NCBI RefSeq assembly: GCF_013122565.1 | Contig: NZ_CP053258.1 | Reading direction: 5' to 3' (one strand) | DNA from: Escherichia coli | Lineage (GTDB): Bacteria > Pseudomonadota > Gammaproteobacteria > Enterobacterales > Enterobacteriaceae | DNA length: 64,000 nucleotides | Shown here: positions 1 to 64,000 of the stretch, piece by piece | Numbering within the stretch: the first letter of the stretch is position 1 | Layout: every line of letters starts with the position of its first letter | The notes under the pieces: generated by a model | The model's input: only the letters and a program-made list of their open reading frames with translations | The model's database searches: none | What the model was told of the DNA's origin: nothing | Position numbers and translations under genes: made by a program

Positions 1-625
1 CGAATTCGGTCAGGATTTACAGGCTATTTCTGCGGGCGGTGGGCTTTCTATTCCTTATCAACAGGGTGAAGAGGCGGTTGATACCGAACATTATTATGGT
101 CTGTGGAATGCCGCGCGTGAGCAAATCGCTCGCCATTTGGGCCACCCTGTGAAACTGGAAATTGAACCGGGTCGCTTCCTGGTAGCGCAGTCTGGCGTAT
201 TAATTACTCAGGTGCGGAGCGTCAAACAAATGGGTAGCCGCCACTTTGTGCTGGTTGATGCCGGGTTCAACGATCTGATGCGCCCGGCAATGTACGGTAG
301 TTACCACCATATCAGTGCCCTGGCAGCTGATGGTCGTTCTCTGGAACACGCGCCAACGGTGGAAACCGTCGTCGCCGGGCCGTTATGTGAATCGGGCGAT
401 GTCTTTACCCAGCAGGAAGGGGGAAATGTCGAAACCCGCGCCTTGCCGGAAGTGAAGGCGGGTGATTATCTGGTACTGCATGATACAGGGGCATATGGCG
501 CATCAATGTCATCCAACTACAATAGCCGTCCGCTGTTACCAGAAGTTCTGTTTGATAATGGTCAGGCGCGGTTGATTCGCCGTCGCCAGACCATCGAAGA
601 ATTACTGGCGCTGGAATTGCTTTAA
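1..625 (+). CDS. lysA: Diaminopimelate decarboxylase, C-terminal part (5' end lies outside the window)
   Basis: Open frame runs from window edge to stop at 623-625; translated C-terminus matches my memory of LysA; position next to galR agrees with K-12 order. Confidence 0.85.
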   Translation, partial: EFGQDLQAISAGGGLSIPYQQGEEAVDTEHYYGLWNAAREQIARHLGHPVKLEIEPGRFLVAQSGVLITQVRSVKQMGSRHFVLVDAGFNDLMRPAMYGSYHHISALAADGRSLEHAPTVETVVAGPLCESGDVFTQQEGGNVETRALPEVKAGDYLVLHDTGAYGASMSSNYNSRPLLPEVLFDNGQARLIRRRQTIEELLALELL

Positions 626-631
626 CTGCGG

Positions 632-1663
632 TTAGTCGCTGGTTGCATGATGACTTGCCTCCAGCGACGGAGTTGACACTGAATGGCGACGTACCAGCGT
701 CGGACTAAAGACATTAGTGATTTCCGGGAGAGGGCGATTATCCGCCAGCGCCAAAGCCAGTTCGGCAGCCTGGGTCGCCATCGTCACGATTGGGTAACGC
801 ACGGTGGTCAGGCGCGGGCGCACATAGCGTGACACCAGCACATCATCAAAGCCAATTAACGAAATCTCACCCGGTACATCAATACCATTATCATTGAGAA
901 CGCCCATCGCACCCGCCGCCATTGAATCGTTATAACAGGCTACCGCAGTGAAATTTCTTCCTCGTCCCAAAAGCTCGGTCATTGCCTGTTCGCCGCCGCT
1001 TTCGTCTGGTTCGCCAAATGTCACCAGCCGGTCATTGGCCGCAATACCACTTTCAGCAAGAGCATCGTAATACCCTTGCAGACGATCTTCGGCGTCAGAA
1101 ATAGAGTGGTTAGAGCACAGATAACCAATGCGGGTATGACCTTGCTGAATTAAATGACGCGTAGCCAGCCAGGCACCGTAACGATCGTCCAGAGCAATAC
1201 AACGGTTTTCAAAGCCAGGCAGGATACGGTTGATCAGCACCATACCGGGCATTTGTTTCATTAATGAGGCTAAATCGGCATCTGGGATCATTTTGGCATG
1301 GACGACCAACGCAGCACAGCGATGGCGGATCAGTTGCTCAATAGCCTGACGCTCTTTTTGTTCGTTGTGGTAACCGTTGCCAATCAATAAGAAATTACCG
1401 GTGTGATAAGCCACCTGTTCGACCGCTTTCACCATTGCACCGAAAAACGGATCGGAAACATCACCAACAACCAGACCGACCGTTTCAGTGGTCTGCTGCG
1501 CCAGCGCACGGGCGTTGGCGTTCGGGTGATAGCTAAGAGACTCCATTGCACTATGCACAGCCAGCCGGGACGCTTCGCTGGCTTTGGGTGAATTATTAAT
1601 GACGCGGGAAACGGTGGCGACTGAAACGCCTGCCAGTCGGGCTACATCCTTTATGGTCGCCAT
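632..1663 (-). CDS. galR: Galactose operon repressor, LacI family
   Basis: 343 aa ORF; N-terminal HTH MATIKDVARLAGVSVATVSRVIN typical of LacI/GalR; synteny with aas and lysA. Confidence 0.92.
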   Translation of the reverse strand: MATIKDVARLAGVSVATVSRVINNSPKASEASRLAVHSAMESLSYHPNANARALAQQTTETVGLVVGDVSDPFFGAMVKAVEQVAYHTGNFLLIGNGYHNEQKERQAIEQLIRHRCAALVVHAKMIPDADLASLMKQMPGMVLINRILPGFENRCIALDDRYGAWLATRHLIQQGHTRIGYLCSNHSISDAEDRLQGYYDALAESGIAANDRLVTFGEPDESGGEQAMTELLGRGRNFTAVACYNDSMAAGAMGVLNDNGIDVPGEISLIGFDDVLVSRYVRPRLTTVRYPIVTMATQAAELALALADNRPLPEITNVFSPTLVRRHSVSTPSLEASHHATSD

Positions 1664-1876
1664 GAAAATACCTTAGTGGGTAAACGCTTACATTCTTTCA
1701 GTGTTACGGAAAACGCCCGTTGGTTCAAGGGGTGGCGTGTTTTCATCGTGGGAATGTGAGCCAAACGCAAATAAGTAAGACAAAAAAAGAGATTGCAAAC
1801 CTTTGGTTACACTTTGCGAAACGCTGTTGCGATTGACCGCTGGTGGCGTTTGGCTTCAGGTTGCTAAAGTGGTGAT

Positions 1877-1958
1877 CCCAGAGGTATTGATAGGTGAAGT
1901 CAACTTCGGGTTGAGCACATGAATTACACCAGCCTGCGCAGATGCGCAGGTTTTTTTT
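1877..1958 (+). ncRNA. omrB: OmrB small RNA (RygB), 82 nt
   Basis: Starts CCCAGAGGTATTGATAGGTGA and ends in a GC hairpin plus T-run; shares 5' and 3' ends with the copy at 2074; length and 116-nt spacing match my recollection of the K-12 aas-galR intergenic sRNAs. Confidence 0.85.
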
Positions 1959-2073
1959 TGCCGGTCATCAATCTGTAACAGTAACCGACAATTTACACAC
2001 CTCGTTGCATTTCCCTTCATTCCTTTGCGTTTTCTCGCTGGCGAAGAGTCGTCGTGCAGACCACAATCAAGAT

Positions 2074-2161
2074 CCCAGAGGTATTGATTGGTGAGATTAT
2101 TCGGTACGCTCTTCGTACCCTGTCTCTTGCACCAACCTGCGCGGATGCGCAGGTTTTTTTT
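2074..2161 (+). ncRNA. omrA: OmrA small RNA (RygA), 88 nt
   Basis: Starts CCCAGAGGTATTGATTGGTGAG and ends CTGCGCGGATGCGCAGG plus T-run; 88 nt and 88 nt upstream of the aas start, as I recall for K-12. Confidence 0.85.
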
Positions 2162-2227
2162 CGCACCTAATTTACTGTCGCTCGCGTTCTTTATCTCGTG
2201 TAATCTCCCTCCATTCGCTTTTACTGA

Positions 2228-5594
<3,367 letters not shown>

Positions 5595-5625
5595 TATTTA
5601 ACGCCGGTTTTAACCGGCGTTAATC

Positions 5626-6666
5626 TTATGGTGCAGGATAAGTATAAACCTGATGTACCGCTTCAATTTCAGCTAATACGTCTTCGCTTAACTCCAGATG
5701 CAAACTTTCGACGTTAGTTTTCAGCTGCTCCATCGTGGTTGCGCCCAGCAGAGTGCTGGCAACAAACGGTTGACGGCGTACAAAAGCGAGCGCCATCTGA
5801 GCAGGATCCAGCCCATGACGTCTGGCAATATCAACATACGCCGCGACGGCTTTTTGCGTTTGCTCACCGCTATAGCGGGTGAACCGACTAAAGAGCGTAT
5901 TACGTGCGCCAGCGGGTTTTGCACCATTGAGATATTTCCCGGTCAGCGTACCGAAACCCAGGCACGAATAGGCCAGCAGTTCGACCCCTTCATACTGGCT
6001 GACTTCTGCCAGACCTACTTCAAAACTGCGGTTTAATAGACTGTAGGGGTTCTGAATGGTGACAATACGCGGCAGATCGTGTTTGTCCGCCAGATGCAGG
6101 TAGCGCATTACGCCAAATGCAGTTTCGTTCGACACGCCGATATAACGAATTTTTCCCGCGCGTTGGTACTCTGCCAGTGCGTCCAGCGTATCCAGCAGCG
6201 AAACCGCAGGCGCAGAATCCGTCCAGCTATAACCGAGTTTGCCGAAGCAGTTGGTTGGGCGCTGCGGCCAGTGCACCTGATAAAGATCGAGGTAATCAGT
6301 CTGCAGACGCTTGAGGCTGTCATGCAGCGCTTCGCGGATATTCTTCCGATCCAGCGCCTGATCCGGGCGGATGCCTTTGTCATTATTGCGCGACGGTCCG
6401 CTCACTTTGGAGGCGATAATTAACTTTTCGCGGCTGCCATGTTTCGCCAGCCAGTTGCCGACGTAGGTTTCGGTTAACCCTTGCGTTTCGGGGCGCGGAG
6501 GTACTGGGTACATTTCGGCAACGTCGATAAGGTTAATGCCCTGAGCGACGGCATAGTCGAGTTGTGCGTGGGCGTCGGCTTCGCTGTTCTGTTCACCAAA
6601 CGTCATCGTGCCAAGCCCCAGCGTGCTGACTTCCAGCGAACTGTGGGGTATACGGTGATATTGCAT
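5626..6666 (-). CDS. tas: Aldo-keto reductase Tas
   Basis: Start set at MQYHRIPHSS (ATG 6664-6666), giving 346 aa; the track ORF is extended 18 codons upstream; aldo-keto reductase-like sequence. Confidence 0.88.
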   Translation of the reverse strand: MQYHRIPHSSLEVSTLGLGTMTFGEQNSEADAHAQLDYAVAQGINLIDVAEMYPVPPRPETQGLTETYVGNWLAKHGSREKLIIASKVSGPSRNNDKGIRPDQALDRKNIREALHDSLKRLQTDYLDLYQVHWPQRPTNCFGKLGYSWTDSAPAVSLLDTLDALAEYQRAGKIRYIGVSNETAFGVMRYLHLADKHDLPRIVTIQNPYSLLNRSFEVGLAEVSQYEGVELLAYSCLGFGTLTGKYLNGAKPAGARNTLFSRFTRYSGEQTQKAVAAYVDIARRHGLDPAQMALAFVRRQPFVASTLLGATTMEQLKTNVESLHLELSEDVLAEIEAVHQVYTYPAP

Positions 6667-6773
6667 AGCCGTTTCCTTTTTATAATCACGACATAAGGAA
6701 TATAAAAATGGCAGAGGCAAGGGAAAAGGGAAAGAGAAAAATCTTAAGGCCAGCCGGATGCTGACCTTATTTG

Positions 6774-6992
6774 TTAACGTTCAATAATTTGCGAAACATC
6801 ATCACGGTTAATTTGCATCGCGTTACCTTGCTGATCGTGATAACTCACCAGCCCGGTATCATCATCAATTTCAGGTTTTCCATCGGTCAAAATCATACGG
6901 CCATCTTTGGTCGCCATGACGTAATCACTGGAACACCCGGAAACAGCAAACGCCAGTCCGACTGCAGAAATTATTACTGCCCATTTTTTCAT
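6774..6992 (-). CDS. ygdR: Small lipoprotein, DUF903 family
   Basis: 72 aa; signal peptide with lipobox (AVSGC); paralog of the ORF at 40388; synteny. Confidence 0.85.
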
Positions 6993-7129
6993 CCGGTTAT
7001 CCTCATTTGGCCCACCTATGATAATAGTCTGTTTATAAACTGACGTTATATATCTTGAAAGCAGGAAAATCTTAAACTGTGAGGGTAACAGGAGTGAGTA
7101 CGCCCTCCCGCAGGAGAGCGTACGGAGTA

Positions 7130-7843
7130 TCAGAGCGGATTCTTTTTGTTGCGAATCAGGTTGAGGCTTTCAACCGCAATAGAGAAGAACATCGCGAAGT
7201 AGATGTAACCTTTCGGTACGTGGATGTCGAAACTTTCCAGAATCAGGGTAAAGCCCACCAGAATCAGGAAAGAGAGCGCCAGCATTTTTACCGAAGGATG
7301 GCGTTCGACAAAATCACCAATCGAGCGCGCGGCGAACATCATCACGCCTACGGCAATCACCACGGCGGCCATCATAATAAACAGGTGATCTGACAGACCC
7401 ACAGCGGTAATCACCGAGTCGAGGCTGAAGATAATATCCAGCAGCATAATCTGCACGATAGCGCCGAGGAATGATGAAACGCGTGTTTTCAGCCCTTCTT
7501 CTTCACCTTCAATGGATTCGTGGATTTCCTTGCTGGCTTTCCAGATAAGGAACAAGCCACCCAGAAGCAGAATCAAATCACGGGCAGAAATTTCCTGACT
7601 GAATATTGTAAAAAGCGGATTTGTCAGGCGCGTAACCCAGGCGATTGATGCCAGCAGCGCCAGACGCATAACCATGGCTCCCGCCAACCCCAGACGGCGC
7701 GCATGAGCACGTTGTGCTGTGGGAAGCTTTGCCACCACCAGAGAAAGGAAAATAATATTGTCGATCCCAAGAACGATCTCTAGCAGCGTCAGCGTACCGA
7801 GCGCAAGCCAGGCGTTAGGATCGGTTATCCATGCAAATAACAT
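7130..7843 (-). CDS. ygdQ: Inner membrane protein, UPF0053/TerC family
   Basis: 237 aa polytopic membrane protein; synteny between ygdR and mutH. Confidence 0.85.
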
Positions 7844-7911
7844 CTAAAAAGCCCTGCCAAAAAAATGAAGCGGTAATTATATGCCCGGAAAGCGGCAGGT
7901 CAAAGCGATGG

Positions 7912-8601
7912 CTACTGGATCAGAAAATGACGGGCCAGTAGCGCACTGGTGAAATTCTTCTTCAAATAAAAGCCGCGCGGCAGCGTCAGAATCCGTTCGC
8001 CCCGGGCACCAATGGCTTCGGTAAGCGCTTTCGCATTCGCTGCTTTCGGTCGTATCTGTAAATATTCCCCGTGACGAGCGGTAATCCGCTCAACCTGACC
8101 GAGTACAATCATATCCATTAATTCCTCCCAGTCTTCGCGTAGCTGCCGGTCTTCCTCTTCATTCGGGCTCCACAGCAACGGTGATCCTACGCGACGCTGC
8201 GCCAGCGGGATGCTGCGCTCGCCTTCAACCGGTATCCACAGCACGCGTTTGAGCTTGTGGCGCACGTGGCTGGTTTCCCAGGTTACTCCGCTATTGCCCG
8301 TTAACGGGGCAACACAAACGAATGTTGTTTCCAGCGGACGACCAAGACTATCCACAGGGATAGTTTTAAGTTCCACGCCCAGAGCAGCAAAATCTTGCTC
8401 AGGTTTACTCCCTGCGCTGGCACCTAGCCAGATCTCCAGTAACACGCCAATCCAGCCCTTATCGCGTTTTAAATTCTCTGGCGTAACGAGCCCGGCAAGT
8501 GCCGCCAGTTCTCCCAATGTATAACCAGAAAGTTGCTGTGCTTGCGCTAACAACTGTTCTTCAGTTTCGGGAGGAGAGAGCAGTGGGCGAGGTTGGGACA
8601 T
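7912..8601 (-). CDS. mutH: Methyl-directed mismatch repair endonuclease MutH
   Basis: 229 aa; N-terminus [33 protein letters not shown] recognised as MutH. Confidence 0.93.
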
Positions 8602-8779
8602 GTCACAATACCTTGGTTAAAAAACAAACAGCAATTATGTGCCGAATATTCGCAGTGTAACTTTTTCCACATGCGTTGTTCAATTCTCTGATTTATATTG
8701 CTTTTTAGGTTGCCGGTAATCGAGTTGCGCAACACTGCAACGGGTTTTCCAAATCTGGTCACTGAAAATAAACAGGATC

Positions 8780-9145
8780 TTACACCATGTTATCCACAGA
8801 AAGCTGGGATAACTGTGAAAAACTTCCACTACTGTTTCCATTTACAGCCTTGACGTGCGACGAAACTCCAGTTTTTAGTGGTTCAGTGCTTAACTTAGTG
8901 GCACATTCTGTGGATAAATACGGCATTGGTTGATCTTTCGCCAACCCGTAAATGAGAGGTGTGACCTGGGTCACGAATTACTCTTTTTCATTACTAAAAT
9001 TACATGTAATGCATTGACTTATAATGAATATTTTAAAATGTCTATATCGGGCTTATTCAGAATGCTCCGGGTTTTCCCGTAGTAATTCCGTAGTTCTTCA
9101 CAACTCTATCCACAGAAAAGGTGAATAAAAACGGCTATCCACCCC
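8780..9145. promoter_or_regulatory. DARS2-like DnaA-reactivating sequence (DnaA-box cluster in the mutH-rppH intergenic region)
   Basis: Perfect DnaA boxes TTATCCACA at 8790-8798 (+) and TGTGGATAA at 8909-8917 (-), plus degenerate boxes CTATCCACA 9106-9114 and CTATCCACC 9135-9143, in an AT-rich 680-bp non-coding gap; DARS2 is reported at the mutH-proximal intergenic region in K-12. Confidence 0.55.
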
Positions 9146-9285
9146 TTCCTCTGTTTATAACTCTGCACATAACTGTGAGTTATTCAATTGTTATTAGTGT
9201 GTAATGCCCTGCAGAGAGTGGTTTACCGTCTTCCTGGAGTATGAAACAATCATTCGTATATAAAGCTTTATTTTGAGGTAGTCCG

Positions 9286-9816
9286 GTGATTGATGACGAT
9301 GGCTACCGCCCAAACGTAGGTATCGTGATTTGTAATCGCCAGGGGCAGGTAATGTGGGCCCGGCGATTTGGTCAGCACTCCTGGCAATTTCCGCAAGGCG
9401 GAATCAACCCCGGAGAATCCGCAGAGCAGGCGATGTACCGTGAATTGTTTGAAGAAGTAGGATTAAGCCGTAAAGACGTTCGAATCCTTGCTTCAACGCG
9501 TAACTGGTTGCGCTACAAATTACCGAAACGTTTGGTGCGTTGGGACACGAAGCCGGTTTGTATCGGCCAAAAACAAAAATGGTTTCTCTTGCAGCTGGTG
9601 AGCGGCGATGCAGAAATCAATATGCAAACCAGCAGTACACCAGAGTTTGACGGCTGGCGATGGGTAAGTTACTGGTATCCGGTCAGACAGGTGGTGTCAT
9701 TTAAACGTGATGTCTACCGTAGGGTAATGAAAGAGTTCGCGAGTGTGGTGATGTCATTGCAGGAAAATACGCCAAAACCACAAAACGCATCTGCTTATCG
9801 ACGTAAAAGAGGTTAA
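9286..9816 (+). CDS. rppH: RNA pyrophosphohydrolase (Nudix)
   Basis: 176 aa; Nudix box [23 protein letters not shown] visible. Confidence 0.93.
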
Positions 9817-9828
9817 GTCACGCCAATT

Positions 9829-12075
9829 ATGCTCACTCGCCTGCGCGAAATAGTCGAAAAGGTAGCCAGCGCACCACGCCTGAATGAGGCGTTAAATATT
9901 CTGGTTACCGACATCTGTCTTGCGATGGATACCGAGGTCTGTTCGGTCTACCTGGCCGATCATGATCGACGTTGTTACTACCTGATGGCGACCCGGGGGC
10001 TGAAAAAACCACGCGGTCGCACTGTAACGCTCGCGTTTGATGAAGGGATCGTCGGCCTGGTTGGCAGGCTGGCGGAACCGATAAACCTTGCAGATGCGCA
10101 AAAGCACCCCAGCTTCAAATACATCCCCTCCGTAAAAGAAGAACGTTTCCGCGCATTTTTAGGCGTACCAATTATTCAACGTCGCCAGTTGCTTGGTGTA
10201 CTGGTGGTACAGCAACGAGAGTTGCGCCAGTATGACGAAAGTGAAGAATCCTTCCTGGTGACGCTTGCCACCCAGATGGCAGCTATTCTTTCTCAGTCGC
10301 AGTTGACTGCCTTGTTTGGGCAATATCGCCAGACGCGAATCCGCGCATTACCGGCAGCACCTGGTGTGGCGATTGCCGAAGGCTGGCAGGATGCCACGTT
10401 ACCTTTAATGGAACAGGTGTATCAGGCATCAACGCTGGATCCGGCTCTGGAACGCGAACGACTGACCGGGGCGCTGGAAGAAGCGGCAAACGAGTTTCGC
10501 CGCTACAGCAAACGCTTTGCCGCCGGTGCACAAAAAGAAACGGCGGCTATTTTCGATCTTTACTCGCACCTGCTTTCGGACACCCGGCTGCGTCGCGAAT
10601 TGTTTGCCGAGGTTGATAAAGGCTCGGTGGCAGAGTGGGCGGTAAAAACGGTCATTGAAAAATTTGCCGAACAGTTTGCCGCGCTAAGCGATAACTATCT
10701 CAAAGAGCGGGCTGGCGATTTACGTGCGCTGGGTCAGCGATTGCTGTTTCATCTTGATGACGCTAATCAAGGGCCGAACGCCTGGCCGGAACGTTTCATT
10801 CTGGTGGCAGATGAACTGTCAGCGACAACTCTTGCTGAGCTGCCCCAGGATCGCTTAGTGGGTGTTGTCGTGCGCGATGGCGCAGCCAACTCCCATGCTG
10901 CAATCATGGTACGTGCGCTGGGGATCCCTACCGTGATGGGCGCGGATATTCAGCCTTCGGTGCTGCATCGTCGGACGCTGATCGTCGATGGTTATCGCGG
11001 TGAATTGCTGGTCGATCCGGAGCCGGTACTGCTGCAAGAATATCAGCGGCTAATTAGTGAAGAGATTGAGCTTAGCCGTCTGGCGGAAGATGACGTCAAT
11101 TTACCCGCGCAGTTAAAAAGTGGCGAGCGTATAAAAGTCATGCTCAATGCCGGTTTAAGCCCGGAACATGAAGAAAAACTGGGCAGCCGTATTGATGGCA
11201 TCGGTCTTTATCGCACTGAAATCCCATTCATGCTGCAAAGTGGTTTTCCGTCGGAAGAAGAACAGGTGGCGCAGTATCAGGGGATGCTGCAAATGTTCAA
11301 TGATAAACCCGTCACCTTGCGTACACTGGATGTCGGAGCAGATAAGCAGCTGCCTTACATGCCGATCAGCGAAGAGAATCCATGCCTGGGTTGGCGTGGG
11401 ATTCGCATTACGCTCGATCAGCCGGAGATCTTCTTGATCCAGGTGCGGGCGATGCTGCGTGCTAATGCCGCTACGGGCAACCTGAATATTCTGTTGCCGA
11501 TGGTCACCAGCCTCGATGAAGTTGACGAAGCACGCCGCCTGATTGAACGTGCCGGACGTGAAGTCGAGGAGATGATCGGTTACGAAATTCCCAAACCACG
11601 TATCGGCATCATGCTGGAAGTGCCGTCAATGGTATTTATGCTGCCGCATCTGGCAAAGCGGGTCGATTTCATCTCTGTTGGCACCAACGATCTGACTCAA
11701 TACATTCTGGCCGTTGATCGCAACAATACCCGGGTGGCGAACATTTATGACAGTCTTCATCCTGCAATGTTACGAGCTCTGGCAATGATCGCCCGGGAAG
11801 CGGAAATACATGGAATCGATCTCCGTTTGTGCGGTGAAATGGCGGGCGATCCCATGTGCGTGGCAATCCTCATTGGGCTTGGGTATCGCCATCTGTCTAT
11901 GAACGGACGTTCTGTAGCGCGGGTAAAATACCTGCTGCGGCGCATTGATTATGCCGAAGCAGAAAATCTTGCGCAGCGTAGTCTGGAAGCGCAACTGGCG
12001 ACCGAAGTTCGCCATCAGGTTGCAGCCTTTATGGAGCGTCGCGGCATGGGCGGGCTGATTCGCGGAGGGTTATAG
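9829..12075 (+). CDS. ptsP: Phosphoenolpyruvate-protein phosphotransferase EI-Ntr (GAF domain plus Enzyme I)
   Basis: 748 aa; 13 nt after rppH (operon); Enzyme I-like C-terminal region. Confidence 0.92.
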   Translation: MLTRLREIVEKVASAPRLNEALNILVTDICLAMDTEVCSVYLADHDRRCYYLMATRGLKKPRGRTVTLAFDEGIVGLVGRLAEPINLADAQKHPSFKYIPSVKEERFRAFLGVPIIQRRQLLGVLVVQQRELRQYDESEESFLVTLATQMAAILSQSQLTALFGQYRQTRIRALPAAPGVAIAEGWQDATLPLMEQVYQASTLDPALERERLTGALEEAANEFRRYSKRFAAGAQKETAAIFDLYSHLLSDTRLRRELFAEVDKGSVAEWAVKTVIEKFAEQFAALSDNYLKERAGDLRALGQRLLFHLDDANQGPNAWPERFILVADELSATTLAELPQDRLVGVVVRDGAANSHAAIMVRALGIPTVMGADIQPSVLHRRTLIVDGYRGELLVDPEPVLLQEYQRLISEEIELSRLAEDDVNLPAQLKSGERIKVMLNAGLSPEHEEKLGSRIDGIGLYRTEIPFMLQSGFPSEEEQVAQYQGMLQMFNDKPVTLRTLDVGADKQLPYMPISEENPCLGWRGIRITLDQPEIFLIQVRAMLRANAATGNLNILLPMVTSLDEVDEARRLIERAGREVEEMIGYEIPKPRIGIMLEVPSMVFMLPHLAKRVDFISVGTNDLTQYILAVDRNNTRVANIYDSLHPAMLRALAMIAREAEIHGIDLRLCGEMAGDPMCVAILIGLGYRHLSMNGRSVARVKYLLRRIDYAEAENLAQRSLEAQLATEVRHQVAAFMERRGMGGLIRGGL

Positions 12076-12225
12076 CGCGGATCATATACATATCTTTTAA
12101 CGGTATCCGGCAACCAGCCAGGTCCCCTTGTGCTATTATTCGCACCTTTGGAGCGCCTGAAACCTGCGGCGCGCATTTCAATCGCTGTTCTCTTTCAGCG
12201 AAATAACAAGAACTTGTGGTGACAG

Positions 12226-13101
12226 ATGACCAGTAGCTATCTGCATTTTCCGGAGTTTGATCCGGTCATTTTCTCAATAGGACCCGTGGCGCTTCACTGG
12301 TACGGCCTGATGTATCTGGTGGGTTTCATTTTTGCAATGTGGCTGGCAACACGTCGGGCGAATCGTCCGGGCAGCGGCTGGACCAAAAATGAAGTTGAAA
12401 ACTTACTCTATGCGGGCTTCCTCGGCGTCTTCCTCGGGGGACGTATTGGTTATGTTCTGTTCTACAATTTCCCGCAGTTTATGGCCGATCCGCTGTATCT
12501 GTTCCGTGTCTGGGACGGCGGCATGTCCTTCCACGGCGGCCTGATTGGCGTTATCGTGGTGATGATTATCTTCGCCCGCCGTACTAAACGTTCCTTCTTC
12601 CAGGTTTCTGATTTTATCGCACCACTCATTCCGTTTGGTCTTGGTGCCGGGCGTCTGGGCAACTTTATTAACGGTGAATTGTGGGGCCGCGTTGACCCGA
12701 ACTTCCCGTTTGCCATGCTGTTCCCAGGCTCCCGTACAGAAGATATTTTGCTGCTGCAAACCAACCCGCAGTGGCAATCCATTTTCGACACTTACGGTGT
12801 GCTGCCGCGCCACCCATCACAGCTTTACGAACTGCTGCTGGAAGGTGTGGTGCTGTTTATTATCCTCAACCTGTATATTCGTAAACCGCGCCCAATGGGA
12901 GCTGTCTCAGGCTTGTTCCTGATTGGCTACGGCGCGTTTCGCATCATTGTTGAGTTTTTCCGCCAGCCCGACGCGCAGTTTACCGGTGCCTGGGTGCAGT
13001 ACATCAGCATGGGGCAAATTCTTTCCATCCCGATGATTGTCGCGGGTGTGATCATGATGGTCTGGGCATATCGTCGCAGCCCACAGCAACACGTTTCCTG
13101 A
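12226..13101 (+). CDS. lgt: Prolipoprotein diacylglyceryl transferase
   Basis: 291 aa membrane protein; followed 6 nt later by thyA. Confidence 0.92.
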
Positions 13102-13107
13102 GGAACC

Positions 13108-13902
13108 ATGAAACAGTATTTAGAACTGATGCAAAAAGTGCTCGACGAAGGCACACAGAAAAACGACCGTACCGGAACCGGAACGCTTTCCATTTTTGGT
13201 CATCAGATGCGTTTTAACCTGCAGGATGGATTCCCGCTGGTGACAACTAAACGTTGCCACCTGCGTTCCATCATCCATGAACTGCTGTGGTTTCTGCAGG
13301 GCGACACTAACATTGCTTATCTACACGAAAACAATGTCACCATCTGGGACGAATGGGCCGATGAAAACGGCGACCTCGGGCCAGTGTATGGTAAACAGTG
13401 GCGCGCCTGGCCAACGCCAGATGGTCGTCATATTGACCAGATCACTACGGTACTGAACCAGCTGAAGAACGACCCGGATTCCCGCCGCATTATTGTTTCA
13501 GCGTGGAACGTAGGCGAACTGGATAAAATGGCGCTGGCACCGTGCCATGCATTCTTCCAGTTCTATGTGGCAGACGGCAAACTCTCTTGCCAGCTTTATC
13601 AGCGCTCCTGTGACGTCTTCCTCGGCCTGCCGTTCAACATTGCCAGCTACGCGTTACTGGTGCATATGATGGCGCAGCAGTGCGATCTGGAAGTGGGTGA
13701 TTTTGTCTGGACCGGTGGCGACACGCATCTGTACAGCAACCATATGGATCAAACTCATCTGCAATTAAGCCGCGAACCGCGTCCGCTGCCGAAGTTGATT
13801 ATCAAACGTAAACCCGAATCCATCTTCGACTACCGTTTCGAAGACTTTGAGATTGAAGGCTACGATCCACATCCGGGCATTAAAGCGCCGGTGGCTATCT
13901 AA
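13108..13902 (+). CDS. thyA: Thymidylate synthase
   Basis: 264 aa; classic ThyA sequence including the active-site region [13 protein letters not shown]. Confidence 0.95.
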
Positions 13903-13923
13903 TTACGAAACATCCTGCCAGAG

Positions 13924-13951
13924 CCGACGCCAGTGTGCGTCGGTTTTTTTT
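13924..13951 (+). terminator. Intrinsic terminator after thyA
   Basis: Stem CCGACGC / GCGTCGG with loop CAGTGT, followed by an 8-T run, 22 nt after the thyA stop. Confidence 0.65.
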
Positions 13952-14086
13952 ACCCTCCGTTAAATTCTTCGAGACGCCTTCCCGAAATTTTGCAACGTCC
14001 TGCAACGGCGTAAATAGTCCGGAAGATGCGCCGAAGAAATAGAAACTGGCCCTCGTCTTTTTTTCTCCTCGCTCCATACTGCCGGC

Positions 14087-14557
14087 ATGAAAACACAACG
14101 TGGTTATACGCTGATTGAAACGCTGGTCGCGATGCTGATTTTGGTCATGCTAAGTGCAAGTGGACTCTATGGCTGGCAATACTGGCAGCAGTCGCAACGG
14201 CTATGGCAAACCGCCAGCCAGGCGCGAGACTATTTGCTCTATTTACGTGAAGATGCCAACTGGCATAACCGCGACCACAGTATCAGCGTTATCAGGGAGG
14301 GGACGTTATGGTGCCTTGTGAGTTCCGCTGCTGGGGCGAATACTTGTCATGGCAGTTCACCATTGGTCTTTGTGCCACGCTGGCCCGAAGTCGAAATGAG
14401 CGACCTGACACCTTCGCTTGCTTTCTTTGGCCTGCGCAATACCGCATGGGCCGGGCATATTCGCTTCAAAAACTCAACGGGCGAGTGGTGGCTGGTGGTT
14501 TCGCCGTGGGGAAGACTCCGGCTTTGTCAGCAAGGAGAAACAGAAGGATGCCTGTAA
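14087..14557 (+). CDS. ppdA: Prepilin peptidase-dependent protein A (type IV pseudopilin-like)
   Basis: 156 aa; N-terminal prepilin motif [16 protein letters not shown]. Confidence 0.88.
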
Positions 14558-15111
14558 AAGAGCAAGGTTTTTCTCTGCTGGAAGTGTTGATTGCTATGGC
14601 GATCAGTAGCGTATTGTTGCTGGGGGCAGCACGCTTTCTGCCAGCGTTACAGCGTGAAAGTTTAACGAGCACCCGTAAGCTGGCGCTGGAAGATGAAATC
14701 TGGCTGCGGGTATTTACCGTCGCGAAGCATCTCCAGAGGGCGGGTTATTGTCATGGCAGCTGTACCGGCGAAGGGCTGGAAATTGTCGGACAGGGTGACT
14801 GTGTCATTGTGCAGTGGGATGCGAACAGTAACGGTATCTGGGATCGCGAACCGGTAAAAGAGTCCGACCAGATTGGATTTCGTCTGAAGGAGCATGTGCT
14901 GGAAACGCTACGCGGTGCGACATCCTGTGAAGGTAAGGGCTGGGATAAAGTCACTAATCCGGATGCCATCATTATCGACACTTTTCAGGTCGTACGTCAG
15001 GATGTCAGCGGCTTCTCGCCGGTGTTGACGGTTAATATGCGTGCTGCCAGTAAGTCTGAACCGCAAACCGTGGTGAATGCCAGCTATAGCGTGACAGGAT
15101 TCAACCTGTGA
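14548..15111 (+). CDS. ppdB: Prepilin peptidase-dependent protein B
   Basis: Start chosen at [19 protein letters not shown] (ATG 14548), which has a prepilin leader; the track ORF from 14308 is an in-frame upstream extension overlapping ppdA. Confidence 0.85.
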
Positions 15112-15515
15112 ACCGCGAAAAGGGTGTTTCGTCACTGGCTCTGGTCCTGATGTTGCTGGTTTTGGGTAGCTTGCTATTACAAGGAATGAGCCAACAGGAT
15201 CGCAGTTTTGCCTCTCGCGTGAGCATGGAAAGTCAGTCATTGCGCCGCCAGGCCATCGTTCAGTCGGCGCTGGCGTGGGGAAAAATGCACTCCTGGCAGA
15301 CGCAGCCAGCAGTTCAGTGCTCGCAGTACGCTGGAACCGATGCTCGGGTTTGTTTGCGTTTATTGGCAGATAATGAAGCCTTATTGATTGCCGGTTATGA
15401 AGGCGTTTCGTTGTGGCGAACAGGTGAAGTCATCGATGGAAACATTGGTTTTTCGCCACGCGGCTGGAGCGATTTTTGTCCGCTGAAAGAGGGGGCGTTA
15501 TGTCAGCTTCCCTGA
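15108..15515 (+). CDS. ygdB: Putative pseudopilin-associated protein
   Basis: 135 aa with N-terminal hydrophobic segment; overlaps ppdB stop (ATGA-type coupling); synteny. Confidence 0.8.
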
Positions 15516-15823
15516 AGAATCAACAAGGCTTTAGCCTGCCGGAGGTAATGTTGGCGATGGTGTTGATGGTGGTGATTGTCACTGCGTTATCGGGTTTCCA
15601 GCGAACATTAATGAACAGTCTTGCCAGCAGAAACCAGTACCAACAGCTCTGGCGGCATGGTTGGCAGCAAACGCAACTGCGCGCGATTTCGCCACCTGCA
15701 AACTGGCAGGTCAACCGAATGCAGACATCGCAGGCGGGATGTGTCAGCATCAGCGTTACGCTAGTTTCACCCGGGGGCAATGCAGGCGAGATGACCCGCC
15801 TGCATTGCCCGAATCGTCAGTAG
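15500..15823 (+). CDS. ppdC: Prepilin peptidase-dependent protein C
   Basis: Start at [20 protein letters not shown] (ATG 15500) with a prepilin motif; 107 aa. Confidence 0.85.
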
Positions 15824-15835
15824 TCAGGAGCCGCT

Positions 15836-18800
15836 ATGTTAAGGGTCTACCATTCCAATCGTCTGGACGTGCTGGAAGCGTTGATGGAGTTTATTGTCGA
15901 ACGCGAACGGCTGGACGATCCTTTCGAACCAGAGATGATTCTGGTGCAAAGTACCGGTATGGCACAGTGGCTGCAAATGACCCTGTCGCAAAAGTTTGGT
16001 ATTGCGGCAAACATTGATTTTCCGCTGCCAGCGAGCTTTATCTGGGATATGTTCGTCCGGGTGTTACCGGAGATCCCCAAAGAGAGTGCCTTTAACAAAC
16101 AGAGCATGAGCTGGAAACTGATGACTCTGCTGCCGCAATTGCTGGATCGCGAAGACTTTACCCTGCTGCGGCATTATCTGACTGACGATAGCGACAAGCG
16201 AAAACTGTTCCAGCTTTCCTCAAAAGCGGCGGACCTGTTTGACCAGTATCTGGTCTATCGTCCGGACTGGCTGGCACAGTGGGAAACAGGACATTTGGTT
16301 GAAGGGCTGGGAGAGGCACAGGCCTGGCAAGCGCCGTTGTGGAAGGCGCTGGTGGAATATACACATGAACTCGGACAACCGCGCTGGCACCGCGCCAATC
16401 TCTATCAGCGCTTTATCGAAACGCTGGAGTCCGCGACGACCTGCCCGCCGGGGTTACCTTCGCGCGTCTTTATATGCGGTATTTCCGCGTTACCGCCTGT
16501 TTATCTCCAGGCGCTCCAGGCGCTGGGTAAACATATTGAAATCCATCTCCTGTTTACCAACCCTTGCCGTTATTACTGGGGCGATATTAAAGATCCTGCT
16601 TATCTGGCGAAACTGCTGACCCGCCAGCGTCGACACAGTTTTGAAGATCGCGAATTGCCGCTATTTCGCGATAGCGAAAATGCCGGACAGCTCTTTAACA
16701 GCGACGGTGAACAGGATGTCGGCAACCCGCTACTGGCCTCCTGGGGCAAGTTGGGGCGCGACTATATCTATCTCCTTTCCGATCTGGAGAACAGTCAGGA
16801 GCTGGACGCCTTTGTCGATGTCACGCCAGATAACCTGCTGCATAACATTCAGTCTGACATTCTGGAACTGGAAAACCGCGCCGTTGCTGGTGTGAACATC
16901 GAAGAATTTTCTCGTAGCGATAACAAACGCCCGCTTGATCCACAAGATAACAGCGTCACCTTCCACGTATGCCACAGCCCGCAGCGTGAAGTTGAAGTTT
17001 TACACGATCGCCTGCTGGCGATGCTGGAGGAAGACCCGACACTTACTCCGCGCGACATCATCGTGATGGTGGCTGATATCGACAGCTACAGTCCGTTTAT
17101 TCAGGCTGTGTTTGGTAGCGCACCTGCGGATCGTTACCTGCCTTACGCCATTTCCGACCGTCGGGCGCGGCAGTCGCATCCTGTACTTGAAGCGTTTATC
17201 AGCCTGTTATCGTTGCCAGACAGCCGCTTTGTGTCGGAAGACGTGCTGGCATTACTGGATGTGCCGGTGCTGGCGGCGCGGTTTGACATCACCGAAGAAG
17301 GGCTGCGTTATTTACGCCAGTGGGTCAACGAATCCGGCATTCGTTGGGGGATAGATGACGACAACGTTCGCGAGCTGGAACTCCCCGCCACCGGACAACA
17401 CACCTGGCGATTTGGCCTGACGCGTATGTTGTTGGGTTACGCGATGGAGAGCGCGCAGGGCGAGTGGCAATCGGTTCTACCTTATGATGAATCGAGCGGC
17501 TTAATTGCAGAACTGGTGGGGCATCTGGCTTCCCTGCTAATGCAGCTAAACATCTGGCGTCGCGGGCTGGCACAGGAGCGTCCGCTGGAAGAGTGGTTGC
17601 CGGTTTGTCGCGATATGCTCAACGCCTTCTTCCTGCCGGATGCGGAAACCGAAGCGGCGATGACGCTGATCGAACAACAATGGCAGGCGATTATCGCCGA
17701 AGGTTTAGGTGCGCAGTATGGCGACGCGGTGCCGCTGTCACTATTGCGTGATGAACTGGCACAGCGTCTGGATCAAGAACGTATCAGCCAGCGTTTTCTC
17801 GCCGGACCGGTTAACATTTGTACTCTGATGCCAATGCGTTCAATTCCGTTCAAAGTGGTTTGCCTGCTGGGAATGAACGACGGCGTTTATCCACGTCAGC
17901 TTGCGCCATTGGGCTTTGACCTGATGAGCCAGAAACCGAAGCGTGGCGACCGTAGCCGTCGCGATGACGACCGCTACCTGTTCCTGGAAGCGTTAATTTC
18001 CGCGCAGCAAAAACTCTATATCAGCTATATCGGGCGTTCCATTCAGGATAACAGTGAACGTTTCCCGTCGGTACTGGTGCAGGAACTGATCGACTACATC
18101 GGGCAAAGTCATTATCTACCGGGCGATGAAGCGCTCAACTGTGATGAAAGCGAGGCAAGGGTAAAAGCGCATCTTACTTGCCTCCATACCCGGATGCCGT
18201 TTGATCCGCAAAACTACCAGCCAGGCGAACGACAAAGCTATGCTCGTGAATGGCTACCTGCGGCCAGCCAGGCTGGTAAAGCACATTCTGAATTTGTTCA
18301 GCCGCTGCCGTTTACCTTACCGGAAACCGTGCCGCTGGAAACGCTACAACGATTCTGGGCACATCCGGTGCGGGCGTTCTTCCAGATGCGTTTGCAGGTG
18401 AACTTCCGTACTGAAGACAGCGAAATCCCCGACACCGAGCCATTTATTCTGGAAGGGCTTAGCCGTTATCAAATCAATCAGCAGTTATTGAATGCACTGG
18501 TTGAGCAGGATGATGCCGAACGCTTGTTCCGCCGCTTCCGGGCGGCAGGGGATTTACCGTATGGCGCTTTTGGTGAAATTTTCTGGGAAACACAGTGCCA
18601 GGAGATGCAGCAGCTTGCCGACAGAGTCATTGCCTGTCGCCAGCCGGGGCAGAGTATGGAAATTGATCTCGCCTGCAACGGTGTGCAGATAACTGGCTGG
18701 TTGCCGCAGGTGCAGCCGGATGGCCTGTTGCGCTGGCGTCCCTCTTTATTAAGTGTGGCGCAGGGAATGCAACTTTGGCTGGAACACCTTGTCTACTGTG

Positions 18801-19204
18801 CCAGCGGTGGTAATGGTGAAAGTCGCCTTTTTCTACGCAAAGACGGCGAGTGGCGTTTTCCGCCGCTTGCAGCCGAACAGGCTTTGCATTACCTCTCACA
18901 ACTGATTGAGGGGTATCGTGAAGGGATGTCCGCGCCATTGCTGGTGTTACCTGAAAGTGGCGGCGCGTGGCTAAAAACCTGTTATGACGCGCAAAACGAT
19001 GCCATGCTGGATGACGATTCCACGTTGCAAAAAGCCCGTACGAAATTCCTTCAGGCTTACGAAGGCAACATGATGGTGCGTGGCGAAGGTGATGATATCT
19101 GGTATCAAAGGCTCTGGCGGCAATTAACACCAGAGACAATGGAGGCCATCGTTGAACAGTCGCAACGTTTCCTGTTACCGCTGTTTCGCTTTAATCAGTC
19201 ATGA
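15836..19204 (+). CDS. recC: Exodeoxyribonuclease V gamma subunit RecC
   Basis: 1122 aa ORF directly downstream of the ppd genes; synteny with ptrA, recB and recD. Confidence 0.93.
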   Translation: MLRVYHSNRLDVLEALMEFIVERERLDDPFEPEMILVQSTGMAQWLQMTLSQKFGIAANIDFPLPASFIWDMFVRVLPEIPKESAFNKQSMSWKLMTLLPQLLDREDFTLLRHYLTDDSDKRKLFQLSSKAADLFDQYLVYRPDWLAQWETGHLVEGLGEAQAWQAPLWKALVEYTHELGQPRWHRANLYQRFIETLESATTCPPGLPSRVFICGISALPPVYLQALQALGKHIEIHLLFTNPCRYYWGDIKDPAYLAKLLTRQRRHSFEDRELPLFRDSENAGQLFNSDGEQDVGNPLLASWGKLGRDYIYLLSDLENSQELDAFVDVTPDNLLHNIQSDILELENRAVAGVNIEEFSRSDNKRPLDPQDNSVTFHVCHSPQREVEVLHDRLLAMLEEDPTLTPRDIIVMVADIDSYSPFIQAVFGSAPADRYLPYAISDRRARQSHPVLEAFISLLSLPDSRFVSEDVLALLDVPVLAARFDITEEGLRYLRQWVNESGIRWGIDDDNVRELELPATGQHTWRFGLTRMLLGYAMESAQGEWQSVLPYDESSGLIAELVGHLASLLMQLNIWRRGLAQERPLEEWLPVCRDMLNAFFLPDAETEAAMTLIEQQWQAIIAEGLGAQYGDAVPLSLLRDELAQRLDQERISQRFLAGPVNICTLMPMRSIPFKVVCLLGMNDGVYPRQLAPLGFDLMSQKPKRGDRSRRDDDRYLFLEALISAQQKLYISYIGRSIQDNSERFPSVLVQELIDYIGQSHYLPGDEALNCDESEARVKAHLTCLHTRMPFDPQNYQPGERQSYAREWLPAASQAGKAHSEFVQPLPFTLPETVPLETLQRFWAHPVRAFFQMRLQVNFRTEDSEIPDTEPFILEGLSRYQINQQLLNALVEQDDAERLFRRFRAAGDLPYGAFGEIFWETQCQEMQQLADRVIACRQPGQSMEIDLACNGVQITGWLPQVQPDGLLRWRPSLLSVAQGMQLWLEHLVYCASGGNGESRLFLRKDGEWRFPPLAAEQALHYLSQLIEGYREGMSAPLLVLPESGGAWLKTCYDAQNDAMLDDDSTLQKARTKFLQAYEGNMMVRGEGDDIWYQRLWRQLTPETMEAIVEQSQRFLLPLFRFNQS

Positions 19205-19379
19205 GTGCTGTATAAAAATTGCGCAATCTATCCGCTTACTTTATGATGCGCACCAGTCACGGACTGATGGTTATATAAACATAGGCTGACTCGTGCAGCA
19301 CCAGATTAAATTTTGGCAGATGATTTGCGTTAACCTGTTGAATCTGGCCAGAAAATAAAGTTGATTATGAGGTCCGTGA

Positions 19380-22268
19380 ATGCCCCGCAGCACCTGGTTT
19401 AAAGCATTATTGTTGTTTGTTGCCCTCTGGGCACCCTTAAGTCAGGCAGAAACGGGATGGCAGCCGATTCAGGAAACCATCCGTAAAAGTGATAAAGATA
19501 ACCGCCAGTATCAGGCTATACGTCTGGATAACGGTATGGTGGTCTTGCTGGTTTCTGATCCGCAGGCAGTTAAATCGCTATCGGCGCTGGTGGTGCCCGT
19601 TGGGTCGCTGGAAGATCCCGAGGCGTACCAGGGGCTGGCACATTACCTTGAACATATGAGTCTGATGGGGTCGAAAAAGTACCCGCAGGCTGACAGTCTG
19701 GCCGAATATCTCAAAATGCACGGCGGTAGTCACAATGCCAGCACTGCGCCGTATCGCACGGCTTTCTATCTGGAAGTTGAGAACGACGCCTTGCCCGGTG
19801 CGGTAGACCGCCTGGCCGATGCTATTGCAGAACCCTTGCTCGACAAGAAATACGCCGAACGTGAGCGTAATGCAGTGAACGCTGAATTAACCATGGCGCG
19901 TACGCGTGACGGGATGCGCATGGCACAGGTCAGCGCAGAAACCATTAACCCGGCACACCCCGGTTCAAAGTTTTCTGGTGGTAACCTCGAAACTTTAAGC
20001 GATAAACCTGGTAATCCGGTGCAGCAGGCGCTGAAAGATTTCCACGAGAAGTACTATTCCGCCAATTTGATGAAGGCGGTTATTTACAGTAATAAACCGC
20101 TGCCGGAGTTGGCAAAAATGGCGGCGGACACCTTTGGTCGCGTGCCGAACAAAGAGAGCAAAAAACCGGAAATCACCGTGCCGGTAGTCACCGACGCGCA
20201 AAAGGGCATTATCATTCATTACGTCCCAGCGCTGCCGCGTAAAGTTCTGCGCGTTGAGTTTCGCATCGATAACAACTCAGCGAAGTTCCGCAGTAAAACG
20301 GATGAATTGATTACCTATCTGATTGGTAATCGCAGCCCAGGTACACTTTCTGACTGGCTGCAAAAGCAGGGATTAGTTGAGGGCATTAGCGCCAACTCCG
20401 ATCCTATCGTCAACGGCAACAGCGGTGTATTAGCGATCTCTGCGTCTTTAACCGATAAAGGTCTGGCGAATCGCGATCAGGTTGTGGCGGCCATTTTTAG
20501 CTACCTCAATCTGTTACGTGAAAAAGGGATCGATAAACAATACTTTGATGAACTGGCGAATGTGCTGGATATCGACTTCCGTTATCCGTCAATCACCCGT
20601 GATATGGATTACGTCGAATGGCTGGCAGATACCATGATTCGCGTTCCGGTTGAGCATACGCTGGATGCAGTCAATATTGCCGATCGGTACGATGCTAAAG
20701 CAGTAAAAGAACGTCTGGCGATGATGACGCCGCAGAATGCGCGTATCTGGTATATCAGCCCGAAAGAGCCGCACAATAAAACGGCTTATTTTGTCGATGC
20801 GCCGTATCAGGTCGATAAAATCAGCGAACAAACTTTCGCTGACTGGCAGCAAAAAGCTGCCAATATTGCGCTCTCCTTACCGGAGCTTAACCCCTATATT
20901 CCTGACGATTTCTCGCTGATTAAGTCAGAGAAGAAATATGACCATCCAGAGCTGATTGTTGATGAGTCGAATCTGCGCGTGGTGTATGCGCCAAGCCGTT
21001 ATTTTTCCAGCGAACCCAAAGCTGATGTCAGCCTGATTTTGCGTAATCCGAAAGCCATGGACAGCGCCCGCAATCAGGTGATGTTTGCGCTCAATGATTA
21101 TCTCGCAGGGCTGGCGCTTGATCAGTTAAGCAACCAGGCGTCGGTTGGTGGCATAAGTTTTTCCACCAACGCTAACAACGGCCTTATGGTTAATGCTAAT
21201 GGTTACACCCAGCGTCTGCCGCAGCTGTTCCAGGCATTGCTGGAGGGCTACTTTAGCTATACCGCCACGGAAGATCAGCTTCAGCAGGCAAAGTCCTGGT
21301 ATAACCAGATGATGGATTCCGCAGAAAAGGGCAAAGCGTTCGAGCAGGCGATTATGCCCGCGCAGATGCTCTCGCAAGTGCCGTACTTCTCGCGAGATGA
21401 ACGGCGCAAAATTTTGCCCTCCATTACGTTGAAAGAGGTACTGGCCTATCGCGACGCCTTAAAATCAGGGGCTCGACCAGAGTTTATGGTTATCGGCAAT
21501 ATGACCGAGGACCAGGCAACAACGCTGGCACGCGATGTGCAAAAACAGTTGGGCGCTGATGGTTCAGAGTGGTGTCGTAACAAAGATGTCGTGGTCGATA
21601 AAAAACAATCCGTCATCTTTGAAAAAGCTGGTAACAGCACCGACTCCGCACTGGCAGCGGTATTTGTACCGACTGGCTACGATGAATACACCAGCTCAGC
21701 CTATAGCTCTCTGTTGGGGCAGATCGTACAGCCGTGGTTCTACAATCAGTTGCGTACCGAAGAACAGTTGGGCTATGCCGTGTTTGCGTTTCCAATGAGC
21801 GTGGGGCGTCAGTGGGGCATGGGCTTCCTTTTGCAAAGCAATGATAAACAGCCTTCATTCTTGTGGGAGCGTTACAAGGCGTTTTTCCCAACCGCAGAGG
21901 CAAAATTGCGGGCGATGAAGCCAGAAGAGTTTGCGCAAATCCAGCAGGCGGTAATTACCCAGATGCTGCAGGCACCGCAAACGCTCGGCGAAGAAGCATC
22001 GAAGTTAAGTAAAGATTTCGATCGCGGCAATATGCGCTTCGATTCGCGTGATAAAATCGTGGCCCAGATAAAACTGCTGACGCCGCAAAAACTTGCTGAT
22101 TTCTTCCATCAGGCGGTGGTCGAGCCGCAAGGCATGGCTATTCTGTCGCAGATTTCCGGCAGCCAGAACGGGAAAGCCGAATATGTGCATCCTGAAGGCT
22201 GGAAAGTGTGGGAGAACGTCAGCGCGTTGCAGCAAACAATGCCCCTGATGAGTGAAAAGAATGAGTGA
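19380..22268 (+). CDS. ptrA: Protease III (pitrilysin), M16 zinc metalloprotease
   Basis: 962 aa; signal peptide; inverted zinc motif HYLEHM present. Confidence 0.93.
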   Translation: MPRSTWFKALLLFVALWAPLSQAETGWQPIQETIRKSDKDNRQYQAIRLDNGMVVLLVSDPQAVKSLSALVVPVGSLEDPEAYQGLAHYLEHMSLMGSKKYPQADSLAEYLKMHGGSHNASTAPYRTAFYLEVENDALPGAVDRLADAIAEPLLDKKYAERERNAVNAELTMARTRDGMRMAQVSAETINPAHPGSKFSGGNLETLSDKPGNPVQQALKDFHEKYYSANLMKAVIYSNKPLPELAKMAADTFGRVPNKESKKPEITVPVVTDAQKGIIIHYVPALPRKVLRVEFRIDNNSAKFRSKTDELITYLIGNRSPGTLSDWLQKQGLVEGISANSDPIVNGNSGVLAISASLTDKGLANRDQVVAAIFSYLNLLREKGIDKQYFDELANVLDIDFRYPSITRDMDYVEWLADTMIRVPVEHTLDAVNIADRYDAKAVKERLAMMTPQNARIWYISPKEPHNKTAYFVDAPYQVDKISEQTFADWQQKAANIALSLPELNPYIPDDFSLIKSEKKYDHPELIVDESNLRVVYAPSRYFSSEPKADVSLILRNPKAMDSARNQVMFALNDYLAGLALDQLSNQASVGGISFSTNANNGLMVNANGYTQRLPQLFQALLEGYFSYTATEDQLQQAKSWYNQMMDSAEKGKAFEQAIMPAQMLSQVPYFSRDERRKILPSITLKEVLAYRDALKSGARPEFMVIGNMTEDQATTLARDVQKQLGADGSEWCRNKDVVVDKKQSVIFEKAGNSTDSALAAVFVPTGYDEYTSSAYSSLLGQIVQPWFYNQLRTEEQLGYAVFAFPMSVGRQWGMGFLLQSNDKQPSFLWERYKAFFPTAEAKLRAMKPEEFAQIQQAVITQMLQAPQTLGEEASKLSKDFDRGNMRFDSRDKIVAQIKLLTPQKLADFFHQAVVEPQGMAILSQISGSQNGKAEYVHPEGWKVWENVSALQQTMPLMSEKNE

Positions 22269-25200
22269 TGTCGCCGAGACACTAGATCCTTTGCGCTTGC
22301 CCTTACAAGGCGAGCGCCTGATTGAAGCCTCTGCCGGCACAGGCAAAACCTTTACGATTGCGGCGCTCTATTTGCGCCTGTTACTTGGACTAGGCGGTTC
22401 CGCCGCCTTTCCCCGCCCGCTGACCGTTGAAGAACTGCTGGTGGTCACCTTTACCGAGGCTGCCACGGCAGAATTGCGCGGTCGTATCCGTAGCAATATC
22501 CACGAGTTGCGCATCGCCTGTCTGCGTGAAACCACCGACAATCCACTGTACGAACGCCTGCTGGAAGAGATCGACGATAAAGCGCAAGCCGCGCAGTGGT
22601 TGTTGTTAGCCGAACGGCAGATGGATGAAGCGGCAGTCTTTACTATTCACGGCTTTTGCCAGCGCATGCTCAACCTGAATGCCTTTGAATCCGGCATGCT
22701 GTTTGAGCAGCAGCTGATTGAAGATGAGTCTCTGCTACGCTACCAGGCCTGCGCCGATTTCTGGCGTCGCCACTGCTACCCGCTGCCGCGTGAAATAGCC
22801 CAGGTCGTCTTTGAAACCTGGAAAGGGCCGCAGGCGTTGCTGCGCGATATTAATCGTTACCTGCAAGGCGAAGCGCCGGTTATCAAAGCACCGCCGCCCG
22901 ATGATGAAACGCTGGCTTCCCGCCACGCGCAAATTGTGGCGCGTATTGATACGGTAAAACAGCAGTGGCGCGACGCAGCGGGTGAACTGGATGCGCTGAT
23001 CGAATCTTCTGGTATTGATCGACGCAAGTTTAACCGTAGCAATCAGGCTAAATGGATCGAGAAGATCAGCGCCTGGGCAGAAGAAGAGACCAACAGTTAT
23101 CAGTTGCCAGAGTCGCTGGAAAAATTCTCTCAGCGTTTCTTAGAAGATCGCACGAAAGCCGGGGGGGAAACCCCACGACATCCACTGTTTGAGGCGATCG
23201 ATCAACTGCTTGCAGAACCATTGTCGATCCGCGATCTGGTGATCACCCGCGCATTGGCTGAGATCCGCGAAACAGTAGCGCGCGAAAAACGTCGTCGTGG
23301 CGAATTGGGTTTTGACGACATGTTAAGTCGGCTCGATTCCGCGCTGCGTAGCGAAAGCGGCGAGGTGTTGGCAGCGGCGATCCGTACGCGATTCCCGGTG
23401 GCAATGATCGATGAATTTCAGGATACCGACCCCCAGCAGTACCGAATTTTTCGCCATATCTGGCACCATCAGCCGGAAACCGCATTGTTGCTAATTGGCG
23501 ACCCGAAGCAGGCCATATATGCATTCCGGGGTGCGGATATCTTCACTTATATGAAGGCGCGTAGCGAAGTTCACGCCCACTACACTTTAGACACCAACTG
23601 GCGTTCCGCACCAGGAATGGTGAACAGCGTGAACAAGCTTTTCAGCCAGACTGATGACGCGTTCATATTTCGCGAAATACCGTTTATTCCAGTGAAATCA
23701 GCCGGGAAAAATCAGGCGTTACGTTTTGTATTTAAAGGTGAAACGCAGCCTGCGATGAAAATGTGGCTGATGGAAGGCGAAAGCTGCGGCGTTGGCGACT
23801 ATCAAAGTACCATGGCGCAGGTATGTGCTGCGCAAATCCGCGACTGGCTACAAGCCGGACAGCGGGGCGAAGCGTTGCTGATGAACGGCGACGAAGCGCG
23901 TCCGGTGCGTGCTTCGGACATCAGTGTGCTGGTGCGCAGCCGCCAGGAGGCCGCCCAGGTGCGCGATGCCTTAACGTTGCTGGAAATCCCTTCCGTTTAC
24001 CTTTCGAACCGCGACAGTGTTTTTGAAACTCTGGAAGCGCAGGAAATGCTTTGGTTGTTGCAGGCGGTGATGACGCCCGAACGTGAGAACACCCTGCGCA
24101 GTGCGCTGGCAACGTCAATGATGGGGCTGAATGCGCTGGATATTGAAACGCTGAACAATGACGAACATGCGTGGGATGCGATAGTTGAAGAGTTCGATGG
24201 TTATCGGCAAATCTGGCGCAAACGTGGCGTTATGCCGATGCTGCGGGCGCTGATGTCGGCGCGTAACATTGCAGAAAACTTGCTGGCAACGGCAGGCGGT
24301 GAGCGGCGTCTTACCGATATCTTGCATATCAGCGAACTGCTTCAAGAAGCCGGAACGCAGCTGGAAAGTGAACATGCGCTGGTACGCTGGTTATCGCAAC
24401 ATATCCTCGAGCCAGACAGTAATGCCTCCAGCCAACAAATGCGCCTCGAAAGTGATAAACATCTTGTGCAGATTGTCACGATCCATAAATCAAAAGGGCT
24501 GGAATATCCGCTTGTCTGGTTGCCATTTATTACCAATTTCCGCGTCCAGGATCAGGCGTTTTATCACGATCGCCACTCGTTTGAGGCTGTTCTGGATCTT
24601 AACGCTGCGCCAGAAAGTGTCGATCTCGCGGAGGCCGAACGTCTGGCGGAAGATCTGCGTTTGCTTTACGTGGCGCTGACGCGTTCGGTTTGGCATTGTA
24701 GTCTCGGCGTTGCACCGCTGGTGCGCCGTCGTGGCGATAAAAAAGGTGACACCGACGTCCACCAAAGTGCGCTCGGGCGTTTGCTGCAAAAAGGGGAACC
24801 GCAAGATGCGGCAGGGCTTCGCACCTGTATTGAAGCGTTATGCGATGATGATATTGCCTGGCAAACGGCACAAACTGGTGATAACCAGCCCTGGCAGGTT
24901 AATGATGCTTTAACTGCAGAACTGAATGCGAGGACGCTACAACGATTGCCCGGCGATAACTGGCGTGTCACCAGCTACTCCGGATTGCAGCAGCGTGGTC
25001 ACGGTATCGCTCAGGATCTGATGCCACGGCTGGATGTTGATGCCGCAGGCGTGGTCAGCGTCGTTGACGAACCGACGTTAACACCTCATCAGTTCCCGCG
25101 CGGTGCGTCACCGGGGACATTCTTGCACAGTTTGTTTGAAGACCTCGATTTTACCCAGCCGGTTGACCCGAACTGGGTACAGGAAAAACTGGAACTCGGC

Positions 25201-25803
25201 GGCTTTGAATCGCAGTGGGAACCGGTGTTGACCGAGTGGATCACGGCTGTCCTCCAGGCACCTCTCAATGAAACCGGCGTAAGCCTGAGTCAACTTTCCG
25301 CCCGCAATAAACAGGTGGAGATGGAGTTTTATCTGCCGATTAGTGAACCGCTTATCGCCAGTCAGCTTGATACGTTAATCCGCCAGTTTGACCCGCTATC
25401 CGCTGGCTGCCCGCCGCTGGAGTTCATGCAGGTACGCGGCATGTTAAAAGGCTTTATCGACCTTGTGTTCCGCCACGAAGGGCGTTATTACCTGCTCGAT
25501 TATAAATCCAACTGGTTGGGTGAAGACAGTTCGGCTTACACCCAACAGGCTATGGCAGCGGCAATGCAGGCACACCGCTATGATCTGCAATATCAGCTTT
25601 ATACCCTGGCGCTGCATCGTTATCTGCGCCATCGCATTGCTGATTACGACTATGAGCGCCACTTTGGCGGCGTTATTTATCTGTTCCTGCGTGGCGTTGA
25701 TAAAGAACATCCGCAACAGGGGATTTACACAACCCGACCCAACGCCGAGTTGATTGCCCTGATGGATGAGATGTTTGCCGGTATGACCCTGGAGGAGGCG
25801 TAA
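22261..25803 (+). CDS. recB: Exodeoxyribonuclease V beta subunit RecB (helicase-nuclease)
   Basis: Start at [13 protein letters not shown] (ATG 22261), overlapping the ptrA stop by 8 nt; Walker A ASAGTGKT; 1180 aa. Confidence 0.93.
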
Positions 25804-27629
25804 TGAAATTGCAAAAGCAATTACTGGAAGCTGTGGAGCACAAACAGCTACGCCCGCTGGACGTGCAGTTTGCCCTGACCGTAGCGGGAGATGAACATCC
25901 TGCCGTCACCCTCGCGGCGGCACTATTAAGTCATGATGCCGGAGAGGGACACGTTTGTTTGCCGCTTTCACGACTGGAAAATAACGAGGCGTCGCATCCG
26001 CTGTTGGCGACCTGTGTCAGTGAAATCGGTGAGCTACAAAATTGGGAAGAATGCTTGCTGGCTTCACAAGCGGTCAGCCGGGGAGATGAACCAACGCCGA
26101 TGATCCTCTGTGGCGATCGTCTTTATTTGAATCGCATGTGGTGTAACGAACGTACGGTGGCACGCTTTTTCAACGAAGTGAATCATGCCATTGAGGTTGA
26201 TGAAGCTCTACTGGCGCAAACCCTGGACAAACTTTTTCCAGTAAGCGATGAAATTAACTGGCAAAAAGTTGCGGCGGCAGTGGCGCTGACGCGGCGGATC
26301 TCGGTGATTTCCGGCGGCCCTGGCACCGGTAAAACGACCACCGTGGCGAAGTTGCTGGCAGCGTTAATTCAAATGGCCGACGGCGAACGCTGCCGTATCC
26401 GTCTGGCTGCACCAACGGGTAAAGCTGCCGCGCGCTTAACCGAATCTCTCGGCAAGGCTTTGCGACAGTTACCGCTGAGCGATGAACAAAAGAAACGCAT
26501 TCCGGAAGATGCCAGTACTTTGCACCGATTGCTGGGTGCACAGCCGGGTAGCCAGCGTTTACGTCATCATGCCGGTAACCCGCTGCATCTTGATGTGCTG
26601 GTGGTAGATGAAGCGTCAATGATCGATCTGCCGATGATGTCGAGACTGATAGACGCCTTGCCCGATCATGCGCGAGTGATCTTTCTCGGCGATCGTGATC
26701 AACTGGCCTCGGTTGAGGCGGGGGCTGTGCTGGGCGATATTTGTGCTTATGCCAATGCCGGCTTTACCGCCGAGCGTGCCGGGCAGTTAAGCCGCCTGAC
26801 GGGAACTCACGTTCCGGCAGGAACTGGCACAGAAGCGGCATCTTTGCGCGACAGTCTCTGCCTGCTGCAAAAAAGCTATCGTTTCGGCAGCGATTCTGGC
26901 ATTGGTCAGTTAGCTGCGGCGATCAACCGTGGTGATAAAACGGCAGTGAAAACCGTTTTTCAGCAGGATTTTACTGATATCGAAAAACGGCTTTTACAGA
27001 GCGGCGAAGATTATATTGCGATGCTTGAGGAAGCTCTTGCGGGTTACGGACGTTATCTGGATCTGCTGCAAGCGCGTGCCGAGCCGGATTTAATCATTCA
27101 AGCGTTCAATGAGTACCAGCTTTTGTGCGCCCTGCGGGAAGGGCCGTTTGGCGTGGCTGGACTGAATGAGCGAATTGAGCAGTTTATGCAACAGAAGCGC
27201 AAAATTCATCGTAATCCGCACTCTCGTTGGTACGAAGGCCGACCGGTGATGATTGCCCGTAATGACAGCGCGCTTGGGTTGTTTAATGGCGATATCGGTA
27301 TTGCGCTGGATCGCGGGCAGGGGACGCGCGTCTGGTTTGCGATGCCGGACGGCAATATTAAGTCTGTGCAACCGAGTCGTTTGCCAGAGCACGAAACTAC
27401 GTGGGCGATGACGGTACATAAATCGCAGGGATCGGAGTTCGACCATGCGGCGTTGATTTTGCCGAGCCAACGCACGCCGGTAGTAACGCGAGAGCTGGTT
27501 TATACCGCGGTGACCCGCGCGCGTCGCCGTCTGTCGCTGTATGCCGATGAGCGCATATTAAGTGCGGCAATCGCCACTCGTACTGAGCGGCGCAGTGGTC
27601 TGGCGGCGTTGTTTAGTTCACGGGAATAA
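25803..27629 (+). CDS. recD: Exodeoxyribonuclease V alpha subunit RecD
   Basis: 608 aa; Walker [11 protein letters not shown]; start overlaps the recB stop by 1 nt (TAATG). Confidence 0.93.
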
Positions 27630-27635
27630 ACGTAA

Positions 27636-27680
27636 TTGCCGGATGCGACGTACGAGTGTTACGCATGTCGCATCCGACGA
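27636..27680. repeat. REP-like palindrome between convergent recD and argA
   Basis: Inverted repeat CGGATGCGAC (27640-27649) / GTCGCATCCG (27667-27676). Confidence 0.6.
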
Positions 27681-27690
27681 TTTTCATCGC

Positions 27691-29022
27691 TTACCCTAAA
27701 TCAGCCATCAACACTTTGGATTTACGCTGGTAGTTGTACAACTGCTTTTTGCTTTCGGGCAGTAAATCAATATCCACTGGGGTAAATCCACGTTCCTGGA
27801 ACCAGTGAATACTGCGCGTGGTCAGCACAAACAATTTGCTTAAGCCGCTCTGCTTCGCCTGAGCGGCAATGCGTTCCAGCAGAACCTCGCCCCGTGATGA
27901 GCTGCGGTAATCCGGGTGAACTGCCACACAGGCCATTTCCCCAATCTTCTCTTCCGGGAACGGATAGAGCGCGGCGCAGGCAATAGTCGTGTTATCGCGC
28001 TGAATAATGGTGAATTTGTCGATTTCCATCTCCAGCTGCTCGCGAGAACGGCGTACCAGAATACCTTGCTGCTCCAGCGGGCGAATCAACTCCAGAATAC
28101 CGCCGATATCGTTGATTGTTGCGCGACGAATCTGCTCGGCGCTTTCCATCACAATCTGCGTACCGATACCGTCGCGTGAGAACAACTCTTGCAACAGCGC
28201 GCCATCTTCCTGATAACTGATTAAATGACAGCGACGCACGCCGCTGCGGCAGGCTTTCACTGCGCCACGCAAAAAGCGCACCGTACCGGAGTTGTAATCG
28301 CCTTTCTCTTCCTGGGCTTCTACCCGCGCTTGTGCTTCGTTAGGGAAAAGTTCGGAGACAATATCACCGTCGTCATTAGTGACGCCCTGGGAAGAGCAAA
28401 AACCAATCATCTTTTCAGCTTTCAGTTTGATGGCCAGTTGAGTGGCAATCTCTTCCGAGGTCAGATTAAAGCTCTCGCCAGTGACTGAAACAGCGACCGG
28501 CCCCATTAGCACTATTGCACCGCTGTCCAGTTGACGATGGATCGCGTCTTCATCAATCCGCCGGATACGCCCGCTATGGCAGTAATCCACGCCGTCATCG
28601 ACGCCCAGCGGCTGGGCAATAATAAAATTGCCACTGACGACGTTGATATGCGCGCCCTGCAGCGGCGTGTTATTGAGACTCATCGACAGGCGAGCAGTAA
28701 TATCCAGTTGCAATGTTCCTGCAGCCTGCTTCACTAGTTCCAGTGTTTTGGCGTCGGTCACACGTATATTCTTGTGATACAGCGGTTCGTGGTGATGCGC
28801 AGCCAGATTTGCGTCGATCTGCGGACGTGCGCCATAGACCACCACCAGACGGATGCCGAGGCTGTGCAACAACCCGATATCATTAACGATACTGGAGAAA
28901 TTCTCATGCTCAATGGCTTCACCGCCGAGCATGATGACAAACGTTTTTCCCCGGTGGGTATTGATATAGGGAACCGAATGGCGGAATCCCTCGACCAGCT
29001 CGGTTTTACGTTCCTTTACCAC
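27691..29022 (-). CDS. argA: N-acetylglutamate synthase
   Basis: Start set at a GTG (29020-29022) giving [20 protein letters not shown]..., 443 aa as I recall for ArgA; the track ORF extends 22 codons upstream. Confidence 0.88.
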
Positions 29023-29253
29023 GGCACACCTCTTTGCATGATTATTCGAAATTATTGTATTTTTATTCTGTTTTTTCGCAGGGTGCAAGTGTAAATTTTA
29101 TGCGAGAGCGACTTTTTTATCAGTAATGCCGTGAATATAAAAAGAATGTTTACCGTTTATTAGATGACAGATTATGCGTCTTTCGCTAAAGTTTCCGGTC
29201 AAATTAGTCGTTTACTTGTTACACAGCTTAGATTTCTTTTGCTCGGGAGAGGC

Positions 29254-30507
29254 ATGTCAGGATCCAACACTGCAATCAGCCGTCGTCGTTTACTGCAAGG
29301 CGCGGGCGCCATGTGGCTATTGAGCGTAAGTCAGGTCAGTCTGGCTGCGGTCAGCCAGGTCGTGGCGGTGCGCGTCTGGCCTGCGTCCAGCTACACCCGT
29401 GTGACGGTAGAATCAAATCGTCAGCTGAAATATAAGCAGTTCGCGTTGAGTAACCCGGAACGCGTGGTGGTGGATATCGAAGATGTAAACCTGAACTCGG
29501 TACTCAAGGGGATGGCGGCACAAATTCGTGCAGACGACCCGTTCATCAAGTCGGCGCGCGTCGGGCAATTTGACCCGCAGACCGTACGCATGGTTTTTGA
29601 ATTAAAGCAAAACGTAAAACCGCAGCTGTTTGCCCTTGCGCCGGTCGCCGGGTTTAAAGAGCGTCTGGTGATGGACCTCTATCCGGCCAATGCACAGGAT
29701 ATGCAGGACCCGCTGCTGGCGCTGCTGGAGGATTACAACAAAGGCGACCTCGAAAAGCAGGTGCCGCCAGCGCAAAGTGGTCCACAACCGGGTAAAGCAG
29801 GGCGCGATCGTCCGATTGTCATTATGCTTGACCCTGGCCACGGTGGCGAAGACTCCGGTGCGGTGGGGAAATACAAAACGCGCGAAAAAGATGTGGTATT
29901 GCAAATAGCTCGCCGTTTGCGCTCTCTGATCGAGAAAGAGGGCAATATGAAGGTGTACATGACGCGCAATGAAGACATCTTCATTCCGTTGCAAGTGCGC
30001 GTAGCAAAAGCCCAGAAACAGCGTGCTGACCTGTTTGTCTCTATCCATGCCGACGCCTTTACCAGTCGCCAGCCGAGCGGTTCCTCGGTGTTTGCGCTCT
30101 CAACCAAAGGCGCAACCAGTACTGCGGCAAAATATCTGGCACAAACCCAGAACGCCTCGGACTTGATTGGTGGCGTGAGCAAAAGCGGTGACCGCTATGT
30201 CGACCACACCATGTTCGATATGGTGCAGTCGCTGACCATTGCCGACAGCCTTAAGTTTGGTAAAGCGGTGCTGAATAAGCTCGGTAAAATCAACAAGCTG
30301 CATAAAAATCAAGTTGAACAGGCCGGGTTTGCCGTACTAAAGGCACCAGATATTCCCTCCATTCTGGTCGAAACGGCGTTTATCAGTAACGTTGAGGAAG
30401 AGCGTAAACTGAAAACGGCGACCTTCCAGCAGGAAGTTGCGGAGTCTATTCTTGCGGGGATTAAAGCGTATTTTGCCGATGGGGCGACGCTGGCGAGAAG
30501 GGGATGA
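29254..30507 (+). CDS. amiC: N-acetylmuramoyl-L-alanine amidase AmiC (Tat-exported)
   Basis: Start at [21 protein letters not shown] (twin-arginine signal), ATG 29254; amidase_3 domain; 417 aa. Confidence 0.9.
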
Positions 30508-30682
30508 TGTTTTTAATTTATTCAATGAATTTATGTTTCATTGAATAAATATTATTTACATAAATGTTGAACGATGGTTTTGTGACTGCTGTCGAATATT
30601 TGAATATCGGCTTAAAAAATAAGCCTGCCATCTCTTTTATTAAGCACAATTCCGTGTAAGGTATACGCATTAGTTAATTATC

Positions 30683-30754
30683 TTGTAACTGTTAAATCAG
30701 GCAAGGCAATGTTTGAAGTAATTATTACTTCTGACATGCCTTGCCTTTTTTTTT
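30683..30754 (+). promoter_or_regulatory. RAT-like sequence overlapping an intrinsic terminator (antitermination leader)
   Basis: TCTTGTAACTGTTAAATCAGGCAAGGCAA resembles bgl/sac RAT elements (TTGTTACTG...CAGGCAAAACC); it overlaps the 5' arm of a long imperfect hairpin (30698-30746) followed by a 9-T run; RBS GGAG and ATG 30766 follow immediately. Confidence 0.6.
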
Positions 30755-30765
30755 GGAGCCATGGA

Positions 30766-31590
30766 ATGATCATCGAAAAAGTCATGAACAATAATTGTGT
30801 ACAGGCATCGGTGAACGGACAGGAGGTTATCATTTCTGGGCCTGGCGTTGGTTACAATAAAAAATATGGTATGTCGGTCCCTGAACATCCTGCAAACCGG
30901 ATTTTTTATGTCAGAAATGAGCAAAAAAATAAACTCTACAAATTGATTGAGCATGTGGGTATTGAGTATATTTTTGTTGCCGAAAAGATAGTGCATTATG
31001 CGGAGAGTAATCTCGAAAAAAAACTCAATCCATCGCTACTACTGATTCTTGCTGATCACATTTCGAATGCAATATCCCGAGTCGTCTCAGGCATACAAAT
31101 TAATAATGTTTTCCTTGAGGAAATCAAAGCGTTGTACAAAGCAGAGTATGCAATAAGTCGTGATGCATTAACAATCATTAATGAGCAATTTAGCGTTCAA
31201 CTACCGGATGATGAGATTGGTTTTATAGCATTGCATATTTTAAATAATTATGAGAATTCAGTTGATTATGAATCAGTACGGATTATTGAGCTGTCTCAAA
31301 AAATCACGGAGCTTATTGAAGTAGTTTATAACAGAAGAGTGGACAGAAGTTCATTTAACTACTCCAGATTTATGATGCACCTTAAATATTTTTCTAGTCG
31401 TGTGTTATGTAATGAAAAAATAAAACAGAAAAATATTGGTGATATCTATGAGCAGTTTCTTGAAAAAGATTTTCAGTTACAACGTGCCATTCATGAAATT
31501 GAAAGATATCTGTACGCAACTTTTAAATATGATTTGATTCTGGAAGAAAAACTATATCTTTCTATTCGCATCAAAGTATTAATGGACTAA
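30766..31590 (+). CDS. BglG/LicT-family transcription antiterminator (CAT RNA-binding domain plus two PRD domains)
   Basis: Start at MIIEKVMNNNCVQASVNGQEVIISGPGVGY (CAT-domain pattern) with RBS GGAG 8 nt upstream; PRD-like histidines (LILADHISN, IALHILNN); about 274 aa; AT-rich codon usage. Confidence 0.75.
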   Translation: MIIEKVMNNNCVQASVNGQEVIISGPGVGYNKKYGMSVPEHPANRIFYVRNEQKNKLYKLIEHVGIEYIFVAEKIVHYAESNLEKKLNPSLLLILADHISNAISRVVSGIQINNVFLEEIKALYKAEYAISRDALTIINEQFSVQLPDDEIGFIALHILNNYENSVDYESVRIIELSQKITELIEVVYNRRVDRSSFNYSRFMMHLKYFSSRVLCNEKIKQKNIGDIYEQFLEKDFQLQRAIHEIERYLYATFKYDLILEEKLYLSIRIKVLMD

Positions 31591-31621
31591 TTATACATAA
31601 CATTTTCATGAGATAACCCGT

Positions 31622-33202
31622 ATGAAACAAAAGAAAGCCTGGAGTTTTTTTCAGAGCCTGGGGAAGGCATTTATGTATCCCATCGCTCTGTTAAGTGTAT
31701 GTGGTATGATGTTAGGGCTGGGAAGTGGTTTAGCCAGCGATGATATGGCAAAATTAATTCCAGTGTTGGCTATTCCGTTAATTAAAACCATACTTGATTT
31801 TATTGTTAGCCTTGGTTTGTTTGCCTTCGTTAATTTACCTGTATTGTTTGCGATAGCTATACCTTTGGGATTATTAAAAGAGAAAGATGATAAAGCCTAT
31901 GGCGCTTTTTCTGGCTTAATTGGCTTTATGGCGATGCATCTTGGAACGAACTTTTATCTTAAACAGCACGACTTATTGGTAGCTGCTGACCAAATGTCGA
32001 CACATGGGCAAACCATCATACTCGGGATCCAGTCATACAATACCAGCGTGTTGGGTGGGATTGTGGCAGGGTTATTAGTCGCCAGCATGTATAAAAAGAT
32101 CGTTAACTTACGTATTCCTGAATCATTAGGGTTTTATAGTGGCCCACGCCTGGTGCCTATCATTACACTGATTGTGATGAGTGGATTTGGTCTGATCATT
32201 CCTTTTATCTGGCCGCCATTTTTCAATCTTTTCATGCTCATTGGTCACTGGATTTCAACTTCCGGTCCTGTTGGTTATTTCTTCTATGCTGTTGCCGAAC
32301 GCGTGACGATACCTTTTGGCTTAAATCACTTGGTGACATCAGTTTTCCGCTTTACCCCAATCGGCGGATCGGCAGTGATTGGCGGTGAAGAGTATTACGG
32401 CACCCTGAACATGTTTATGGCATACGTCAAAGAGAATGCGGTCATTCCGCTGGATTTGGCGGGGAAAATGGAGCAGGGCAAACTGATGATTCAGTATGGT
32501 CTGGCTGGAGCCGCGCTGGCGATGTATCGCACTGCTCATGCTCAAAACAGAAGGGCTATCAAAGCATTGCTGATTTCCGGTGTGCTCACGGTAATTATTG
32601 GCGGCGTCAGCGAGCCGATTGAATTTCTGTTCTTATTTGTCAGCCCGCTGTTGTTTGTCTTCCATGCCTTTATGAATGGATTGGCTAACATGGTTCTGCC
32701 ATATATGGGCGTGAAGATGGGCTTTACTGGCGATCTGATTCAATTTATTAGCTTTGGTGTCTTACGTGGCACAAGAACGGGATGGCCATTAGCGGTATGT
32801 GTTGAAGTGGCTTATTTCTTCATTTATTACTTTGTGTTCCGTTGGACCATTCTCAAATTTAACCTGATGACTGTAGGCCGTGAAGAGTCCAGTCCTGTCA
32901 CGCTGAACGCTCACGAAGAAACTGCAATAGCTAACATCCCAGTTCATGATAAATCAGAGTTGCAGGCAGCGGAGCAAATGGTTAAGGCTCTGGGTGGTAA
33001 AGAAAATATTAAATCACTGGATAATTGTGTAACTCGTTTGCGTTTAACTATCGCGGATATGGGATTGATAGATGAGGCTGCAATAAAAAGGGCCGGAGGA
33101 ATTGCGGTTGTGAAACTTGATCAAAATACCTTACAAGTCATTATCGGTACAAAAGTCATCGCACTACGTCGGGATATGGATAACTACATGGGGATATGTT
33201 GA
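31622..33202 (+). CDS. PTS EIICB component, glucose/maltose (MalX-like) family
   Basis: 526 aa; N-terminus FFQSLGKAFMYPIALLSVCGMMLGLGS and C-terminal EIIB motif SLDNCVTRLRL closely resemble MalX/PtsG as I remember them; no EIIA domain. Confidence 0.8.
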   Translation: MKQKKAWSFFQSLGKAFMYPIALLSVCGMMLGLGSGLASDDMAKLIPVLAIPLIKTILDFIVSLGLFAFVNLPVLFAIAIPLGLLKEKDDKAYGAFSGLIGFMAMHLGTNFYLKQHDLLVAADQMSTHGQTIILGIQSYNTSVLGGIVAGLLVASMYKKIVNLRIPESLGFYSGPRLVPIITLIVMSGFGLIIPFIWPPFFNLFMLIGHWISTSGPVGYFFYAVAERVTIPFGLNHLVTSVFRFTPIGGSAVIGGEEYYGTLNMFMAYVKENAVIPLDLAGKMEQGKLMIQYGLAGAALAMYRTAHAQNRRAIKALLISGVLTVIIGGVSEPIEFLFLFVSPLLFVFHAFMNGLANMVLPYMGVKMGFTGDLIQFISFGVLRGTRTGWPLAVCVEVAYFFIYYFVFRWTILKFNLMTVGREESSPVTLNAHEETAIANIPVHDKSELQAAEQMVKALGGKENIKSLDNCVTRLRLTIADMGLIDEAAIKRAGGIAVVKLDQNTLQVIIGTKVIALRRDMDNYMGIC

Positions 33203-34410
33203 TGGATATTTTTAATACCTCAATTTCTCGTAAAGGAACATATTGCACACAATGGGACTTTTGTGAAGACAGATTTGGTGTAAAAGATGTATTACCATTC
33301 TCTATTTCAGATATGGATCTTCCGATACCGGAAGCTATCATCAGAACATTAAAAAAACGTCTGGAACACCCGATTTTAGGGTACAGTCGTTGGCAGCATG
33401 ATGACTATCTGAATTCGATAGTCAATTGGTATCATCAACAATATAAAACAGAGATTCAACCAGAATGGATCACCTATAGCCCAAGCGTGATGTATTCAAT
33501 ATCTAAGGCAATAGAAATATTGACATTGAATGGAGATAATATTCTCATTTTCACGCCTGTTTATAACGCATTTTATGATGTGATTAAGCATAATGGTCGA
33601 AACATGCTAACAACCTCTTTGATGAAAGAAAATGGGAGAGGCTACGTTATCAACTGGCAAGACTTTGAGCTTAAAATTAAAAGCGCGAAGATGGTGTTAT
33701 TATGTAATCCTCATAACCCGACAGGAACGGTCTGGTCGGAAGACGATCTTCACAGAATCGCAGCATGCTGTGCAAGGCATAATATTTGGTTATGTTCAGA
33801 TGAAATACATAGTGATTTTGTTTTTAATCATAGTTTCACGTCAGCGCTAACAATAAAAGATGACAAAGTGGTGGTGTTTAATTCGATTTCGAAAACATTT
33901 AATGTTCCTGCGCTAACCGGATCATATATGATTTCAACTGACGATAATTTTAATCATAAGTTCAGAACGATATCGAGGTATCGCGATTTTGTAAACTCCC
34001 CATCAGTACTGAATGTAATTGCGACCATTGTTGCCTATAATGAATGTGAAGAATGGTTAAAGTCATTAAAGGTACATATTGCCTCTAACATTCAATTTAC
34101 CTTGCAGTATTTAAATGAAAATATTCCGGAATTGATCGTATGGCCAGCTGAGGGCTGCTATTTTTCGTGGGTTGATTGCTCGGCCCTTGGTTATCCCTTT
34201 GATAAATTTTACCGTCGATTAATTAACGAAGGGAGAGTAGGTATTATGGCGGGGCATGTTTATGGTACTGAAGGAGAGGGCTATCTGCGTCTTAATCTGG
34301 CCTGCAGTCGAGAAAAATTATATATGGGGCTTGCGCGCCTTGCGAGTGTAATTAAAAATATTAATCAGGAAAAAGAAAATGAACAATACGGATCTTATCC
34401 ATCTTATTAA
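33202..34410 (+). CDS. PLP-dependent C-S lyase / aminotransferase class I-II, MalY/PatB-like
   Basis: N-terminus GTYCTQWDF..DRFG..DVLPFSISDMD closely parallels MalY (GTWCTQWDY..DRFG..LLPFTISDMD); start taken at ATG 33202 (TGATG overlap with the PTS stop, GGGGA 7 nt upstream); alternative ATG at 33196. Confidence 0.78.
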   Translation: MDIFNTSISRKGTYCTQWDFCEDRFGVKDVLPFSISDMDLPIPEAIIRTLKKRLEHPILGYSRWQHDDYLNSIVNWYHQQYKTEIQPEWITYSPSVMYSISKAIEILTLNGDNILIFTPVYNAFYDVIKHNGRNMLTTSLMKENGRGYVINWQDFELKIKSAKMVLLCNPHNPTGTVWSEDDLHRIAACCARHNIWLCSDEIHSDFVFNHSFTSALTIKDDKVVVFNSISKTFNVPALTGSYMISTDDNFNHKFRTISRYRDFVNSPSVLNVIATIVAYNECEEWLKSLKVHIASNIQFTLQYLNENIPELIVWPAEGCYFSWVDCSALGYPFDKFYRRLINEGRVGIMAGHVYGTEGEGYLRLNLACSREKLYMGLARLASVIKNINQEKENEQYGSYPSY

Positions 34411-34975
34411 ACATTTTATGCGTAACGAACATAAAGCAGTAGAAGAGGTTATTGATTCCCCCCTTTCGGAAGTCGCGAATTTAATTAAAATATTACAATC
34501 TTGCCAGGGAAAAGTTGTTTTTATTGGTGTTGGGAAATCTGGCATTATTGCCAGAAAACTTGCTGCAACATTTGCCAGCACCGGAACTCCCTCGTTTTTT
34601 GTTCACGGTACGGAAGCGGTACACGGCGACCTTGGGATGGTGGCGAAAGACGATGTTGTTATTCTTATTTCAAACAGTGGTGAGACGGCGGAAATCCTGG
34701 CGACACTGCCTAGTTTGAAAAAAATGGGTAATTATTTGATCTCTTTTACCCGCAGTCATCACTCATCGCTTGCGATAAGTTGTGATTTATCTGTTGAAAT
34801 CCCCGTCAAAAGTGAGGCGGATAATTTAGGTTTAGCACCGTCATGCTCGTCTACTGTTGTTCTGGTTGTTGGTGATGCGGTGGCGCTTGCACTCTCTGAA
34901 TTGAAAAAATTTACTCGTGCTGATTTCGGCTTATATCATCCAGGAGGTGCACTCGGCATTAAAGCAAATTCATAA
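34379..34975 (+). CDS. SIS-domain sugar-phosphate isomerase (KdsD/GutQ-type SIS without CBS domains; candidate arabinose-5-phosphate isomerase)
   Basis: 198 aa; VFIGVGKSGIIARKLAATFASTGTPSFFVHGTEAVHGDLGMV matches the N-terminal SIS domain of arabinose-5-P isomerases; no CBS tail; RBS AGGA upstream; overlaps the upstream gene by 32 nt. Confidence 0.75.
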   Translation: MNNTDLIHLIKHFMRNEHKAVEEVIDSPLSEVANLIKILQSCQGKVVFIGVGKSGIIARKLAATFASTGTPSFFVHGTEAVHGDLGMVAKDDVVILISNSGETAEILATLPSLKKMGNYLISFTRSHHSSLAISCDLSVEIPVKSEADNLGLAPSCSSTVVLVVGDAVALALSELKKFTRADFGLYHPGGALGIKANS

Positions 34976-35046
34976 TTTCAAAGTATAAATACAGTAACCG
35001 GTCACGCCATCTTTTGGGGTGGCGTTCATTGAAGTGAGTGTCAGCT

Positions 35047-35994
35047 ATGAAAAATGTTCTGGTCACCGTCCCCAGCTTTTCAGCACGCTGTGTTTCCGCC
35101 AGCAAGTTGCTAAGAGAGAATAATTTTAACCTTATTATTAAGAATAATGTGGAGCATCTGCTTAAATCAGAATCCACTGCATTACGAGAATCTATTTGCG
35201 CGGTCATCGCCGGAAAAGATTGTTACCAGGCGGACACGCTATCATTGCTGCCTGGTGTGAGAATAATATCGAGATTCGGGACGGGGATAGATAATATTGA
35301 TCTTCGTGCAGCACAACAATCCGGTATTGTAGTCAATAATGCGGTTGGGATTAATTCAAATGCTGTCGCGGAATTTATCATTGGACTTATCTTCGCGAGC
35401 ATGAGAAATATTCCTGGCAGCTATCATGCGATGCAAAATGGCTACTGGGGTGAGTCGCATGGCTATGAATTACAAGGCAAACGGATTGGCCTGGTTGGCT
35501 ACGGCAATATAGGTAAAACCCTGGCAAAAAGGTTATCCGGTTTTGATGTTGAGCTTTTAGCTTATGACAAACAACCCGATTATCAGGTTGCTGACAAAGT
35601 TGGAGTTCAGTTTGTATCAATTGAAGATATCTTTATGCAGTCGCATGTCATCATTGTTCTTTTGCCTTTTTCTCCTGAGCTGGAGAACTTCATTAGTCAT
35701 AAATATTTGTCGATGATGCGCAATGGTGCTCTAATCATCAATGCCGCAAGGGGAAAGTTGCTGGATGAGGGCGCTTTACTACAGGTGATTGAAGAACGAA
35801 ATGTGTTTGCGGCGCTGGATGTGTTTAGCTCTGAACCGTTGGCGCAATTTAGCCCACTGCTACATGCCAAAAATATCATTACAACGCCGCATATTGCGGC
35901 CGCCACCGTTGAGTCATACCAGCAAACCGGTACACACGTTGCCCAGTCGATAATTGATTACTTCGCAGGAAGGGAGATAAAAAACGTGTTGTGA
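35047..35994 (+). CDS. D-isomer-specific 2-hydroxyacid dehydrogenase (NAD-binding)
   Basis: About 315 aa; Rossmann motif GLVGYGNIGKTLAKR; family-typical TTPHIAAAT near the C-terminus; alternative GTG start at 35038. Confidence 0.75.
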   Translation: MKNVLVTVPSFSARCVSASKLLRENNFNLIIKNNVEHLLKSESTALRESICAVIAGKDCYQADTLSLLPGVRIISRFGTGIDNIDLRAAQQSGIVVNNAVGINSNAVAEFIIGLIFASMRNIPGSYHAMQNGYWGESHGYELQGKRIGLVGYGNIGKTLAKRLSGFDVELLAYDKQPDYQVADKVGVQFVSIEDIFMQSHVIIVLLPFSPELENFISHKYLSMMRNGALIINAARGKLLDEGALLQVIEERNVFAALDVFSSEPLAQFSPLLHAKNIITTPHIAAATVESYQQTGTHVAQSIIDYFAGREIKNVL

Positions 35995-36020
35995 GTTCAG
36001 CGAACGAAGTTTTTAAATAC

Positions 36021-36056
36021 AAAAAAACCGCAATTTGTGGAACACATTGCGGTTTA
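36021..36056 (-). terminator. Intrinsic terminator downstream of tRNA-fMet (minus strand)
   Basis: Minus-strand hairpin AACCGCAAT / ATTGCGGTT followed by a 7-T run, immediately 3' of the tRNA. Confidence 0.6.
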
Positions 36057-36062
36057 TCAGCA

Positions 36063-36139
<77 letters not shown>

Positions 36140-36357
36140 CCACCCCGCGTCCGTGGATGCGCACTATACTCCGCTCGCGTTTTCATGCAACCTTTTTTTT
36201 ACCCCGATCACGGTTCTGGCATGATTTTGAACAAAAACAAATCACTAAAGCCTATTTTTTGTGCAAAATTTGCGTCAGGGAGAGGCTGCTCATTTCATTA
36301 AACGCGGCGGTTTGTTATCTTCGTTGCGCCTTATTTTTTAACCTGAAGAAGAGAACA

Positions 36358-37455
36358 ATGAAAGGACGTTGGGTAAAGTACCTTCTTATGGGCACGGTTG
36401 TGGCAATGCTTGCCGCCTGCTCTTCCAAACCAACCGATCGCGGACAGCAATATAAAGACGGGAAATTTACCCAGCCTTTCTCTCTGGTGAACCAGCCAGA
36501 TGCCGTTGGCGCGCCGATTAACGCCGGTGATTTTGCTGAGCAAATTAACCATATCCGTAATTCGTCACCGCGTCTGTATGGCAACCAGAGTAATGTTTAT
36601 AACGCGGTGCAAGAGTGGCTGCGCGCAGGCGGTGATACCCGCAATATGCGCCAGTTCGGCATTGATGCCTGGCAGATGGAAGGTGCCGACAACTATGGTA
36701 ACGTGCAGTTTACAGGCTATTACACGCCGGTAATTCAGGCGCGCCATACCCGCCAGGGCGAGTTCCAGTATCCGATTTACCGTATGCCGCCAAAACGTGG
36801 TCGTCTGCCGTCTCGTGCGGAGATCTACGCGGGGGCATTGAGCGATAAATACATCCTCGCTTACAGCAACTCTCTGATGGATAATTTCATTATGGATGTG
36901 CAGGGTAGTGGGTATATCGACTTTGGTGATGGCAGCCCCCTTAACTTTTTCAGCTATGCAGGGAAAAACGGTCATGCCTATCGCAGCATTGGTAAGGTGC
37001 TGATCGACCGTGGCGAAGTGAAAAAAGAAGATATGTCGATGCAAGCGATTCGTCACTGGGGCGAAACACACAGTGAAGCCGAGGTTCGCGAGCTGCTGGA
37101 ACAGAACCCGTCTTTTGTCTTCTTTAAACCGCAATCTTTTGCACCGGTGAAAGGGGCAAGTGCGGTGCCGCTGGTTGGTCGTGCTTCTGTTGCCTCTGAT
37201 CGTTCCATTATTCCGCCAGGTACTACCTTGCTGGCAGAAGTGCCGTTACTGGATAATAACGGCAAATTTAATGGTCAGTACGAACTGCGTCTGATGGTGG
37301 CGCTGGATGTCGGTGGCGCAATCAAAGGCCAACACTTCGATATCTATCAAGGGATCGGGCCGGAAGCCGGACACCGTGCAGGTTGGTACAACCACTATGG
37401 ACGGGTTTGGGTACTGAAAACGGCTCCGGGCGCAGGTAACGTCTTTAGCGGCTGA
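36358..37455 (+). CDS. mltA: Membrane-bound lytic murein transglycosylase A
   Basis: Start at MKGRWVKYLLMGTVVAMLAACSS (lipoprotein signal, ATG 36358), 365 aa; the track ORF from 36037 is an upstream extension that would overlap the tRNA. Confidence 0.92.
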   Translation: MKGRWVKYLLMGTVVAMLAACSSKPTDRGQQYKDGKFTQPFSLVNQPDAVGAPINAGDFAEQINHIRNSSPRLYGNQSNVYNAVQEWLRAGGDTRNMRQFGIDAWQMEGADNYGNVQFTGYYTPVIQARHTRQGEFQYPIYRMPPKRGRLPSRAEIYAGALSDKYILAYSNSLMDNFIMDVQGSGYIDFGDGSPLNFFSYAGKNGHAYRSIGKVLIDRGEVKKEDMSMQAIRHWGETHSEAEVRELLEQNPSFVFFKPQSFAPVKGASAVPLVGRASVASDRSIIPPGTTLLAEVPLLDNNGKFNGQYELRLMVALDVGGAIKGQHFDIYQGIGPEAGHRAGWYNHYGRVWVLKTAPGAGNVFSG

Positions 37456-37543
37456 TGTGATATTCTGTATGCCGTTTTGACGGATATGACAGGGTGAGGG
37501 GTAACCTTACATCCTGATTATTGACTAAGTGCGTGTTGTTCAT

Positions 37544-37641
37544 GCCGGATGCGGCGTGAACGCCTTATCCGGCCTACAAATCATGCAAATCCAAAATATT
37601 GCAGGAGTTATGTAGGCCTGATAAGCGTAGCGCATCAGGCA
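37544..37641. repeat. BIME: two inverted REP elements
   Basis: GCCGGATGCGGCGTGAACGCCTTATCCGGCCTACA (37544-37578) and the inverted copy TGTAGGCCTGATAAGCGTAGCGCATCAGGCA (37611-37641). Confidence 0.75.
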
Positions 37642-37693
37642 ATTATGCGTTTAGGGTGAGGGATAACCTCACCCTTTTTAATTCAGAGGTGCT

Positions 37694-38500
37694 ATGTCTG
37701 TTGTAATTAGTGATGCCTGGCGTCAGCGTTTTGGCGGCACTGCGCGTCTGTATGGTGAAAAAGCGTTGCAACTGTTTGCTGACGCGCATATTTGTGTGGT
37801 CGGTATTGGCGGTGTCGGTTCCTGGGCGGCGGAAGCGCTGGCGCGCACGGGGATTGGCGCAATCACGCTTATCGATATGGATGATGTGTGCGTCACCAAT
37901 ACCAATCGGCAAATTCATGCCCTGCGCGATAACGTTGGGCTGGCAAAAGCGGAAGTTATGGCGGAGCGTATTCGCCAGATTAACCCGGAGTGCCGTGTAA
38001 CGGTGGTGGATGATTTCGTGACGCCGGATAACGTAGCGCAGTATATGAGCGTGGGTTATTCGTACGTGATTGATGCCATTGATAGTGTACGGCCCAAAGC
38101 GGCGCTGATTGCTTATTGTCGGCGCAATAAAATCCCACTGGTCACAACCGGTGGCGCGGGTGGGCAGATTGATCCGACGCAGATTCAGGTTACCGATCTG
38201 GCGAAAACGATTCAGGACCCGCTGGCGGCGAAGTTGCGTGAGCGCCTGAAAAGCGATTTTGGCATAGTGAAAAACAGTAAAGGTAAGCTCGGCGTGGATT
38301 GCGTGTTCTCTACCGAAGCATTGGTGTACCCGCAGTCAGACGGTACGGTGTGTGCTATGAAAGCCACGGCAGAAGGGCCGAAGCGGATGGATTGTGCATC
38401 TGGATTTGGCGCGGCGACGATGGTGACCGCCACCTTTGGTTTTGTTGCGGTTTCTCATGCGCTGAAGAAGATGATGGCGAAAGCGGCGCGTCAGGGGTAA
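37694..38500 (+). CDS. tcdA: tRNA threonylcarbamoyladenosine dehydratase (ThiF/MoeB-like E1 fold)
   Basis: 268 aa; nucleotide-binding motif VVGIGGVGSWAAEALARTG; synteny with csdA and csdE. Confidence 0.9.
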   Translation: MSVVISDAWRQRFGGTARLYGEKALQLFADAHICVVGIGGVGSWAAEALARTGIGAITLIDMDDVCVTNTNRQIHALRDNVGLAKAEVMAERIRQINPECRVTVVDDFVTPDNVAQYMSVGYSYVIDAIDSVRPKAALIAYCRRNKIPLVTTGGAGGQIDPTQIQVTDLAKTIQDPLAAKLRERLKSDFGIVKNSKGKLGVDCVFSTEALVYPQSDGTVCAMKATAEGPKRMDCASGFGAATMVTATFGFVAVSHALKKMMAKAARQG

Positions 38501-38506
38501 ACAATC

Positions 38507-38540
38507 AGGTCGGATGCGACGCGAACGTCTTATCCGACCT
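38507..38540. repeat. REP palindrome between convergent tcdA and csdE
   Basis: AGGTCGGATGCGACGCGAACGTCTTATCCGACCT. Confidence 0.7.
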
Positions 38541-38550
38541 GGTTCTGTGC

Positions 38551-38994
38551 TTAAACCTGCTTCGCCGCAGCGATAATCGCCTCGCTTAACGCATTCAACC
38601 CCTGGCTGCGTGAGGCGCTAAGGTGCGCACGCAATCCCAGCTCATCAAACAATGCCAGCGGCGACTGTGCCTGCAATTCGGCGGCGGTTTTCCCCTCAAC
38701 GGCAGTCAACAACACCGCCAGCAGGCCGCGCACAATGCGCCCTTCACTGTCGCCAAAGAAGTGCATTTTACCGTTTTCAGCCACGGTATATCCGAGCCAG
38801 ACGCGGTTTTCGCATCCGGCAATCTCTTTAGCCTGCGCTTTTAACTCGTCTGGCAAAGCCGGAAGCTGTTTCCCCAGCATGATCAACTGGCGATATTTAT
38901 CTTCCCATTGCGTCAACGGTGCGAAGGTATTGCGTAACGTTTCTGCGGTTACGGTTGTGCCGAACGGATGTCCGGCGAATTGCGGGTTCGTCAT
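38551..38994 (-). CDS. csdE: Sulfur acceptor protein CsdE (SufE-like)
   Basis: 147 aa; SufE-family sequence; adjacent to and overlapping csdA. Confidence 0.9.
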
Positions 38995-40199
38995 TAATCC
39001 ACCAATAATTCCAGCGCGCGGTCAACGGCATTCACCAGCGCATCCACATCACTCTTTGTATTATATGGCGCAAAAGAGGCGCGCAGAGTGCCGGTTACGC
39101 CTAATTCTGCCAGTAGCGGCTGAGCGCAATGCTGCCCGGCCCGCAGGGCAATACCGTACTCCGCCAGCAGCGTCACCATATCGCTGTGATGAACACCCGC
39201 GAAATCAAAGGCCAGCAGGCTGGAATCCTGGCAGCGGAATGAGCGGAAGCCAGGACGTTTTGCCAGCGCATCTTCCGCCAGCGTTGCTAAGCTACGGCTC
39301 CAGCTTTCGGCCTGGTTGATATCGTAATCTGCCAGCCATTCCAGCGCCGCGCTTAATCCTATGACACCAGCGACATTTGGCGTTCCGGCTTCCAGTTTCC
39401 ACGGCGCAGATTGAGTCGTGAAGCCGTCAAAACTCACTTCGTGAACCATTTTGCCACCGCCCAGCCAGGGCGACATCGCTTCCAGCAGTTCTGGTTTGCC
39501 ATACAGCACGCCGATACCTGTCGGGCCATACAGTTTGTGACCTGAAAAAGCATAGAAATCAATATCCAGTTGCTGAACATCCGCGGGGAAATGCACCGCC
39601 CCCTGAGCACCATCAACCATCACTACCATCCCGGCTGAATGAGCAAAGGTAATCGCTCGCGCCAGATCCGGGCAACCGCCAGTAACGTTCGACATCTGAC
39701 CCAACGCCAGAATCCGACTACGGGGAGTAATCAGTTCTGGCAACAAATCGACATCCGGCAGTCGCTGCGCATTAAGCGGCAATTTCACCACTTTGGCTCC
39801 AGTTTGTTGGGCGACCATCAGCCAGGGAACGAGGTTAGCGTGATGCTCTGCCACGCTGACAATAATCTCATCGCCCGGTTGCAGACGCGGACGCGCATAG
39901 CATTGTGCCACCATGTTGATGGATTCAGTGGTGCCGCGCGTCCAGACGATATTTTTGTCATACGATGCATTCAGTAATTGTGCCACTTTTTCCCGCGCAG
40001 CTTCATAACGCGCGGTCAGGCGTTGGGCTTCGGCAAACTGGCTGCGATGGACGTTTCCGGCGCTCAGGCTGTAAAACTGTCGGGTGGCTTCAACCACGGC
40101 TTCAGGTTTAAGCGCGGTCGCGGCGCTGTCGAGATAGACGCCCGCATCCTGTAGTGCGGGAAACTGGGCGCGAAACTGCGCGGGATTAAAAACGTTCAT
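38994..40199 (-). CDS. csdA: Cysteine desulfurase / cysteine sulfinate desulfinase CsdA
   Basis: Start at [16 protein letters not shown] (ATG 40197-40199), 401 aa; class V aminotransferase-like; the track ORF is extended 12 codons upstream. Confidence 0.9.
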
Positions 40200-40387
40200 G
40201 GTACTCCTCGGCTTGATGCACCGATCGTGACGCAAAATTCACTTTGATACAAGGATAGTGCTAACCATCAGAATTATCTGGATATCCTGGCGAAGCCGCG
40301 TAAGTAACATATGCTGAATAGTGTTAGGCATTAATTTTAGCCTGTTAATCAATACTATTAAGATTTATTAATCGCTTTAAGGAGAAG

Positions 40388-40618
40388 ATGATGAAAAAGA
40401 CTGCCGCAATTATTTCTGCCTGTATGCTGACTTTTGCCCTGAGCGCCTGTTCCGGTTCAAACTATGTGATGCACACCAATGACGGACGTACCATCGTCTC
40501 TGACGGCAAACCACAGACTGATAACGATACCGGTATGATTTCGTATAAAGACGCTAATGGCAACAAACAGCAGATCAACCGTACTGACGTGAAAGAGATG
40601 GTCGAACTGGATCAGTAA
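40388..40618 (+). CDS. ygdI: Small lipoprotein, DUF903 family
   Basis: 76 aa; lipobox LSAC; paralog of ygdR at 6774. Confidence 0.85.
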
Positions 40619-40634
40619 TTCGCGATCGCAAGGT

Positions 40635-40840
40635 AAAAAAAAGCACCGCAATTAGGCGGTGCTACATTAATCACTATGGACAGACAGGGTAAATGTACAG
40701 GAAGTGAAAAAAGGTAGCTTTGCTACCATGGTCTGAATCGCAGACCAATTGCAAACACAACAACACAACATCACAACCGTAAGCCAAAAGTTCACCAGAA
40801 CACGCATTCCGATAAAACTTTTCGTTCCGGCTCAGGAAGT
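40635..40840 (-). ncRNA. gcvB: GcvB small RNA
   Basis: Minus-strand read begins ACTTCCTGAGCCGGAACGAAAAGTTTTATCGG and ends GCACCGCCTAATTGCGGTGC plus U-run; includes the GT-rich stretch TGTTGTGTTGTTGTGTT; 206 nt, divergent from gcvA. Confidence 0.88.
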
Positions 40841-40968
40841 GCCGCCACTATAGGTATTTGCTGGTAGAAGCTCAACGGACAATTTATAATGGCTCAGATT
40901 AAAAAAACTAATAGGTTACACAGTGTGATCTAATTGTTAAATTCATTTAACATCAAAGTTTAAAAGCC

Positions 40969-41886
40969 ATGTCTAAACGATTACCACCGCTAAATGCCTT
41001 ACGAGTTTTTGATGCCGCAGCACGCCATTTAAGTTTCACTCGCGCAGCAGAAGAGCTTTTTGTGACCCAGGCCGCAGTAAGTCATCAAATCAAGTCTCTT
41101 GAGGATTTTCTGGGGCTAAAACTGTTCCGCCGCCGTAATCGTTCACTCCTGTTGACCGAGGAAGGTCAAAGCTATTTCCTCGATATCAAAGAGATATTTT
41201 CGCAATTAACCGAAGCGACGCGTAAACTCCAGGCCCGTAGCGCCAAGGGGGCGTTGACGGTCAGTTTACTCCCTAGTTTTGCCATTCATTGGTTGGTTCC
41301 GCGACTTTCCAGCTTTAATTCAGCTTATCCGGGAATTGACGTTCGAATCCAGGCGGTTGATCGTCAGGAAGATAAGCTGGCGGATGATGTTGATGTGGCG
41401 ATATTTTATGGTCGGGGCAACTGGCCGGGGCTACGGGTGGAAAAACTGTACGCCGAATATTTATTGCCGGTGTGTTCGCCTCTACTGCTGACTGGCGAAA
41501 AACCCTTGAAGACCCCGGAAGATCTGGCTAAACATACGCTATTACATGATGCGTCACGCCGTGACTGGCAGACATATACCCGACAATTGGGGTTAAATCA
41601 TATCAACGTTCAGCAAGGGCCAATTTTTAGCCATAGCGCCATGGTGCTGCAAGCGGCTATCCACGGGCAGGGAGTGGCGCTGGCAAATAACGTGATGGCG
41701 CAATCTGAAATTGAAGCCGGACGTCTTGTTTGCCCGTTTAATGATGTTCTGGTCAGTAAAAACGCTTTTTATCTGGTTTGTCATGACAGCCAGGCAGAAC
41801 TGGGTAAAATAGCCGCCTTTCGCCAATGGATCCTGGCGAAAGCCGCTGCTGAACAAGAAAAATTCCGCTTTCGTTATGAACAATAA
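40969..41886 (+). CDS. gcvA: Glycine cleavage system transcriptional activator, LysR family
   Basis: 305 aa; LysR-type HTH N-terminus. Confidence 0.92.
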   Translation: MSKRLPPLNALRVFDAAARHLSFTRAAEELFVTQAAVSHQIKSLEDFLGLKLFRRRNRSLLLTEEGQSYFLDIKEIFSQLTEATRKLQARSAKGALTVSLLPSFAIHWLVPRLSSFNSAYPGIDVRIQAVDRQEDKLADDVDVAIFYGRGNWPGLRVEKLYAEYLLPVCSPLLLTGEKPLKTPEDLAKHTLLHDASRRDWQTYTRQLGLNHINVQQGPIFSHSAMVLQAAIHGQGVALANNVMAQSEIEAGRLVCPFNDVLVSKNAFYLVCHDSQAELGKIAAFRQWILAKAAAEQEKFRFRYEQ

Positions 41887-41904
41887 TTTACGTAGGGTAC
41901 GACC

Positions 41905-42300
41905 ATGACCAGCCGTTTTATGCTGATTTTCGCCGCCATTAGCGGCTTCATTTTTGTGGCTCTGGGCGCTTTTGGCGCGCATGTGTTAAGTAAAACCATG
42001 GGGGCCGTTGAGATGGGCTGGATCCAGACCGGCCTCGAATACCAGGCGTTTCATACGCTGGCGATCTTAGGTCTGGCGGTGGCAATGCAGCGTCGCATCA
42101 GTATCTGGTTTTACTGGAGTAGCGTTTTCCTCGCGTTAGGCACGGTGCTGTTCAGCGGCAGCCTTTATTGCCTGGCACTGTCCCATCTGCGTTTGTGGGC
42201 GTTTGTCACTCCGGTTGGCGGCGTGAGCTTCCTTGCGGGCTGGGCGTTAATGTTAGTTGGTGCTATCCGTTTAAAGCGCAAGGGCGTAAGTCATGAATAA
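41905..42300 (+). CDS. ygdD: Inner membrane protein, DUF423
   Basis: 131 aa, four hydrophobic segments; overlaps the rlmM start. Confidence 0.85.
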
Positions 42301-43393
42301 GGTTGTATTGCTGTGCCGTCCGGGCTTTGAAAAAGAGTGCGCCGCAGAAATTACCGATAAAGCCGGCCAGCGGGAAATTTTCGGTTTTGCCCGCGTGAAA
42401 GAGAATGCGGGTTATGTCATTTATGAATGTTATCAACCTGATGATGGCGATAAGTTAATCCGTGAGCTGCCGTTCAGTTCATTAATTTTTGCCCGCCAGT
42501 GGTTTGTGGTGGGGGAACTCCTGCAGCATTTGCCGCCAGAAGATCGTATTACCCCCATTGTCGGCATGTTGCAGGGCGTAGTAGAGAAGGGCGGTGAACT
42601 GCGTGTTGAAGTTGCCGATACCAACGAAAGCAAAGAGTTGCTGAAATTCTGCCGTAAATTCACTGTTCCGCTACGCGCTGCCTTGCGCGATGTCGGGGTG
42701 CTGGCGAACTATGAAACGCCGAAGCGTCCGGTTGTGCATGTATTCTTTATTGCACCAGGCTGCTGCTATACCGGTTACTCATACAGCAACAATAATTCGC
42801 CGTTCTATATGGGCATTCCGCGCCTGAAATTTCCGGCAGATGCGCCGAGTCGTTCCACGCTCAAACTGGAAGAGGCATTTCATGTGTTTATTCCTGCGGA
42901 TGAGTGGGATGAACGCCTGGCGAACGGGATGTGGGCGGTGGATTTAGGCGCTTGCCCTGGCGGCTGGACCTACCAACTGGTGAAGCGCAACATGTGGGTT
43001 TATTCCGTCGACAACGGCCCGATGGCGCAAAGTCTGATGGATACCGGGCAGGTGACGTGGCTGCGGGAAGATGGTTTCAAATTCCGTCCGACACGCAGCA
43101 ATATCTCCTGGATGGTATGCGATATGGTTGAAAAACCGGCGAAAGTTGCGGCATTGATGGCGCAGTGGCTGGTTAATGGCTGGTGCCGTGAAACCATTTT
43201 CAACCTCAAACTGCCGATGAAAAAACGCTACGAAGAAGTATCACACAATCTGGCGTATATTCAGGCACAGCTTGATGAACATGGCATAAATGCTCAGATT
43301 CAGGCGCGGCAGTTGTATCACGATCGCGAAGAAGTGACGGTGCACGTCCGCCGCATCTGGGCTGCGGTGGGTGGTCGTCGCGACGAGCGATAA
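42293..43393 (+). CDS. rlmM: 23S rRNA 2'-O-ribose C2498 methyltransferase
   Basis: 366 aa; synteny with ygdD and fucR. Confidence 0.88.
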
Positions 43394-43436
43394 CAGGCAA
43401 GGCCGGGGCGTCGTCTCCGGCCTGCTACCCTTTCCG

Positions 43437-44168
43437 TCAGGCTGTTACCAAAGAAGTTGCAACCTGGCGCTCATCAGAAATAATGTGCGTTACCTCATCC
43501 AGATGCCCGATGCGGGCTTCCCCTGAACGATTAAATTTACTTTTATCAATCAATAACAACGATTGCGCGGCACGTTTTAATAGCATCGATTTGTAATCAG
43601 CGTTGATGGCATTGGAGTCCCACAGTGCGCCGCTGCTATCGATCCCTTCACAAGAAAAAATAAACAGATCGATTTCCAGCGATTTAAGTTGGGAAATCAG
43701 CGAGGGATTGACGTAACAGCCATATTTGCGCTCAAGTGTGCCGCCGGAACTGATCAGTTGAATGCGTTCGCGTTTACCGAGTTCATGGCAAATCGGATGG
43801 CTATTGGTGAAGACCAGAATGTTGATGTCAGGCAACTGGCGTGCCAGATACCAGCAGGTTGAACTGGCGTCTAAGGCTATTACCATCCCTTCTTCAATCC
43901 ATGCGAGCGCCTCGCGCGCGATATCTGCTTTATGCGCATAATGGCTTTTCAGCCGGATGTGAAAGGGATCGCCACTGTCTTGATTTTGACGGTGGATATA
44001 TTTAGCGCGCCCATGATTGCGCAGAATTTTACCCTGCGTCTGTAATTCATTGAGATCGCGACGAATGGTTTCTTTACTGACCTTTAGCTGTTCAGAGAGA
44101 GCTTCCGTGGTCAGGCTGGTATGGTTCAGCAGCAGGTCGACTATCGCTTGCTGGCGTGCCGCTTTCAT
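43437..44168 (-). CDS. fucR: L-fucose operon activator, DeoR family
   Basis: Start at MKAARQQAIVDLL (243 aa); the track ORF begins 3 codons earlier (MKNMKAAR). Confidence 0.9.
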   Translation of the reverse strand: MKAARQQAIVDLLLNHTSLTTEALSEQLKVSKETIRRDLNELQTQGKILRNHGRAKYIHRQNQDSGDPFHIRLKSHYAHKADIAREALAWIEEGMVIALDASSTCWYLARQLPDINILVFTNSHPICHELGKRERIQLISSGGTLERKYGCYVNPSLISQLKSLEIDLFIFSCEGIDSSGALWDSNAINADYKSMLLKRAAQSLLLIDKSKFNRSGEARIGHLDEVTHIISDERQVATSLVTA

Positions 44169-44225
44169 ATTTTTCACCCCATCATTCGATAACCGCCCGC
44201 GTCATGCGGGCGTACCGGTATGAGA

Positions 44226-44648
44226 TTACGGTGTTACCCCTTTTTTTAAAAGAATATTCCCGTACTTCGCTCGTTCGCCTGTGATAACGATCGCAAAGGC
44301 TTTTTGTGCCCGTTCATAAAACGCAAAACGATTGATGCGGATGATGTCAGGACACGGGGCTTGTAGTGAAAGCGCATTACGGTAACGTCGTTCTACTTCA
44401 GGATCGAGAGTGTCACCTTCTACCGCCGCCATCATCACCAGCGGCGGTGCATAACTGTCCAGTTCAAATAACGGGATAATCGCCTGGAGCAAGTCGCTCA
44501 CCAACAGGCCATCAGCGCGGATCACCTGCGGTCCCATCGAATGGGCGGGAAAGTGAGCATCGGAAAAAATAATTTCATCTCCATGCCCCATCTCTGCCAG
44601 CACTTTCAATAGTTCGGGAGAAATTAACGGCGAAATTGTTTTCAGCAT
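44226..44648 (-). CDS. fucU: L-fucose mutarotase
   Basis: 140 aa; RbsD/FucU family; synteny. Confidence 0.9.
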
Positions 44649-44649
44649 T

Positions 44650-46068
44650 TCACACTTCCTCTATAAATTCAGGTTCAGTTTGCGGGTAGAAATAACGGTA
44701 CTGATAATGAATCTGTGCGCGGGCTTCTTCCGGGCTGTTAAATTCCCCTATGCCATACCAACCGAACAGCGCAGCTCCTGCGACGGTCGTTTCGGCGTCG
44801 TCGAGAACTTTTACCGGAATATCAAGCATATTGGCTTTAATCTGATTCCACAATGTGTTGCGACTTCCTCCGCCGACTAACAATAATTCAGAGGCTTTAA
44901 AGTGCCCGATTTTTTCCAGCATCTGTAGATTGCGCTGTAATTGCGCAGTTAACCCTTCCAGCGCCGCGCGATAGAAATGCCCCCGCGTGGTATTAAGCGT
45001 CACTCCTTGCCAGCCAGCGTTCTGACACGACAATAAATCACACTGCATTTTCACGCCATCCGCGCCAGGCGCGATCAGACGAGCCTCTTCAATCAACATT
45101 TGCCAAGGTGTTTCAGCCGTCCAGAACAGTTTTCTCACCCATTCCAGCACGCCTGATGCCAGCCATTGCATACCTGGGTTATACAACCCTGCCTGGCTAT
45201 CCAGTTCGCAGGTGGAACCGGCGTACTGACTTAACAGCGAAGTATCAACCTGGGCGCTGCGAACCATTAAAATTTCCCATGTACCTGAAGAGAGCACGGG
45301 TTCATTTTGTTCAGCACCAGCGCCAAAAAGGGCGAACTGGGTATCGTGACCTGCGGAAATCACCGGTATGCCAACGGGTAAGCCGAGCATTGCTGCGGCG
45401 CTGTTCTGTAGCGTACCAATCTGTTCACCCGCTTCCACCAGACGAGGGAAAAGTCGGCGTGGAATACCGGTGGCTTGTAAAATTTGCGGACTGAAATCGC
45501 GTTGCTGGATATCCAGCATCTGGCTGGTTCCGGCCATCGTGATATCAGTAGTGAATTCACCGGTTAAACGGTGGTTAATCAGCGACGAAATAAAGAGCCA
45601 GGCGTGCGCGCGTTCCAGCAGTTGTGGATGATTTTCTTTCAACCACACCAACTTATATAACGTATTGAAACTAAAGGCTCCGACGCCAGAAATAGCCTGC
45701 AACTGCTGTGCGGAGATCAACCGTTCAATATTGTCCATAACCGCTGCTGTTCGCGGACATTTCCAGCTAATGATCGGATAGAGCAGATTGCCTTGCTTAT
45801 CTACCAGAGCGCCATCCACACCAAAGGTGGTGACGGCGATACCGCGGATGTGGCATTCAGTCAGTTCACTATTGATTTGCCGACAGCAATCAGAAAAGCG
45901 TTGCAAAATGGCGTCTAAAGACCACTGGTGCCAGGTGTTGTTTTCCATCGCGATATCGCTGGCATTAGGCGTTGAGGCGCGGGCAACAATTTTTCCCTGC
46001 CGATTAACCGCGATGGCCCTGACATTGGTCGCACCACAGTCGAGTACCAGGATAACTTCTTGTTTCAT
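44650..46068 (-). CDS. fucK: L-fuculokinase
   Basis: FGGY kinase family; start at [17 protein letters not shown] (472 aa); alternative upstream ATG at 46098. Confidence 0.88.
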
Positions 46069-46086
46069 AATCGCTCCTGCAATATA

Positions 46087-46156
46087 GCCGGATAACATTG
46101 CTTATCCGGCTAACCACTCTTGCTTGTTCAGGCCCGGTAGCCGGAGCGACCGGGCA
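46087..46156. repeat. REP-like palindromes between fucK and fucI
   Basis: GCCGGATAACATTGCTTATCCGGC and GCCCGGT-AGCCGGAGCG-ACCGGGC palindromes. Confidence 0.5.
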
Positions 46157-46176
46157 TCACATCAGGGAGTAATGTA

Positions 46177-47952
46177 TTAACGCTTGTACAACGGACCGTA
46201 GTTCTGGCAAGCGCGGTAATCCTGGCCTTCAATATCCATGCCGTGCGCAGCCCAGGCAGAAGGACGATACACTTTGGTCTCTTCAACGTTGTGCATACAT
46301 ACCGGGATACGCAGCATGGAGGCAAGAGTGATAAAGTCTGCGCCAACGTGGCCGATGGTTAGAACCCCGTGGTTAGCGCCCCAGTTCGCCATTACCGAGT
46401 ACACATCCGTAAACGGCCCTTTACCGGTGAGGCGCGGTGCAAACCAGGTGGTTGGCCAGGTTGAGTTGGTGCGTTTGTTGAGGATGTCATGCACATCCTT
46501 CGGCAATTCCACGCTCCAGCCTTCCGCGATTTGCAGTACCGGTCCCAGGCCTTTGATGATGTTGACACGAGTCATGGTGAACGGGACGCCGCCTTCGGTA
46601 AGGAAGCGGGAAGAGTAACCGCCGCCACGGAAGTATTCGTGGATCGCCGGGCACCATTCGGTAGCGGCGAGGCAAGCGTCAGCCTCTTGCTGAGAGATTT
46701 CCCAGTGCGGCTTCATCGTCGGGTTACCTTCGCTGTCGCGTTGTTTACAGGAACCGTCCAGCGCAGCAGAACCTGAGTTGATCAAATGGATGATGCCGTG
46801 TTCTGCCAGTCCATGGAGTTTATGCCCCGTTACACGCTCAATTGCTTCTGGTGACCAGTAGGTACGCACATCGGCAAATACCTGAGCGGTGCCGGTGAGT
46901 TGGTGACCCATTAGCATTGCCACGCCGTTAAGACTGTCGTTTTCGGTCGCCACGACAAAGGGTTCGCGCACGCCATTCCAGTCAAATGAACTGTTGAGGA
47001 TCGCTTCGGCGGTGTCACCATTGGGATATTGATCGGTCCAGTGACGTTGTCCCTGGAAGCCCGCAGCGATGGCGTTGTAGCCAAGTGATTCTTCCACGCG
47101 ACCAATATCGGCCAGTTTGCTGTTGCCTTGCATCATGTCGCGGATACACATCGCCATCAGTAAACTTTCGCGCAGAACTGCGCGGCTTTGCTCGGCATTG
47201 CGTTGATACTGTTTGTTATTTTCATCTTCGCCATAGCGGAAGTTTTTATCAGCCCAGGCCAGTGCCATTTCCAGTTCGGCTTCGTCGTAAATCTTCTGAT
47301 CGATACGGCGGCGCAGTTCGGTCATATCCACCGCCTGGACTTTCATTCCCAGCCAGGATTCAAAGAAGTTGTGATCAACGATGGAACCGGCGATACCCAT
47401 CGAAACGCCGCCCAGCGACAGGTAGCTTTTACCTTTCATGCTGGCGACGGCCAAACCGGCGCGGGCAAAGCGCAGCAGTTTTTCTTCAACATCGGCAGGA
47501 ATCGATGTGTCATCGGCATCCTGAACGTCATGACCGTAAATAGAGAATGCCGGGATGCCTTTCTGGCTGTGAGCTGCCAGAGCTGCTGCCAGGTAAACAG
47601 CGCCGGGGCGTTCAGTGCCGTTAAAGCCCCAAATGGCTTTCGGGCGGGTTGGATCCATGTCGATGGTTTCACTGCCATAGCACCAGCAAGGCGTTACCGT
47701 AATGGTGAGGCCTACATTCTGGCTGCTGAATTTTTCTTCGCAAGCAGCGGCTTCAGCCATACCCGCGATACAGGTATCGGAAATGACACACTCGACGGCA
47801 GCTCCGCAGGCATGGCGCAGTTTCTCGGTCAGCAGTGCAGCCGTGGCTTTCGCCATATTCATTGTTTGTTCTTCAAGCGACTCACGAACACCCATGCGAC
47901 GACCGTCAATAACCGGGCGGATACCAATTTTCGGTAAGCTGATTTTTTTCAT
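46177..47952 (-). CDS. fucI: L-fucose isomerase
   Basis: 591 aa; synteny within fucPIKUR. Confidence 0.92.
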
Positions 47953-47984
47953 TACAGATTCCTCACTTTATTCGGAAAATATGT

Positions 47985-49301
47985 TCAGTTAGTTGCCGTT
48001 TGAGAACGGAAACGGGCAAAGATAAAGATGACCGCGAAGCAGAGTGCGGGGATCAGTTCAGCAGTGGGGATGTTGCCCGCCGCGTCACTGACAAAACCCA
48101 TGACCGGAGTGACAATACCGCCGCCAATGATGGTCATAACGATGAAGGACGAACCGTATTTGGTGTCCTGGCCGAGATTCTTAATGCCCAGCGAGAAGAT
48201 TGTTGGGTACTGAATCGACATAAAGGCGCTGCATAAAGTCAGGGCTATTAAGCCCACATGACCGCCAGCGAAGGCTGAGATCAGGCACAGTGCCATAGCG
48301 ATTAATGCGTAGGCGGCCAGGACTTTGTGTGGTGCGAAGCGACTGATGAGCCAGGTACCGGTGAAACGACCAATAAAGAAGCACACCATGGTTCCGGTTA
48401 AATAGTTAGCGGCAAAGCCTGCAGTCATACCTGGAATTTCTTCTACAGCGTAGCGAATCAAATAGCTCCAGCAGGCCGTTTGTGCGCCGACGTAGCAGAA
48501 TTGCGCTAATACTGCCCAGCGCCAGTGGCGAATACGCGCCAGGCGAGAAAGCGATGCGGAGAACGATCCTTGTTTGGCGTCACTGTGATTATCACTCTGC
48601 AATGCCGGGAATTTCGTCAGCATGATCAGCAGGGCGACCAGTAACACGATAGCCACGATGATCATATAAGGTGTCTGTACCGATAATACCAGGCTGTGTT
48701 TATACGCACTCAATTGCTCTGGAGACATTTTATCGAGAACGTCTTGCGATTGATGTGGCACGTTAGACAAAATAAGACTTTGCCCAAAGACAACCGCGAT
48801 AATTGCGCCAAATGAGTTAAATGTTTGCGCAAGATTTAAGCGGAAGTGACCACTGCTTTCCGGCCCTAATACCGTAACAAAAGGGTTTGCGGCAGTTTCC
48901 AGACAACCTAATCCGGCTGCAATAATAAATAGGCCAACTAAAAATAAGGTGTAGTTCATTATTTCTGCAGCGGGCCAGAATAATGCAGCACCCAGGGCAT
49001 ATAAAAATAATCCGGTAATAATCCCTGCTTTATAACTGAGTTTTTTCATCAATATCCCAGCAGGGATTGGGATAATGAAATAACCAAAGTAAAAGGCCGA
49101 TTGGATCAGGCCAGCCTGGAAATTTGTCAGCGTAAAAGCCTGCTGGAATTGAGGTAATAATATGTCGTTAAGATTATTGGCTACCGCCCAAAGAAAAAAC
49201 AGTGAGCACAGCAGCGCGAATGGAATAATGTAACTTCTGCTTTGCCCTGCATCTTTATCTACCGCACGGTAACTCTGCGTTTGTATTGATGTGTTTCCCA
49301 T
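47985..49301 (-). CDS. fucP: L-fucose:H+ symporter (MFS)
   Basis: 438 aa, 12-helix transporter; first gene of the fucPIKUR unit. Confidence 0.92.
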   Translation of the reverse strand: MGNTSIQTQSYRAVDKDAGQSRSYIIPFALLCSLFFLWAVANNLNDILLPQFQQAFTLTNFQAGLIQSAFYFGYFIIPIPAGILMKKLSYKAGIITGLFLYALGAALFWPAAEIMNYTLFLVGLFIIAAGLGCLETAANPFVTVLGPESSGHFRLNLAQTFNSFGAIIAVVFGQSLILSNVPHQSQDVLDKMSPEQLSAYKHSLVLSVQTPYMIIVAIVLLVALLIMLTKFPALQSDNHSDAKQGSFSASLSRLARIRHWRWAVLAQFCYVGAQTACWSYLIRYAVEEIPGMTAGFAANYLTGTMVCFFIGRFTGTWLISRFAPHKVLAAYALIAMALCLISAFAGGHVGLIALTLCSAFMSIQYPTIFSLGIKNLGQDTKYGSSFIVMTIIGGGIVTPVMGFVSDAAGNIPTAELIPALCFAVIFIFARFRSQTATN

Positions 49302-49847
49302 AGCATCCTCTTAGGTTCAGAAGCTTAAGCACGTAATCGGTTATGTTTTCAAAAGTGCAAAACCAGCGAGTTCGGGCTTCATATCAGTGAATATTTGCCT
49401 GTCTGAAATGAACTCATGGATTCATTTTCAAATAAAAAACGCTCTGTAATATGACGGCGGTCACACTTATTAGCTGGAAGGTGACTTTATGTGACTACCA
49501 TCACTTTAATAATCGAAATTTCATGCCCGTTTCAGAAAATAAATCATAAAAAACACAAACCAGATGCCCGTATTAATTGTTTATGCCGAAAACGGGCATT
49601 CCTGGCTTGGGTGAATATAAAAATGACCGTTTTGATAAATATTTTTAAGAGCGGTCATTTTTAATGGGGTTATAAAAAGAGAACTTGCAGTTATTTACTG
49701 TGATTAGTTGAACCAGATCACAAAATATAAGCTTGTGAATTTCTTTCTTGTTAATCAGGAAGAAGATCGTGGGTAATTAAACGCCTAATTCAATAGTGTG
49801 AAAGGAACAACATTATTGCCCTGTTTTGAATCAGAGAGAGGTAGCTA

Positions 49848-50495
49848 ATGGAACGAAATAAACTTGCTCGTCAGATTATTGACACTTGCCTGGAAATGAC
49901 CCGCCTGGGACTGAACCAGGGGACAGCGGGGAACGTCAGTGTACGTTATCAGGATGGGATGCTGATTACGCCTACAGGCATTCCATATGAAAAACTGACG
50001 GAGTCGCATATTGTCTTTATTGATGGCAACGGTAAACATGAGGAAGGAAAGCTCCCCTCAAGCGAGTGGCGTTTCCATATGGCGGCCTATCAAAGCAGAC
50101 CGGATGCCAACGCGGTTGTTCACAATCATGCCGTTCATTGCACAGCAGTTTCCATTCTTAACCGACCGATCCCCGCTATTCACTACATGATTGCGGCGGC
50201 TGGCGGTAATTCTATTCCTTGCGCGCCTTATGCGACCTTTGGAACACGCGAACTTTCTGAACATGTTGCGCTGGCTCTCAAAAATCGTAAGGCAACTTTG
50301 TTACAACATCATGGGCTTATCGCTTGTGAGGTGAATCTGGAAAAAGCGTTATGGCTGGCGCATGAAGTTGAAGTGCTGGCGCAACTTTACCTGACGACCC
50401 TGGCGATTACGGACCCGGTGCCAGTGCTGAGCGATGAAGAGATTGCCGTAGTGCTGGAGAAATTCAAAACCTATGGGTTACGGATTGAAGAGTAA
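49848..50495 (+). CDS. fucA: L-fuculose-1-phosphate aldolase
   Basis: 215 aa class II aldolase; divergent from fucP across a 546-bp control region. Confidence 0.92.
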   Translation: MERNKLARQIIDTCLEMTRLGLNQGTAGNVSVRYQDGMLITPTGIPYEKLTESHIVFIDGNGKHEEGKLPSSEWRFHMAAYQSRPDANAVVHNHAVHCTAVSILNRPIPAIHYMIAAAGGNSIPCAPYATFGTRELSEHVALALKNRKATLLQHHGLIACEVNLEKALWLAHEVEVLAQLYLTTLAITDPVPVLSDEEIAVVLEKFKTYGLRIEE

Positions 50496-50522
50496 TTTCG
50501 TAAAGCAACAAGGAGAAGGATG

Positions 50523-51671
50523 ATGGCTAACAGAATGATTCTGAACGAAACGGCATGGTTTGGTCGGGGTGCTGTTGGGGCTTTAACCGATGAGGTGAAA
50601 CGCCGTGGTTATCAGAAGGCGCTGATCGTCACCGATAAAACGCTGGTGCAATGCGGCGTGGTGGCGAAAGTGACCGATAAGATGGATGCTGCAGGGCTGG
50701 CATGGGCGATTTACGACGGCGTAGTGCCCAACCCAACAATTACTGTCGTCAAAGAAGGGCTCGGTGTATTCCAGAATAGCGGCGCGGATTACCTGATCGC
50801 TATTGGTGGTGGTTCTCCACAGGATACTTGTAAAGCGATTGGCATTATCAGCAACAACCCGGAGTTTGCCGATGTGCGTAGCCTGGAAGGACTTTCCCCG
50901 ACCAATAAATCTAGTGTACCGATTCTGGCAATCCCCACCACAGCAGGCACTGCGGCAGAAGTGACCATTAACTACGTGATCACTGACGAAGAAAAACGGC
51001 GCAAGTTTGTTTGCGTTGATCCGCATGATATCCCGCAGGTGGCGTTTATTGACGCTGACATGATGGATGGTATGCCTCCAGCGCTGAAAGCTGCGACGGG
51101 TGTCGATGCGCTCACTCATGCTATTGAGGGGTATATTACCCGTGGCGCGTGGGCGCTAACCGATGCGCTGCACATTAAAGCCATTGAAATCATTGCTGGG
51201 GCGCTGCGAGGATCGGTTGCTGGTGATAAGGATGCCGGAGAAGAAATGGCGCTCGGGCAGTATGTTGCGGGTATGGGCTTCTCGAATGTTGGGTTAGGGT
51301 TGGTGCATGGTATGGCGCATCCACTGGGCGCGTTTTATAACACTCCACACGGTGTTGCGAACGCCATCCTGCTACCGCATGTTATGCGTTATAACGCTGA
51401 CTTTACCGGTGAGAAGTACCGCGATATCGCGCGCGTTATGGGCGTGAAAGTGGAAGGTATGAGCCTGGAAGAGGCGCGTAATGCCGCTGTTGAAGCGGTG
51501 TTTGCTCTCAACCGTGATGTCGGTATTCCGCCACATTTGCGTGATGTTGGTGTACGCAAGGAAGACATTCCGGCACTGGCGCAGGCGGCACTGGATGATG
51601 TTTGTACCGGTGGCAACCCGCGTGAAGCAACGCTTGAGGATATTGTAGAGCTTTACCATACCGCCTGGTAA
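50523..51671 (+). CDS. fucO: L-1,2-propanediol oxidoreductase (iron-type alcohol dehydrogenase)
   Basis: Start at MANRMILNETAWFGRGAV (382 aa); Fe-ADH-like sequence. Confidence 0.92.
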   Translation: MANRMILNETAWFGRGAVGALTDEVKRRGYQKALIVTDKTLVQCGVVAKVTDKMDAAGLAWAIYDGVVPNPTITVVKEGLGVFQNSGADYLIAIGGGSPQDTCKAIGIISNNPEFADVRSLEGLSPTNKSSVPILAIPTTAGTAAEVTINYVITDEEKRRKFVCVDPHDIPQVAFIDADMMDGMPPALKAATGVDALTHAIEGYITRGAWALTDALHIKAIEIIAGALRGSVAGDKDAGEEMALGQYVAGMGFSNVGLGLVHGMAHPLGAFYNTPHGVANAILLPHVMRYNADFTGEKYRDIARVMGVKVEGMSLEEARNAAVEAVFALNRDVGIPPHLRDVGVRKEDIPALAQAALDDVCTGGNPREATLEDIVELYHTAW

Positions 51672-51689
51672 ATGCGCTGATTTGATAAT

Positions 51690-51719
51690 GCCGGATGCGA
51701 CGTTTGCGGCGTATCCGGC
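51690..51719. repeat. REP palindrome between convergent fucO and xni
   Basis: GCCGGATGCGACGTTTGCGGCGTATCCGGC. Confidence 0.7.
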
Positions 51720-51725
51720 ACGCCG

Positions 51726-52592
<867 letters not shown>

Positions 52593-53960
52593 TTAATCGC
52601 AGGCAACGATCTTCATTGCCAGGCCGCCGCGAGAGGTTTCGCGGTACTTGGCATTCATATCTTTACCTGTTTCGTACATGGTTTCGATAACTTTATCGAG
52701 GCAGACGCGCGGCTCGCTGGTACGGCGCAGCGCCATACGTGCGGCGTTCACCGCTTTTACTGCCGCAATGGCGTTACGCTCGATGCATGGCACCTGTACC
52801 TGTCCGGCAACCGGGTCACACGTCAGACCGAGGTTGTGCTCCATGGCGATTTCCGCCGCGATGCACACCTGCGCCGGGCTTGCACCTAACAGTTCTGCCA
52901 GACCAGCCGCCGCCATTGAACACGCCACGCCAACTTCACCCTGGCAACCCACTTCAGCACCAGAAATCGACGCGTTCATCTTATAAAGAGAACCAATGGC
53001 GCTGGCTACCAGCAGGTAACGAGCCAGTGAGTTAGCGTTCACTTCGCGGATAAACTTGTCGTAGTACGCCAGCACTGCCGGGATAATCCCGCACGCACCG
53101 TTAGTCGGCGCAGTCACCACGCGTCCGCCAGCAGCGTTCTCTTCGTTCACTGCCAGTGCAAACATGTTGATCCAGTCAACAACCGCCATCGGGTCAGTGG
53201 TGGTTTTATCCTGGCTGACCAGCATCCGGCGTAGTGCCGCAGCACGGCGTGGAACGCGCAGTTTGCCAGGCAACACGCCTTCGGTGGAAATACCGCGCTC
53301 AATACCGCCACGCATGACTTCCCATACGTTCGCCAGGTGCTGTTCCAGCTCTTCTTTGCTGTGCAGCGCCAGCTCGTTTTTCATCATCAAGCCAGAGAGT
53401 GACAGCCCGGTTTCCTGACAATGTTTTTGCAGATCGGCTGCTGAACTGTACGGATAAGGAACTTCAACCGGTGCGCTATTCTGCTGGCCAAAATGCTCTT
53501 CATCAACGATAAAGCCACCGCCAATAGAGTAGTAAGTCTGGCTGTAAACGACTTTATCGCCCGCCAGCGCGGTAATGCGCATACCGTTTTCATGCAGAGA
53601 AAGGTTGTCGGCATGGAAGTTCATGCACTGATCAACCGGGAACTCCACTTCATGCTGACCGTTTGCCAGCATCAGGCGACCATGAGTATTCACATCCTGA
53701 ATAAAACCAGGGATGGAATCGATATCCACGGTATCCGGCAGGTTACCCGCCAGGCCCATAATAATGGCGATATCAGTGTGGTGGCCTTTACCGGTCAGAG
53801 AGAGCGAGCCGTACACGTCAACCACCACGCGGGTCACGTCTTTAAGCAGGTTACGGGCAATCAGATCGTCGGTAAATTGTTTACCCGCTTTCATTGGTCC
53901 AACGGTATGAGAACTGGAAGGGCCAATGCCGATTTTGAAAATATCGAATACGCTAATCAT
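52593..53960 (-). CDS. sdaB: L-serine dehydratase 2
   Basis: 455 aa; Fe-S serine dehydratase family; downstream of sdaC. Confidence 0.92.
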
Positions 53961-54017
53961 AGGAAATACATCGCGTTAAAACGGAGGAAGCGCCGCCCGA
54001 AAGCGGCGCGAAAGGAC

Positions 54018-55307
54018 TTAGCTGAACAGAGAGTAGAAGATTGCGGAGATTGCAATCAGACCCATCACGACAACGAATACGTTGCTGATGTGACCGCTGT
54101 ACTTACGCATTGCCGGTACTTTCTGAATTGCGTACATCGGCATCAGGAACAGGATCATCGCGATGATTGGGCCGCCCAGGGTTTCAATCATACCCAGGAT
54201 GCTCGGGTTCAGGGTGGCAACAATCCAGGTCGTTACCAGCATGAACAGCGCAGTGATACGGTTCAGCTTGTTGATTTCGATAGACTTACCTTTACCACGC
54301 AGAGATTTAATCACCATACCGTTGAAGCCTTCACGTGCGCCCAGGTAGTGGCCGAGGAAGGATTTGGTGATAGCGATAATCGCGATAATCGGAGCCATCC
54401 ACGCGATAACCGGTGCGTTAAAGTGGTTAGCCAGGTAAGACAGAATCGAGATGTTCTGCTCTTTAGCCGCAGCCAGGTCTGCCGGAGTCAGGCTCAGTAC
54501 ACAGCTGAAGACGAAGAACATTACGGTCAGCACCATCATGATGTGTGCGAATGCCAGGATCTTCGAGCATTTCTGTTCTGCCATATCGCCGTACTCTTCA
54601 CGCTTCGCAACGGCGAAAGAAGAGATGATCGGAGAGTGGTTGAACGAGAATACCATTACCGGAATTGCCAGCCACAGGGTCATCCACAGACCGTTTCCGG
54701 TTGCAGATGCAGTGTCCAGAGACAGCGTTTCCAGTGCTGCGCCGTTCCACTGCGGGATCAGGTACAGAGCCAGCAGCATCAGTACGCCAACAAACGGGAA
54801 CACCAGAATACTCATCGCTTTAACGATCATCTGCTCACCGAAGCGAACGATGGTCATCATACCCACGATCAGGATCAGCGACAGAATCGCACGCGGCGGT
54901 GGCGTCATACCCAGCTGGTGAGACATGAAGCTTTCAACTGTATTGGTGATTGCCACGCTATAAACCAGCAGGATCGGGTAGATAGCGAAGAAGTAGAGCA
55001 GGGTAATCAGTTTACCTGCGCCAATACCAAAGTGTTCTTCTACAACCTCGGTGATGTCTTCGCCCGGGTTTTTACCAGACAGTACGAAGCGAGTCAGGCC
55101 GCGGTGAGCAAAAAACGTCATCGGGAACGCAAGGATAGCCATGATGATCAGCGGGATCATACCGCCAACACCGGCGTTGATTGGCAGGAACAGCACGCCC
55201 GCGCCGATTGCCGTGCCGTAAAGGCCCAGCATCCACATGGTGTCTGTCTTGCGCCAGGCACTACGAGAGTCTTTCGACGCAATCGTGCTGGTTTGAGTCG
55301 TTTCCAT
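54018..55307 (-). CDS. sdaC: Serine:H+ symporter
   Basis: 429 aa hydrophobic transporter, HAAAP family. Confidence 0.92.
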
Positions 55308-55863
55308 CTATTTCTCCTGGAGGAATGCAAATAATTCAGCTTTTAGCCAGTTCAGCCCGGGAAGGTGCCTGACCGTAAAAATGAAATCTGTCTATCGGCG
55401 ATGGCTTAATCATTTACCGCCGTAATAATTTGAGGGCGGAAAGATACACACAAGTTATGTATCTATCAGTGATCTTGATCCCAAATACAATAATCTACTT
55501 GGAAGATAGATTATCCCAACGCTTTACTCTGTAAATCAAAAGTAAAAGAGAATTTAAGGGCAATATTTGCCCATTAAACGACATCTGACTTCTTCCGGGG
55601 CGCGCAATATATGTAGGTTGAACTGAAAAAATCAATACTTTTAGTTAATCATGGCGATAATTTCTTTTTCATAGCGATAAAATACGGTTTATGAAAATAG
55701 GGAAACGTTTGCGTTGCAACATAAATTGTATGACATATTAACTGTGATGATATTTGTCGCGTGAGGGTGGTAAGAAACATTCATATAACAAATGAAATGA
55801 GTTGATGAGTAAGTGACCAAAAACGAGAAAACCCGGCAACAAACGTCACCGGGGGAGGGGAGA

Positions 55864-57228
55864 TTACGTGCAGATTTCGTAGCAAGGGATGTAGGCTGAG
55901 CCTGGCAACTTCATACGATGCTGGGCAACAAAACCCTGTAGCAGGTCGTCCATACGACGCATAATCTCTTTATCGCCGTTGATTTTGTAAGGACCAAACT
56001 CTTCAATGGCGCGAATACCGACTTCTTTTACGTTACCCGCCACAATACCGGAGAACGCACGGCGCAGATCGGCAGCCAGCACTTCAACAGGTTGATCCGG
56101 GTAAAGCTTCAGATTAGCCATATTCTCGTGAGACGGCTCAAACGGCATTTGCAAATCTGGTGCAATGCGCATTGACCAGTTAAAGCTGTAAGCGTCACCA
56201 GTGTCGCGGCGATTTTCTTTCACCAGCGGCATCGATTTTTTCATCTGACGAGCGACTTCAGCGGCGTCATCAATGATGATGCGGTAATGGCGGCGCGCGT
56301 TTTCGCCCAGCGTATGTACGACAAACTCGTCCAGTACGCGGAAGTAGTCGGCGCTCTCTTTCGGGCCGGTGAGGATCAATGGTAAAACCTGATCTTTGTT
56401 GGCCGGGTTCATTAAAATTCCCAGCAAATACAGCAACTCTTCTGCCGTACCCACACCGCCAGGGAAGATAATGATGCCGTGAGCGATACGGACAAACGCT
56501 TCCAGACGTTTTTCGATATCCGGCATGATGATCAATTCGTTGACCAGCGGGTTAGGCGGTTCAGCGGCGATAATCGACGGCTCTGTCATACCAATAAAAC
56601 GACTGTCTTTGTAACGCTGCTGCGCGTGTCCGACCGCAGCACCTTTCATCGGCGCTTCCATCGCTCCCGGACCACAGCCGGTGCAGATATTCAGCTCACG
56701 CAGGCCCAGCTGGTTTCCGACGCGACGGGCATACAAATACTCATTTTCGTTAATTGAGTGACCGCCCCAGCAGACCACCATATTTGGCGCTTCACCCACA
56801 TGCAGCGCGCGAGCGTTACGCAAGATGGAAAAGACCAGGTTAGTGATGTGGACGGAGTTGTCGAGATTCAGGTTGGGAAAACGAACGGTATTATGGATTT
56901 GCCCGTAAACGAAGAGAATGTCTCGCAGAACCGCGAACAAGTTGGCCTGCAAAGCGCGAATAATTCGCCCATCGACAAAAGCCTCTTCCGGGGGATTAAT
57001 CAGTTCCAGCTTTACGCCGCGTTCACGGCGCAGGACGTTAATATCGAAATTTTCAAAACGAGACAGCAATTCTTTGCTGTTATCGGTCAAACTACCGGAG
57101 TTCAGTACGGCAAGTGAACAGTTGCGAAACAGTTGATAGAGGTCGCTGCTGGCGGTGCGTTTAAGCATATCCACTTCCAGCTGCGACAACATATCCATGG
57201 AGCCAAGCGGGCTAATATGTGTAATCAA
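55864..57228 (-). CDS. ppnN: Pyrimidine/purine nucleotide 5'-monophosphate nucleosidase (LOG-like)
   Basis: 454 aa; formerly ygdH; synteny. Confidence 0.88.
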
Positions 57229-57339
57229 GAAAAACTCCTTATGGGACGAATATCGTCATTCCCTTTGATTACAATAGCCCTGCCTGATGACCTTTCACAA
57301 CCTTCTGCGTGAATCCAGCACGCAAAATTGAGAAAAAAT

Positions 57340-58188
57340 TTATTGCCGAACCAGTCTTGTGGTCGATGGGACAAAATCGCTATTACTGCGCCACGGGTTA
57401 ATGTCCAGACCGCCACGACGGGTATAACGTGCGTAAACGCTCAATTTCTCTGGCTGGCAGAAGCGTAACAGGTCATTAAAGATGCGTTCCACGCACTGTT
57501 CGTGGAACTCGTTGTGATGACGGAATGAGACCAGGTAACGCAGCAGTTTTTCTCTGTCAATTTGGCGTCCACGATACTGAATTTGGATCGAACCCCAATC
57601 TGGTTGATGGGTGATCAGGCAGTTTGATTTCAGCAGGTGGCTGACAAGCGTCTCTTCCACTACTTTTTCACCACAGGTGGCATTCTCCAGATAGTCAGTA
57701 GTGAATTCATAGTTATCGATAGTGATATCCAGGTCATCAATGCAGGTGCCATTGAAATGACCTATCGGCTGGCCTTCCAGTTCATCAAGACGATATAACG
57801 CCACGCTAACCTTACCCTGAGCGCAAGTGCTTAAGTCGCGCTCCAGCGTCTGGCGCACCTCATCCCAGTTATTAAAACGCGTCTGGTTAAAACTGTTGAG
57901 ATAAAGCTTAAAACTCTTCGACTCAATCAGATTTACGCTGGTGTAATCAAGTTCAACGTGACCGACGGCGACCTGCGGCAAACCTTTCGCATTCAGCCAG
58001 GAAAGTTCATACAGCGTCCAGATATCCGTACCGTGAAAAGGCAGGTTATCCGCTTTCAGACCCAGCGGGTCGCGATTCAGGCTGCGTGGAACGCCTTGCA
58101 GTAGGCTGGCGTCATAGGTATCCCGGTAATCGGTTGATTTTCCAAGAGTCAGGCCCGCAAGTGCCTGATGGTTTGCATAAGAAGACAT
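57340..58188 (-). CDS. queF: NADPH-dependent 7-cyano-7-deazaguanine reductase
   Basis: 282 aa two-domain YqcD-type QueF; synteny. Confidence 0.9.
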
Positions 58189-58255
58189 GTTTCACCGTCA
58201 TAAACCAGATAAACTAAACGACAAGTGTATCTGGTTTAAGTGAAGAGAGAAATTA

Positions 58256-58801
58256 GTGGACGATTTGACCGCACAAGCCCTGAAAGATTTTACTGCACGC
58301 TACTGCGATGCGTGGCATGAAGAGCATAAAAGCTGGCCGTTAAGTGAGGAACTGTACGGCGTTCCTTCACCGTGCATTATTTCAACTACTGAAGATGCCG
58401 TATACTGGCAACCCCAGCCGTTTACCGGGGAACAAAATGTAAACGCGGTTGAACGCGCTTTTGATATTGTGATACAACCCACAATTCATACCTTTTATAC
58501 GACTCAGTTTGCCGGGGATATGCACGCGCAGTTTGGCGATATCAAACTGACATTGCTGCAAACCTGGAGTGAAGACGACTTCCGTCGGGTGCAGGAAAAT
58601 CTGATTGGTCATCTGGTGACTCAGAAAAGGCTAAAACTGCCGCCCACGCTATTTATCGCGACGCTGGAAGAAGAGTTAGAGGTCATCTCGGTGTGTAATC
58701 TCTCCGGTGAAGTGTGCAAAGAGACGCTGGGAACACGTAAACGGGCGCATTTAGCCTCAAATCTTGCGGAATTCCTTAATCAACTTAAGCCTCTTCTGTA
58801 A
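58256..58801 (+). CDS. syd: SecY-interacting protein Syd
   Basis: 181 aa; synteny. Confidence 0.88.
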
Positions 58802-59011
58802 TCCAAATACCCCATCTGGTTGTAAGAGATCTCTTACAGACTCTGTAGGAGATCGCCAGGAAATAAGCGAATACTTAAAAAGATAAGAATCGTTGTTTTC
58901 ATTTAAAAACAACATGTTGCTTGTTAATTCCTAACTTTCATATGAAATTTTCCTTAAGGCATTGTCTGTAAGCGCCTTGTAAGACTTCGCGAAAAAGACG
59001 ATTCTATCTTC

Positions 59012-59380
59012 GTCGACAGGGAGTCAGACAACGAAGTGAACATCAGGATGATGACACTTCTGAAGGACACACCAGGATGGTGTTTCAGGGAAAGGCTTCT
59101 GGATGAAGCGAAGAGGATGACGCAGGACGCGTTAAAGGACACCTCCAGGATGGAGAATGAGAACCGGTCAGGATGATCCGGTGGGTCAGGAAGGCCAGGG
59201 ACACTTCAGGATGAAGTATCACATCGGGGTGGTGTGAGCAGGAAGCAATAGTTCAGGATGAACGATTGGCCGCAAGGCCAGAGGAAAAGTTGTCAAGGAT
59301 GAGCAGGGAGCAACAAAAGTAGCTGGAATGCTGCGAAACGAACCGGGAGCACTGTGAATACAGTGCTCCCTTTTTTTATT
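59012..59380 (+). ncRNA. csrB: CsrB small RNA (CsrA-sequestering)
   Basis: About 369 nt with roughly 20 GGA motifs (CAGGATG, AGGACA and similar) and a 3' terminator GGGAGCACTGTGAATACAGTGCTCCC plus T-run; between syd and yqcC as in K-12; the 5' end is approximate within about 10 nt. Confidence 0.88.
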
Positions 59381-59422
59381 CCTGCTATCCTTCGCGGCAG
59401 TTTTTCTTATTGAGGTTGCTTT

Positions 59423-59752
59423 ATGACCACTCATGACCGCGTTCGTCTCCAGTTGCAGGCGCTTGAAGCGTTACTGCGTGAACATCAGCACTGGCGAAAC
59501 GATGAACCCCAGCCGCATCAATTTAACAGTACCCAACCGTTCTTTATGGACACCATGGAACCACTGGAGTGGTTGCAGTGGGTGCTGATCCCGCGAATGC
59601 ACGATTTGTTAAATAACAACCAGCCGTTACCGGGCGCTTTTGCTGTTGCACCCTATTATGAAATGGCGCTGGCGACGGACCATCCGCAACGCGCGCTTAT
59701 TCTGGCTGAGTTGGAAAAACTGGATGCTCTTTTTGCGGATGATGCGAGCTAA
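59423..59752 (+). CDS. yqcC: DUF446 family protein
   Basis: 109 aa; overlaps the truC start by 1 nt. Confidence 0.85.
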   Translation: MTTHDRVRLQLQALEALLREHQHWRNDEPQPHQFNSTQPFFMDTMEPLEWLQWVLIPRMHDLLNNNQPLPGAFAVAPYYEMALATDHPQRALILAELEKLDALFADDAS

Positions 59753-60534
59753 TGCTGGAAATACTCTATCAGGATGAATGGCTGGTTGCGGTAAATAAAC
59801 CCTCCGGCTGGCTGGTTCACCGCAGCTGGCTGGATCGCGACGAGAAAGTAGTGGTCATGCAAACCGTGCGTGACCAGATAGGCCAGCATGTTTTTACTGC
59901 TCATCGTCTGGACCGACCCACTTCTGGTGTGTTGTTGATGGGATTATCCAGCGAGGCCGGACGGCTGCTGGCACAACAGTTTGAACAGCACCAAATCCAG
60001 AAACGTTACCATGCGATTGTGCGCGGCTGGTTGATGGAAGAAGCGGTGCTGGATTATCCACTGGTGGAAGAACTGGACAAAATCGCTGATAAATTTGCCC
60101 GCGAAGATAAAGGCCCGCAGCCAGCAGTGACGCATTATCGCGGTCTGGCGACCGTAGAAATGCCGGTAGCGACCGGACGTTACCCGACCACGCGCTACGG
60201 CCTGGTGGAACTGGAGCCGAAAACCGGACGCAAACATCAGCTTCGCCGACATCTTGCCCATTTGCGTCATCCGATTATTGGCGATAGCAAACATGGCGAT
60301 TTACGCCAGAATCGCAGCGGTGCTGAGCATTTTGGTCTTCAGCGGTTAATGCTGCATGCCAGTCAGTTGTCATTGACGCATCCTTTTACTGGCGAGCCGC
60401 TGACTATTCACGCGGGCCTGGACGACACCTGGATGCAGGCGTTATCACAATTTGGCTGGCGCGGTCTGCTTCCTGAAAATGAAAGGGTTGAGTTCAGTGC
60501 GCCATCGGGTCAGGATGGAGAGATAAGTTCCTAA
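59752..60534 (+). CDS. truC: tRNA pseudouridine(65) synthase
   Basis: 260 aa; RluA-family motif [14 protein letters not shown]. Confidence 0.9.
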
Positions 60535-60551
60535 TCCAGGGAGAAAACGGT

Positions 60552-61001
60552 ATGGCGGAAATTGGTATTTTTGTCGGCACCATGTACGGAAATTCGCTGT
60601 TAGTGGCGGAAGAAGCAGAAGCAATTCTGACCGCACAGGGCCACAAAGCAACGGTATTTGAAGATCCTGAATTAAGCGACTGGCTGCCCTATCAGGATAA
60701 GTATGTTCTGGTGGTTACGTCCACGACCGGGCAGGGCGACCTTCCTGATAGCATTGTGCCGCTCTTTCAGGGAATCAAAGATAGTCTGGGCTTCCAGCCG
60801 AATCTGCGTTATGGCGTGATTGCGCTCGGCGACAGCAGTTATGTAAATTTCTGCAATGGCGGCAAACAGTTCGATGCCTTGTTGCAGGAACAGAGCGCTC
60901 AGCGGGTTGGCGAAATGCTGTTGATTGACGCCAGTGAGAACCCGGAACCGGAAACGGAATCAAATCCGTGGGTCGAACAGTGGGGCACGCTGTTGTCCTG
61001 A
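60552..61001 (+). CDS. yqcA: Flavodoxin-like protein
   Basis: 149 aa; flavodoxin-like N-terminus [15 protein letters not shown]. Confidence 0.88.
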
Positions 61002-61435
61002 TATGTTCAGCGAGCGGTAAATGCCGTTTTAGCGGTGCTGAATCGAATCTTTTCAGGCAAATGCCAGTAAAAACTGCTTCATAGCGCGGATTTTTACTGG
61101 CGTTTGCCTGGAGTCAAGCGATCCATTTCATACTCTTCTTTATTTCTTCGTTTTAACCCTTCCTTTCTTGTTCTTGTTTTCATTTCCGTGAAGTGGATTC
61201 CACCGTCCAGGGCTAATGCCAAAATCGGGCCTCATTGAACGCATTAATGTTGTGTTGTTGCACGGTGAGCCGCTATGGCGCGCTTTTTATACTGCTATTG
61301 CCAGATATAAACACGCGCCGTATTCGGCGAACGACCTATAAAAACGGCAAAAAACACCCTACGTCACCTCTGATTTCCTGGCGATGTCGCAGTCCAGAGT
61401 GAGCGTGGCTAACGCGAATTTTCAGGAGTGCAACA

Positions 61436-62788
61436 ATGAGTTCTTTAAGTCAGGCTGCGAGCAGTGTGGAAAAACGCACGAATGCTCGTTACTGGATAGT
61501 GGTGATGTTGTTTATCGTCACATCCTTCAACTACGGCGACCGCGCTACGCTTTCTATTGCCGGTTCGGAAATGGCCAAAGATATCGGCCTTGATCCCGTG
61601 GGAATGGGCTATGTGTTCTCTGCCTTCTCATGGGCTTATGTTATAGGGCAGATCCCTGGTGGTTGGTTGCTGGATCGTTTTGGTTCAAAACGCGTCTACT
61701 TCTGGTCGATCTTTATCTGGTCGATGTTTACCTTGCTGCAAGGCTTCGTCGATATCTTTAGTGGATTCGGCATTATCGTTGCCCTGTTTACTCTGCGCTT
61801 CCTGGTCGGGCTTGCTGAAGCGCCATCTTTCCCCGGCAACAGTCGCATTGTTGCGGCCTGGTTTCCGGCGCAGGAAAGGGGAACGGCGGTGTCGATTTTT
61901 AACTCCGCTCAATACTTCGCAACGGTGATCTTCGCGCCGATTATGGGCTGGCTGACGCATGAAGTGGGCTGGTCACACGTCTTCTTCTTTATGGGCGGTC
62001 TGGGCATTGTCATCAGCTTTATCTGGTTGAAAGTCATCCACGAGCCAAATCAACATCCGGGGGTAAATCAGAAAGAGCTGGAGTATATCGCCGCGGGTGG
62101 CGCGCTGATCAATATGGATCAGCAAAACACCAAAGTTAAAGTGCCATTCAGCGTGAAGTGGGGACAGATCAAACAACTGCTCGGGTCACGGATGATGATC
62201 GGCGTTTATATTGGTCAGTACTGTATCAACGCCCTGACTTACTTTTTCATTACCTGGTTCCCGGTTTATCTGGTGCAGGCGCGTGGGATGTCGATTCTGA
62301 AAGCGGGCTTTGTGGCTTCCGTTCCGGCGGTTTGCGGTTTTATCGGCGGTGTGCTGGGTGGGATTATTTCCGACTGGCTGATGCGCCGCACGGGATCGCT
62401 GAACATTGCGCGTAAAACACCGATCGTAATGGGCATGTTGCTGTCGATGGTGATGGTGTTCTGCAACTACGTCAACGTTGAGTGGATGATCATCGGCTTT
62501 ATGGCGCTGGCCTTCTTCGGTAAGGGCATCGGGGCGCTGGGTTGGGCAGTAATGGCAGATACCGCGCCAAAAGAGATCAGCGGTCTTTCAGGTGGCCTGT
62601 TCAACATGTTCGGTAACATTTCTGGCATCGTCACGCCAATCGCAATTGGTTATATCGTTGGCACGACTGGCTCGTTTAATGGGGCGCTGATTTATGTTGG
62701 TGTTCATGCCTTAATCGCGGTACTGAGCTACCTGGTACTGGTGGGCGATATCAAGCGTATCGAGCTGAAACCTGTCGCGGGGCAATAA
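61436..62788 (+). CDS. gudP: Glucarate/galactarate transporter (MFS)
   Basis: 450 aa; N-terminus [26 protein letters not shown] as I recall for GudP. Confidence 0.9.
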
Positions 62789-62789
62789 G

Positions 62790-64000
62790 ATGACGACACA
62801 ATCCAGTCCTGTTATTACTGATATGAAAGTCATTCCGGTCGCCGGACATGACAGCATGTTGCTCAATATTGGTGGTGCGCATAACGCATACTTCACCCGC
62901 AATATCGTGGTACTCACCGATAATGCCGGGCATACCAGCATTGGTGAAGCGCCGGGCGGAGAGGTGATTTATCAAACACTGGTCGAAGCTATTCCGATGG
63001 TGCTGGGCCAGGAAGTTGCGCGCCTGAATAAAGTGGTTCAGCAGGTGCATAAAGGTAATCAGGCCGCCGATTTTGATACCTTCGGTAAAGGTGCCTGGAC
63101 CTTTGAATTGCGCGTTAATACCGTGGCGGCGCTGGAAGCCGCCTTGCTTGACCTGCTAGGTAAGGCGCTGAATGTTCCGGTCTGCGAACTGTTAGGGCCA
63201 GGCAAGCAACGCGATGCTATTACCGTCCTCGGTTATCTGTTTTATATCGGTGATCGGACCAAAACCGATCTTCCTTATCTGGAAAATACGCCGGGCAACC
63301 ATGAGTGGTATCAGTTGCGCCATCAGAAAGCGATGAACAGCGAAGCCGTTGTGCGTCTGGCGGAAGCCTCACAGGATCGCTACGGCTTTAAAGATTTCAA
63401 ACTTAAGGGCGGCGTGTTACCTGGCGAGCAAGAAATCGACACTGTTCGTGCATTGAAGAAACGCTTCCCGGATGCGCGGATTACCGTTGATCCCAACGGT
63501 GCATGGCTGCTTGATGAAGCCATTTCTCTGTGCAAAGGGCTGAATGATGTTCTTACCTATGCCGAAGATCCATGCGGCGCAGAACAGGGCTTCTCCGGAC
63601 GTGAAGTGATGGCGGAGTTTCGGCGGGCGACCGGCTTGCCCGTCGCGACTAATATGATCGCCACCAACTGGCGCGAAATGGGTCATGCGGTGATGCTCAA
63701 TGCGGTAGATATTCCACTTGCCGATCCGCACTTCTGGACGCTTTCCGGTGCAGTCCGAGTGGCGCAGCTTTGCGACGACTGGGGGCTGACCTGGGGCTGC
63801 CATTCCAACAACCATTTCGATATCTCTCTGGCGATGTTTACCCATGTGGGCGCGGCGGCACCGGGTAATCCTACCGCTATCGATACCCACTGGATTTGGC
63901 AGGAGGGCGATTGTCGCCTGACCCAAAATCCGCTGGAGATTAAAAACGGAAAAATTGCCGTTCCTGATGCGCCCGGTCTGGGCGTGGAACTGGACTGGGA
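62790..64000 (+). CDS. gudX: Glucarate dehydratase-related protein, enolase superfamily (3' end outside the window)
   Basis: ATG at 62790 one nt after the gudP stop; open frame to the window edge (not in the ORF track because no stop is reached); begins [31 protein letters not shown]. Confidence 0.85.

Follow-up and report, generated by a model that had tools for sequence, protein, structure and literature searches.

Introduction

OmrA and OmrB are small RNAs (sRNAs) whose regulation, targets and mechanism have been extensively studied, with papers up to 2026, and which have been described as individual transcription units (PMC13425233). The conserved 5′ end of both RNAs pairs in vivo close to the site at which translation of ompT, cirA and ompR begins; repression requires Hfq as well as RNase E, and by repressing ompR the RNAs complete a feedback loop (PMC2588501). 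Hfq binding and repression dependent on Hfq and RNase E are also described for the Omr sRNAs in PMC6443205. Phosphorylated OmpR activates both promoters in vitro, and activation of PomrA by OmpR requires more than 60 nt upstream of the transcription start site (TSS), as truncation at −60 abolishes the response (PMC5175337). PomrA contains four conserved boxes, and multicopy RstAB activates omrB only (PMC13425233). The C at position −12 of PomrA is a specificity determinant for sigma-S (PMC12692685, section 2.2). Species with a single copy have either OmrB or a chimaera in which omrB's promoter is joined to the omrA body (PMC13425233). A ribosome-profiling study of acid stress from 2023 proposes small open reading frames inside the two genes, sORF11 in omrA and sORF12 in omrB (PMC10746267).

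Here we describe the corresponding locus in the window, by which we mean the whole 64,000-nt stretch of Escherichia coli DNA that was analyzed. Identity, boundaries, structure, conservation, promoter elements and the seed complementarity to ompR and ompT were computed here, whereas Hfq dependence, control by OmpR, sigma-S and RstA, and the repression of targets are taken from the literature.

Identification of the omrB and omrA Genes

The region between galR and aas almost certainly contains two independent genes on the same strand, encoding the paralogous Hfq-dependent sRNAs OmrB (1877–1958) and OmrA (2074–2161; Table 1). A first-pass annotation, made from the sequence alone, had placed the two RNAs in tandem upstream of aas, and an Rfam/Infernal scan bears this out: both stretches match the family RF00079 (OmrA-B) over the full model (positions 1–87 of 87) and at exactly the coordinates proposed, with 86.1 bits (E = 2.9e-16) for OmrB and 96.6 bits (E = 8e-19) for OmrA, well over the gathering threshold of 40 bits. 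With such E-values the resemblance is not due to chance. The proposed lengths agree with the Rfam boundaries as well as with the annotation of E. coli K-12, and direct comparison with K-12 omrA and omrB showed sequences that are one T apart and otherwise identical, in the order omrB, omrA, aas on one strand. There is no evidence against the identification. The spacings given in the first-pass annotation, 116 and 88 nt, are each one too many, because differences of coordinates had been quoted instead of gap lengths; the gap between the two genes is 115 nt (1959–2073), and that between omrA and the aas start codon 87 nt (2162–2248).

Table 1. Features of the omrB-omrA locus and of other regions of the window.
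Feature	Position	Strand	Remarks
galR	632–1663	−	343 aa; divergent upstream neighbor; K-12 b2837; beside the sRNA copies in other species (tblastn)
omrB upstream box	1797–1817	+	−80 to −60, AACCTTTGGTTACACTTTGCG; 90–100% conserved in 32 tandem loci; holds the published OmpR/RstA-type site (box B2)
omrB second box	1824–1836	+	−53 to −41, CTGTTGCGATTGA; conservation map; partly common to the omrA promoter (TTGCG.TT...CGCTGG)
omrB −10 element, TAAAGT	1865–1870	+	invariant A1866 and T1870; T at −12; conserved TG (1862–1863) before it
OmrB sRNA	1877–1958	+	82 nt (83 counting the ninth T at 1959); RF00079; K-12 omrB b4445
OmrB parts	seed 1877–1897; central hairpin 1900–1914; terminator hairpin 1931–1952; T-run 1951–1959	+	fold, terminator scan
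sORF12 candidate	1887–1922	+	11 aa, LIGEVNFGLST; TTG at OmrB nt 11; K-12 2976340–2976375; PMC10746267 Table S7
omrA upstream boxes	about 1974–1982, 2004–2012, 2025–2033, 2037–2041	+	conservation map
omrA −10 element, CACAAT	2062–2067	+	invariant A2063 and T2067; C at −12
OmrA sRNA	2074–2161	+	88 nt; RF00079; K-12 omrA b4444
OmrA parts	seed 2074–2094; central hairpin 2103–2119; terminator hairpin 2134–2155; T-run 2154–2161	+	fold, terminator scan
sORF11 candidate	2084–2170	+	28 aa; TTG at OmrA nt 11; K-12 2976093–2976179; PMC10746267 Table S7
78-aa TTG ORF	2088–2324	+	ORF track; spurious; starts at OmrA nt 15
aas	2249–4408	+	719 aa; downstream neighbor; K-12 b2836; synteny conserved
lplT	4401–5594	+	after aas; K-12 b2835
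ES036	37577–37619	+	Rfam 46.5 bits, above threshold
GcvB	40635–40840	−	Rfam 199 bits; position expected from K-12 collinearity
CsrB	59021–59380	+	Rfam 384 bits; position expected from K-12 collinearity

Modular Structure of the Two RNAs

The two genes resemble each other at both ends. The 5′ ends, described at the outset as nearly identical, carry CCCAGAGGTATTGAT at 1877–1891 and 2074–2088, and a repeat search identified a 24-nt direct repeat of 96% identity (1874–1897 and 2071–2094) that spans them. At the level of the RNA both start with CCCAGAGGUAUUGAU.GGUGA, and 20 of 21 nt are the same in both copies. A second direct repeat, of 38 nt and 89% identity (1924–1961 and 2127–2164), spans the shared 3′ ends with the hairpin strings CTGCGCAGATGCGCAGG (1934–1950) and CTGCGCGGATGCGCAGG (2137–2153), both present and near-identical as the first-pass annotation had them. 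The centers of OmrB and OmrA do differ, as was also proposed.

The minimum free energy (MFE) z-scores of the two RNAs are −2.9 and −2.7. In the MFE fold of OmrA no base of the 5′ end is paired, and in the Rfam consensus most of it is single-stranded as well. A terminator scan found 9 base pairs in each of the two hairpins listed in Table 1, 6 of them G-C, followed by 9 T in OmrB and 8 T in OmrA. When 101 distinct copies were aligned, the bases of the terminator helix proved paired in 99.9% of cases, and 4 of its 8 pairs show compensatory replacement of both partners (29 sequences, for instance, have A-U in place of G-C, and 7 have C-G in place of U-A). The covariation score was reached by none of 500 shuffles, and in controls with slid partners the paired fraction falls to 18–53%.

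GGUG/CACC in the outer stem does not vary, but the search pattern with which the copies were collected fixes four of the five columns on its 5′ side, so that this carries little weight; as the pattern prescribed nt 1–15 and 17–20, the invariance of seed and outer stem is partly an ascertainment effect. MAFFT was unable to align the central parts of the paralogs structurally, and pairs were therefore counted for the outer stem and the terminator only, while the central hairpin was assessed by folding each copy singly. Of 142 unique copies, 98% fold at their center into a hairpin with 4 or more base pairs, although its sequence turns over.

Promoter Elements

A scan of positions 1600–2400 for the sigma-70 consensus found no promoter, which fits promoters that are weak and dependent on activators. 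The promoters were therefore located by cross-species conservation and by the positions of published mutations rather than by consensus. An alignment of 32 tandem loci places both −10 hexamers (Table 1) with their ends 7 nt upstream of the RNA starts at 1877 and 2074. When the TSS of omrB is placed at 1877, T-75C and A-68G, the published PomrB mutations, coincide with T1802 and A1809 (PMC13425233), which provides an independent check of this start. Similarly, the published −12C of PomrA and −12T of PomrB match C2062 and T1865 (PMC12692685). The omrB box at 1824–1836 is, by inference, probably box B1 of PMC13425233.

Several other elements were seen around the promoters. A 10-nt inverted repeat flanking the omrB promoter (I2, 1759–1768 and 1846–1855) is not conserved and was set aside as chance. 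The same 32 loci share a conserved block (…CAGTGTTACGGAAAACG…) at 1690–1713, 30–50 nt upstream of the galR start codon, possibly a promoter or operator sequence of galR. Another conserved block, CTCGTGTAATCT, lies at 2195–2206 between the OmrA terminator and the start codon of aas, with invariant A2202 and T2206; its last six nucleotides, TAATCT (2201–2206), are a candidate −10 element of an aas promoter.

Proposed Mode of Action and Seed Complementarity

In the mechanism we consider, each Omr gene would be transcribed from its own weak, activator-dependent promoter and end at its own intrinsic terminator. According to the literature, phosphorylated OmpR, the output of EnvZ-OmpR, switches on both promoters, with omrA also needing sigma-S via the C at −12, and with omrB open to activation by multicopy RstAB. 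Each RNA consists of three modules: a stretch of about 21 nt at the 5′ end, unpaired and nearly invariant, which is predicted to pair with the mRNAs of its targets close to the ribosome-binding site; a central hairpin that varies and sets the paralogs apart; and a GC-rich terminator hairpin with its U-tail, the usual module for the binding of Hfq. In the literature, pairing blocks translation and promotes RNase E-dependent decay of mRNAs such as ompT, cirA, fecA, fepA, csgD and flhDC, and with ompR-envZ as a further target a negative feedback loop is closed.

Duplex energies of nt 1–21 were calculated against the region from −60 to +30 of ompT, ompR and cirA, with 39 K-12 genes as background. 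For the translation initiation region (TIR) of ompT the values are −19.3 kcal/mol (OmrA) and −17.8 kcal/mol (OmrB), and none of the 39 background TIRs is as good. For ompR they are −16.9 and −19.0 kcal/mol, which 3 and none of the 39, respectively, equal; both of these targets stand out from the background. The cirA TIR gives −13.6 kcal/mol with either RNA, and 11–12 of the 39 background regions do as well; as cirA is a published target and nevertheless stands at background level, seed complementarity alone is a weak test.

Conservation Among Enterobacterales

Scanning one genome per species with the 5′-end pattern yielded 120 loci, none of them outside Enterobacterales. The 5′ 15-mer occurs twice in 50 of these loci and once in the other 70, a count of single copies to which loci truncated at the edge of a contig or of the fetched stretch may have contributed. 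Wherever the flanks are present, the copies sit between galR and aas. The center of the single copies is either OmrA-like or OmrB-like, which fits the published statement on single-copy species (PMC13425233).

Species of Pantoea and Erwinia (seven loci: L011, L056, L062, L070, L088, L091 and L102) have two copies separated by about 2.0 kb rather than some 200 nt. In Pantoea stewartii (L011, 2747–4879) a gene for a class B penicillin-binding protein of 579 aa, with PBP dimerization and transpeptidase domains, is found between the copies.

Distribution in E. coli and Annotation

The K-12 MG1655 reference has the same layout as the window, in the order galR, omrB, omrA, aas, lplT. Over the 585 nt of the galR-aas intergenic region (1664–2248) a single difference from MG1655 was found, an extra T: the OmrB T-run counts 9 T in the window (1951–1959) and 8 T in K-12, so the 3′ end of OmrB could equally be 1959. 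The 9-T variant is common to many E. coli strains; in ATCC 8739 and one O157:H7 strain the region has 100% identity with that of the window, whereas K-12 derivatives give matches of 584 nt. Nearly all complete E. coli genomes match the region (5423 of 5426), 5405 of them over at least 80% of its length and 5298 at an identity of at least 99%.

In one strain, E. coli 300709 (NZ_CP025903.1), the space separating omrB from omrA is interrupted by an IS3-family element, which sits some 62 nt upstream of where omrA starts, at the equivalent of window position 2011/2012 or thereabouts. Given that PomrA truncated at −60 was unresponsive to OmpR in the literature, the insertion may have uncoupled omrA from OmpR in this strain, judging from its position in the sequence. 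One match in the E. coli collection is filed under a plasmid. Among the PLSDB matches we considered plasmid-borne copies and rejected them: the three PLSDB records that match in full and contain the entire galR-aas region (NZ_OL790696.1, NZ_CP141089.1 and NZ_CP134663.1) measure 4.8–4.9 Mb and look like chromosomes filed as plasmids. The fourth PLSDB match is partial (72% of the length, 84% identity) and lies on a 728-kb Salmonella record.

The PGAP RefSeq records of E. coli that were listed or examined have no ncRNA feature for omrA or omrB, though Rfam detects both easily; compared with the PGAP records listed, only the curated K-12 record annotates the two genes. As a consequence, and this is a practical point of the present analysis, the automated ORF track displays nothing at omrA and omrB except a spurious 78-aa ORF.

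Alternative Readings of the Locus

According to the first alternative, OmrA and OmrB would be dual-function RNAs, on which a TTG at nt 11 starts peptides of 28 aa (omrA) and 11 aa (omrB) in severe acid stress. We consider this very improbable. The sizes and sequences of the two candidates match the window exactly, and a GAGG at nt 5–8 precedes the TTG, but at a distance of only 2 nt, which is too close for normal Shine-Dalgarno spacing. The stop codon of sORF11 lies 9 nt beyond the 3′ end of OmrA, so that the terminated RNA has no stop; were the peptide made, only read-through of the terminator would spare a ribosome on OmrA from reaching the 3′ end of an RNA that lacks a stop. Abundant Hfq-bound sRNAs can yield non-ribosomal footprints in Ribo-seq, which we count against both candidates. 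Ribosome-protected fragments do increase on both genes at pH 4.4, with a log2FC of 3.25 (adjusted P 5.7e-12) for sORF11 and of 2.68 for sORF12, but the changes in translation efficiency are not significant (adjusted P 0.18 and 0.38; PMC10746267). Both candidates were predicted by DeepRibo and retained after visual inspection; DeepRibo is prone to false positives by the authors’ own account, and only sORF15 was confirmed by tagging (PMC10746267).

Comparison between species weighs in the same direction. The sORF11 frame in OmrA-like copies varies from 6 to more than 700 codons, and its end switches between ...LSLAPTCADAQVFF and ...CLLHQPARMRRFFF among close relatives, while the sORF12 frame in OmrB-like copies of other species covers 6–70 codons. 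Measured from the conserved 5′ start to the conserved 3′ module, the phase takes all three values (15, 27 and 20 copies among the OmrA-like, 28, 24 and 27 among the OmrB-like), and nucleotides conserved between related species fall into different frames from one to the next. A frame conserved in length, phase and peptide, as looked for in a dual-function RNA, was not found among these copies, in which the frames from nt 11 and nt 15 range from 0 to hundreds of codons. Both sORF11 and sORF12 are accordingly judged, on sequence comparison, to be free of coding constraint, and the unstable frames and the spread of phases indicate that what is under selection is the RNA rather than a peptide. The comparative data exclude a conserved peptide, and are compatible with a young translation confined to E. 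coli or with a regulatory effect of ribosomes loaded on the seed. Micropeptides of 28 and 11 aa made from the nt-11 TTG in E. coli only, during severe acid stress, are thus the form that a dual function would take, and in this form too we give it little credence. That the sORF candidates in OmrA and OmrB lack support from comparative genomics is worth knowing before effort is invested in them.

It is even less probable that the OmrA element mainly acts in cis as a leader or attenuator of aas, with transcription from the omrA promoter reading into aas-lplT. OmrA does lie on the strand of aas and just 87 nt upstream of it, and Rfam reports matches to the leucine operon leader (Leu_leader, RF00512) over both copies. 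These reach 27.8 and 23.2 bits, far below the threshold of 50, and the portion that scores is the terminator stem with its T-run; we rejected this match as a terminator look-alike. Moreover, the OmrA terminator is strong (8–9 bp, with 6 G-C pairs, and 8 U), the separate conserved block with its −10-like TAATCT between terminator and gene suggests that aas has a promoter of its own, the copies in Pantoea and Erwinia lie about 2 kb apart with another gene between them, and both RNAs are individual transcription units in the literature (PMC13425233). If some read-through into aas occurs, it would be a side effect of the transcription of omrA as an sRNA gene.

That the 78-aa ORF, which overlaps OmrA and the beginning of aas, really codes for a protein can practically be dismissed: it has 78 open codons, a TTG start that is kept in 61 of 74 species and the GAGG of the sRNA 6 nt upstream of this TTG, but it runs through the OmrA terminator hairpin and T-run to a stop 163 nt past the 3′ end of the RNA, overlaps aas out of frame, and is called as a CDS neither by the curated K-12 annotation nor by PGAP. 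The persistence of the TTG is explained by constraint on the RNA, since its two G’s are part of the outer stem, where GGUG is paired to CACC, and at the corresponding triplet OmrB has TAG. In 74 loci with a copy adjoining aas, the frame has a median open length of 30 codons (range 0–127), with an ORF like that of E. coli in only 7; in E. albertii it comprises 47 codons, and in 18 loci indels bring it into phase with aas. A Pfam search gave no match for this ORF or for an intergenic ORF of 50 aa. The first-pass annotation had called the ORF almost certainly spurious, and its failure to stay open in other species effectively refutes a coding role. The frame of sORF11 and sORF12 differs from that of the 78-aa ORF, and as these candidates are moreover neither validated by tagging nor conserved, they do not amount to evidence that the 78-aa ORF is translated.

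Other Features of the Window

Further regulatory RNAs identified in the window by Rfam are included in Table 1. At the position of K-12 metW and metV the window contains a 5.56-kb segment (30509–36070) that is absent from MG1655, next to the single initiator tRNA-Met gene that was kept (36073–36149). Its predicted products are a BglG-type antiterminator with PRD and CAT RNA-binding domains, a PTS EIIC/EIIB permease, a class I/II aminotransferase, a SIS-domain protein and a D-2-hydroxyacid dehydrogenase.

Comparison With Known Systems

The likeness of the locus to the leucine operon leader (RF00512) consists of a G+C-rich terminator hairpin followed by a T-run. Neither a leader peptide with Leu codons nor downstream leu genes are present at the Omr locus, and we regard the resemblance as chance.

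PrrF1 and PrrF2 of Pseudomonas aeruginosa are likewise adjacent, duplicated sRNA genes on the same strand, each with its own promoter and terminator and with largely overlapping targets; they differ from the Omr pair in family, in regulator (Fur) and in organism. MicF and MicC are, like the Omr RNAs, Hfq-dependent, trans-acting and responsive to EnvZ-OmpR, and pair near the ribosome-binding site of mRNAs for envelope proteins. Their sequences and families have no known relation to those of the Omr RNAs, however, and they are encoded by single-copy genes at other loci and are not known to match RF00079. MicF is also named in PMC13425233.

The closest known system is E. coli K-12 itself, with omrA (b4444, formerly rygA/sraE) and omrB (b4445, formerly rygB). 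OmrA is identical at 88 of 88 nt and OmrB at 82 of 82 nt, and gene order, strand, flanking genes, promoters and terminators are all the same, the only difference being the extra T of the window in the T-run of the OmrB terminator. With so much already published on both RNAs, the discovery value of the locus is slight: these are textbook sRNA genes, already known, and the sole oddity of the pair described here is a common one-T variant in terminator length.

Follow-up and report, generated by a model that had tools for sequence, protein, structure and literature searches.

The original DARS paper, reportedly that of Fujimitsu et al. in 2009, dealt with DARS2 of Escherichia coli K-12. Reactivation of DnaA by the K-12 DARS2 sequence has been shown both in vitro and in vivo (PMC4245941), and so have the release of ADP from DnaA in dependence on IHF and Fis and the in vivo occupancy of the site by DnaA, IHF, and Fis (PMC4245941, PMC8682772, PMC11724364). 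The fragment that was cloned and assayed is 455 bp long (PMC4245941, Kasho et al. 2014), and wild-type DARS2 has been placed ∼650 bp away from the spacer that separates ptsP and rppH (PMC5010248). Dissection on plasmids indicated that the “right half” of the fragment is dispensable on a moderate-copy plasmid; the DeltaRight construct (pOA67) still stimulates initiation from a plasmid, and DnaA boxes IV to VI are dispensable for that stimulation (PMC4245941).

Three other sites invite comparison with DARS2. DARS1, in the bioD-uvrB intergenic region, has the same core order (box I, 5 bp, an opposed box II, 3 bp, box III); its core reads TTATCCACT-ATTCC-TGTGGATAA-CCA-TGTGTATTA, and that of DARS2, written from box I, reads TTATTCACC-TTTTC-TGTGGATAG-AGT-TGTGAAGAA. 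Box II of DARS1 is perfect, and no activator protein is required there, whereas each core box of DARS2 carries 1 mismatch and DnaA binding is weaker; DARS2 needs IHF, Fis, and supercoiling by way of a ∼200-bp regulatory arm, and DARS1 has no such arm (PMC4245941, PMC11724364). Like DARS2, datA is non-coding and consists of clustered DnaA boxes plus an indispensable IHF site, which IHF occupies according to cell cycle stage, but it drives the opposite reaction, ATP hydrolysis on DnaA (PMC11724364), and DARS2, unlike datA, needs an opposed box pair and Fis (PMC4245941, PMC6868365, PMC11724364). The third site, oriC, resembles DARS2 in combining DnaA boxes of graded affinity with an IHF site and Fis sites; it differs in having unwinding 13-mers and key boxes that are head-to-tail, whereas the key boxes of DARS2 are opposed.

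The mutH-rppH gap and the published DARS2 fragment

We analyzed a 64-kb stretch of E. coli DNA (the window), in which OmrA/B, GcvB, and CsrB serve as landmarks, in the order that we take to be expected around 64 min of the K-12 map; oriC is outside the window. The gene order of interest is mutH, gap, rppH, ptsP. An earlier note, made from the sequence, had drawn attention to DnaA boxes in an AT-rich gap of ∼680 bp and proposed that they mark DARS2. The gap (8602-9285) measures 684 bp, with a GC content of 38.9% versus 50.7% for the whole window. It almost certainly holds DARS2, the non-coding site that recharges ADP-DnaA to ATP-DnaA, and what we report is the re-identification of an already known, well-studied locus. 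RefSeq annotates ygdT alone in the gap, with no DARS2 feature. The larger features are these:

7912-8601, minus strand: mutH, bordering the gap
9286-9816, plus strand: rppH (ygdP/nudH), bordering the gap
9829-12075, plus strand: ptsP, the gene after rppH
8787-8933, plus strand: ygdT, a 48-codon open reading frame (ORF) in RefSeq that spans box VI to FBS2-3
8697-9151, minus strand: full DARS2 fragment, 455 bp, with its core (“left”) end at 9151 and its “right” end at 8697
8919-9151, minus strand: minimal DARS2, as in the DeltaRight construct (PMC4245941)

The published primers for the 455-bp fragment (PMC4245941, Supplemental Table S1) mapped to 8697-8715 (plus strand) and 9133-9151 (minus strand), and the interval that they bound is exactly 455 bp. 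Within it, 453 of 455 positions are identical to K-12 DARS2. Both substitutions lie outside the named sites: one replaces C by T at 8824, in the interval from box VI to box V, and the other replaces G by T at 9020, within the 3 bp that separate the IHF 13-mers, where the T allele is rare (the exact 59-mer occurs in 3 of 4,257 matching complete E. coli genomes). Boxes I to VI, the IBS1-2 13-mers, FBS1, the FBS2-3 21-mer, and FBS6 are all identical in the two strains. Mapping of the published primers also placed the core at 9094-9128, and the comparison with K-12, a kind of check that the earlier note had suggested, bears out the proposed identity. The position of the ptsP-rppH spacer (9817-9828) relative to a core near 9110 agrees with the ∼650 bp of PMC5010248.

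The gap sequence is present in 5,424 of 5,426 complete E. coli genomes, and over the 106 bp of 9085-9190, which include the core, identity reaches 99% or more in 5,422 of the 5,424 genomes having a match. Scanning 8400-9500 against Rfam with E values up to 1 produced no hit, and no known RNA gene therefore accounts for the conservation. No sequence evidence contradicted the DARS2 reading, and given the near-identity to K-12 the locus would be expected to function as DARS2 in this strain. The individual sites are as follows:

9094-9128: DARS2 core, TTCTTCACA-ACT-CTATCCACA-GAAAA-GGTGAATAA, which is box III, 3 bp, box II, 5 bp, box I
9120-9128, minus strand: core DnaA box I, TTATTCACC, 1 mismatch, opposed to box II
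9106-9114, plus strand: core DnaA box II, CTATCCACA, 1 mismatch, third of the boxes noted earlier
9094-9102, plus strand: core DnaA box III, TTCTTCACA, 1 mismatch, in head-to-tail arrangement with box II, from which 3 bp separate it
9053-9061, plus strand: DnaA box IV, TTATTCAGA, 1 mismatch, bracketed by primers Ksh-30 and Ksh-31
9007-9035: IHF region IBS1-2, lying between the core and the Fis sites, with 13-mers at 9007-9019 (minus strand) and 9023-9035 (plus strand), 3 bp apart
8969-8983: Fis site FBS1, GGTCACGAATTACTC, which fits GNNYANNNNNTRNNC without mismatch on either strand
8918-8938: Fis 21-mer FBS2-3, flanked by box V and identical to K-12
8909-8917, minus strand: DnaA box V, a perfect TTATCCACA (TGTGGATAA on the plus strand), second of the boxes noted earlier
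8790-8798, plus strand: DnaA box VI, a perfect TTATCCACA, first of the boxes noted earlier
8727-8741: Fis site FBS6, bracketed by the subFBS6 primers Ksh-9 and Ksh-10

Boxes V and VI both lie in a GTTATCCACAG context, which we take to be that of oriC boxes R1 and R4. The core pattern has a single match in the window (9094-9128; 0 expected), and its 9-5-9-3-9 layout is the same as that of the K-12 DARS1 core. MutH-14 and MutH-15, the inside-out primers for DeltaCore, have their ends at 9129 and 9093, so that exactly 9094-9128 is removed. In DARS, boxes I and II are opposed with a 5-bp spacer (PMC6868365); we infer the numbering of the boxes from that geometry together with a monotonic order from I to VI.

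Published primer pairs bracket the expected motif for DeltaCore, Delta21, boxes IV, V, and VI, IBS1-2, FBS2-3, and FBS6. The sole exception is Ksh-3/Ksh-4. Because Ksh-4 had no map position, the assignment of FBS1 rests on Ksh-3, which starts at 8984 and adjoins the site, and on the consensus scan. Both IBS1-2 13-mers are 1 mismatch from WATCAANNNNTTR and identical to K-12; their 3-bp separation is as stated in PMC4245941, the subIBS1-2 primers Ksh-16 and Ksh-19 bracket 9014-9028, and the PciI site (ACATGT) described beside the IBS (PMC11724364) falls at 9002-9007. At the FBS2-3 21-mer, the role of which is described in PMC4245941, the primers used for Delta21 (MutH-24 and MutH-25) have their ends at 8939 and 8917, and the subFBS2-3 primers bracket 8925-8942. 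A strict Fis consensus scan gave no exact match at FBS2-3, which is assigned from the published deletion and footprints. The primer pairs for subDnaAboxV (Ksh-32 and Ksh-33) and subDnaAboxVI (Ksh-34 and Ksh-35) bracket exactly 8909-8917 and 8790-8798. Boxes V and VI are both outside minimal DARS2, in the right half, and the papers cited here report no required role for box VI.

To gauge conservation, we compared six enterobacterial genera, Escherichia plus Enterobacter, Serratia, Yersinia, Pantoea, and Photorhabdus, among the matches listed. Mean identity was 0.62 for the gap overall and 0.87 for the island that encloses the core (9092-9132). Boxes II and III each reached 0.94, and boxes V and VI were 100% identical in the six genera. 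Box IV (0.52), FBS1 (0.52), and FBS6 (0.44) were not conserved; box IV and FBS6 are dispensable, and FBS1 is dispensable for activity (PMC4245941).

These assignments revise the earlier list of boxes. The four sites named in it are all present: perfect boxes in opposite orientation at 8790-8798 (plus strand) and 8909-8917 (minus strand), a 1-mismatch box at 9106-9114, and a 2-mismatch site at 9135-9143. The site at 9106-9114 is core box II, the only one of the four in the core where nucleotide exchange takes place, but the perfect boxes are V and VI and lie outside minimal DARS2; core boxes I and III and box IV had been missed, and neither the IHF sites at 9007-9035 nor the Fis 21-mer at 8918-8938 had been listed. 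The site at 9135-9143 (CTATCCACC) is none of the six named boxes, it is kept in the published core deletion, and with a mean identity of 0.44 in the other genera it is not conserved. Alone it carries no weight, since sites within 2 mismatches of TTWTNCACA number 1,085 in 64 kb, or ∼1 per 59 bp; it is a chance-level two-mismatch site. The consensus scans that the earlier note had suggested found the two IHF 13-mers, 1 mismatch each, and for Fis they succeeded at FBS1 but not at FBS2-3.

Mapping the steps described in PMC4245941, PMC6868365, PMC8682772, and PMC11724364 onto the sites in the window yields a proposed mechanism. Three ADP-DnaA molecules would bind the core. Two of them, on boxes I and II, which are opposed and 5 bp apart, would make head-to-head contact through their AAA+ domains, with DnaA on box III supporting the pair head-to-tail. 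IHF bound at IBS1-2 would bend the DNA sharply and bring Fis at FBS2-3 into contact with the core DnaA dimer; that contact would loosen the nucleotide pocket so that ADP leaves, and apo-DnaA would dissociate and then rebind the more abundant ATP. Rising ATP-DnaA would nucleate on the perfect box V, spread over adjacent weak boxes, and displace Fis, turning DARS2 off, in keeping with the negative feedback in which box V nucleates ATP-DnaA oligomers that evict Fis (PMC8682772). The predicted outcome is conversion of inactive ADP-DnaA to initiation-competent ATP-DnaA before each round of replication.

Conserved islands and spacing across genera

Apart from the core, the best-conserved blocks in the six genera are the following:

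8765-8815: island around box VI, AAACAGGATCTTACACC, 3 bp, GTTATCC-N11-GGATAAC, containing GATC
8836-8858: conserved island TTCCATTTACAGCCTTGACGTGC, exactly 55 bp from box VI in 6 of 6 genera
9150-9185: pair of conserved islands immediately beyond the 455-bp fragment

The island at 8765-8815 has a mean identity of 0.86 versus 0.62 for the gap. Among the matches listed (at least 120 DARS-core loci), its motif was found at mutH-rppH loci only, and the conserved flank motifs of DARS2 were absent from the DARS1 loci among those matches. Of the islands beyond the fragment, the first, TGTTTATAACT at 9152-9162, contains a 1-mismatch DnaA-box-like site in box I orientation, and the second is CTGTGAGTTAT at 9173-9183; the pair could represent additional weak DnaA sites or parts of an rppH promoter. 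The papers cited here attribute no role to the blocks at 8765-8815, 8836-8858, or 9150-9185. Outside this family, ORFs flanking a DARS-core match in Pseudomonas gave only DUF1232 and an FKBP isomerase, and those flanking a match in Legionella gave no family match.

The distances between the conserved points hardly vary. From box VI, the GGATAAC inverted partner lies at 17 bp and CAGCCTTGAC at 55 bp, both fixed across the six genera, and box V lies at 119 bp except in Yersinia, where the distance is 118 bp. A constant 197 bp separates box V from core box II in 6 of 6 genera; the intervals from box II to TGTTYATAACT (46 bp) and from TGTTYATAACT to TGTGARTTA (22 bp) are likewise invariant. For Serratia, offsets beyond box II were taken from the alignment because the pattern search matched an earlier spurious copy. 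Between the fixed points of ∼8765-9185, the DNA has diverged freely. These conserved islands with near-invariant spacing may go beyond the papers cited here.

We considered by eye whether the islands are sigma-70 promoters and dropped the idea, as no hexamer pair has conserved spacing. A promoter scan of the gap found one weak sigma-70-like site on the minus strand (8661-8634), fewer than in shuffles, and a terminator scan found two hairpin-plus-T sites; none of these sites lines up with the conserved islands.

Alternative readings and implications

The alternative that survives best, although we consider it unlikely, is that the cluster is mainly a DnaA operator or titration site, either regulating divergent mutH and rppH promoters or sequestering DnaA as datA does. 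Two perfect, high-affinity boxes, V and VI, sit 119 bp apart between divergent genes, and the islands at box VI and at 9150-9185, the latter beside the rppH leader, are conserved with no assigned DARS2 role. In addition, deletion of DARS2 reportedly alters the proteome even in slowly growing cells, where DARS2 is presumed inactive, and a SELEX peak for the RpoH holoenzyme has been recorded in the rppH-ygdT spacer. Against this, the opposed, 5-bp-spaced box I-II core defines DARS and is absent from datA and typical operators (PMC6868365, PMC11724364), and it is for this exact sequence that reactivation in K-12 was demonstrated. Nor does the locus show the datA type of arrangement, a head-to-tail array of boxes flanking a single IHF site; its essential boxes are opposed, and the activity published for the sequence is nucleotide exchange. 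Promoter evidence is confined to the single weak match described above. An operator or titration role could coexist with DARS2 activity but would not replace it.

It is very improbable that the region chiefly encodes protein, by way of ygdT (plus strand) or the 64- or 71-codon ORFs (minus strand), with the boxes incidental. RefSeq does place ygdT here in the E. coli genomes among the matches listed, and tblastn finds weak similarity in other genera. The two minus-strand ORFs listed in the earlier note, at 8547-8762 and 8780-8974, do exist, but as mechanical ORFs with no RefSeq annotation. The start codon of ygdT is absent in 4 of the 5 other genera (Enterobacter, Serratia, Yersinia, and Pantoea), its frame has in-frame stops in three (Enterobacter, Serratia, and Photorhabdus), and the 64-codon minus-strand ORF is broken by stops in at least four genera. 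Pfam and NCBIfam scans of the three ORFs gave no match. The similarity that remains is limited to the same short DNA islands (TTATCCACAG, TGGGATAAC, TTTACAGCCTTGAC, and CTGTGGATAAA) on both strands, which indicates DNA-level rather than coding conservation. A literature search for ygdT returned no functional data, and the “YgdT” nucleoid protein of Salmonella and enterohemorrhagic E. coli (EHEC) papers is evidently YdgT, a different protein. We conclude that the small ORFs, including ygdT, are not conserved as coding sequence and that ygdT is probably not a real gene; the earlier view that such ORFs are not the main function of the region stands.

The cluster of DnaA boxes is far above chance. 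Eight sites with at most 1 mismatch fall in the 455-bp DARS2 interval, compared with a window average of ∼0.8 per 455 bp; 2,000 dinucleotide-preserving shuffles of the interval gave 1.5 ± 1.2 sites, and none of them reached 8. The window contains two exact copies of TTATCCACA, both in the gap (boxes V and VI), and 4 of its 8 exact TTWTNCACA matches lie within 8663-8917. A fortuitous gathering of boxes in AT-rich intergenic DNA would draw on the low GC content of the gap, the abundance of 2-mismatch sites, and a relaxed-consensus count that is ordinary window-wide (8 observed versus 5.8 expected); the shuffles, together with boxes and spacings kept across six genera while the intervening DNA diverges, refute it, and we give it practically no weight. 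Equally negligible is a cryptic or secondary replication origin, which shares with oriC its component types (DnaA boxes, an IHF site, and Fis sites) but which we reject because the unwinding 13-mer GATCTNTTNTTTT has 0 matches with up to 2 mismatches in 8602-9285, while the core boxes have opposed orientations and do not form a head-to-tail array leading to an unwinding element, and the literature shows nucleotide exchange at DARS2, not unwinding.

The DARS2 reading thus retained concerns one of the loci by which E. coli times the replication of its chromosome, and its correct annotation is therefore useful. We suggest, tentatively and at less than even odds, that DARS2 on the chromosome exceeds the plasmid-defined minimal element in both size and rigidity of geometry, since conserved modules with fixed spacing outside that element are not explained by plasmid-based dissection. 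If so, the islands could bind further DnaA or another factor, could time the release of IHF, a step that PMC8682772 leaves to be explained, or could couple DARS2 to transcription of mutH or rppH; they may bear on how IHF is released from DARS2 and on its dependence on chromosomal context.

Placement of the published DARS2 fragment

The DARS2 oligonucleotides are tabulated in Supplementary Table S1 of Kasho et al. 2014 (PMC4245941), and the 3' portion of each primer was placed on the window. The primers that amplify the DARS2 fragment bound exactly 455 bp, and the other pairs delimit its published elements.

Elements delimited by primer pairs of PMC4245941
8697-9151: amplified fragment, exactly 455 bp (MutH-2/MutH-4)
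9094-9128: removed by the DeltaCore deletion (MutH-14/MutH-15)
8918-8938: removed by the Delta21 deletion (MutH-24/MutH-25)
9053-9061: box IV substitution, TTATTCAGA (Ksh-30/Ksh-31)
8909-8917: box V substitution, TGTGGATAA (Ksh-32/Ksh-33)
8790-8798: box VI substitution, TTATCCACA (Ksh-34/Ksh-35)
9014-9028: substitution of IHF sites IBS1-2 (Ksh-16/Ksh-19)
8925-8942: substitution of Fis sites FBS2-3 (Ksh-20/Ksh-21)
8727-8741: substitution of Fis site FBS6 (Ksh-9/Ksh-10)
8919-9151: minimal "DeltaRight" construct (MutH-4/MutH-11)

The "DnaA box I-III" deletion arms of Frimodt-Moller et al. 2015 (PMC4585315) also flank 9094-9128. As printed, both lambda-Red arms (MutH-9, 9129-9178; MutH-10, 9044-9093) match the minus strand; one was presumably printed as its complement, and the deleted interval is still 9094-9128.

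The 684-bp mutH-rppH gap (8602-9285) has matches in 5,424 of 5,426 complete E. coli genomes at 95 to 100% identity, with a GC content of 38.9% versus 50.7% window-wide. It differs from K-12 by five substitutions, without any indel; just two of the five (8824 and 9020) lie inside the 455-bp fragment, both outside the named sites. The earlier note's identification of the locus as DARS2 is borne out by the primer-bounded fragment and its near-identity to K-12. Gene order is identical in a K-12-derived record, and the gap matched no Rfam family.

Genes near the gap and RNA genes in the window
7130-7843: ygdQ, TerC family (ORF translation)
7912-8601, minus strand: MutH (ORF translation)
9286-9816, plus strand: RppH (ORF translation)
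9829-12075, plus strand: PtsP (ORF translation)
1877-2161: OmrA/OmrB (Rfam)
40635-40840: GcvB (Rfam)
59021-59380: CsrB (Rfam)

The order of OmrA/OmrB, GcvB, and CsrB presumably corresponds to the K-12 map near 64 min in reversed orientation. The other known RNA genes in the window are one tRNA (36076-36149) and ES036 (CssrF; 37577-37619).

DnaA boxes, core, and IHF and Fis sites

The four box sequences reported in the earlier note are present: TTATCCACA (8790-8798), TGTGGATAA (8909-8917), CTATCCACA (9106-9114), and CTATCCACC (9135-9143). The first two are boxes VI and V, both in the right half (the 8697 side), and the third falls in the core as putative box II. The fourth is not among the six named boxes: it is situated to the left of the core, short of the fragment's left end (9151), and is kept in DeltaCore. 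Two-mismatch sites occur about once per 59 bp in the window; this one is therefore no evidence on its own. The earlier note overlooked the IHF sites, the Fis sites, and boxes I, III, and IV, yet its interval, 8780-9145, holds all essential elements. The right half with boxes V and VI is not needed to stimulate initiation from a plasmid, and boxes IV to VI are each singly dispensable (PMC4245941). At box V, ATP-DnaA nucleates, spreads to neighboring weak boxes, and ousts Fis, turning DARS2 off (PMC8682772).

An origin-like role was rejected, as no unwinding 13-mer occurs anywhere in 8602-9285. A chance cluster was rejected on the basis of shuffles and conservation. Exact TTATCCACA occurs in the 64 kb only at the two perfect boxes (8790-8798 and 8909-8917), and four of the eight TTWTNCACA matches in the window fall in 8663-8917. 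Sites with no more than one mismatch number 8 in the 455-bp interval, compared with about 0.8 per 455 bp window-wide (111 in 64 kb), 1.5 ± 1.2 (maximum, 7) in 2,000 dinucleotide-preserving shuffles of the interval, and no more than 5 in every 455-bp window outside the locus. Because it exceeds the window rate, the shuffles, and the runner-up windows, we conclude that the cluster is real. The next-densest groups (21436-21890 and 33112-33587; 4 to 5 sites each with at most one mismatch) are probably due to chance; the strict-consensus TTATCCACA box is absent from the runner-up windows among those listed.

The interval delimited by the DeltaCore primers, 9094-9128, reads TTCTTCACA-ACT-CTATCCACA-GAAAA-GGTGAATAA, three DnaA boxes with one mismatch each; 9120-9128 is inverted 5 bp from the middle box, and 9094-9102 is co-oriented with it at 3 bp. 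Judged by this geometry and a monotonic box order, boxes I, II, and III would be 9120-9128, 9106-9114, and 9094-9102, respectively. This matches the published layout of DARS cores, in which an opposed box I/II pair, 5 bp apart, supports a head-to-head DnaA dimer and box III is head-to-tail with box II (PMC6868365; PMC11724364). The K-12 DARS1 core in the bioD-uvrB gap, TTATCCACT-ATTCC-TGTGGATAA-CCA-TGTGTATTA, has the same 9-5-9-3-9 layout as the DARS2 core, and a pattern fitting both had one match in the window and none in 100 shuffles.

Two IHF 13-mers, 9007-9019 (minus strand) and 9023-9035 (plus strand), each differ from WATCAANNNNTTR by one mismatch and are separated by 3 bp, as also reported in PMC4245941; the PciI site reported beside the IBS (PMC11724364) is found at 9002-9007. 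At FBS1 (8969-8983), the Fis consensus is matched exactly on either strand. Scanning FBS2-3 gave no exact match to the strict Fis consensus, and its placement rests on the 21-mer deletion and substitution primers. A palindrome overlapping FBS1 (TGTGACC-TG-GGTCACG, 8960-8975), with a terminator-like hairpin score on the plus strand, is not kept in other genera. Position 9020, in the spacer between the IHF 13-mers, is T here versus G in K-12. Of 4,257 complete E. coli genomes with a match, only 3 carry the exact 59-mer 8994-9052, and two of the three come from frogs; every other match has one or more base differences.

Conservation across genera and the small ORFs

Species-representative genomes were scanned with the core pattern TTATNCAC-N6-TGTGGATA-N4-TGTG (19 specified bases), a pattern that by our own arithmetic should match about 2 times in 2 x 298 Gb at even base composition. 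At least 120 loci were found, nearly all in Gamma- or Betaproteobacteria among the matches listed; the pattern of opposed boxes 5 bp apart with TGTG 3 bp on is widespread in these classes. When loci were sorted by context (tblastn with MutH, RppH, PtsP, UvrB, and BioD), at least five had the mutH/rppH context (Pantoea L022, Enterobacter L070, Serratia L071, Yersinia L094, and Photorhabdus L108) and four among the matches listed had the bioD-uvrB (DARS1) context; further listed loci adjoin uvrB in Vibrio, Shewanella, and relatives. Many Pseudomonas species (e.g., L005, L007, L010, L017, L023, and L024) have an identical 30-mer, TTATCCACACAAATTGTGGATAACCTTGTG, and Pseudomonas loci neighbor DUF1232 and FKBP isomerase genes. 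One Legionella genome carries 8 copies; loci L055-L061 are from Legionella nagasakiensis.

Aligned across these five genera and E. coli, the six gaps have an overall column identity of 0.62, with sharp islands.

Mean column identity across six genera
9092-9132: core, 0.87
8909-8917: box V, 1.00
8928-8939: right-hand portion of FBS2-3 with its GATC, 0.83
8790-8798: box VI, 1.00
8765-8815: box VI and flanks, 0.86
8836-8858: TTCCATTTACAGCCTTGACGTGC, 0.88
9150-9165: island, 0.84
9171-9185: island, 0.86
9053-9061: box IV, not conserved, 0.52
8969-8983: FBS1, not conserved, 0.52
8727-8741: FBS6, not conserved, 0.44
9135-9143: fourth site of the earlier note, not conserved, 0.44
8663-8671: exact-consensus site, not conserved, 0.43
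8814-8822: exact-consensus site, not conserved, 0.46

Spacing is nearly constant. The GAAAA between boxes I and II is invariant; box V lies 197 bp from box II in all six genera and 119 bp from box VI (118 bp in Yersinia). TGTTYATAACT follows box II at 46 bp and TGTGARTTA 22 bp further in six genera (in Serratia as read from the alignment, the pattern search there having caught an earlier spurious copy). This fixed spacing agrees with the published finding that 5- or 10-bp shifts of IBS1-2 or FBS2-3 weaken activity (PMC4245941). Within E. coli, the 106 bp at 9085-9190 are at least 99% identical in 5,422 of 5,424 matching genomes.

Some of the conserved sequence lies outside the minimal element. 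The islands TGTTTATAACT and CTGTGAGTTAT (9150-9185), just beyond the 455-bp fragment, are kept in six genera at these fixed distances from box II (46 bp, then 22 bp), and TGTTTATAACT resembles a DnaA box with one mismatch, oriented as box I. The box VI flanks, in the "dispensable" right half, are conserved across genera to the same degree as the core; they contain AAACAGGATCTTACACC and the inverted repeat GTTATCC-N11-GGATAAC, and a distance of exactly 55 bp separates box VI from a second motif, TTTACAGCCTTGAC, in the same half (8765-8858 region).

The sole RefSeq annotation beneath the gap is ygdT (8787-8933, plus strand, 48 codons), which starts three bases ahead of box VI and ends within FBS2-3. 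Its ATG is missing in four of the five other genera, in-frame stops occur in three, and the ORF is not conserved beyond Escherichia; a 64-codon minus-strand ORF has stops in at least four. Neither ygdT nor either minus-strand ORF matched Pfam or NCBIfam. Residual "protein" similarity coincides with the same DNA islands on both strands and therefore reflects DNA-level, not coding, constraint. We accordingly reject a coding role, in line with the earlier view that the small ORFs are probably not the main function here. Listed E. coli genomes in RefSeq annotate ygdT across DARS2 and lack a DARS2 feature; the "YgdT" named in papers as an H-NS-like protein is evidently YdgT.

Mechanism and a possible second role

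The site is identified here from its sequence, and the mechanism is adopted from cited work (PMC4245941, PMC8682772, PMC6868365, PMC11724364). ADP-DnaA would bind the core, and IHF on IBS1-2, stabilized there by negative supercoiling, would bend the DNA; ADP would be let go, and apo-DnaA would then take up ATP. As its level rises, ATP-DnaA would assemble from box V and evict Fis.

In addition, boxes V and VI and the conserved islands outside the minimal element may act in titration or as an operator; this would be the most plausible secondary function. Deletion of DARS2 reportedly shifts the proteome even under conditions in which the site is expected to be inactive, and an RpoH-holoenzyme genomic SELEX peak is listed in the rppH-ygdT spacer (PMC5493296), at about 9255-9285 upstream of rppH. 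The rppH leader contains several conserved blocks; those at 9216-9231 and 9238-9253 may be part of that leader or of the rppH promoter.

The box cluster is confirmed and its interpretation as DARS2, an already known object, is supported. What remains noteworthy is that conserved modules with rigid spacing extend beyond the minimal element and that this strain carries the rare 9020 substitution within its IHF region.

Follow-up and report, generated by a model that had tools for sequence, protein, structure and literature searches.

The described systems most similar to the pilin-like genes beside recC in Escherichia coli include comNOPQ of Haemophilus influenzae (HI0938-HI0941), which are needed for DNA uptake and belong to the CRP-S/Sxy regulon (PMC1635313, PMC12616744). 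The ppd genes have been named orthologous to this set, there given as pulG-HI0941, because both sets adjoin recC (PMC1635313). The E. coli ppd operon is regulated by Sxy, with ppdA as its most induced gene (PMC12616744), and induction by Sxy together with CRP is credited to Sinha 2009 and Jaskolska & Gerdes 2015 in PMC12616744. A reconstituted E. coli type IV pilus (T4P) system names the four genes as minor pilins (bioRxiv 856302), and deletions of core minor pilins abolish pilus assembly in EHEC, as stated in the review PMC7248040 with reference to Luna Rico 2019. PpdD, a pilin of the Sxy regulon, was undetectable in 72 of 72 ECOR strains, no natural condition is known under which E. coli K-12 expresses the PpdD pilus, and natural transformation has not been demonstrated in E. 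coli (PMC3330819).

The original prediction, made for the locus studied here, had called the linkage of a cryptic pilin-like set to recC conserved and functionally unexplained. The latter is out of date, as PMC7248040 and bioRxiv 856302 assign these genes as core minor pilins for assembly of the PpdD pilus. Taken as a whole, we consider it very probable that the products of the ppdA-ppdB-ygdB-ppdC operon are the four core minor pilins for a chromosomal type IVa pilus (competence pseudopilus) with PpdD as its major subunit, and that Sxy/CRP induces the operon; some read-through into recC is probable.

Layout and conservation of the locus

The window, a stretch of 64,000 nucleotides, is ordinary E. 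coli, and the ppd cluster beside recC in it is the known E. coli locus; the adjacency is real, conserved and already documented. The RefSeq annotation gives the same four genes and recC:

14087-14557, + strand: ppdA, 156 aa, minor pilin of the GspH/FimU class, positional orthologue of ComN (ORF listing, RefSeq)
14548-15111, + strand: ppdB, 187 aa, ATG start, GspJ/PilW-class minor pilin
15108-15515, + strand: ygdB (DUF2509), 135 aa, GTG start, small pilin-fold protein without Glu5, assigned to the GspK/PilX place within the tip complex
15500-15823, + strand: ppdC, 107 aa, small minor pilin, presumed GspI/PilV class
15824-15835, + strand: ppdC-recC spacer, TCAGGAGCCGCT, 12 nt, with the recC Shine-Dalgarno AGGAG at 15826-15830
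15836-19204, + strand: recC, 1122 aa, RecBCD gamma subunit

The overlaps that had been read from the open reading frames are confirmed as 10 nt (14548/14557), 4 nt (15108/15111, GTGA) and 16 nt (15500/15515), and recC was placed correctly, its ATG beginning at the 13th base past the ppdC stop. Compared with E. coli K-12 (ppdA-ppdB-ygdB-ppdC, b2826-b2823, and recC, b2822), gene set, order, overlaps and the 12-nt spacer are identical, nucleotide identity per gene is 97.3-99.5%, the thyA-ppdA spacer differs by one T only, located in the terminator run, and the proteins differ in nine amino acids overall (one in PpdB, five in YgdB, three in PpdC). Of the 5426 complete E. coli genomes, 5425 carry DNA of the ppd-recC locus at a coverage of at least 80% and an identity of 95-99% or higher.

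Linkage to recC holds well beyond E. coli, with the order thyA-ppd-recC found in all 80 of the Enterobacterales species loci compared and the 12-nt ppdC-recC spacer recurring in 32 species loci; as a novelty, however, it does not stand, since the adjacency was reported for Enterobacteriaceae and Pasteurellaceae in 2006 and 2025 (PMC1635313, PMC12616744). The great majority of the 80 loci have four intact ORFs with conserved leaders, cysteines and overlaps. Exceptions are two insect symbionts (L060, L081), in which the ppd genes are broken and their remnants still lie beside an intact recC, and Yersinia pestis, in which ppdA is truncated. Among the 120 matches listed in a profile search with PpdA orthologues, only Enterobacteriaceae were found. 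In more distant loci of gammaproteobacterial type, related minor-pilin clusters adjoin ileS-lspA-ispH: two of three full distant loci adjoin ileS-lspA, and the third (L093) neither ileS-lspA nor recC. Furthermore, recC does not lie 3' of the DUF2509-containing cluster of L092, and pilin genes are missing from the region 5' of recC in two loci whose RecC is about 50% identical.

The four proteins as minor pilins

Assignment of the ppd proteins to the pilin family is far above chance. The prepilin-like leaders that had been noticed in PpdA, PpdB and PpdC are borne out by the G|(F/Y)xxxE pattern (MKTQRG| in PpdA, MPVKEQG| in PpdB) and by matches to Pfam N_methyl (E = 3e-7, 6e-9 and 5e-7 for PpdA, PpdB and PpdC, respectively). 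NCBIfam equivalogs match PpdA (E = 1e-75), PpdB (1e-99), YgdB (8e-76) and PpdC (2e-64); Pfam T2SSppdC matches PpdC (E = 3e-30) and Pfam DUF2509 matches YgdB. A short polar leader, Gly at -1 and a hydrophobic residue at +1 are present in all four proteins (PpdA G|Y, PpdB G|F, PpdC G|F, YgdB G|V). PpdA, PpdB and PpdC have Glu at +5, both in the window and in the Enterobacterales orthologues listed, and the leaders are kept among orthologues as G|YTLIE (PpdA) and G|FSLPE (PpdC). The term 'prepilin peptidase-dependent' is a historical name and should be read as annotation only.

YgdB starts with MNREKG| followed by a hydrophobic helix and has Ala at +5, a position never occupied by Glu among the 71 orthologues listed; it is therefore a non-canonical pilin. 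The earlier reading of the locus had passed over this missing Glu5, a known trait of the GspK/PilX-position member.

The pilin fold, a long N-terminal alpha-helix on a beta-sheet, is present and was shown for PpdB and YgdB by fold comparison. PpdB falls into the J class, with a Thermus type IV-like pilin as its best match, and YgdB is given the K position for its absent Glu5, although its fold matches to GspI are equally good. The GspH Pfam domain was found in 17 of 46 PpdA orthologues. Searching the PpdB and YgdB profiles against PDB sequences yielded almost nothing, the sole exception being TTHA1219 for PpdB. We provisionally assign PpdA to GspH/FimU, PpdB to GspJ/PilW, YgdB to the GspK/PilX position and, presumably, PpdC to GspI/PilV.

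The overlapping genes are translated as a coupled unit. If GspHIJK and FimU-PilVWX are a guide, prepilin peptidase would cleave the four putative prepilins, and contacts between the N-terminal helices would then hold them together as a tip complex, whose protein order is likewise taken from the analogy. Such a complex would prime the polymerisation of PpdD, with the Glu5-less YgdB on top.

The thyA-ppdA spacer

The following features were found upstream of ppdA:

13920-13951, + strand: intrinsic terminator of thyA, a hairpin of 11 pairs with its 3' arm leading into a T8 run, separating thyA from the ppd promoter region
13968-13983, + strand: CRP-S-like element A, TTCGA-GACGCC-TTCCC, conserved, in other genera TGCGA-N6-TTCCA/TCGCA
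13991-14007, + strand: direct repeat TGCAACG-TCC-TGCAACG, period 10 bp
14019-14036, + strand: CRP-S-like element B, conserved, in other genera T(G/C)CG(T/A)A-N-TCG(T/C)A, in Escherichia and Citrobacter degenerate (CGGAA..CCGAA)
14075-14080, + strand: -10-like hexamer CATACT, elsewhere TACACT/TAAACT, six bases 5' of the ppdA ATG and without a Shine-Dalgarno

The terminator folds at -16.6 kcal/mol (z = -4.4; none of 200 shuffles equals it), and in the spacer alignment its hairpin and T-run are kept across Enterobacteriaceae. Element A emerged from the spacer alignment of 44 loci combined with a scan for core matches. Its copy in the window agrees with the TGCGA-N6-TCGCA core at 6 of 10 positions, and neither CRP-S-like copy of the window exceeds this value. 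In Hafnia (L080) and Yersinia (L073), complete cores (10/10) precede ppdA, their equivalence to element A of the window being putative, and 8-9 of 10 core positions match at the offset of element B in Klebsiella, Kosakonia, Phytobacter and Cedecea-like loci. Element A is named as a candidate CRP-S site, the Sxy dependence of ppdA itself being taken from the literature. The TGCAACG repeat ranks among the best-conserved blocks of the spacer, is found in nearly all Enterobacteriaceae loci and is not CRP-like; a sigma-54 promoter at this repeat was ruled out by the spacing (10 instead of 11 nt) and the absent GG. The columns of CATACT are conserved, with an equivalent arrangement in Serratia, Yersinia, Rouxiella and Tatumella, and the placement of the hexamer suggests that ppdA may be translated from a leaderless mRNA.

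The ppd promoter is placed in this spacer of 184 nt; it is off in ordinary culture and is reported to be turned on by CRP and Sxy (TfoX), probably at non-canonical CRP-S sites, whose positions given here are predictions.

The ppdC-recC junction and a candidate recC promoter

That recC is co-transcribed with the pilin genes, as originally predicted, holds in part: the pilin genes are translationally coupled and share a strand with recC, and no terminator lies in between, whereas a conserved block within ppdC makes an independent recC promoter likely. No terminator was found from ppdA to recC in a terminator scan, which gave terminator-like matches at chance level inside genes only; read-through past ppdC is therefore plausible, and one paper treats ppdAB-ygdB-ppdC-recC as an operon (PMC3936743). 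A scan of the + strand from 13700 to 16300 found no consensus promoter at a threshold of 9/12, and the scanning also missed the thyA terminator that folding confirms. The two elements named beforehand as speaking against a joint transcript were a terminator and an own promoter for recC; the terminator is absent and a promoter candidate is present, with which additional read-through is still compatible. An Rfam search of 13000-20000 returned nothing at E <= 1. The idea that a conserved RNA hairpin or attenuator separates ppdC from recC was rejected, as the strong hairpin there is private to the window strain, an alignment of 30 sequences contained neither a consensus stem nor covariation and the K-12 version folds no better than shuffles.

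The candidate promoter consists of:

15722-15751, + strand: near-invariant block in ppdC, with CAGACA (15722-15727), a 17-nt spacer ending in TGT (15742-15744) and CAGCAT (15745-15750)
15742-15750, + strand: its extended -10 part, TGTCAGCAT, candidate sigma-70 promoter of recC

The predicted recC transcript would start at about 15757, corresponding to approximately 2,962,505-2,962,510 on the minus strand of K-12 (NC_000913.3). Synonymous-codon identity in the 5-codon window GCVSI of this block amounts to 0.985, the highest among 930 windows drawn from thyA, ppdA, ppdB, ygdB, ppdC and recC (mean 0.60, sd 0.09). The block was found in 47 Enterobacteriaceae loci, 114 nt from the recC ATG where the spacer is short (12-15 nt), and is absent where the ppdC-recC spacer holds TTGCAt-N16/17-TA(G/A)AGT, so that its distribution is complementary to the spacer promoters of Yersiniaceae, Erwiniaceae and Hafniaceae. 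By consensus the candidate is weak (4/6 and 3/6 plus TG) and stays uncalled at the 9/12 threshold. Lab-grown MG1655 contains about 4.7 RecC molecules per cell (PMC6536506); as RecC is made in ordinary culture while the Sxy regulon is silent, and the ppdC block is conserved, an independent recC promoter is likely. Nothing usable on a recC promoter came out of the literature searches.

Co-transcription probably accounts for only part of recC expression. Everyday expression would most likely come from the weak promoter inside the ppdC coding sequence (15722-15750), and Sxy-driven transcripts probably extend into recC, 12 nt further on and behind no terminator. The full proposal is put forward tentatively, as a possibility somewhat short of even: in Enterobacteriaceae a housekeeping recC promoter would lie within ppdC and recC would be under dual control, constitutive and by Sxy/CRP-S read-through, with an equivalent promoter in the expanded spacer of Yersiniaceae, Erwiniaceae and Hafniaceae. 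If true, this regulatory entanglement would also help to explain the long-kept adjacency of pilin genes and recC. With a likely recC promoter within ppdC, deletion of ppdC may also impair RecBCD unintentionally; the Keio ppdC mutant with its cassette removed, for example, may lose this promoter and show a RecBCD-deficient phenotype.

One further feature of ppdC belongs to the window strain:

15775-15810, + strand: perfect 14-bp inverted repeat, GGGCAATGCAGGCG / CGCCTGCATTGCCC, with an 8-nt loop, in the last ppdC codons and without a U-run after it

It folds at -30.7 kcal/mol compared with -19.9 in K-12, where 11 of 14 positions are complementary (12 of 14 in O157). Compared with K-12, the private change that perfects the palindrome alters PpdC at R94N and E95A. 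Over 81 nt, the best match in a complete E. coli genome does not exceed 97.5%, and just a single contig is on record with an identical PpdC. The palindrome is private to the window strain, which carries WP_171460434.1; the hairpin is not conserved and has no covariation.

Alternative explanations

Could the five genes form a single operon, in which a promoterless recC is transcribed from the ppdA promoter or by read-through from thyA? The 12-nt spacer, the shared strand, the absent terminator, the operon name in use (PMC3936743) and the lack of a + strand consensus promoter at 13700-16300 agree with this, but it leaves about five copies of RecC per cell to be made in ordinary culture while the Sxy regulon is off, and it has to contend with a strong thyA terminator, with a 30-nt block in ppdC that hardly varies, synonymous sites included, and with the good TTGCAt-N17-TAGAGT motif just 5' of recC in families with longer spacers; we regard it as distinctly unlikely. 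A functional coupling of pilus and recombination, implied by the original prediction and also suggested in 2025 (PMC12616744), would have competence induction raise RecC along with the DNA-uptake pilus for the processing of incoming DNA. Conserved adjacency in 80 of 80 Enterobacterales loci and, as reported, in Pasteurellaceae (PMC12616744, PMC1635313) stands on its side, as does the absent terminator, which makes read-through likely. Against it, recC alone would be raised, recB and recD lying behind ptrA in a separate unit, and taken-up DNA enters the cell single-stranded. Moreover, related clusters elsewhere adjoin ileS-lspA-ispH, no recC lies near L093, the cluster of L092 is not upstream of recC, and two recC loci of about 50% identity have no pilin genes in front. 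On balance the coupling is unlikely.

That E. coli keeps the ppd genes as decaying relics, mainly since the recC control region overlaps them, is very unlikely. The failure to find natural expression or transformation in E. coli (PMC3330819), the putative recC promoter within ppdC and the ppd remnants beside intact recC in the symbionts L060 and L081 would fit such decay; however, the ORFs are intact and leaders, cysteines and overlaps conserved in the vast majority of the 80 loci, the locus DNA persists at 80% coverage or more in 5425 E. coli genomes, the reconstituted pilus system needs the four genes according to bioRxiv 856302 and PMC7248040, and the entanglement would shield the last ~100 nt of ppdC only and not ppdA, ppdB or ygdB. 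Reading the proteins as pseudopilins of type II secretion, with a role in protein secretion instead of in a pilus, as the Pfam family name T2SSppdC and a likeness in structure to GspH, GspJ, GspI and GspK might invite, is extremely improbable: the likeness sits at the shared level of the minor pilin/pseudopilin superfamily, and the best match of PpdB is the Thermus type IV-like pilin. Besides, type II secretion operons have their own gspH-K. In PMC12616744, bioRxiv 856302 and PMC7248040, the ppd genes are placed in the T4P and competence system.

Comparison with known systems

The genes, their pilin nature, the Sxy/CRP control and the recC adjacency are already in the literature. As a discovery the present analysis therefore carries little weight; its practical value lies in the caution it adds to ppdC deletions and in a test whether competence raises RecC.

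With comNOPQ of H. influenzae, the ppd locus shares four pilin-like genes of similar size, co-oriented, directly 5' of recC and regulated by Sxy, PpdA/ComN coming first in order and being induced most strongly (PMC1635313, PMC12616744). The two sets differ in that their sequence similarity is below the reach of BLAST (PMC1635313), so that orthology rests on position, and in that E. coli lacks demonstrated natural transformation (PMC3330819). The fimU-pilV-pilW-pilX genes of Pseudomonas aeruginosa, which encode core minor pilins, and the related clusters adjoining ileS-lspA-ispH contain a GspH-like and a PpdB-family protein, then a Glu5-less/PilX_N protein and a small pilin, and priming of pilus assembly is their proposed role, as for ppd. 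Their PilX-position protein is much larger than YgdB (about 300-400 aa), a gene for the PilY1 adhesin is present in L093, and the order H-J-K-I of E. coli ppd contrasts with H-I-J-K. Compared with the GspH-GspI-GspJ-GspK tip complex of ETEC (PDB 3ci0), YgdB with its 135 aa is without the large alpha-domain of GspK, and the ppd system makes a pilus, not a secretion piston.

Organisation of the locus

According to the ORF listing and annotation, the genes in the window follow the chromosomal order ptsP-lgt-thyA-ppdA-ppdB-ygdB-ppdC-recC-ptrA, and the region is a standard segment of the E. coli chromosome. A 2-kb query of the locus is matched by 5425 of the 5426 complete E. coli genomes (95-99% identity or better, coverage at least 80%), all matching loci being annotated as ppdA, ppdB, ygdB, ppdC and recC; the window genes are 97.3-99.5% identical to those of strain K-12.

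14087-14557, plus strand: ppdA
14548-15111, plus strand: ppdB
15108-15515, plus strand: ygdB, GTG start
15500-15823, plus strand: ppdC
15836-19204, plus strand: recC

Overlaps measure 10 nt (ppdA/ppdB), 4 nt (ppdB/ygdB) and 16 nt (ygdB/ppdC), and a 12-nt spacer containing AGGAG separates ppdC from recC. The sequence bears out all cluster coordinates and overlaps of the original prediction, as well as its distance of 13 nt to recC, a count which takes in the first base of the ATG. Both ppdC and recC share one reading frame, with TAG plus four codons in between (15821-15838), and predicted PpdC-RecC fusions with N_methyl, T2SSppdC and RecC_N domains can be found in the protein database (P0008, P0118), presumably originating from stop-codon variants or gene-calling artefacts. 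Scanning of the 175-nt recC-ptrA spacer (19205-19379) detected neither a terminator-like nor a promoter-like site.

The encoded pilin-like proteins

The prepilin leaders proposed for PpdA, PpdB and PpdC are present in the window proteins, all three of which match Pfam N_methyl and NCBIfam equivalogs; PpdC additionally matches T2SSppdC, and YgdB corresponds to DUF2509 (Pfam). Comparing the locus collected from 80 Enterobacterales species, we found the leaders kept as G|(Y/F)(T/S)LIE in PpdA, G|F(S/T)LLE in PpdB and G|FSLPE in PpdC, while YgdB always shows a Gly followed by a hydrophobic helix and never a Glu at position +5. Because of these conserved leaders and a YgdB that is the member devoid of Glu5, the four genes resemble the core minor-pilin sets known as GspH/J/K/I or FimU/PilW/PilX/PilV, the class of PpdC being presumed.

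Transcription of recC

Co-transcription of the cluster with recC, as originally predicted, is favoured by the shared strand, the 12-nt spacer, a scan of 14087-15836 that returned no intrinsic terminator, a strong thyA terminator upstream of the cluster (RNA folding) and the operon name ppdAB-ygdB-ppdC-recC already in use (PMC3936743). Against it as the whole story stands the presence of RecC in ordinary MG1655 cultures at about 4.7 molecules per cell (PMC6536506), while the Sxy regulon is not expressed and PpdD is made by 0 of 72 ECOR strains (PMC3330819); recC is also said to have its own promoter, distinct from that of recB (PMC6536506). Since RecC is made with the Sxy regulon silent, a cis element for recC was sought. 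In the nucleotide alignment of the ppdC-recC junction, CAGACA and GGATGTGTCAGCATC turned out to be almost invariant within an otherwise poorly conserved ppdC:

15722-15751, plus strand: near-invariant block in ppdC, composed of CAGACA (15722-15727), a 17-nt spacer ending in TGT, and CAGCAT (15745-15750)

The codons for GCVSI (15737-15751) reach a synonymous-codon identity of 0.985, ranking first among 930 five-codon windows (mean 0.60, sd 0.09) from thyA, ppdA, ppdB, ygdB, ppdC and codons 1-400 of recC. Read as a promoter for recC, for which it is a candidate, the block combines a weak -35 and an extended -10 and would start transcription close to 15757, some 80 nt 5' of the recC start codon. 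Enterobacteriaceae loci with the block number 47; the loci of Yersiniaceae, Erwiniaceae and Hafniaceae lack it. In these three families, and in a few Enterobacteriaceae, the ppdC-recC spacer extends over 75-204 nt, reaching 1225 nt in Erwinia sp. 198 (L064; long spacers in loci L044, L052-L056, L059, L062-L064, L066, L069-L073, L077-L083). Thirteen block-less loci with long spacers carry TTGCAt-N16/17-TA(G/A)AGT therein, and the complementary distribution of block and spacer motif is as would be expected from a relocated recC promoter. Two Serratia ppdC-recC spacers contain a REP-like palindrome (CCCTCTCCCTGTGGGAGAGGG). Co-transcription is retained as far as strand, spacing and absence of a terminator after ppdC are concerned; an independent recC promoter, for which the block in ppdC is the candidate, is likely.

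Close to the end of ppdC lies a feature private to this strain:

15775-15810: perfect 14-bp inverted repeat (-30.7 kcal/mol) within the last ppdC codons

At the same site, 11 of 14 positions are complementary in K-12 and 12 of 14 in O157:H7; the adjacent substitutions of the window all perfect the palindrome and result in R94N and E95A in PpdC. Complete RefSeq E. coli genomes offer no match better than 97.5% over 81 nt of this region, and the exact PpdC protein (WP_171460434.1) is recorded from a single 4.82-Mb contig. The palindrome carries the hallmark of a mutation by quasi-palindrome template switch, or is possibly an assembly artefact. The hairpin was not regarded as a terminator because it lacks a U-run and is not conserved.

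The thyA-ppdA region

The 184-nt thyA-ppdA spacer differs from its K-12 counterpart by a single T. A cross-genus alignment revealed the following blocks:

thyA-ppdA spacer: thyA terminator, conserved across genera
thyA-ppdA spacer: CRP-S-like block TTCGAGACGCCTTCCC, TGCGA-N6-TTCCA in other genera
13991-14007: direct repeat TGCAACG-TCC-TGCAACG, 10-bp period
thyA-ppdA spacer: second CRP-S-like block, conserved across genera
14075-14089 region: -10-like CATACT (TACACT elsewhere), six bases 5' of the ppdA ATG

The direct repeat is among the best-kept spacer elements across Enterobacteriaceae; its sequence is not CRP-like. Perfect TGCGA-N6-TCGCA sites precede ppdA in Hafnia and Yersinia, the E. coli copies being degenerate, and the blocks are compatible with a conserved CRP-S promoter (the non-canonical CRP site type used with Sxy), either E. 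coli block being a putative site. The -10-like hexamer lies six bases 5' of the ppdA start codon, which no Shine-Dalgarno sequence precedes; this combination, also seen in Serratia, Yersinia and Rouxiella, suggests a leaderless ppdA mRNA.

Extent of the linkage and relation to known systems

As predicted, the linkage to recC is conserved: the order thyA-ppdA-ppdB-ygdB-ppdC-recC is retained in essentially all 80 RecC-anchored Enterobacterales loci, with overlaps of -10 nt in 45, -4 in 65 and -16 in 40. The sole apparent exception, Ca. Erwinia dacicola, still holds the YgdB C-terminus and PpdC N-terminus beside an IS fragment that interrupts its ppd genes; the ppd copies of Ca. Pantoea persica are eroded and shortened, and ppdA is truncated in Yersinia pestis. 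In these three (L060 1-1023, L081 6450-7932, L069 6226-6402), ppd erosion accompanies an intact recC. One metagenomic relative retains ppd-recC-ptrA and lacks thyA. At two recC loci where RecC identity is only about 50%, the upstream genes are SLAC1, LysR and YebG, with no ppd linkage, and a DUF2509-containing cluster (L092, 619-2392) is followed by a DEAD-box helicase gene, not by recC. In distant PpdB-family clusters, genes resembling gspH and ppdB are joined by one for a large protein (PilX_N or uncharacterised) and one for a small pilin, and in some cases by PilY1. Three further related minor-pilin clusters lie outside the recC context:

L088, 4942-8361
L089, 5036-8004
L093, 4249-12600

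Two distant PpdB-family clusters adjoin ileS-lspA-ispH; the third (L093) has a PilY1 gene and no recC nearby. Features seen among the three are a ComP_DUS-like pilin encoded on the opposite strand and an enlarged protein in the PilX position. Two further metagenomic contigs with PpdB-family clusters were too short for placing neighbours. As the linkage is lost in distant loci, recC adjacency is a derived arrangement of the Enterobacterales lineage and, according to the literature, of Pasteurellaceae.

The original prediction called the linkage functionally unexplained, which does not hold. In work that reconstituted the type IV pilus of E. coli, the four genes serve as minor pilins (bioRxiv 856302, a synthetic-biology preprint), and deletion of the core minor pilins in EHEC is described as causing a strong pilus-assembly defect (Luna Rico et al. 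2019, as cited in the review PMC7248040). Sxy regulates the E. coli operon, ppdA being most strongly induced (PMC12616744). In view of this published work, and of the orthology to H. influenzae pulG-HI0941 that was assigned to the E. coli genes on the basis of recC adjacency (PMC1635313), both function and linkage are already known; what is mildly new is limited to the private palindrome and the candidate promoter for recC within ppdC. A counterpart occurs in the Pasteurellaceae, in which comNOPQ generally lie 5' of recC in the same orientation and comN-Q are required for DNA uptake (PMC12616744, 2025).

Follow-up and report, generated by a model that had tools for sequence, protein, structure and literature searches.

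The recC-ptrA-recB-recD region

The window, a stretch of 64,000 nucleotides from Escherichia coli contig NZ_CP053258.1, carries recC, ptrA, recB and recD in that order on one strand, with ppdC and argA as the flanking genes, as judged from the open reading frames and the collinear RefSeq annotation. Scores for RecC, pitrilysin, RecB and RecD all exceeded the NCBIfam equivalog cut-offs (1470, 765, 1697 and 671 bits, respectively). In the literature, recC forms a separate operon upstream and ptrA-recB-recD is polycistronic. The features considered here are as follows.

15836..19204, + strand: recC, RecBCD gamma subunit (NCBIfam equivalog NF008289, 2130 bits; RefSeq annotation)
19205..19379, + strand: recC-ptrA intergenic region, 175 nt, with the ptrA-recB-recD promoter and 5'UTR (sequence; promoter position from PMC12342828)
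19330..19365, + strand: homologue of the 36-nt Hfq-binding site published for the ptrA 5'UTR (3 mismatches to K-12)
19380..22268, + strand: ptrA, pitrilysin/protease III, a periplasmic M16 metalloprotease (NCBIfam NF011681, 1856 bits; RefSeq)
22252..22254, + strand: GTG in frame with recB, start of the mechanical open reading frame (ORF list)
22261..22268, + strand: ptrA/recB overlap ATGAGTGA (recB ATG 22261-22263, ptrA TGA 22266-22268)
22261..25803, + strand: recB, RecBCD beta subunit (NCBIfam NF008128, 2338 bits)
25791..25798, + strand: recD Shine-Dalgarno motif GGAGGAGG in the last recB codons (duplex energy and conservation)
25801..25805, + strand: recB/recD overlap TAATG (recB TAA 25801-25803, recD ATG 25803-25805)
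25803..27629, + strand: recD, RecBCD alpha subunit (NCBIfam NF008127, 1137 bits; RefSeq)

The sequence and ORF list bear out the original prediction on the layout of the locus. The recB ATG at 22261 lies 8 nt inside the end of ptrA, the recD ATG overlaps the recB stop by the single common base 25803, and a protease gene is embedded between recC and recB. The PtrA N-terminus, MPRSTWFKALLLFVALWAPLSQA/ET, resembles a Sec signal peptide when read by eye. Junction distances were +175 (recC-ptrA), -8 (ptrA-recB) and -1 (recB-recD), identical to those of K-12, and both overlapping junctions are co-directional and within the -8 to +6 nt stop-start range of PMC10666635.

The in-frame GTG at 22252 was rejected as the recB start: it is missing in the many species in which the aligned ATG opens recB, and the protein read from that ATG matches the NCBIfam model from its first residue. 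Programmed frameshifting at GAAAAGAAUGAGUGA was likewise rejected because inspection by eye found no X XXY YYZ slippery heptamer. An antisense open reading frame of 113 aa with a TTG start (22005..22346) is a mechanical ORF within two conserved genes.

The locus matches the K-12 recC and ptrA-recB-recD genes (b2819-b2822) in gene content, order, strand, relative coordinates, junction distances and Hfq site. In a collinear E. coli genome in RefSeq, the relative coordinates and overlaps of all four genes were identical. Differences from K-12 were confined to sequence divergence; the best-matching complete E. coli genome shared 98.4% identity across 15 kb.

No other type of junction is as common in bacterial operons as overlapping stop and start codons. 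Of the 28 neighbouring gene pairs that run in the same direction within the first 46 kb of the collinear E. coli annotation, 10 overlapped, including three at -8 and three at -1; as a feature, the overlaps seen here are not unusual beyond chance. In E. coli K-12 the three commonest distances are -4, -1 and -8, and 707 of 2,987 unidirectional pairs fall at -8 to +6 (PMC10666635). The K-12 table lists ptrA-recB at -8 and recB-recD at -1 (PMC10666635 Suppl. Table 2), the recB/recD overlap has been described and exploited for building fusions (PMC2586629), and a 2025 eLife paper suggested ptrA-recB translational coupling. This is the ordinary layout of the E. coli RecBCD locus, and of closely packed bacterial operons generally, and its overlaps, operon structure and coupling hypothesis have all been published previously.

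Retention of the overlaps across species

A RecB homology search gave only matches of at least 86% identity (Escherichia, Citrobacter), and the wider phylogeny was covered through representative proteins and their encoding contigs. The comparison set comprised loci from 80 Enterobacteriaceae species with RecB 68-97% identical. The ptrA/recB overlap was present at 78 of 80 loci and the recB/recD overlap at all 78 scorable loci. Distances from the ptrA stop to the recB start were -4 in 45 loci, -8 in 31, -20 in 2, and +2 and +413 in one each; the -8 count is 33 once the window and locus L001 are added. From the recB stop to the recD start, distances were -4 in 69 of the 78 loci and -1 in 9 (11 with the same two additions). 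These counts indicate that the overlaps are evolutionarily retained, with their exact geometry shifting among -1, -4 and -8. The recC-ptrA gap varied, mostly between 110 and 186 nt, the outliers being 15 and 1665 nt. ptrA lay directly 5' of recB at 80/80 loci, and recC lay 5' of ptrA wherever the flank was long enough.

Some genomes have lost an overlap. Intestinirhabdus alba carries a 413-nt spacer ahead of recB, with AGAGGA 6 nt ahead of the ATG, Tatumella has no ptrA and a recC-recB distance of +45, and the recB-recD distance in reduced symbionts is +16 to +192. The genes are intact in all of these, indicating that the overlap is dispensable in nature.

Operons of the recC-recB-recD type, without ptrA, are found in Pseudomonas syringae and Aeromonas caviae. 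As in the window, recB and recD overlap there and the recB start is overlapped by the stop of the upstream gene; the Enterobacteriaceae differ in having ptrA in the upstream position and recC as a separate transcription unit. In A. caviae the recC-recB and recB-recD distances were -1 and -4, and in a metagenomic contig -4 and -7. Across 1,695 prokaryotic genomes, the median distance was -4 both for RecB@RecD (quartiles -4, -1; n=318) and for RecC@RecB (n=258) (PMC10666635 Suppl. Table 4).

Shine-Dalgarno strength and proposed translational coupling

The anti-Shine-Dalgarno (anti-SD) duplex of recD, at -12.1 kcal/mol, was the strongest among 22 neighbouring genes, and that of recB, at -2.5 kcal/mol, was the second weakest. 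Over 79 loci the recB duplex had a median of -3.0 kcal/mol, and the recD SD was stronger than that of recB in 77/77 species. GGAG or GAGG preceded recD at 78/78 loci. Among 79 sequences, GGAG at -12 to -9 of recD carried 1.6-1.9 bits, compared to 0.1-0.7 bits in the flanks; it appears to be kept as a nucleotide motif although the surrounding RecB tail is poorly conserved. An SD within the upstream gene's 3' end, which is typical of coupled pairs but not obligatory, is present for recD and almost wholly lacking for recB. In 100-nt windows centred on the starts, there was no excess RNA folding over shuffled sequence (z = 0.12 and 0.08), and nothing obvious would block de novo initiation at either gene.

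The window holds the standard Escherichia ptrA-recB-recD operon, and in our reading its overlapping junctions probably work by reinitiation at recB and recD. The recB AUG, 5 nt ahead of the ptrA UGA, has essentially no SD, so initiation there would occur mainly by termination-reinitiation, as ribosomes finish ptrA. On this view, RecB output would amount to a small fraction of ptrA translation, and control by Hfq at the ptrA ribosome-binding site would be relayed to RecB. At the second junction a single A belongs both to the recB UAA and to the recD AUG, and the conserved, strong GGAGG 4-7 nt upstream, inside recB, may hold ribosomes terminating on recB for reinitiation, with RecB and RecD synthesis tending to similar levels. 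The same GGAGG would also permit independent initiation on recD, so this coupling is expected to be leaky. Actual reinitiation at both junctions, and its quantitative share, we infer.

Coupling at ptrA-recB and recB-recD is plausible in light of other operons. Oppenheim and Yanofsky reportedly showed genetically in 1980 that in the trp operon, where trpE-trpD and trpB-trpA have stop/start overlaps, downstream translation depends on upstream translation. The trp junctions likewise join overlapping cistrons for the subunits of one enzyme; there the coupling has genetic backing, and here it is predicted. Four of five native overlapping E. coli pairs were coupled, with coupling nearly gone at a distance of about 20 nt, and termination-reinitiation has been demonstrated by experiment for other native E. 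coli pairs over a range covering -8 and -1 (PMC6728339, PMC10666635). The coupled pairs of Huber et al. (2019, 2023; including hyfHI, astDB, menDH and ydbH/ynbE) resemble the window in having distances within -8 to +6. In the window, recD likewise has its SD inside the upstream gene, and recB/recD belongs to the enriched one-complex class. However, the pairs tested by Huber et al. had -4 overlaps, whereas in the window recB lacks an SD, the ptrA-recB products form no complex, and coupling is predicted.

A DNA search with the K-12 36-nt Hfq site gave 1 match in the window, with 0 expected by chance. In K-12, RecB yield rose from 7.9 to 16.3 proteins per mRNA when the Hfq site ahead of ptrA was deleted (PMC12342828). 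This doubling is consistent with recB translation depending on ptrA translation, although it can alternatively be explained through whole-mRNA effects without coupling. Cassettes inserted into recC and recB of Pseudomonas syringae had no polar effect on the genes downstream (PMC2828478). For E. coli, the literature searched yielded no explicit report of polarity of recB mutations on recD, and recB21 was described only as an IS186 insertion serving as a recBCD null. recB-recD fusion strains make wild-type-length RecD without recB termination, which was attributed to a minor internal promoter (PMC2586629); RecD production in these fusions speaks indirectly against a strict dependence of RecD on recB translation.

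Alternatives to reinitiation and possible consequences for RecBCD dosage

Overlaps could instead be passive by-products of operon compaction and stop/start drift, with recB and recD each initiated de novo and no regulatory consequence. We consider this unlikely, though it accounts for several observations: the very strong SD of recD and the RecD made in fusion strains, the flipping of geometry among -1, -4 and -8 between close relatives, the frequent overlaps of unrelated neighbours (the 10 of 28 pairs above), the loss of overlaps in I. alba, Tatumella and symbionts, and the absence of masking RNA structure at either start. The overlapping E. coli pair bioBF was also tested and found uncoupled (PMC6728339). 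However, passive drift fits poorly with overlaps kept in 78/80 and 78/78 species while the two protein tails and the recC-ptrA spacer are variable. Nearly all species lack a usable recB SD, and efficient de novo initiation is therefore unlikely. Short overlaps in E. coli are also 4.5-fold enriched for subunits of heteromeric complexes.

Upstream translation might also melt RNA structure covering the downstream start, so that new ribosomes enter in place of the same ribosome reinitiating. Coupling of this kind is an acknowledged alternative (PMC6728339), and the strong recD SD would suit de novo entry after exposure. The shuffled-level folding of the 100-nt windows, which reports on local structure only, and the lack of a recB SD for recruiting free 30S subunits make it improbable.

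A sigma-70 consensus scan detected nothing resembling a + strand promoter towards the 3' end of recB and no convincing internal terminator or promoter within the operon, but it missed both the reported minor recD promoter and the ptrA promoter and is too crude for its negatives to show absence. That recD is expressed mainly from its own promoter within recB, with the 1-nt overlap irrelevant for RecD levels, is very improbable: such a promoter has been reported and credited with the RecD of fusion strains, but the same study ranks it minor and the upstream promoter major (PMC2586629), the scan did not recover it, and the overlap and GGAG are conserved in 78/78 species.

Returning to reinitiation as the preferred reading, the original prediction held that coupling may help set subunit stoichiometry. 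PtrA is a periplasmic protease and not a RecBCD subunit, and this idea is therefore limited to recB-recD, which encode parts of one complex; the third subunit, RecC, comes from an operon of its own, 175 nt upstream. The recB-recD pair is flagged 'CMPLX yes' and ptrA-recB 'CMPLX not' (PMC10666635). Even between recB and recD, the stoichiometric role is weakened by the strength of the recD SD in its neighbourhood and by the independent production of RecD.

RecBCD is present in few molecules per cell (33-93 for RecB, according to a secondary source), and its over-expression has been reported to lower DNA repair efficiency. This makes the balance of the three subunits a genuine question, if a narrow one. 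With the overlaps, operon structure and coupling idea already in print, the present findings carry little weight as a discovery. This analysis adds the asymmetry between an SD-less recB and a strong-SD recD, the observation that the overlap follows whichever gene precedes recB, and the 80-species survey. We tentatively suggest, as a possibility, that recB is a cistron whose dependence on reinitiation has survived a gene rearrangement, in which ptrA replaced recC as the 'feeder' in Enterobacteriaceae, Hfq control is relayed to RecB over a 4-8-nt overlap, and a strong SD keeps RecD non-limiting. If so, the embedded protease gene would be no passive insertion but would contribute functionally to RecBCD dosage control.

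Overlapping junctions of ptrA, recB and recD

An 8-nt overlap between ptrA and recB and a 1-nt overlap between recB and recD had been read from the window sequence in the original prediction. Both were borne out by the following coordinates:

recC, 15836..19204, ending 175 nt before ptrA
ptrA, 19380..22268, with stop codon TGA at 22266-22268
recB, from ATG 22261 (in frame with the mechanical ORF start, GTG 22252) to stop codon TAA at 25801-25803
recD, starting at ATG 25803-25805

The 8 nt common to the end of ptrA and the start of recB are ATGAGTGA, and one base of TAATG is common to the recB TAA and the recD ATG. The RefSeq annotation of E. coli BS90R-A agrees: recC, ptrA, recB and recD lie at identical relative coordinates, with the 8-nt and 1-nt overlaps kept. 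All four products exceeded the NCBIfam equivalog cut-offs (RecC, pitrilysin, RecB and RecD), and PtrA has a Sec signal peptide-like N-terminus, judged by eye.

These overlaps are already known. For K-12, distances (negative, stop-to-start overlap; positive, gap) of +175 for recC-ptrA, -8 for ptrA-recB ('complex not') and -1 for recB-recD ('complex yes') are tabulated (PMC10666635 supplement), and the recB/recD overlap has been exploited for making recB-recD fusions (PMC2586629). [quoted passage not shown]

Nor are the overlaps unusual. In the first 46 kb, by the collinear BS90R-A annotation, overlaps occur in 10 of the 28 neighbouring pairs of co-directional genes; three are of 8 nt (aas/lplT, ptrA/recB and ygdD/rlmM) and three of 1 nt (recB/recD, a PTS EIIC/MalY pair and csdE/csdA). 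Directly upstream of recC, the genes ppdA-ppdB-ygdB-ppdC (14087-15835) have overlaps of 10, 4 and 16 nt. Over the whole E. coli genome, the three commonest distances are -4, -1 and -8, with 707 of 2,987 unidirectional pairs falling in the range from -8 to +6 (PMC10666635). The recC start is only 12 nt past ppdC, an adjacency also seen in Tatumella; this closeness raises the question of partial co-transcription of recC and the ppd genes.

The window among E. coli genomes

The 15-kb stretch around the junctions (15500-30600) had matches in 5,425 of 5,426 complete E. coli genomes, with a top identity of 98.4%, which is low given so dense a genome collection; the DNA may come from a lineage that the collection lacks, such as Shigella or a rare Escherichia lineage. 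The window was collinear with BS90R-A throughout (98.4-99.0% identity) and showed neither IS elements nor rearrangements. One tRNA-Met gene is present at 36073-36149, compared to three tandem copies in BS90R-A, leaving the region ~220 nt shorter. The mltA-tcdA intergenic region holds ~160 bp more than in BS90R-A (37507-37653); because this segment contains two inverted REP-like sequences, GCCGGATGCGGCGTGAACGCCTTATCCGGCCTACA and TGTAGGCCTGATAAGCGTAGCGCATCAGGC (identified by eye), it looks like a BIME-type insertion. A further block lies nearby:

five-gene block, ~30767-35995, from amiC to the tRNA-Met gene

It encodes a PRD-domain regulator, a PTS EIIC, a MalY/PatB-type protein, a KpsF/GutQ isomerase and a phosphoglycerate dehydrogenase. 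For K-12, mltA is listed as the protein-coding gene that adjoins amiC on the same strand (PMC10666635 supplement), so K-12 appears to be without the block, which would be a variable island beside a tRNA gene.

Conservation of the overlaps

A RecB scan of the genome collection gave 80 loci from 80 Enterobacteriaceae species (RecB 68-97% identical), in which gene ends and starts were placed by script using tblastn and frame extension. The immediate upstream partner of recB in this family is ptrA, which directly preceded it in 80/80 loci. The distance from ptrA stop to recB start was -4 (ATGA) in 45 loci and -8 in 31, the latter group taking in Escherichia, Citrobacter, Salmonella, Phytobacter and some Kosakonia. 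Two loci showed -20, where start assignment is uncertain, and single loci were non-overlapping at +2 and +413. From recB stop to recD start, the distance was -4 in 69 loci and -1 in nine (Escherichia, a few Citrobacter and two others); two were unscorable. The overlaps are thus retained, and their exact geometry drifts. In most of these loci the recC-ptrA spacer measured 110-186 nt; the outliers were 15 and 1665 nt.

The sole long ptrA-recB spacer, 413 nt in Intestinirhabdus alba (locus L018, 9588-10000), is GC-rich and apparently non-coding. AGAGGA lies 6 nt ahead of the conserved recB ATG there, a single case that is only suggestive; an additional in-frame ATG occurs 21 nt upstream of the recB start.

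Across 1,695 genomes, RecB@RecD (n=318) and RecC@RecB (n=258) both have a median of -4 with quartiles of -4 and -1 (PMC10666635). The distant RecB representatives that we sampled agreed with these medians: Aeromonas caviae showed -1 for recC-recB and -4 for recB-recD, and a metagenomic contig with a distant RecB showed -4 and -7. In P. syringae, the three reading frames of recC, recB and recD have been described as overlapping (PMC2828478). In free-living relatives, the stop of recB's immediate upstream partner usually overlaps the recB start. Tatumella (locus L084, 4581-13434) has the order thyA-ppd-recC-recB-recD-argA-amiC, the E. coli synteny without ptrA, with distances of +45 (recC-recB) and -8 (recB-recD); ptrA was therefore either lost in Tatumella (Erwiniaceae) or acquired once Enterobacteriaceae and Erwiniaceae had diverged. 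In reduced symbionts the overlap is gone: recB-recD gaps of +16 to +192 were found in Ca. Steffania, Serratia symbiotica and two further contigs, and a recD gene call downstream of recB was absent from an Arsenophonus MAG.

Start signals and possible translational coupling

Shine-Dalgarno strength was scored from the 20 nt ahead of each start against the 16S anti-SD sequence. Among 22 genes in the first 30 kb, recD scored strongest (-12.1 kcal/mol) and recB second weakest (-2.5 kcal/mol); cross-species medians were -9.9 and -3.0, and recD exceeded recB in 77/77 paired species. GGAG at -12..-9 of the recD ATG carried 1.6-1.9 bits, compared to 0.1-0.7 in the adjoining RecB tail codons, and is therefore conserved as a nucleotide signal. 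No comparable motif was found ahead of recB in the cross-species alignment. Masking structure was not detected: 100-nt windows around both starts did not exceed shuffled sequences in folding stability (z = 0.12 and 0.08). The two junctions differ in kind.

Most ribosomes translating recB would come from termination on ptrA, since recB lacks a Shine-Dalgarno motif and has its AUG 5 nt ahead of the ptrA stop. Translation of recD would be reinitiated by ribosomes ending on recB and held there by the strong Shine-Dalgarno motif. In favor of coupling, four of five native overlapping E. coli pairs are coupled, an effect that collapses once the distance reaches ~20 nt (PMC6728339, PMC10666635), complex subunits are 4.5-fold enriched among short E. 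coli overlaps, and deletion of the Hfq site before ptrA brought the number of RecB proteins per mRNA up from 7.9 to 16.3 (PMC12342828). [quoted passage not shown] The published 36-nt Hfq-binding site of the ptrA 5'UTR is present at 19330-19365 with 3 mismatches to K-12, a divergence of 8% compared to ~1.5% for the region.

The coupling interpretation, plausible and already put forward in the literature, is partly supported, and an ordinary operon architecture that would allow translational coupling is the best-supported reading. The further suggestion that the overlaps may help set subunit stoichiometry can hold for recB-recD only, because PtrA does not form part of the RecBCD complex and recC is, according to the literature, transcribed separately from ptrA-recB-recD.

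What the first reader, a model, noticed from the sequence alone, without database searches (positions are those of the whole stretch)
30508..36062. AT-rich 5.5 kb accessory operon between amiC and tRNA-fMet: antiterminator, MalX-like PTS, MalY-like lyase, SIS-only isomerase and 2-hydroxyacid dehydrogenase
Five tightly packed plus-strand genes (gaps of 31 nt or less, or overlaps) lie where I recall the K-12 reference having only the tRNA-fMet genes next to amiC. Hand counts on sample 60-nt lines give about 28-42 percent G+C inside versus about 45-67 percent in flanking core genes. The combination of a PTS sugar importer, a PLP C-S lyase, a CBS-less KdsD-type SIS isomerase and a D-2-hydroxyacid dehydrogenase is not a textbook pathway. 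I believe it corresponds to the c3405-c3409-type cluster of the metV island in uropathogenic E. coli, where the SIS protein was characterised as an arabinose-5-phosphate isomerase and the cluster was linked to in-host fitness, but the transported substrate and pathway are, to my knowledge, still undefined. Here the module sits alone, without the large island that accompanies it in UPEC.
Basis: partly seen in the sequence, partly recalled or inferred. Interest (0 to 1): 0.8.

Follow-up and report, generated by a model that had tools for sequence, protein, structure and literature searches.

The report
Accessory sugar-uptake operon of E. coli
A five-gene, horizontally acquired operon for importing and breaking down a still-unidentified sugar compound lies between amiC and the initiator-tRNA gene. 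It is the already described c3405-c3409 (PafR) cluster of uropathogenic E. coli, here as a divergent allele without the neighbouring secretion-system island.

Summary
Five intact, co-oriented genes fill 30508-36072 between amiC and tRNA-fMet: a BglG/LicT-type antiterminator, a MalX-like PTS EIICB, a MalY/PatB C-S lyase, a CBS-less KdsD-type SIS isomerase and a PGDH-like 2-hydroxyacid dehydrogenase. G+C is 0.33-0.48 inside against 0.52-0.57 in the flanks. K-12 has only 73 bp at this site.

The module is the published c3405-c3410 / PafR cluster of PAI-CFT073-metV and occurs in 1689 of 5426 complete E. coli genomes, so it is already known. No substrate is defined in the literature I could read, up to 2026.

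New here:
- PAI-metV is composite. The T6SS island is bracketed by a 14-16 nt repeat of the tRNA 3' end and varies independently of the module.
- The window allele differs from the UPEC allele four to five times more than the core genome over its first 4 kb, under purifying selection.
- A conserved RAT-terminator lies in the leader.
- The antiterminator-EIICB-lyase-SIS core recurs in Firmicutes, including C. difficile CD3027-3031. This argues against a Kdo-supply role for the isomerase.
- An EIICB gene sits directly upstream of MalY-like lyase genes in 68 of 78 loci across phyla. This hints at a sugar-amino-acid conjugate as substrate.

The parts
30508..30765 (+). Leader of the operon. AT-rich, with a palindrome at about 30520-30548. 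A candidate -10 (TATACG, about 30662-30667) lies in a block conserved with Citrobacter. The RAT and terminator below follow it.
   Evidence: Sequence read directly. Conservation begins at about 30650 in the alignment with the B2 allele and Citrobacter freundii. The consensus promoter scan found no + strand site here, so the promoter is inferred only.
30683..30705 (+). RAT-like antiterminator target, TTGTAACTGTTAAATCAGGCAAG. It overlaps the 5' arm of the terminator.
   Evidence: The motif TTGTAACTG-N6-CAGGCAAG lies upstream of the antiterminator gene in all 10 enterobacterial cassette loci scanned (9 listed under Enterobacteriaceae names plus unnamed contig L012). Covariation CTG..CAG to CTA..TAG is seen in L016, L011 and L012. 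Enterococcus has it both upstream and between the genes. C. difficile has three tandem copies between antiterminator and EIICB. The resemblance to the sacB/bgl RAT consensus is from memory.
30699..30754 (+). Intrinsic terminator of the leader: a 48-nt hairpin (arms GGCAAGGCA / TGCCTTGCC) followed by a run of 9 T (30746-30754).
   Evidence: RNA fold of 30640-30775 gives -40 kcal/mol with z = -5.1; 0 of 200 shuffles fold as well. A compensatory G-C to A-U change is seen in Citrobacter (GGCAAGACA / TGTCTTGCC).
30766..31590 (+). pafR-type BglG/SacY/LicT-family transcription antiterminator (274 aa).
   Evidence: Pfam: CAT_RBD 1-55 (9e-14), PRD 73-160 (2e-23), weak second PRD 178-266 (E 0.016). NCBIfam LicT scores 230 bits, below the cut-off of 300. 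Alignment to the LicT PRDs (1TLV): the His100, His159 and His207 equivalents are present, and the His269 equivalent is Arg. It is 95% identical in amino acids to the B2 allele.
31622..33202 (+). PTS EIICB of the glucose family, MalX-like (526 aa), with no EIIA domain.
   Evidence: TIGR02004 PTS-IIBC-malX, 1e-161, 539 bits against a cut-off of 632; PtsG 353 bits and NagE 326 bits score lower. The EIIB Cys motif NCVTRLRL and the EIIC motif GVSEPIEF can be read in the translation. dN/dS against the B2 allele is 0.04.
33202..34410 (+). MalY/PatB-family PLP-dependent C-S (beta) lyase (402 aa; 404 aa from the ATG at 33196). Its stop overlaps the SIS gene by 32 nt.
   Evidence: TIGR04350 scores 368.5 bits against a cut-off of 340. 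Best PDB hit is MalY 1D2F (1e-88). The PLP-Lys motif SISKTFNVPALTG, the carboxylate Arg in YLRLN, NPTG, SDEIH and TPVYNAF align with MalY. The B2 allele ends 11 aa earlier.
34379..34975 (+). SIS-only sugar-phosphate isomerase (198 aa), the c3406 orthologue.
   Evidence: NCBIfam KdsD matches only KdsD positions 36-201 of 328. TIGR00393 scores 191.9 against a cut-off of 203.7. It is 98% identical to PDB 5UQI/5VHU. It aligns to the KdsD SIS domain 2XHZ with GVGKSG, HGDLG, SNSGE and LGLAP conserved, and HPGG lies at the C-terminus.
35047..35994 (+). D-isomer-specific 2-hydroxyacid dehydrogenase, PGDH-like but without an ACT domain (315 aa; alternative GTG start at 35038).
   Evidence: TIGR01327 PGDH scores 221 bits against a cut-off of 454; glyoxylate reductase gives 2e-51. 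Best PDB hit is 1WWK. The motifs GYGNIGK, AYD, NAARG, DVFSSEP and TPHIAA can be read in the translation. It is present only in the Escherichia/Citrobacter/Atlantibacter versions and two metagenome contigs.
36021..36055 (-). Hairpin plus U7 on the minus strand. It is a replacement terminator for the tRNA-fMet operon at the island's right edge, and may also act as a weak terminator for the dehydrogenase gene on the plus strand.
   Evidence: RNA fold of the minus strand 36075-36005 gives -19.7 kcal/mol with z = -5.0. The K-12 spacer carries different hairpins that the island has replaced.
36073..36149 (-). Single tRNA-fMet (CAU). It marks the right boundary of the island but is not part of it.
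   Evidence: ARAGORN and Rfam tRNA. It is identical to K-12 metZ/W/V.

Best explanation
This is the PafR operon (c3405-c3409 of PAI-CFT073-metV). It is a horizontally acquired, self-contained PTS catabolic cassette inserted in the amiC-metV spacer.

Proposed working:
1. Transcription starts in the leader and stops at the intrinsic terminator (30699-30754).
2. When the substrate is being transported, the EIICB stops phosphorylating PafR. PafR then binds the overlapping RAT (30683-30705), and all five genes are read through, including pafR itself.
3. The MalX-like EIICB, fed by the housekeeping EIIA-Glc (Crr), takes up and phosphorylates a glucose-family sugar derivative.
4. The MalY-like PLP lyase and the SIS isomerase convert the phosphorylated product into central metabolites. 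The lyase probably works by alpha,beta-elimination on an amino-acid moiety, giving pyruvate and ammonia. The isomerase performs an aldose-ketose step on the released sugar phosphate; in vitro it is an arabinose-5-P/ribulose-5-P isomerase.
5. The dehydrogenase is a later add-on that handles a 2-oxo/2-hydroxy-acid product.

Shown here: gene content, family assignments, conserved catalytic motifs, the RAT-terminator, absence from K-12, distribution, purifying selection, and conservation of the four-gene core across phyla.

Inferred: the phosphorylation control of PafR, the dependence on Crr, the lyase acting on the PTS product, and the nature of the substrate. I favour a glycosyl-cysteine or glycosyl-serine type conjugate, but only weakly.
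For: Identity with the published cluster.

Operon architecture and families.

RAT-terminator:
- Fold z = -5.1.
- Compensatory change in the terminator stem in Citrobacter.
- The RAT motif, with covariation, lies upstream of or next to the antiterminator gene in 14 of 16 cassette loci.

Catalytic residues are kept in the lyase, the SIS protein and three of four PRD histidines.

Both E. coli alleles are under purifying selection, with dN/dS 0.04-0.16 despite dS up to 0.51.

The same five genes sit at another chromosomal site in Citrobacter. The antiterminator-EIICB-lyase-SIS core is found in Atlantibacter, Enterobacter, Enterococcus termitis, C. difficile, Clostridium, Massilicoli and Solobacterium. 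Across these the EIICB stays 62-85% identical while the lyase drops to 42-68%.

A MalX-like EIICB gene lies immediately upstream of the MalY-like lyase gene in 68 of 78 loci from Fusobacteria, Brachyspira, Vibrionaceae, Bacilli and Enterobacteriaceae. These loci carry four different regulator types and no shared glycosidase.

In-frame lyase-SIS fusions exist in some E. coli.
Against: - No growth substrate or inducer is known for any member.
- According to secondary citations, PafR was described as a regulator expressed only in vivo that affects many unlinked genes, including capsule, motility and biofilm genes. This fits a regulatory role as well as a catabolic one.
- The only activity reported for the SIS protein is arabinose-5-P isomerase (title). 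That activity has no obvious place after a hexose-type PTS.
- The C. difficile orthologue of the lyase acts on free cysteine in vitro and was reported as essential.
- K-12 MalY moonlights as a MalT inhibitor (PMC10427625).
- PRD2 of PafR is degenerate: the Pfam E-value is 0.016, and the LicT His269 equivalent is Arg in E. coli and Citrobacter only.
- The EIICB gene is frameshifted in an O111:NM genome, so the operon is dispensable in some lineages.
- No promoter was detected by the consensus scan.
Confidence: 0.6

Rival explanations
1. Virulence-regulatory and Kdo-supply module. PafR is mainly a global regulator switched on in the host. The SIS protein is a fourth arabinose-5-P isomerase that boosts Kdo for LPS or capsule. 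The PTS protein serves only as the sensor that controls PafR, and the lyase acts as a regulator in the way MalY acts on MalT.
For: Secondary citations say PafR changes expression of capsule, motility and biofilm genes and is expressed only in vivo. The SIS protein keeps all KdsD catalytic motifs and was published as an arabinose-5-P isomerase. MalY has a known regulatory moonlighting role (PMC10427625).
Against: - The same antiterminator-EIICB-lyase-SIS cassette is conserved in Gram-positive bacteria that make no Kdo or LPS: C. difficile, Enterococcus, Clostridium and Erysipelotrichales.
- All four enzymes and the transporter are under purifying selection.
- The RAT sits in the operon's own leader.
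- The lyase keeps its full catalytic apparatus.
Confidence: 0.15
2. Amino-sugar or sugar-acid route. The MalY-like protein works as an aminotransferase or dehydratase on a phosphorylated 2-amino sugar acid or amino sugar. It is paired with the dehydrogenase as SerC is with SerA (or with PdxB), and the SIS enzyme isomerises the resulting keto-sugar phosphate.
For: The lyase belongs to the class I/II aminotransferase fold and hits many aminotransferase models. The dehydrogenase is PGDH/PdxB-like. A 42% homologue of the dehydrogenase sits in a TRAP-transporter, DHDPS-like and PfkB sugar-acid cluster in Oceanobacillus.
Against: - The dehydrogenase is missing from most versions of the cassette (C. 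difficile, Enterococcus, Enterobacter), so it cannot be a core step.
- The protein passes the curated PatB C-S lyase cut-off.
- Every characterised close relative in the PDB list is a C-S lyase.
- Glucose-family EIICBs are not known to carry sugar acids (textbook knowledge).
Confidence: 0.12
3. Cryptic or decaying cargo. The operon is a silent, H-NS-silenced AT-rich relic, like bgl in K-12, with no present function in this strain.
For: It is AT-rich. PafR is reported as not expressed in vitro. The EIICB is frameshifted in O111:NM. IS insertions are seen in some genomes (H2, H15, H25). It is absent from 69% of complete genomes.
Against: All five ORFs are intact in the window. dN/dS is 0.04-0.16 across alleles that diverged by dS 0.09-0.51. 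The cassette is conserved across genera.
Confidence: 0.08

Closest known systems
c3405-c3410 (PafR operon) of PAI-CFT073-metV in uropathogenic E. coli
   Same: Same five genes, same order and same insertion point after amiC. Identity is 92.5% in nucleotides and 85-98% in amino acids, with the same RAT-terminator leader.
   Different: - The window allele has dS 0.34-0.51 against the UPEC allele over pafR, EIICB and lyase, compared with 0.09 for the core genes.
- The lyase has lost its stop codon and runs 11 aa further.
- No T6SS island lies between the module and the tRNA.
- Only one tRNA-fMet copy is present.
E. coli K-12 malX-malY (regulated by malI)
   Same: A MalX-type EIICB is followed directly by a MalY-type C-S lyase. 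The natural substrate is also unknown. The pairing is conserved in 68 of 78 loci across phyla.
   Different: Identity is about 41% (EIICB) and 36% (lyase), as reported for the B2 allele in PMC12928451. malXY has a LacI-type repressor instead of an antiterminator, and no SIS isomerase or dehydrogenase.
C. difficile CD3027-CD3031 (antiterminator, EIICB, malY, SIS, EIIA)
   Same: Same order for the first four genes (EIICB 68%, lyase 50%, SIS 52% identical), RAT motifs, and a location in a variable chromosomal region.
   Different: It has its own EIIA-Glc and no dehydrogenase. It carries three tandem RATs between the antiterminator and EIICB genes rather than one upstream of the antiterminator gene. 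Its antiterminator keeps the fourth PRD histidine.
bglGFB of E. coli, and licT-bglPH / glcT-ptsG of B. subtilis (RAT-dependent antitermination of PTS operons)
   Same: A CAT plus two-PRD antiterminator, a RAT overlapping an intrinsic terminator in the leader, and a cognate PTS permease encoded next to it.
   Different: There is no phospho-glycosidase, and the downstream enzymes are a PLP lyase and a SIS isomerase. The scores lie below the curated LicT, GlcT and BglG cut-offs. PRD2 lacks one histidine.
gutQ in the glucitol PTS operon of E. coli
   Same: An arabinose-5-P-isomerase-type SIS protein encoded at the end of a PTS sugar operon, with no obvious metabolic role there (established knowledge).
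   Different: GutQ has the tandem CBS domains. This protein is SIS-only at 198 aa.

Membership tests
BglG/SacY/LicT antiterminators | N-terminal CAT RNA-binding domain followed by two PRDs | tested here: met
   Pfam CAT_RBD 9e-14 and PRD1 2e-23. PRD2 is only weak at E 0.016. The protein aligns over both PRDs of LicT 1TLV.
BglG/SacY/LicT antiterminators | Four conserved phosphorylatable histidines (LicT H100, H159, H207, H269) | tested here: not met
   Three are present. The H269 equivalent is Arg in both E. coli alleles and in Citrobacter, but His in the Enterobacter, Enterococcus and C. difficile homologues. Some family members also lack one His, so this is a variant feature and not an exclusion.
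BglG/SacY/LicT antiterminators | RAT RNA target overlapping an intrinsic terminator upstream of the regulated genes | tested here: met
   RAT at 30683-30705 overlaps the hairpin at 30699-30746, which is followed by a T-run to 30754. Fold z = -5.1. Covariation is seen in both the RAT and the terminator stem.
BglG/SacY/LicT antiterminators | Curated equivalog score (LicT, GlcT, BglG) | tested here: not met
   Scores of 230, 182 and 105 bits against cut-offs of 300, 320 and 322. It is a family member but not an equivalog of any named one.
PTS glucose-family EIICB (MalX subfamily) | EIIC domain followed by an EIIB domain with the phosphorylatable Cys | tested here: met
   TIGR02004 covers residues 6-521. 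The EIIB_glc domain covers 412-509, at 62.6 bits against a cut-off of 45.75. The motif NCVTRLRL is read.
PTS glucose-family EIICB (MalX subfamily) | Curated MalX score | tested here: not met
   538.7 bits against a cut-off of 632.2. Cassette EIICBs form a group that is 62-97% identical, while malXY-type EIICBs are 40-46% identical to it.
PTS glucose-family EIICB (MalX subfamily) | Dependence on EIIA-Glc (Crr) and phosphorylation of a sugar | not testable with these tools
   The operon has no EIIA domain. The C. difficile version carries its own EIIA_1 gene.
MalY/PatB C-S lyases | Curated subfamily score and PLP-binding/catalytic residues | tested here: met
   TIGR04350 scores 368.5 against a cut-off of 340. 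The residues aligning with the MalY motifs SGSKSFN (PLP Lys), VRLN (Arg), NPTG, SDEIH and TPAY are conserved. The residue numbering is from memory.
MalY/PatB C-S lyases | Beta C-S lyase activity | not testable with these tools
   Reported only for relatives: E. coli MalY and C. difficile MalY, the latter by cysteine desulfhydrase zymogram.
KdsD/GutQ/KpsF arabinose-5-phosphate isomerases | SIS domain with catalytic Lys/Glu/His residues | tested here: met
   It aligns to KdsD SIS 2XHZ at 1e-40, with GxGKSG, HGDLG, SNSGE and LGLAP conserved and HPGG at the C-terminus.
KdsD/GutQ/KpsF arabinose-5-phosphate isomerases | Tandem CBS domains C-terminal to the SIS domain | tested here: not met
   The protein is 198 aa and matches only KdsD model positions 36-201 of 328. 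TIGR00393 scores 191.9 against a cut-off of 203.7.
KdsD/GutQ/KpsF arabinose-5-phosphate isomerases | Arabinose-5-P to ribulose-5-P activity | not testable with these tools
   Published for CFT073 c3406 (title of Mosberg et al. 2011, seen in reference lists; the paper itself is not held). The window protein is 98% identical to PDB 5UQI. That this entry is the CFT073 c3406 protein is my assumption; the entry's source organism was not checked.
D-isomer-specific 2-hydroxyacid dehydrogenases (PGDH-like) | Catalytic and NAD-binding domains with GxGxxG and the Arg-Glu-His triad | tested here: met
   Pfam 2-Hacid_dh plus 2-Hacid_dh_C on cluster members and homologues. The motifs GYGNIGK, NAARG, DVFSSEP and TPHIAA are read. 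The motif assignment comes from family knowledge.
D-isomer-specific 2-hydroxyacid dehydrogenases (PGDH-like) | SerA equivalog (ACT domain, curated score) | tested here: not met
   221 bits against a cut-off of 454. The protein is 315 aa and has no ACT domain.
tRNA-targeted genomic island (integrase-mediated) | Integrase gene and a direct repeat of the tRNA 3' end at the far boundary | tested here: not met
   The module has no integrase ORF. The window holds no second copy of TGGTTGCGGGGGCC with fewer than 3 mismatches. By contrast, the T6SS island in B2 strains does have the 14-16 nt repeat.

The most novel reading that the evidence does not exclude
The cassette and the much wider family of MalX-MalY gene pairs form an unrecognised catabolic route for glycosyl-amino-acid conjugates, such as S-glycosyl-cysteine or O-glycosyl-serine/threonine released from glycopeptides. 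The PTS permease would phosphorylate the sugar. A PLP beta-lyase, not a glycosidase, would then free it by eliminating it from the amino acid, giving a sugar phosphate plus pyruvate and ammonia. In the PafR-type cassette the SIS enzyme would isomerise the released sugar phosphate. This would also give K-12 MalX and MalY the natural substrate they have lacked since 1991.
Probability: 0.2. Interest if true: 0.75.

Novelty: already known. Interest (0 to 1): 0.4.

Why it matters
The cluster has been linked to urinary-tract fitness of E. coli, and its regulator is reportedly switched on only in the host. Even so, nobody has named the compound it handles. Identifying that compound would define a host- or diet-derived nutrient used by about a third of E. 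coli strains, by Citrobacter and by C. difficile. The conserved pairing of a MalX-type transporter with a MalY-type lyase suggests the same answer would also explain the K-12 malXY genes.

The comparative results narrow the experiment:
- Use the RAT-terminator leader as an inducer reporter.
- Treat the four-gene core as the pathway and the dehydrogenase as optional.
- Drop Kdo supply as the primary role of the isomerase.

For genome annotation, 'PAI-metV' is two independent units, a sugar operon and a T6SS island.

Tried and rejected
- The three primary papers could not be read: Mosberg 2011 (DOI and two PMC ids), Baum 2014 and Lloyd 2007/2009. Statements about them rest on titles and secondary citations.
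- A bare 'pafR' literature search returned only platelet-activating-factor-receptor papers.
- Counting 'module alone' genomes with a junction query that included the tRNA failed, because the three tandem tRNA copies split the alignments. I replaced it with the T6SS-junction query and a 'best' listing.
- I looked for a direct repeat of the tRNA 3' end at the amiC side of the module and found none. An integrase-type insertion of the module itself is therefore not supported.
- The consensus promoter scan found no plus-strand promoter in the leader.
- The Oceanobacillus dehydrogenase homologue lies in an unrelated TRAP/sugar-acid cluster and is probably not orthologous.
- PDB 4DGT from C. difficile is a paralogue, not the cassette lyase. 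This is inferred from the two separately reported alignments; the percentages were not tabulated.
- The 75%-identical 'copy' in strain HS-02 is a 4.1-kb unannotated stretch with 27% G+C, 635 missing bases and C-specific losses. It is most likely a base-calling or assembly artefact and not a third allele.
- No other Escherichia species representative appeared among the 80 best lyase loci, so the donor of the divergent allele was not identified.

Full report

Yes. Between the amiC stop (30507) and the 3' end of a tRNA-Met(CAU) gene (36073-36149, minus strand) lie five intact plus-strand ORFs.

NCBIfam assigns them as follows:
- a LicT/GlcT/BglG-type antiterminator
- a MalX-type PTS EIICB (1e-161)
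- a PatB-family C-S lyase (368 bits, above the curated cut-off of 340)
- the SIS half of KdsD/KpsF (198 aa, no room for CBS domains)
- a PGDH-like D-2-hydroxyacid dehydrogenase

G+C in 500-nt windows is 0.33-0.48 inside and 0.52-0.57 in the flanking core genes. At 2-kb resolution this is the only such stretch in the 64 kb.

The rest of the window is ordinary E. coli backbone. It carries omrA/B, gcvB and csrB. In related genomes the genes around the module are annotated as recC-ptrA-recB-recD-argA-amiC and mltA-tcdA-csdEA-gcvA, followed by the fuc genes.

K-12 MG1655 has amiC, 73 bp, then metV-metW-metZ. Alignments show the island replaces exactly that spacer, starting right after the amiC stop and ending at the tRNA's 3' end.

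- The SIS-dehydrogenase gap is 62-71 nt.
- The antiterminator most likely starts at 30766, as PGAP calls it in related genomes.
- Only one tRNA-fMet copy is present.

**2. What is it?**

It is the published cluster c3405-c3410 of PAI-CFT073-metV.
- Megablast of the 5.5 kb finds it in 1689 of 5426 complete E. coli genomes. Of these, 261 match at 99% or more (the window's allele, e.g. O111:NM) and 1422 at 90-95%.
- In the UPEC-type strain clone D i2 the same five genes follow amiC and are followed by a T6SS cluster of about 27 kb, then metZWV.
- PMC2831201 lists 'c3405-c3410, PTS system, maltose/glucose specific' inside PAI-CFT073-metV.
- PMC8882828 and others describe pafR as a regulator encoded on the metV island. 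They say it affects virulence, biofilm and motility genes and matters in mouse UTI.
- The title of Mosberg et al. 2011 documents an arabinose 5-phosphate isomerase from a CFT073 island.
- The window's SIS protein is 98% identical to PDB 5UQI/5VHU.
- A 2026 genome paper still annotates the five ORFs ('GR 19' of strain BEN2908) by homology only. It gives 41% identity to MalX, 36% to MalY, 52% to KdsD, 32% to SerA and 30% to BglG.

I found no paper in the held library that names a substrate.

**3. Structure of the locus: two independent units**

In clone D i2 the spacer after the dehydrogenase gene is the same as in the window. It ends with ATTGGTTGCGGGGGCC, the first 14-16 nt of the tRNA's 3' end, and the sequence then diverges into the T6SS island. 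The intact tRNA array lies at the other end of that island. The T6SS island is therefore bracketed by a direct repeat of the tRNA 3' end. It was inserted into metV in a chromosome that already carried the sugar operon, or it was later excised precisely from one.

All four states exist:
- empty (K-12)
- module only (the window; O111:NM)
- T6SS only (E. coli W, with a MucR-like gene next to amiC)
- both

The module-T6SS junction is found in 956 genomes. Among the sampled genomes that carry the module without this junction, most have it directly against tRNA-Met (H78-H84). A smaller group has a variant junction (H73-H74).

The module itself has no integrase and no such repeat at its amiC side. 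Its right edge carries a hairpin plus U7 on the minus strand that replaces the K-12 terminator of the tRNA operon.

**4. Two deep alleles**

| Gene(s) | dS, window vs clone D i2 |
|---|---|
| pafR | 0.38 |
| EIICB | 0.34 |
| lyase | 0.51 |
| SIS | 0.13 |
| dehydrogenase | 0.09 |
| amiC, recD (flanking core genes) | 0.09 |

dN/dS for the five module genes is 0.04-0.16. The sliding identity jumps from about 0.88-0.93 to 1.00 near 34640, inside the SIS gene.

The 3' 1.4 kb has thus diverged with the chromosome. The 5' 4 kb is a much older allele, most simply explained by homologous replacement from a divergent, unidentified donor. Both alleles are maintained by purifying selection, which argues against a dead relic.

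In the window allele the lyase stop codon is lost, so the ORF runs 11 codons further and overlaps the SIS gene by 32 nt. In some strains the A-rich junction has produced in-frame lyase-SIS fusions of 550-592 aa.

**5. Regulation**

- The leader holds a 48-nt hairpin (30699-30746) followed by a run of nine T. The fold energy is -40 kcal/mol with z = -5.1.
- Its 5' arm overlaps TTGTAACTGTTAAATCAGGCAAG (30683-30705). This resembles the RAT consensus of sacB/bgl/licT systems (from memory).
- The block from about 30650 to the start codon is nearly invariant between both E. coli alleles and Citrobacter freundii, while the sequence upstream is not. Citrobacter shows a compensatory G-C to A-U change in the stem.
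- The motif recurs upstream of the antiterminator gene in all enterobacterial versions, with CTG..CAG to CTA..TAG covariation. In Enterococcus it is found both upstream and between the genes. In C. difficile it occurs as three tandem copies between the antiterminator and EIICB genes.
- PafR has a CAT domain, a strong PRD1 and a weak PRD2. Three of the four LicT histidines are kept. The H269 equivalent is Arg in E. coli and Citrobacter but His in the other homologues.

The 31-nt gap between pafR and the EIICB gene leaves no room for a second terminator. One RAT-terminator therefore controls the whole operon, including pafR.

**6. Comparative genomics and what it says about function**

*The dehydrogenase.* It has few close relatives outside E. 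coli: Citrobacter at about 70% and two metagenome contigs at about 48%. In C. freundii the same five genes sit at a different chromosomal site, between the fadE region and dnaQ-rnhA. The cassette is thus a mobile unit.

*The lyase.* Its next relatives at about 50% are in C. difficile, Terrisporobacter, Enterococcus and an Enterobacter. Their contexts show the same antiterminator-EIICB-lyase-SIS order. C. difficile adds an EIIA and has no dehydrogenase.

*The species-representative scan.* A scan of the GTDB species genomes with a lyase alignment returned 80 loci. tblastn of the five window proteins against them separates two classes.

| | PafR type | malXY type |
|---|---|---|
| Content | antiterminator, EIICB, lyase, SIS | EIICB and lyase only |
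| EIICB identity to the window | 62-97% | 40-46% |
| Taxa | Escherichia, Citrobacter, Atlantibacter, Enterobacter, Enterococcus termitis, C. difficile, Clostridium, Massilicoli, Solobacterium | Fusobacterium, Brachyspira, Photobacterium/Vibrio, many Bacilli, several Enterobacteriaceae |

Clustering of neighbouring ORFs shows an EIICB directly upstream of the lyase in 68 of 78 loci. Those loci have LacI-type, RpiR-type, BglG-type or large PRD-type regulators, and no other shared enzyme.

*Three inferences follow.*
1. The core pathway is transporter plus lyase, plus the SIS isomerase in the PafR type. The dehydrogenase is a late addition.
2. The SIS enzyme is conserved in Gram-positive bacteria without Kdo. 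Supplying arabinose-5-P for Kdo therefore cannot be its ancestral role, whatever its in vitro activity.
3. A transporter-lyase pairing kept under four kinds of regulator in at least four phyla points to a metabolic link, meaning the lyase acts on what the transporter brings in. Characterised members of this subfamily are beta C-S lyases. The simplest chemistry is therefore elimination of a phosphorylated sugar from a cysteine- or serine-type conjugate. This last step is inference only.

In C. difficile the cassette (CD3027-CD3031) also lies in a variable region. Its malY is the most induced gene in biofilm, and no substrate is named there either.

**7. Verdict**

What remains open is its substrate.

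The added value here:
- the composite nature of PAI-metV
- the deep allelic split with a break inside the SIS gene
- the explicit RAT-terminator
- the cross-phylum cassette, which removes the Kdo explanation
- the strong MalX-MalY gene pairing, which suggests a testable substrate class

I rate novelty as 'already known' and interest as moderate (0.4). The most novel reading not excluded, a PLP-lyase-based route for glycosyl-amino-acid conjugates, has about a one-in-five chance and would be of high interest if true.

Noticed in passing
window 36073-36149 (minus strand): There is only one tRNA-fMet gene where K-12, O111:NM and clone D i2 have the tandem metZ-metW-metV array with a 110-bp period. 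Among the 25 module-bearing complete genomes where this query matched in one place, the listing shows 1-copy and 2-copy arrays in roughly equal numbers. The state is therefore a rare but real contraction of the initiator-tRNA array, not necessarily an assembly collapse.
   Followed up: partly
window 34360-34410; proteins P0124, P0125, P0126: In the window-type allele the lyase stop codon is lost, and the A-rich junction (GGAAAAAGAAAATG) overlaps the SIS start. Some E. coli and Shigella genomes carry in-frame lyase-SIS fusion ORFs of 550-592 aa. One of these, with an in-frame deletion, is seen on 11 contigs including a complete chromosome.
   Followed up: partly
L002 25560-25580 (clone D i2) versus window 36057-36086: The T6SS island of B2 strains is bracketed by the intact metV and a 14-16 nt direct repeat of the tRNA 3' end (ATTGGTTGCGGGGGCC). 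This repeat sits right after the sugar operon's spacer. E. coli W has the T6SS island plus a MucR-family gene but no sugar operon.
   Followed up: yes
window 30508-34640 versus 34640-36072: There is a sharp change in divergence from the UPEC allele: dS is 0.34-0.51 before about 34640 and 0.09-0.13 after, compared with 0.09 for the core genes. This indicates an old recombination break inside the SIS gene. The donor is unknown.
   Followed up: partly
L009 4999, 5102, 5206 (C. difficile): Three tandem RAT motifs about 100 nt apart lie between the antiterminator gene and the EIICB gene of the C. difficile cassette. This is an unusual triple arrangement. The terminator hairpins themselves were not examined.
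   Followed up: no
window 31560-31580 (PafR residue about 268): The fourth conserved PRD histidine (LicT His269) is Arg in both E. coli alleles and in Citrobacter, but His in the Enterobacter, Enterococcus and C. difficile homologues. These are the same versions that carry the dehydrogenase and have the RAT moved upstream of the antiterminator gene.
   Followed up: partly
L001 7116-8682 (E. coli O111:NM 08-4377): The EIICB gene of the window-type allele is annotated as frameshifted in this O111:NM genome. IS4, IS1 and ISVsa5 insertions interrupt the module in a few other genomes (H2, H15, H25).
   Followed up: no
L094 4360-8471 (E. coli HS-02, NZ_CP172818.1): At the same site lies a 4.1-kb unannotated stretch with 27% G+C that is 69-75% identical to the module. 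It has 635 missing bases and mostly C-specific losses. It looks like a base-calling or assembly artefact, not a third allele.
   Followed up: partly
window 30520-30548 and 30579-30598: A perfect AT-rich palindrome (TTATTCAATGAA-N8-TTCATTGAATAA) sits directly after the amiC stop. A weak CRP-like half-site pair (TGTGA-N6-TCGAA) lies further on in the leader. Neither was tested, and the second is only partly conserved in Citrobacter.
   Followed up: no
window 36021-36055 (minus strand): The island's right edge supplies a new hairpin plus U7 terminator for the tRNA-fMet operon (z = -5.0). It replaces the different terminator found in the K-12 spacer.
   Followed up: yes
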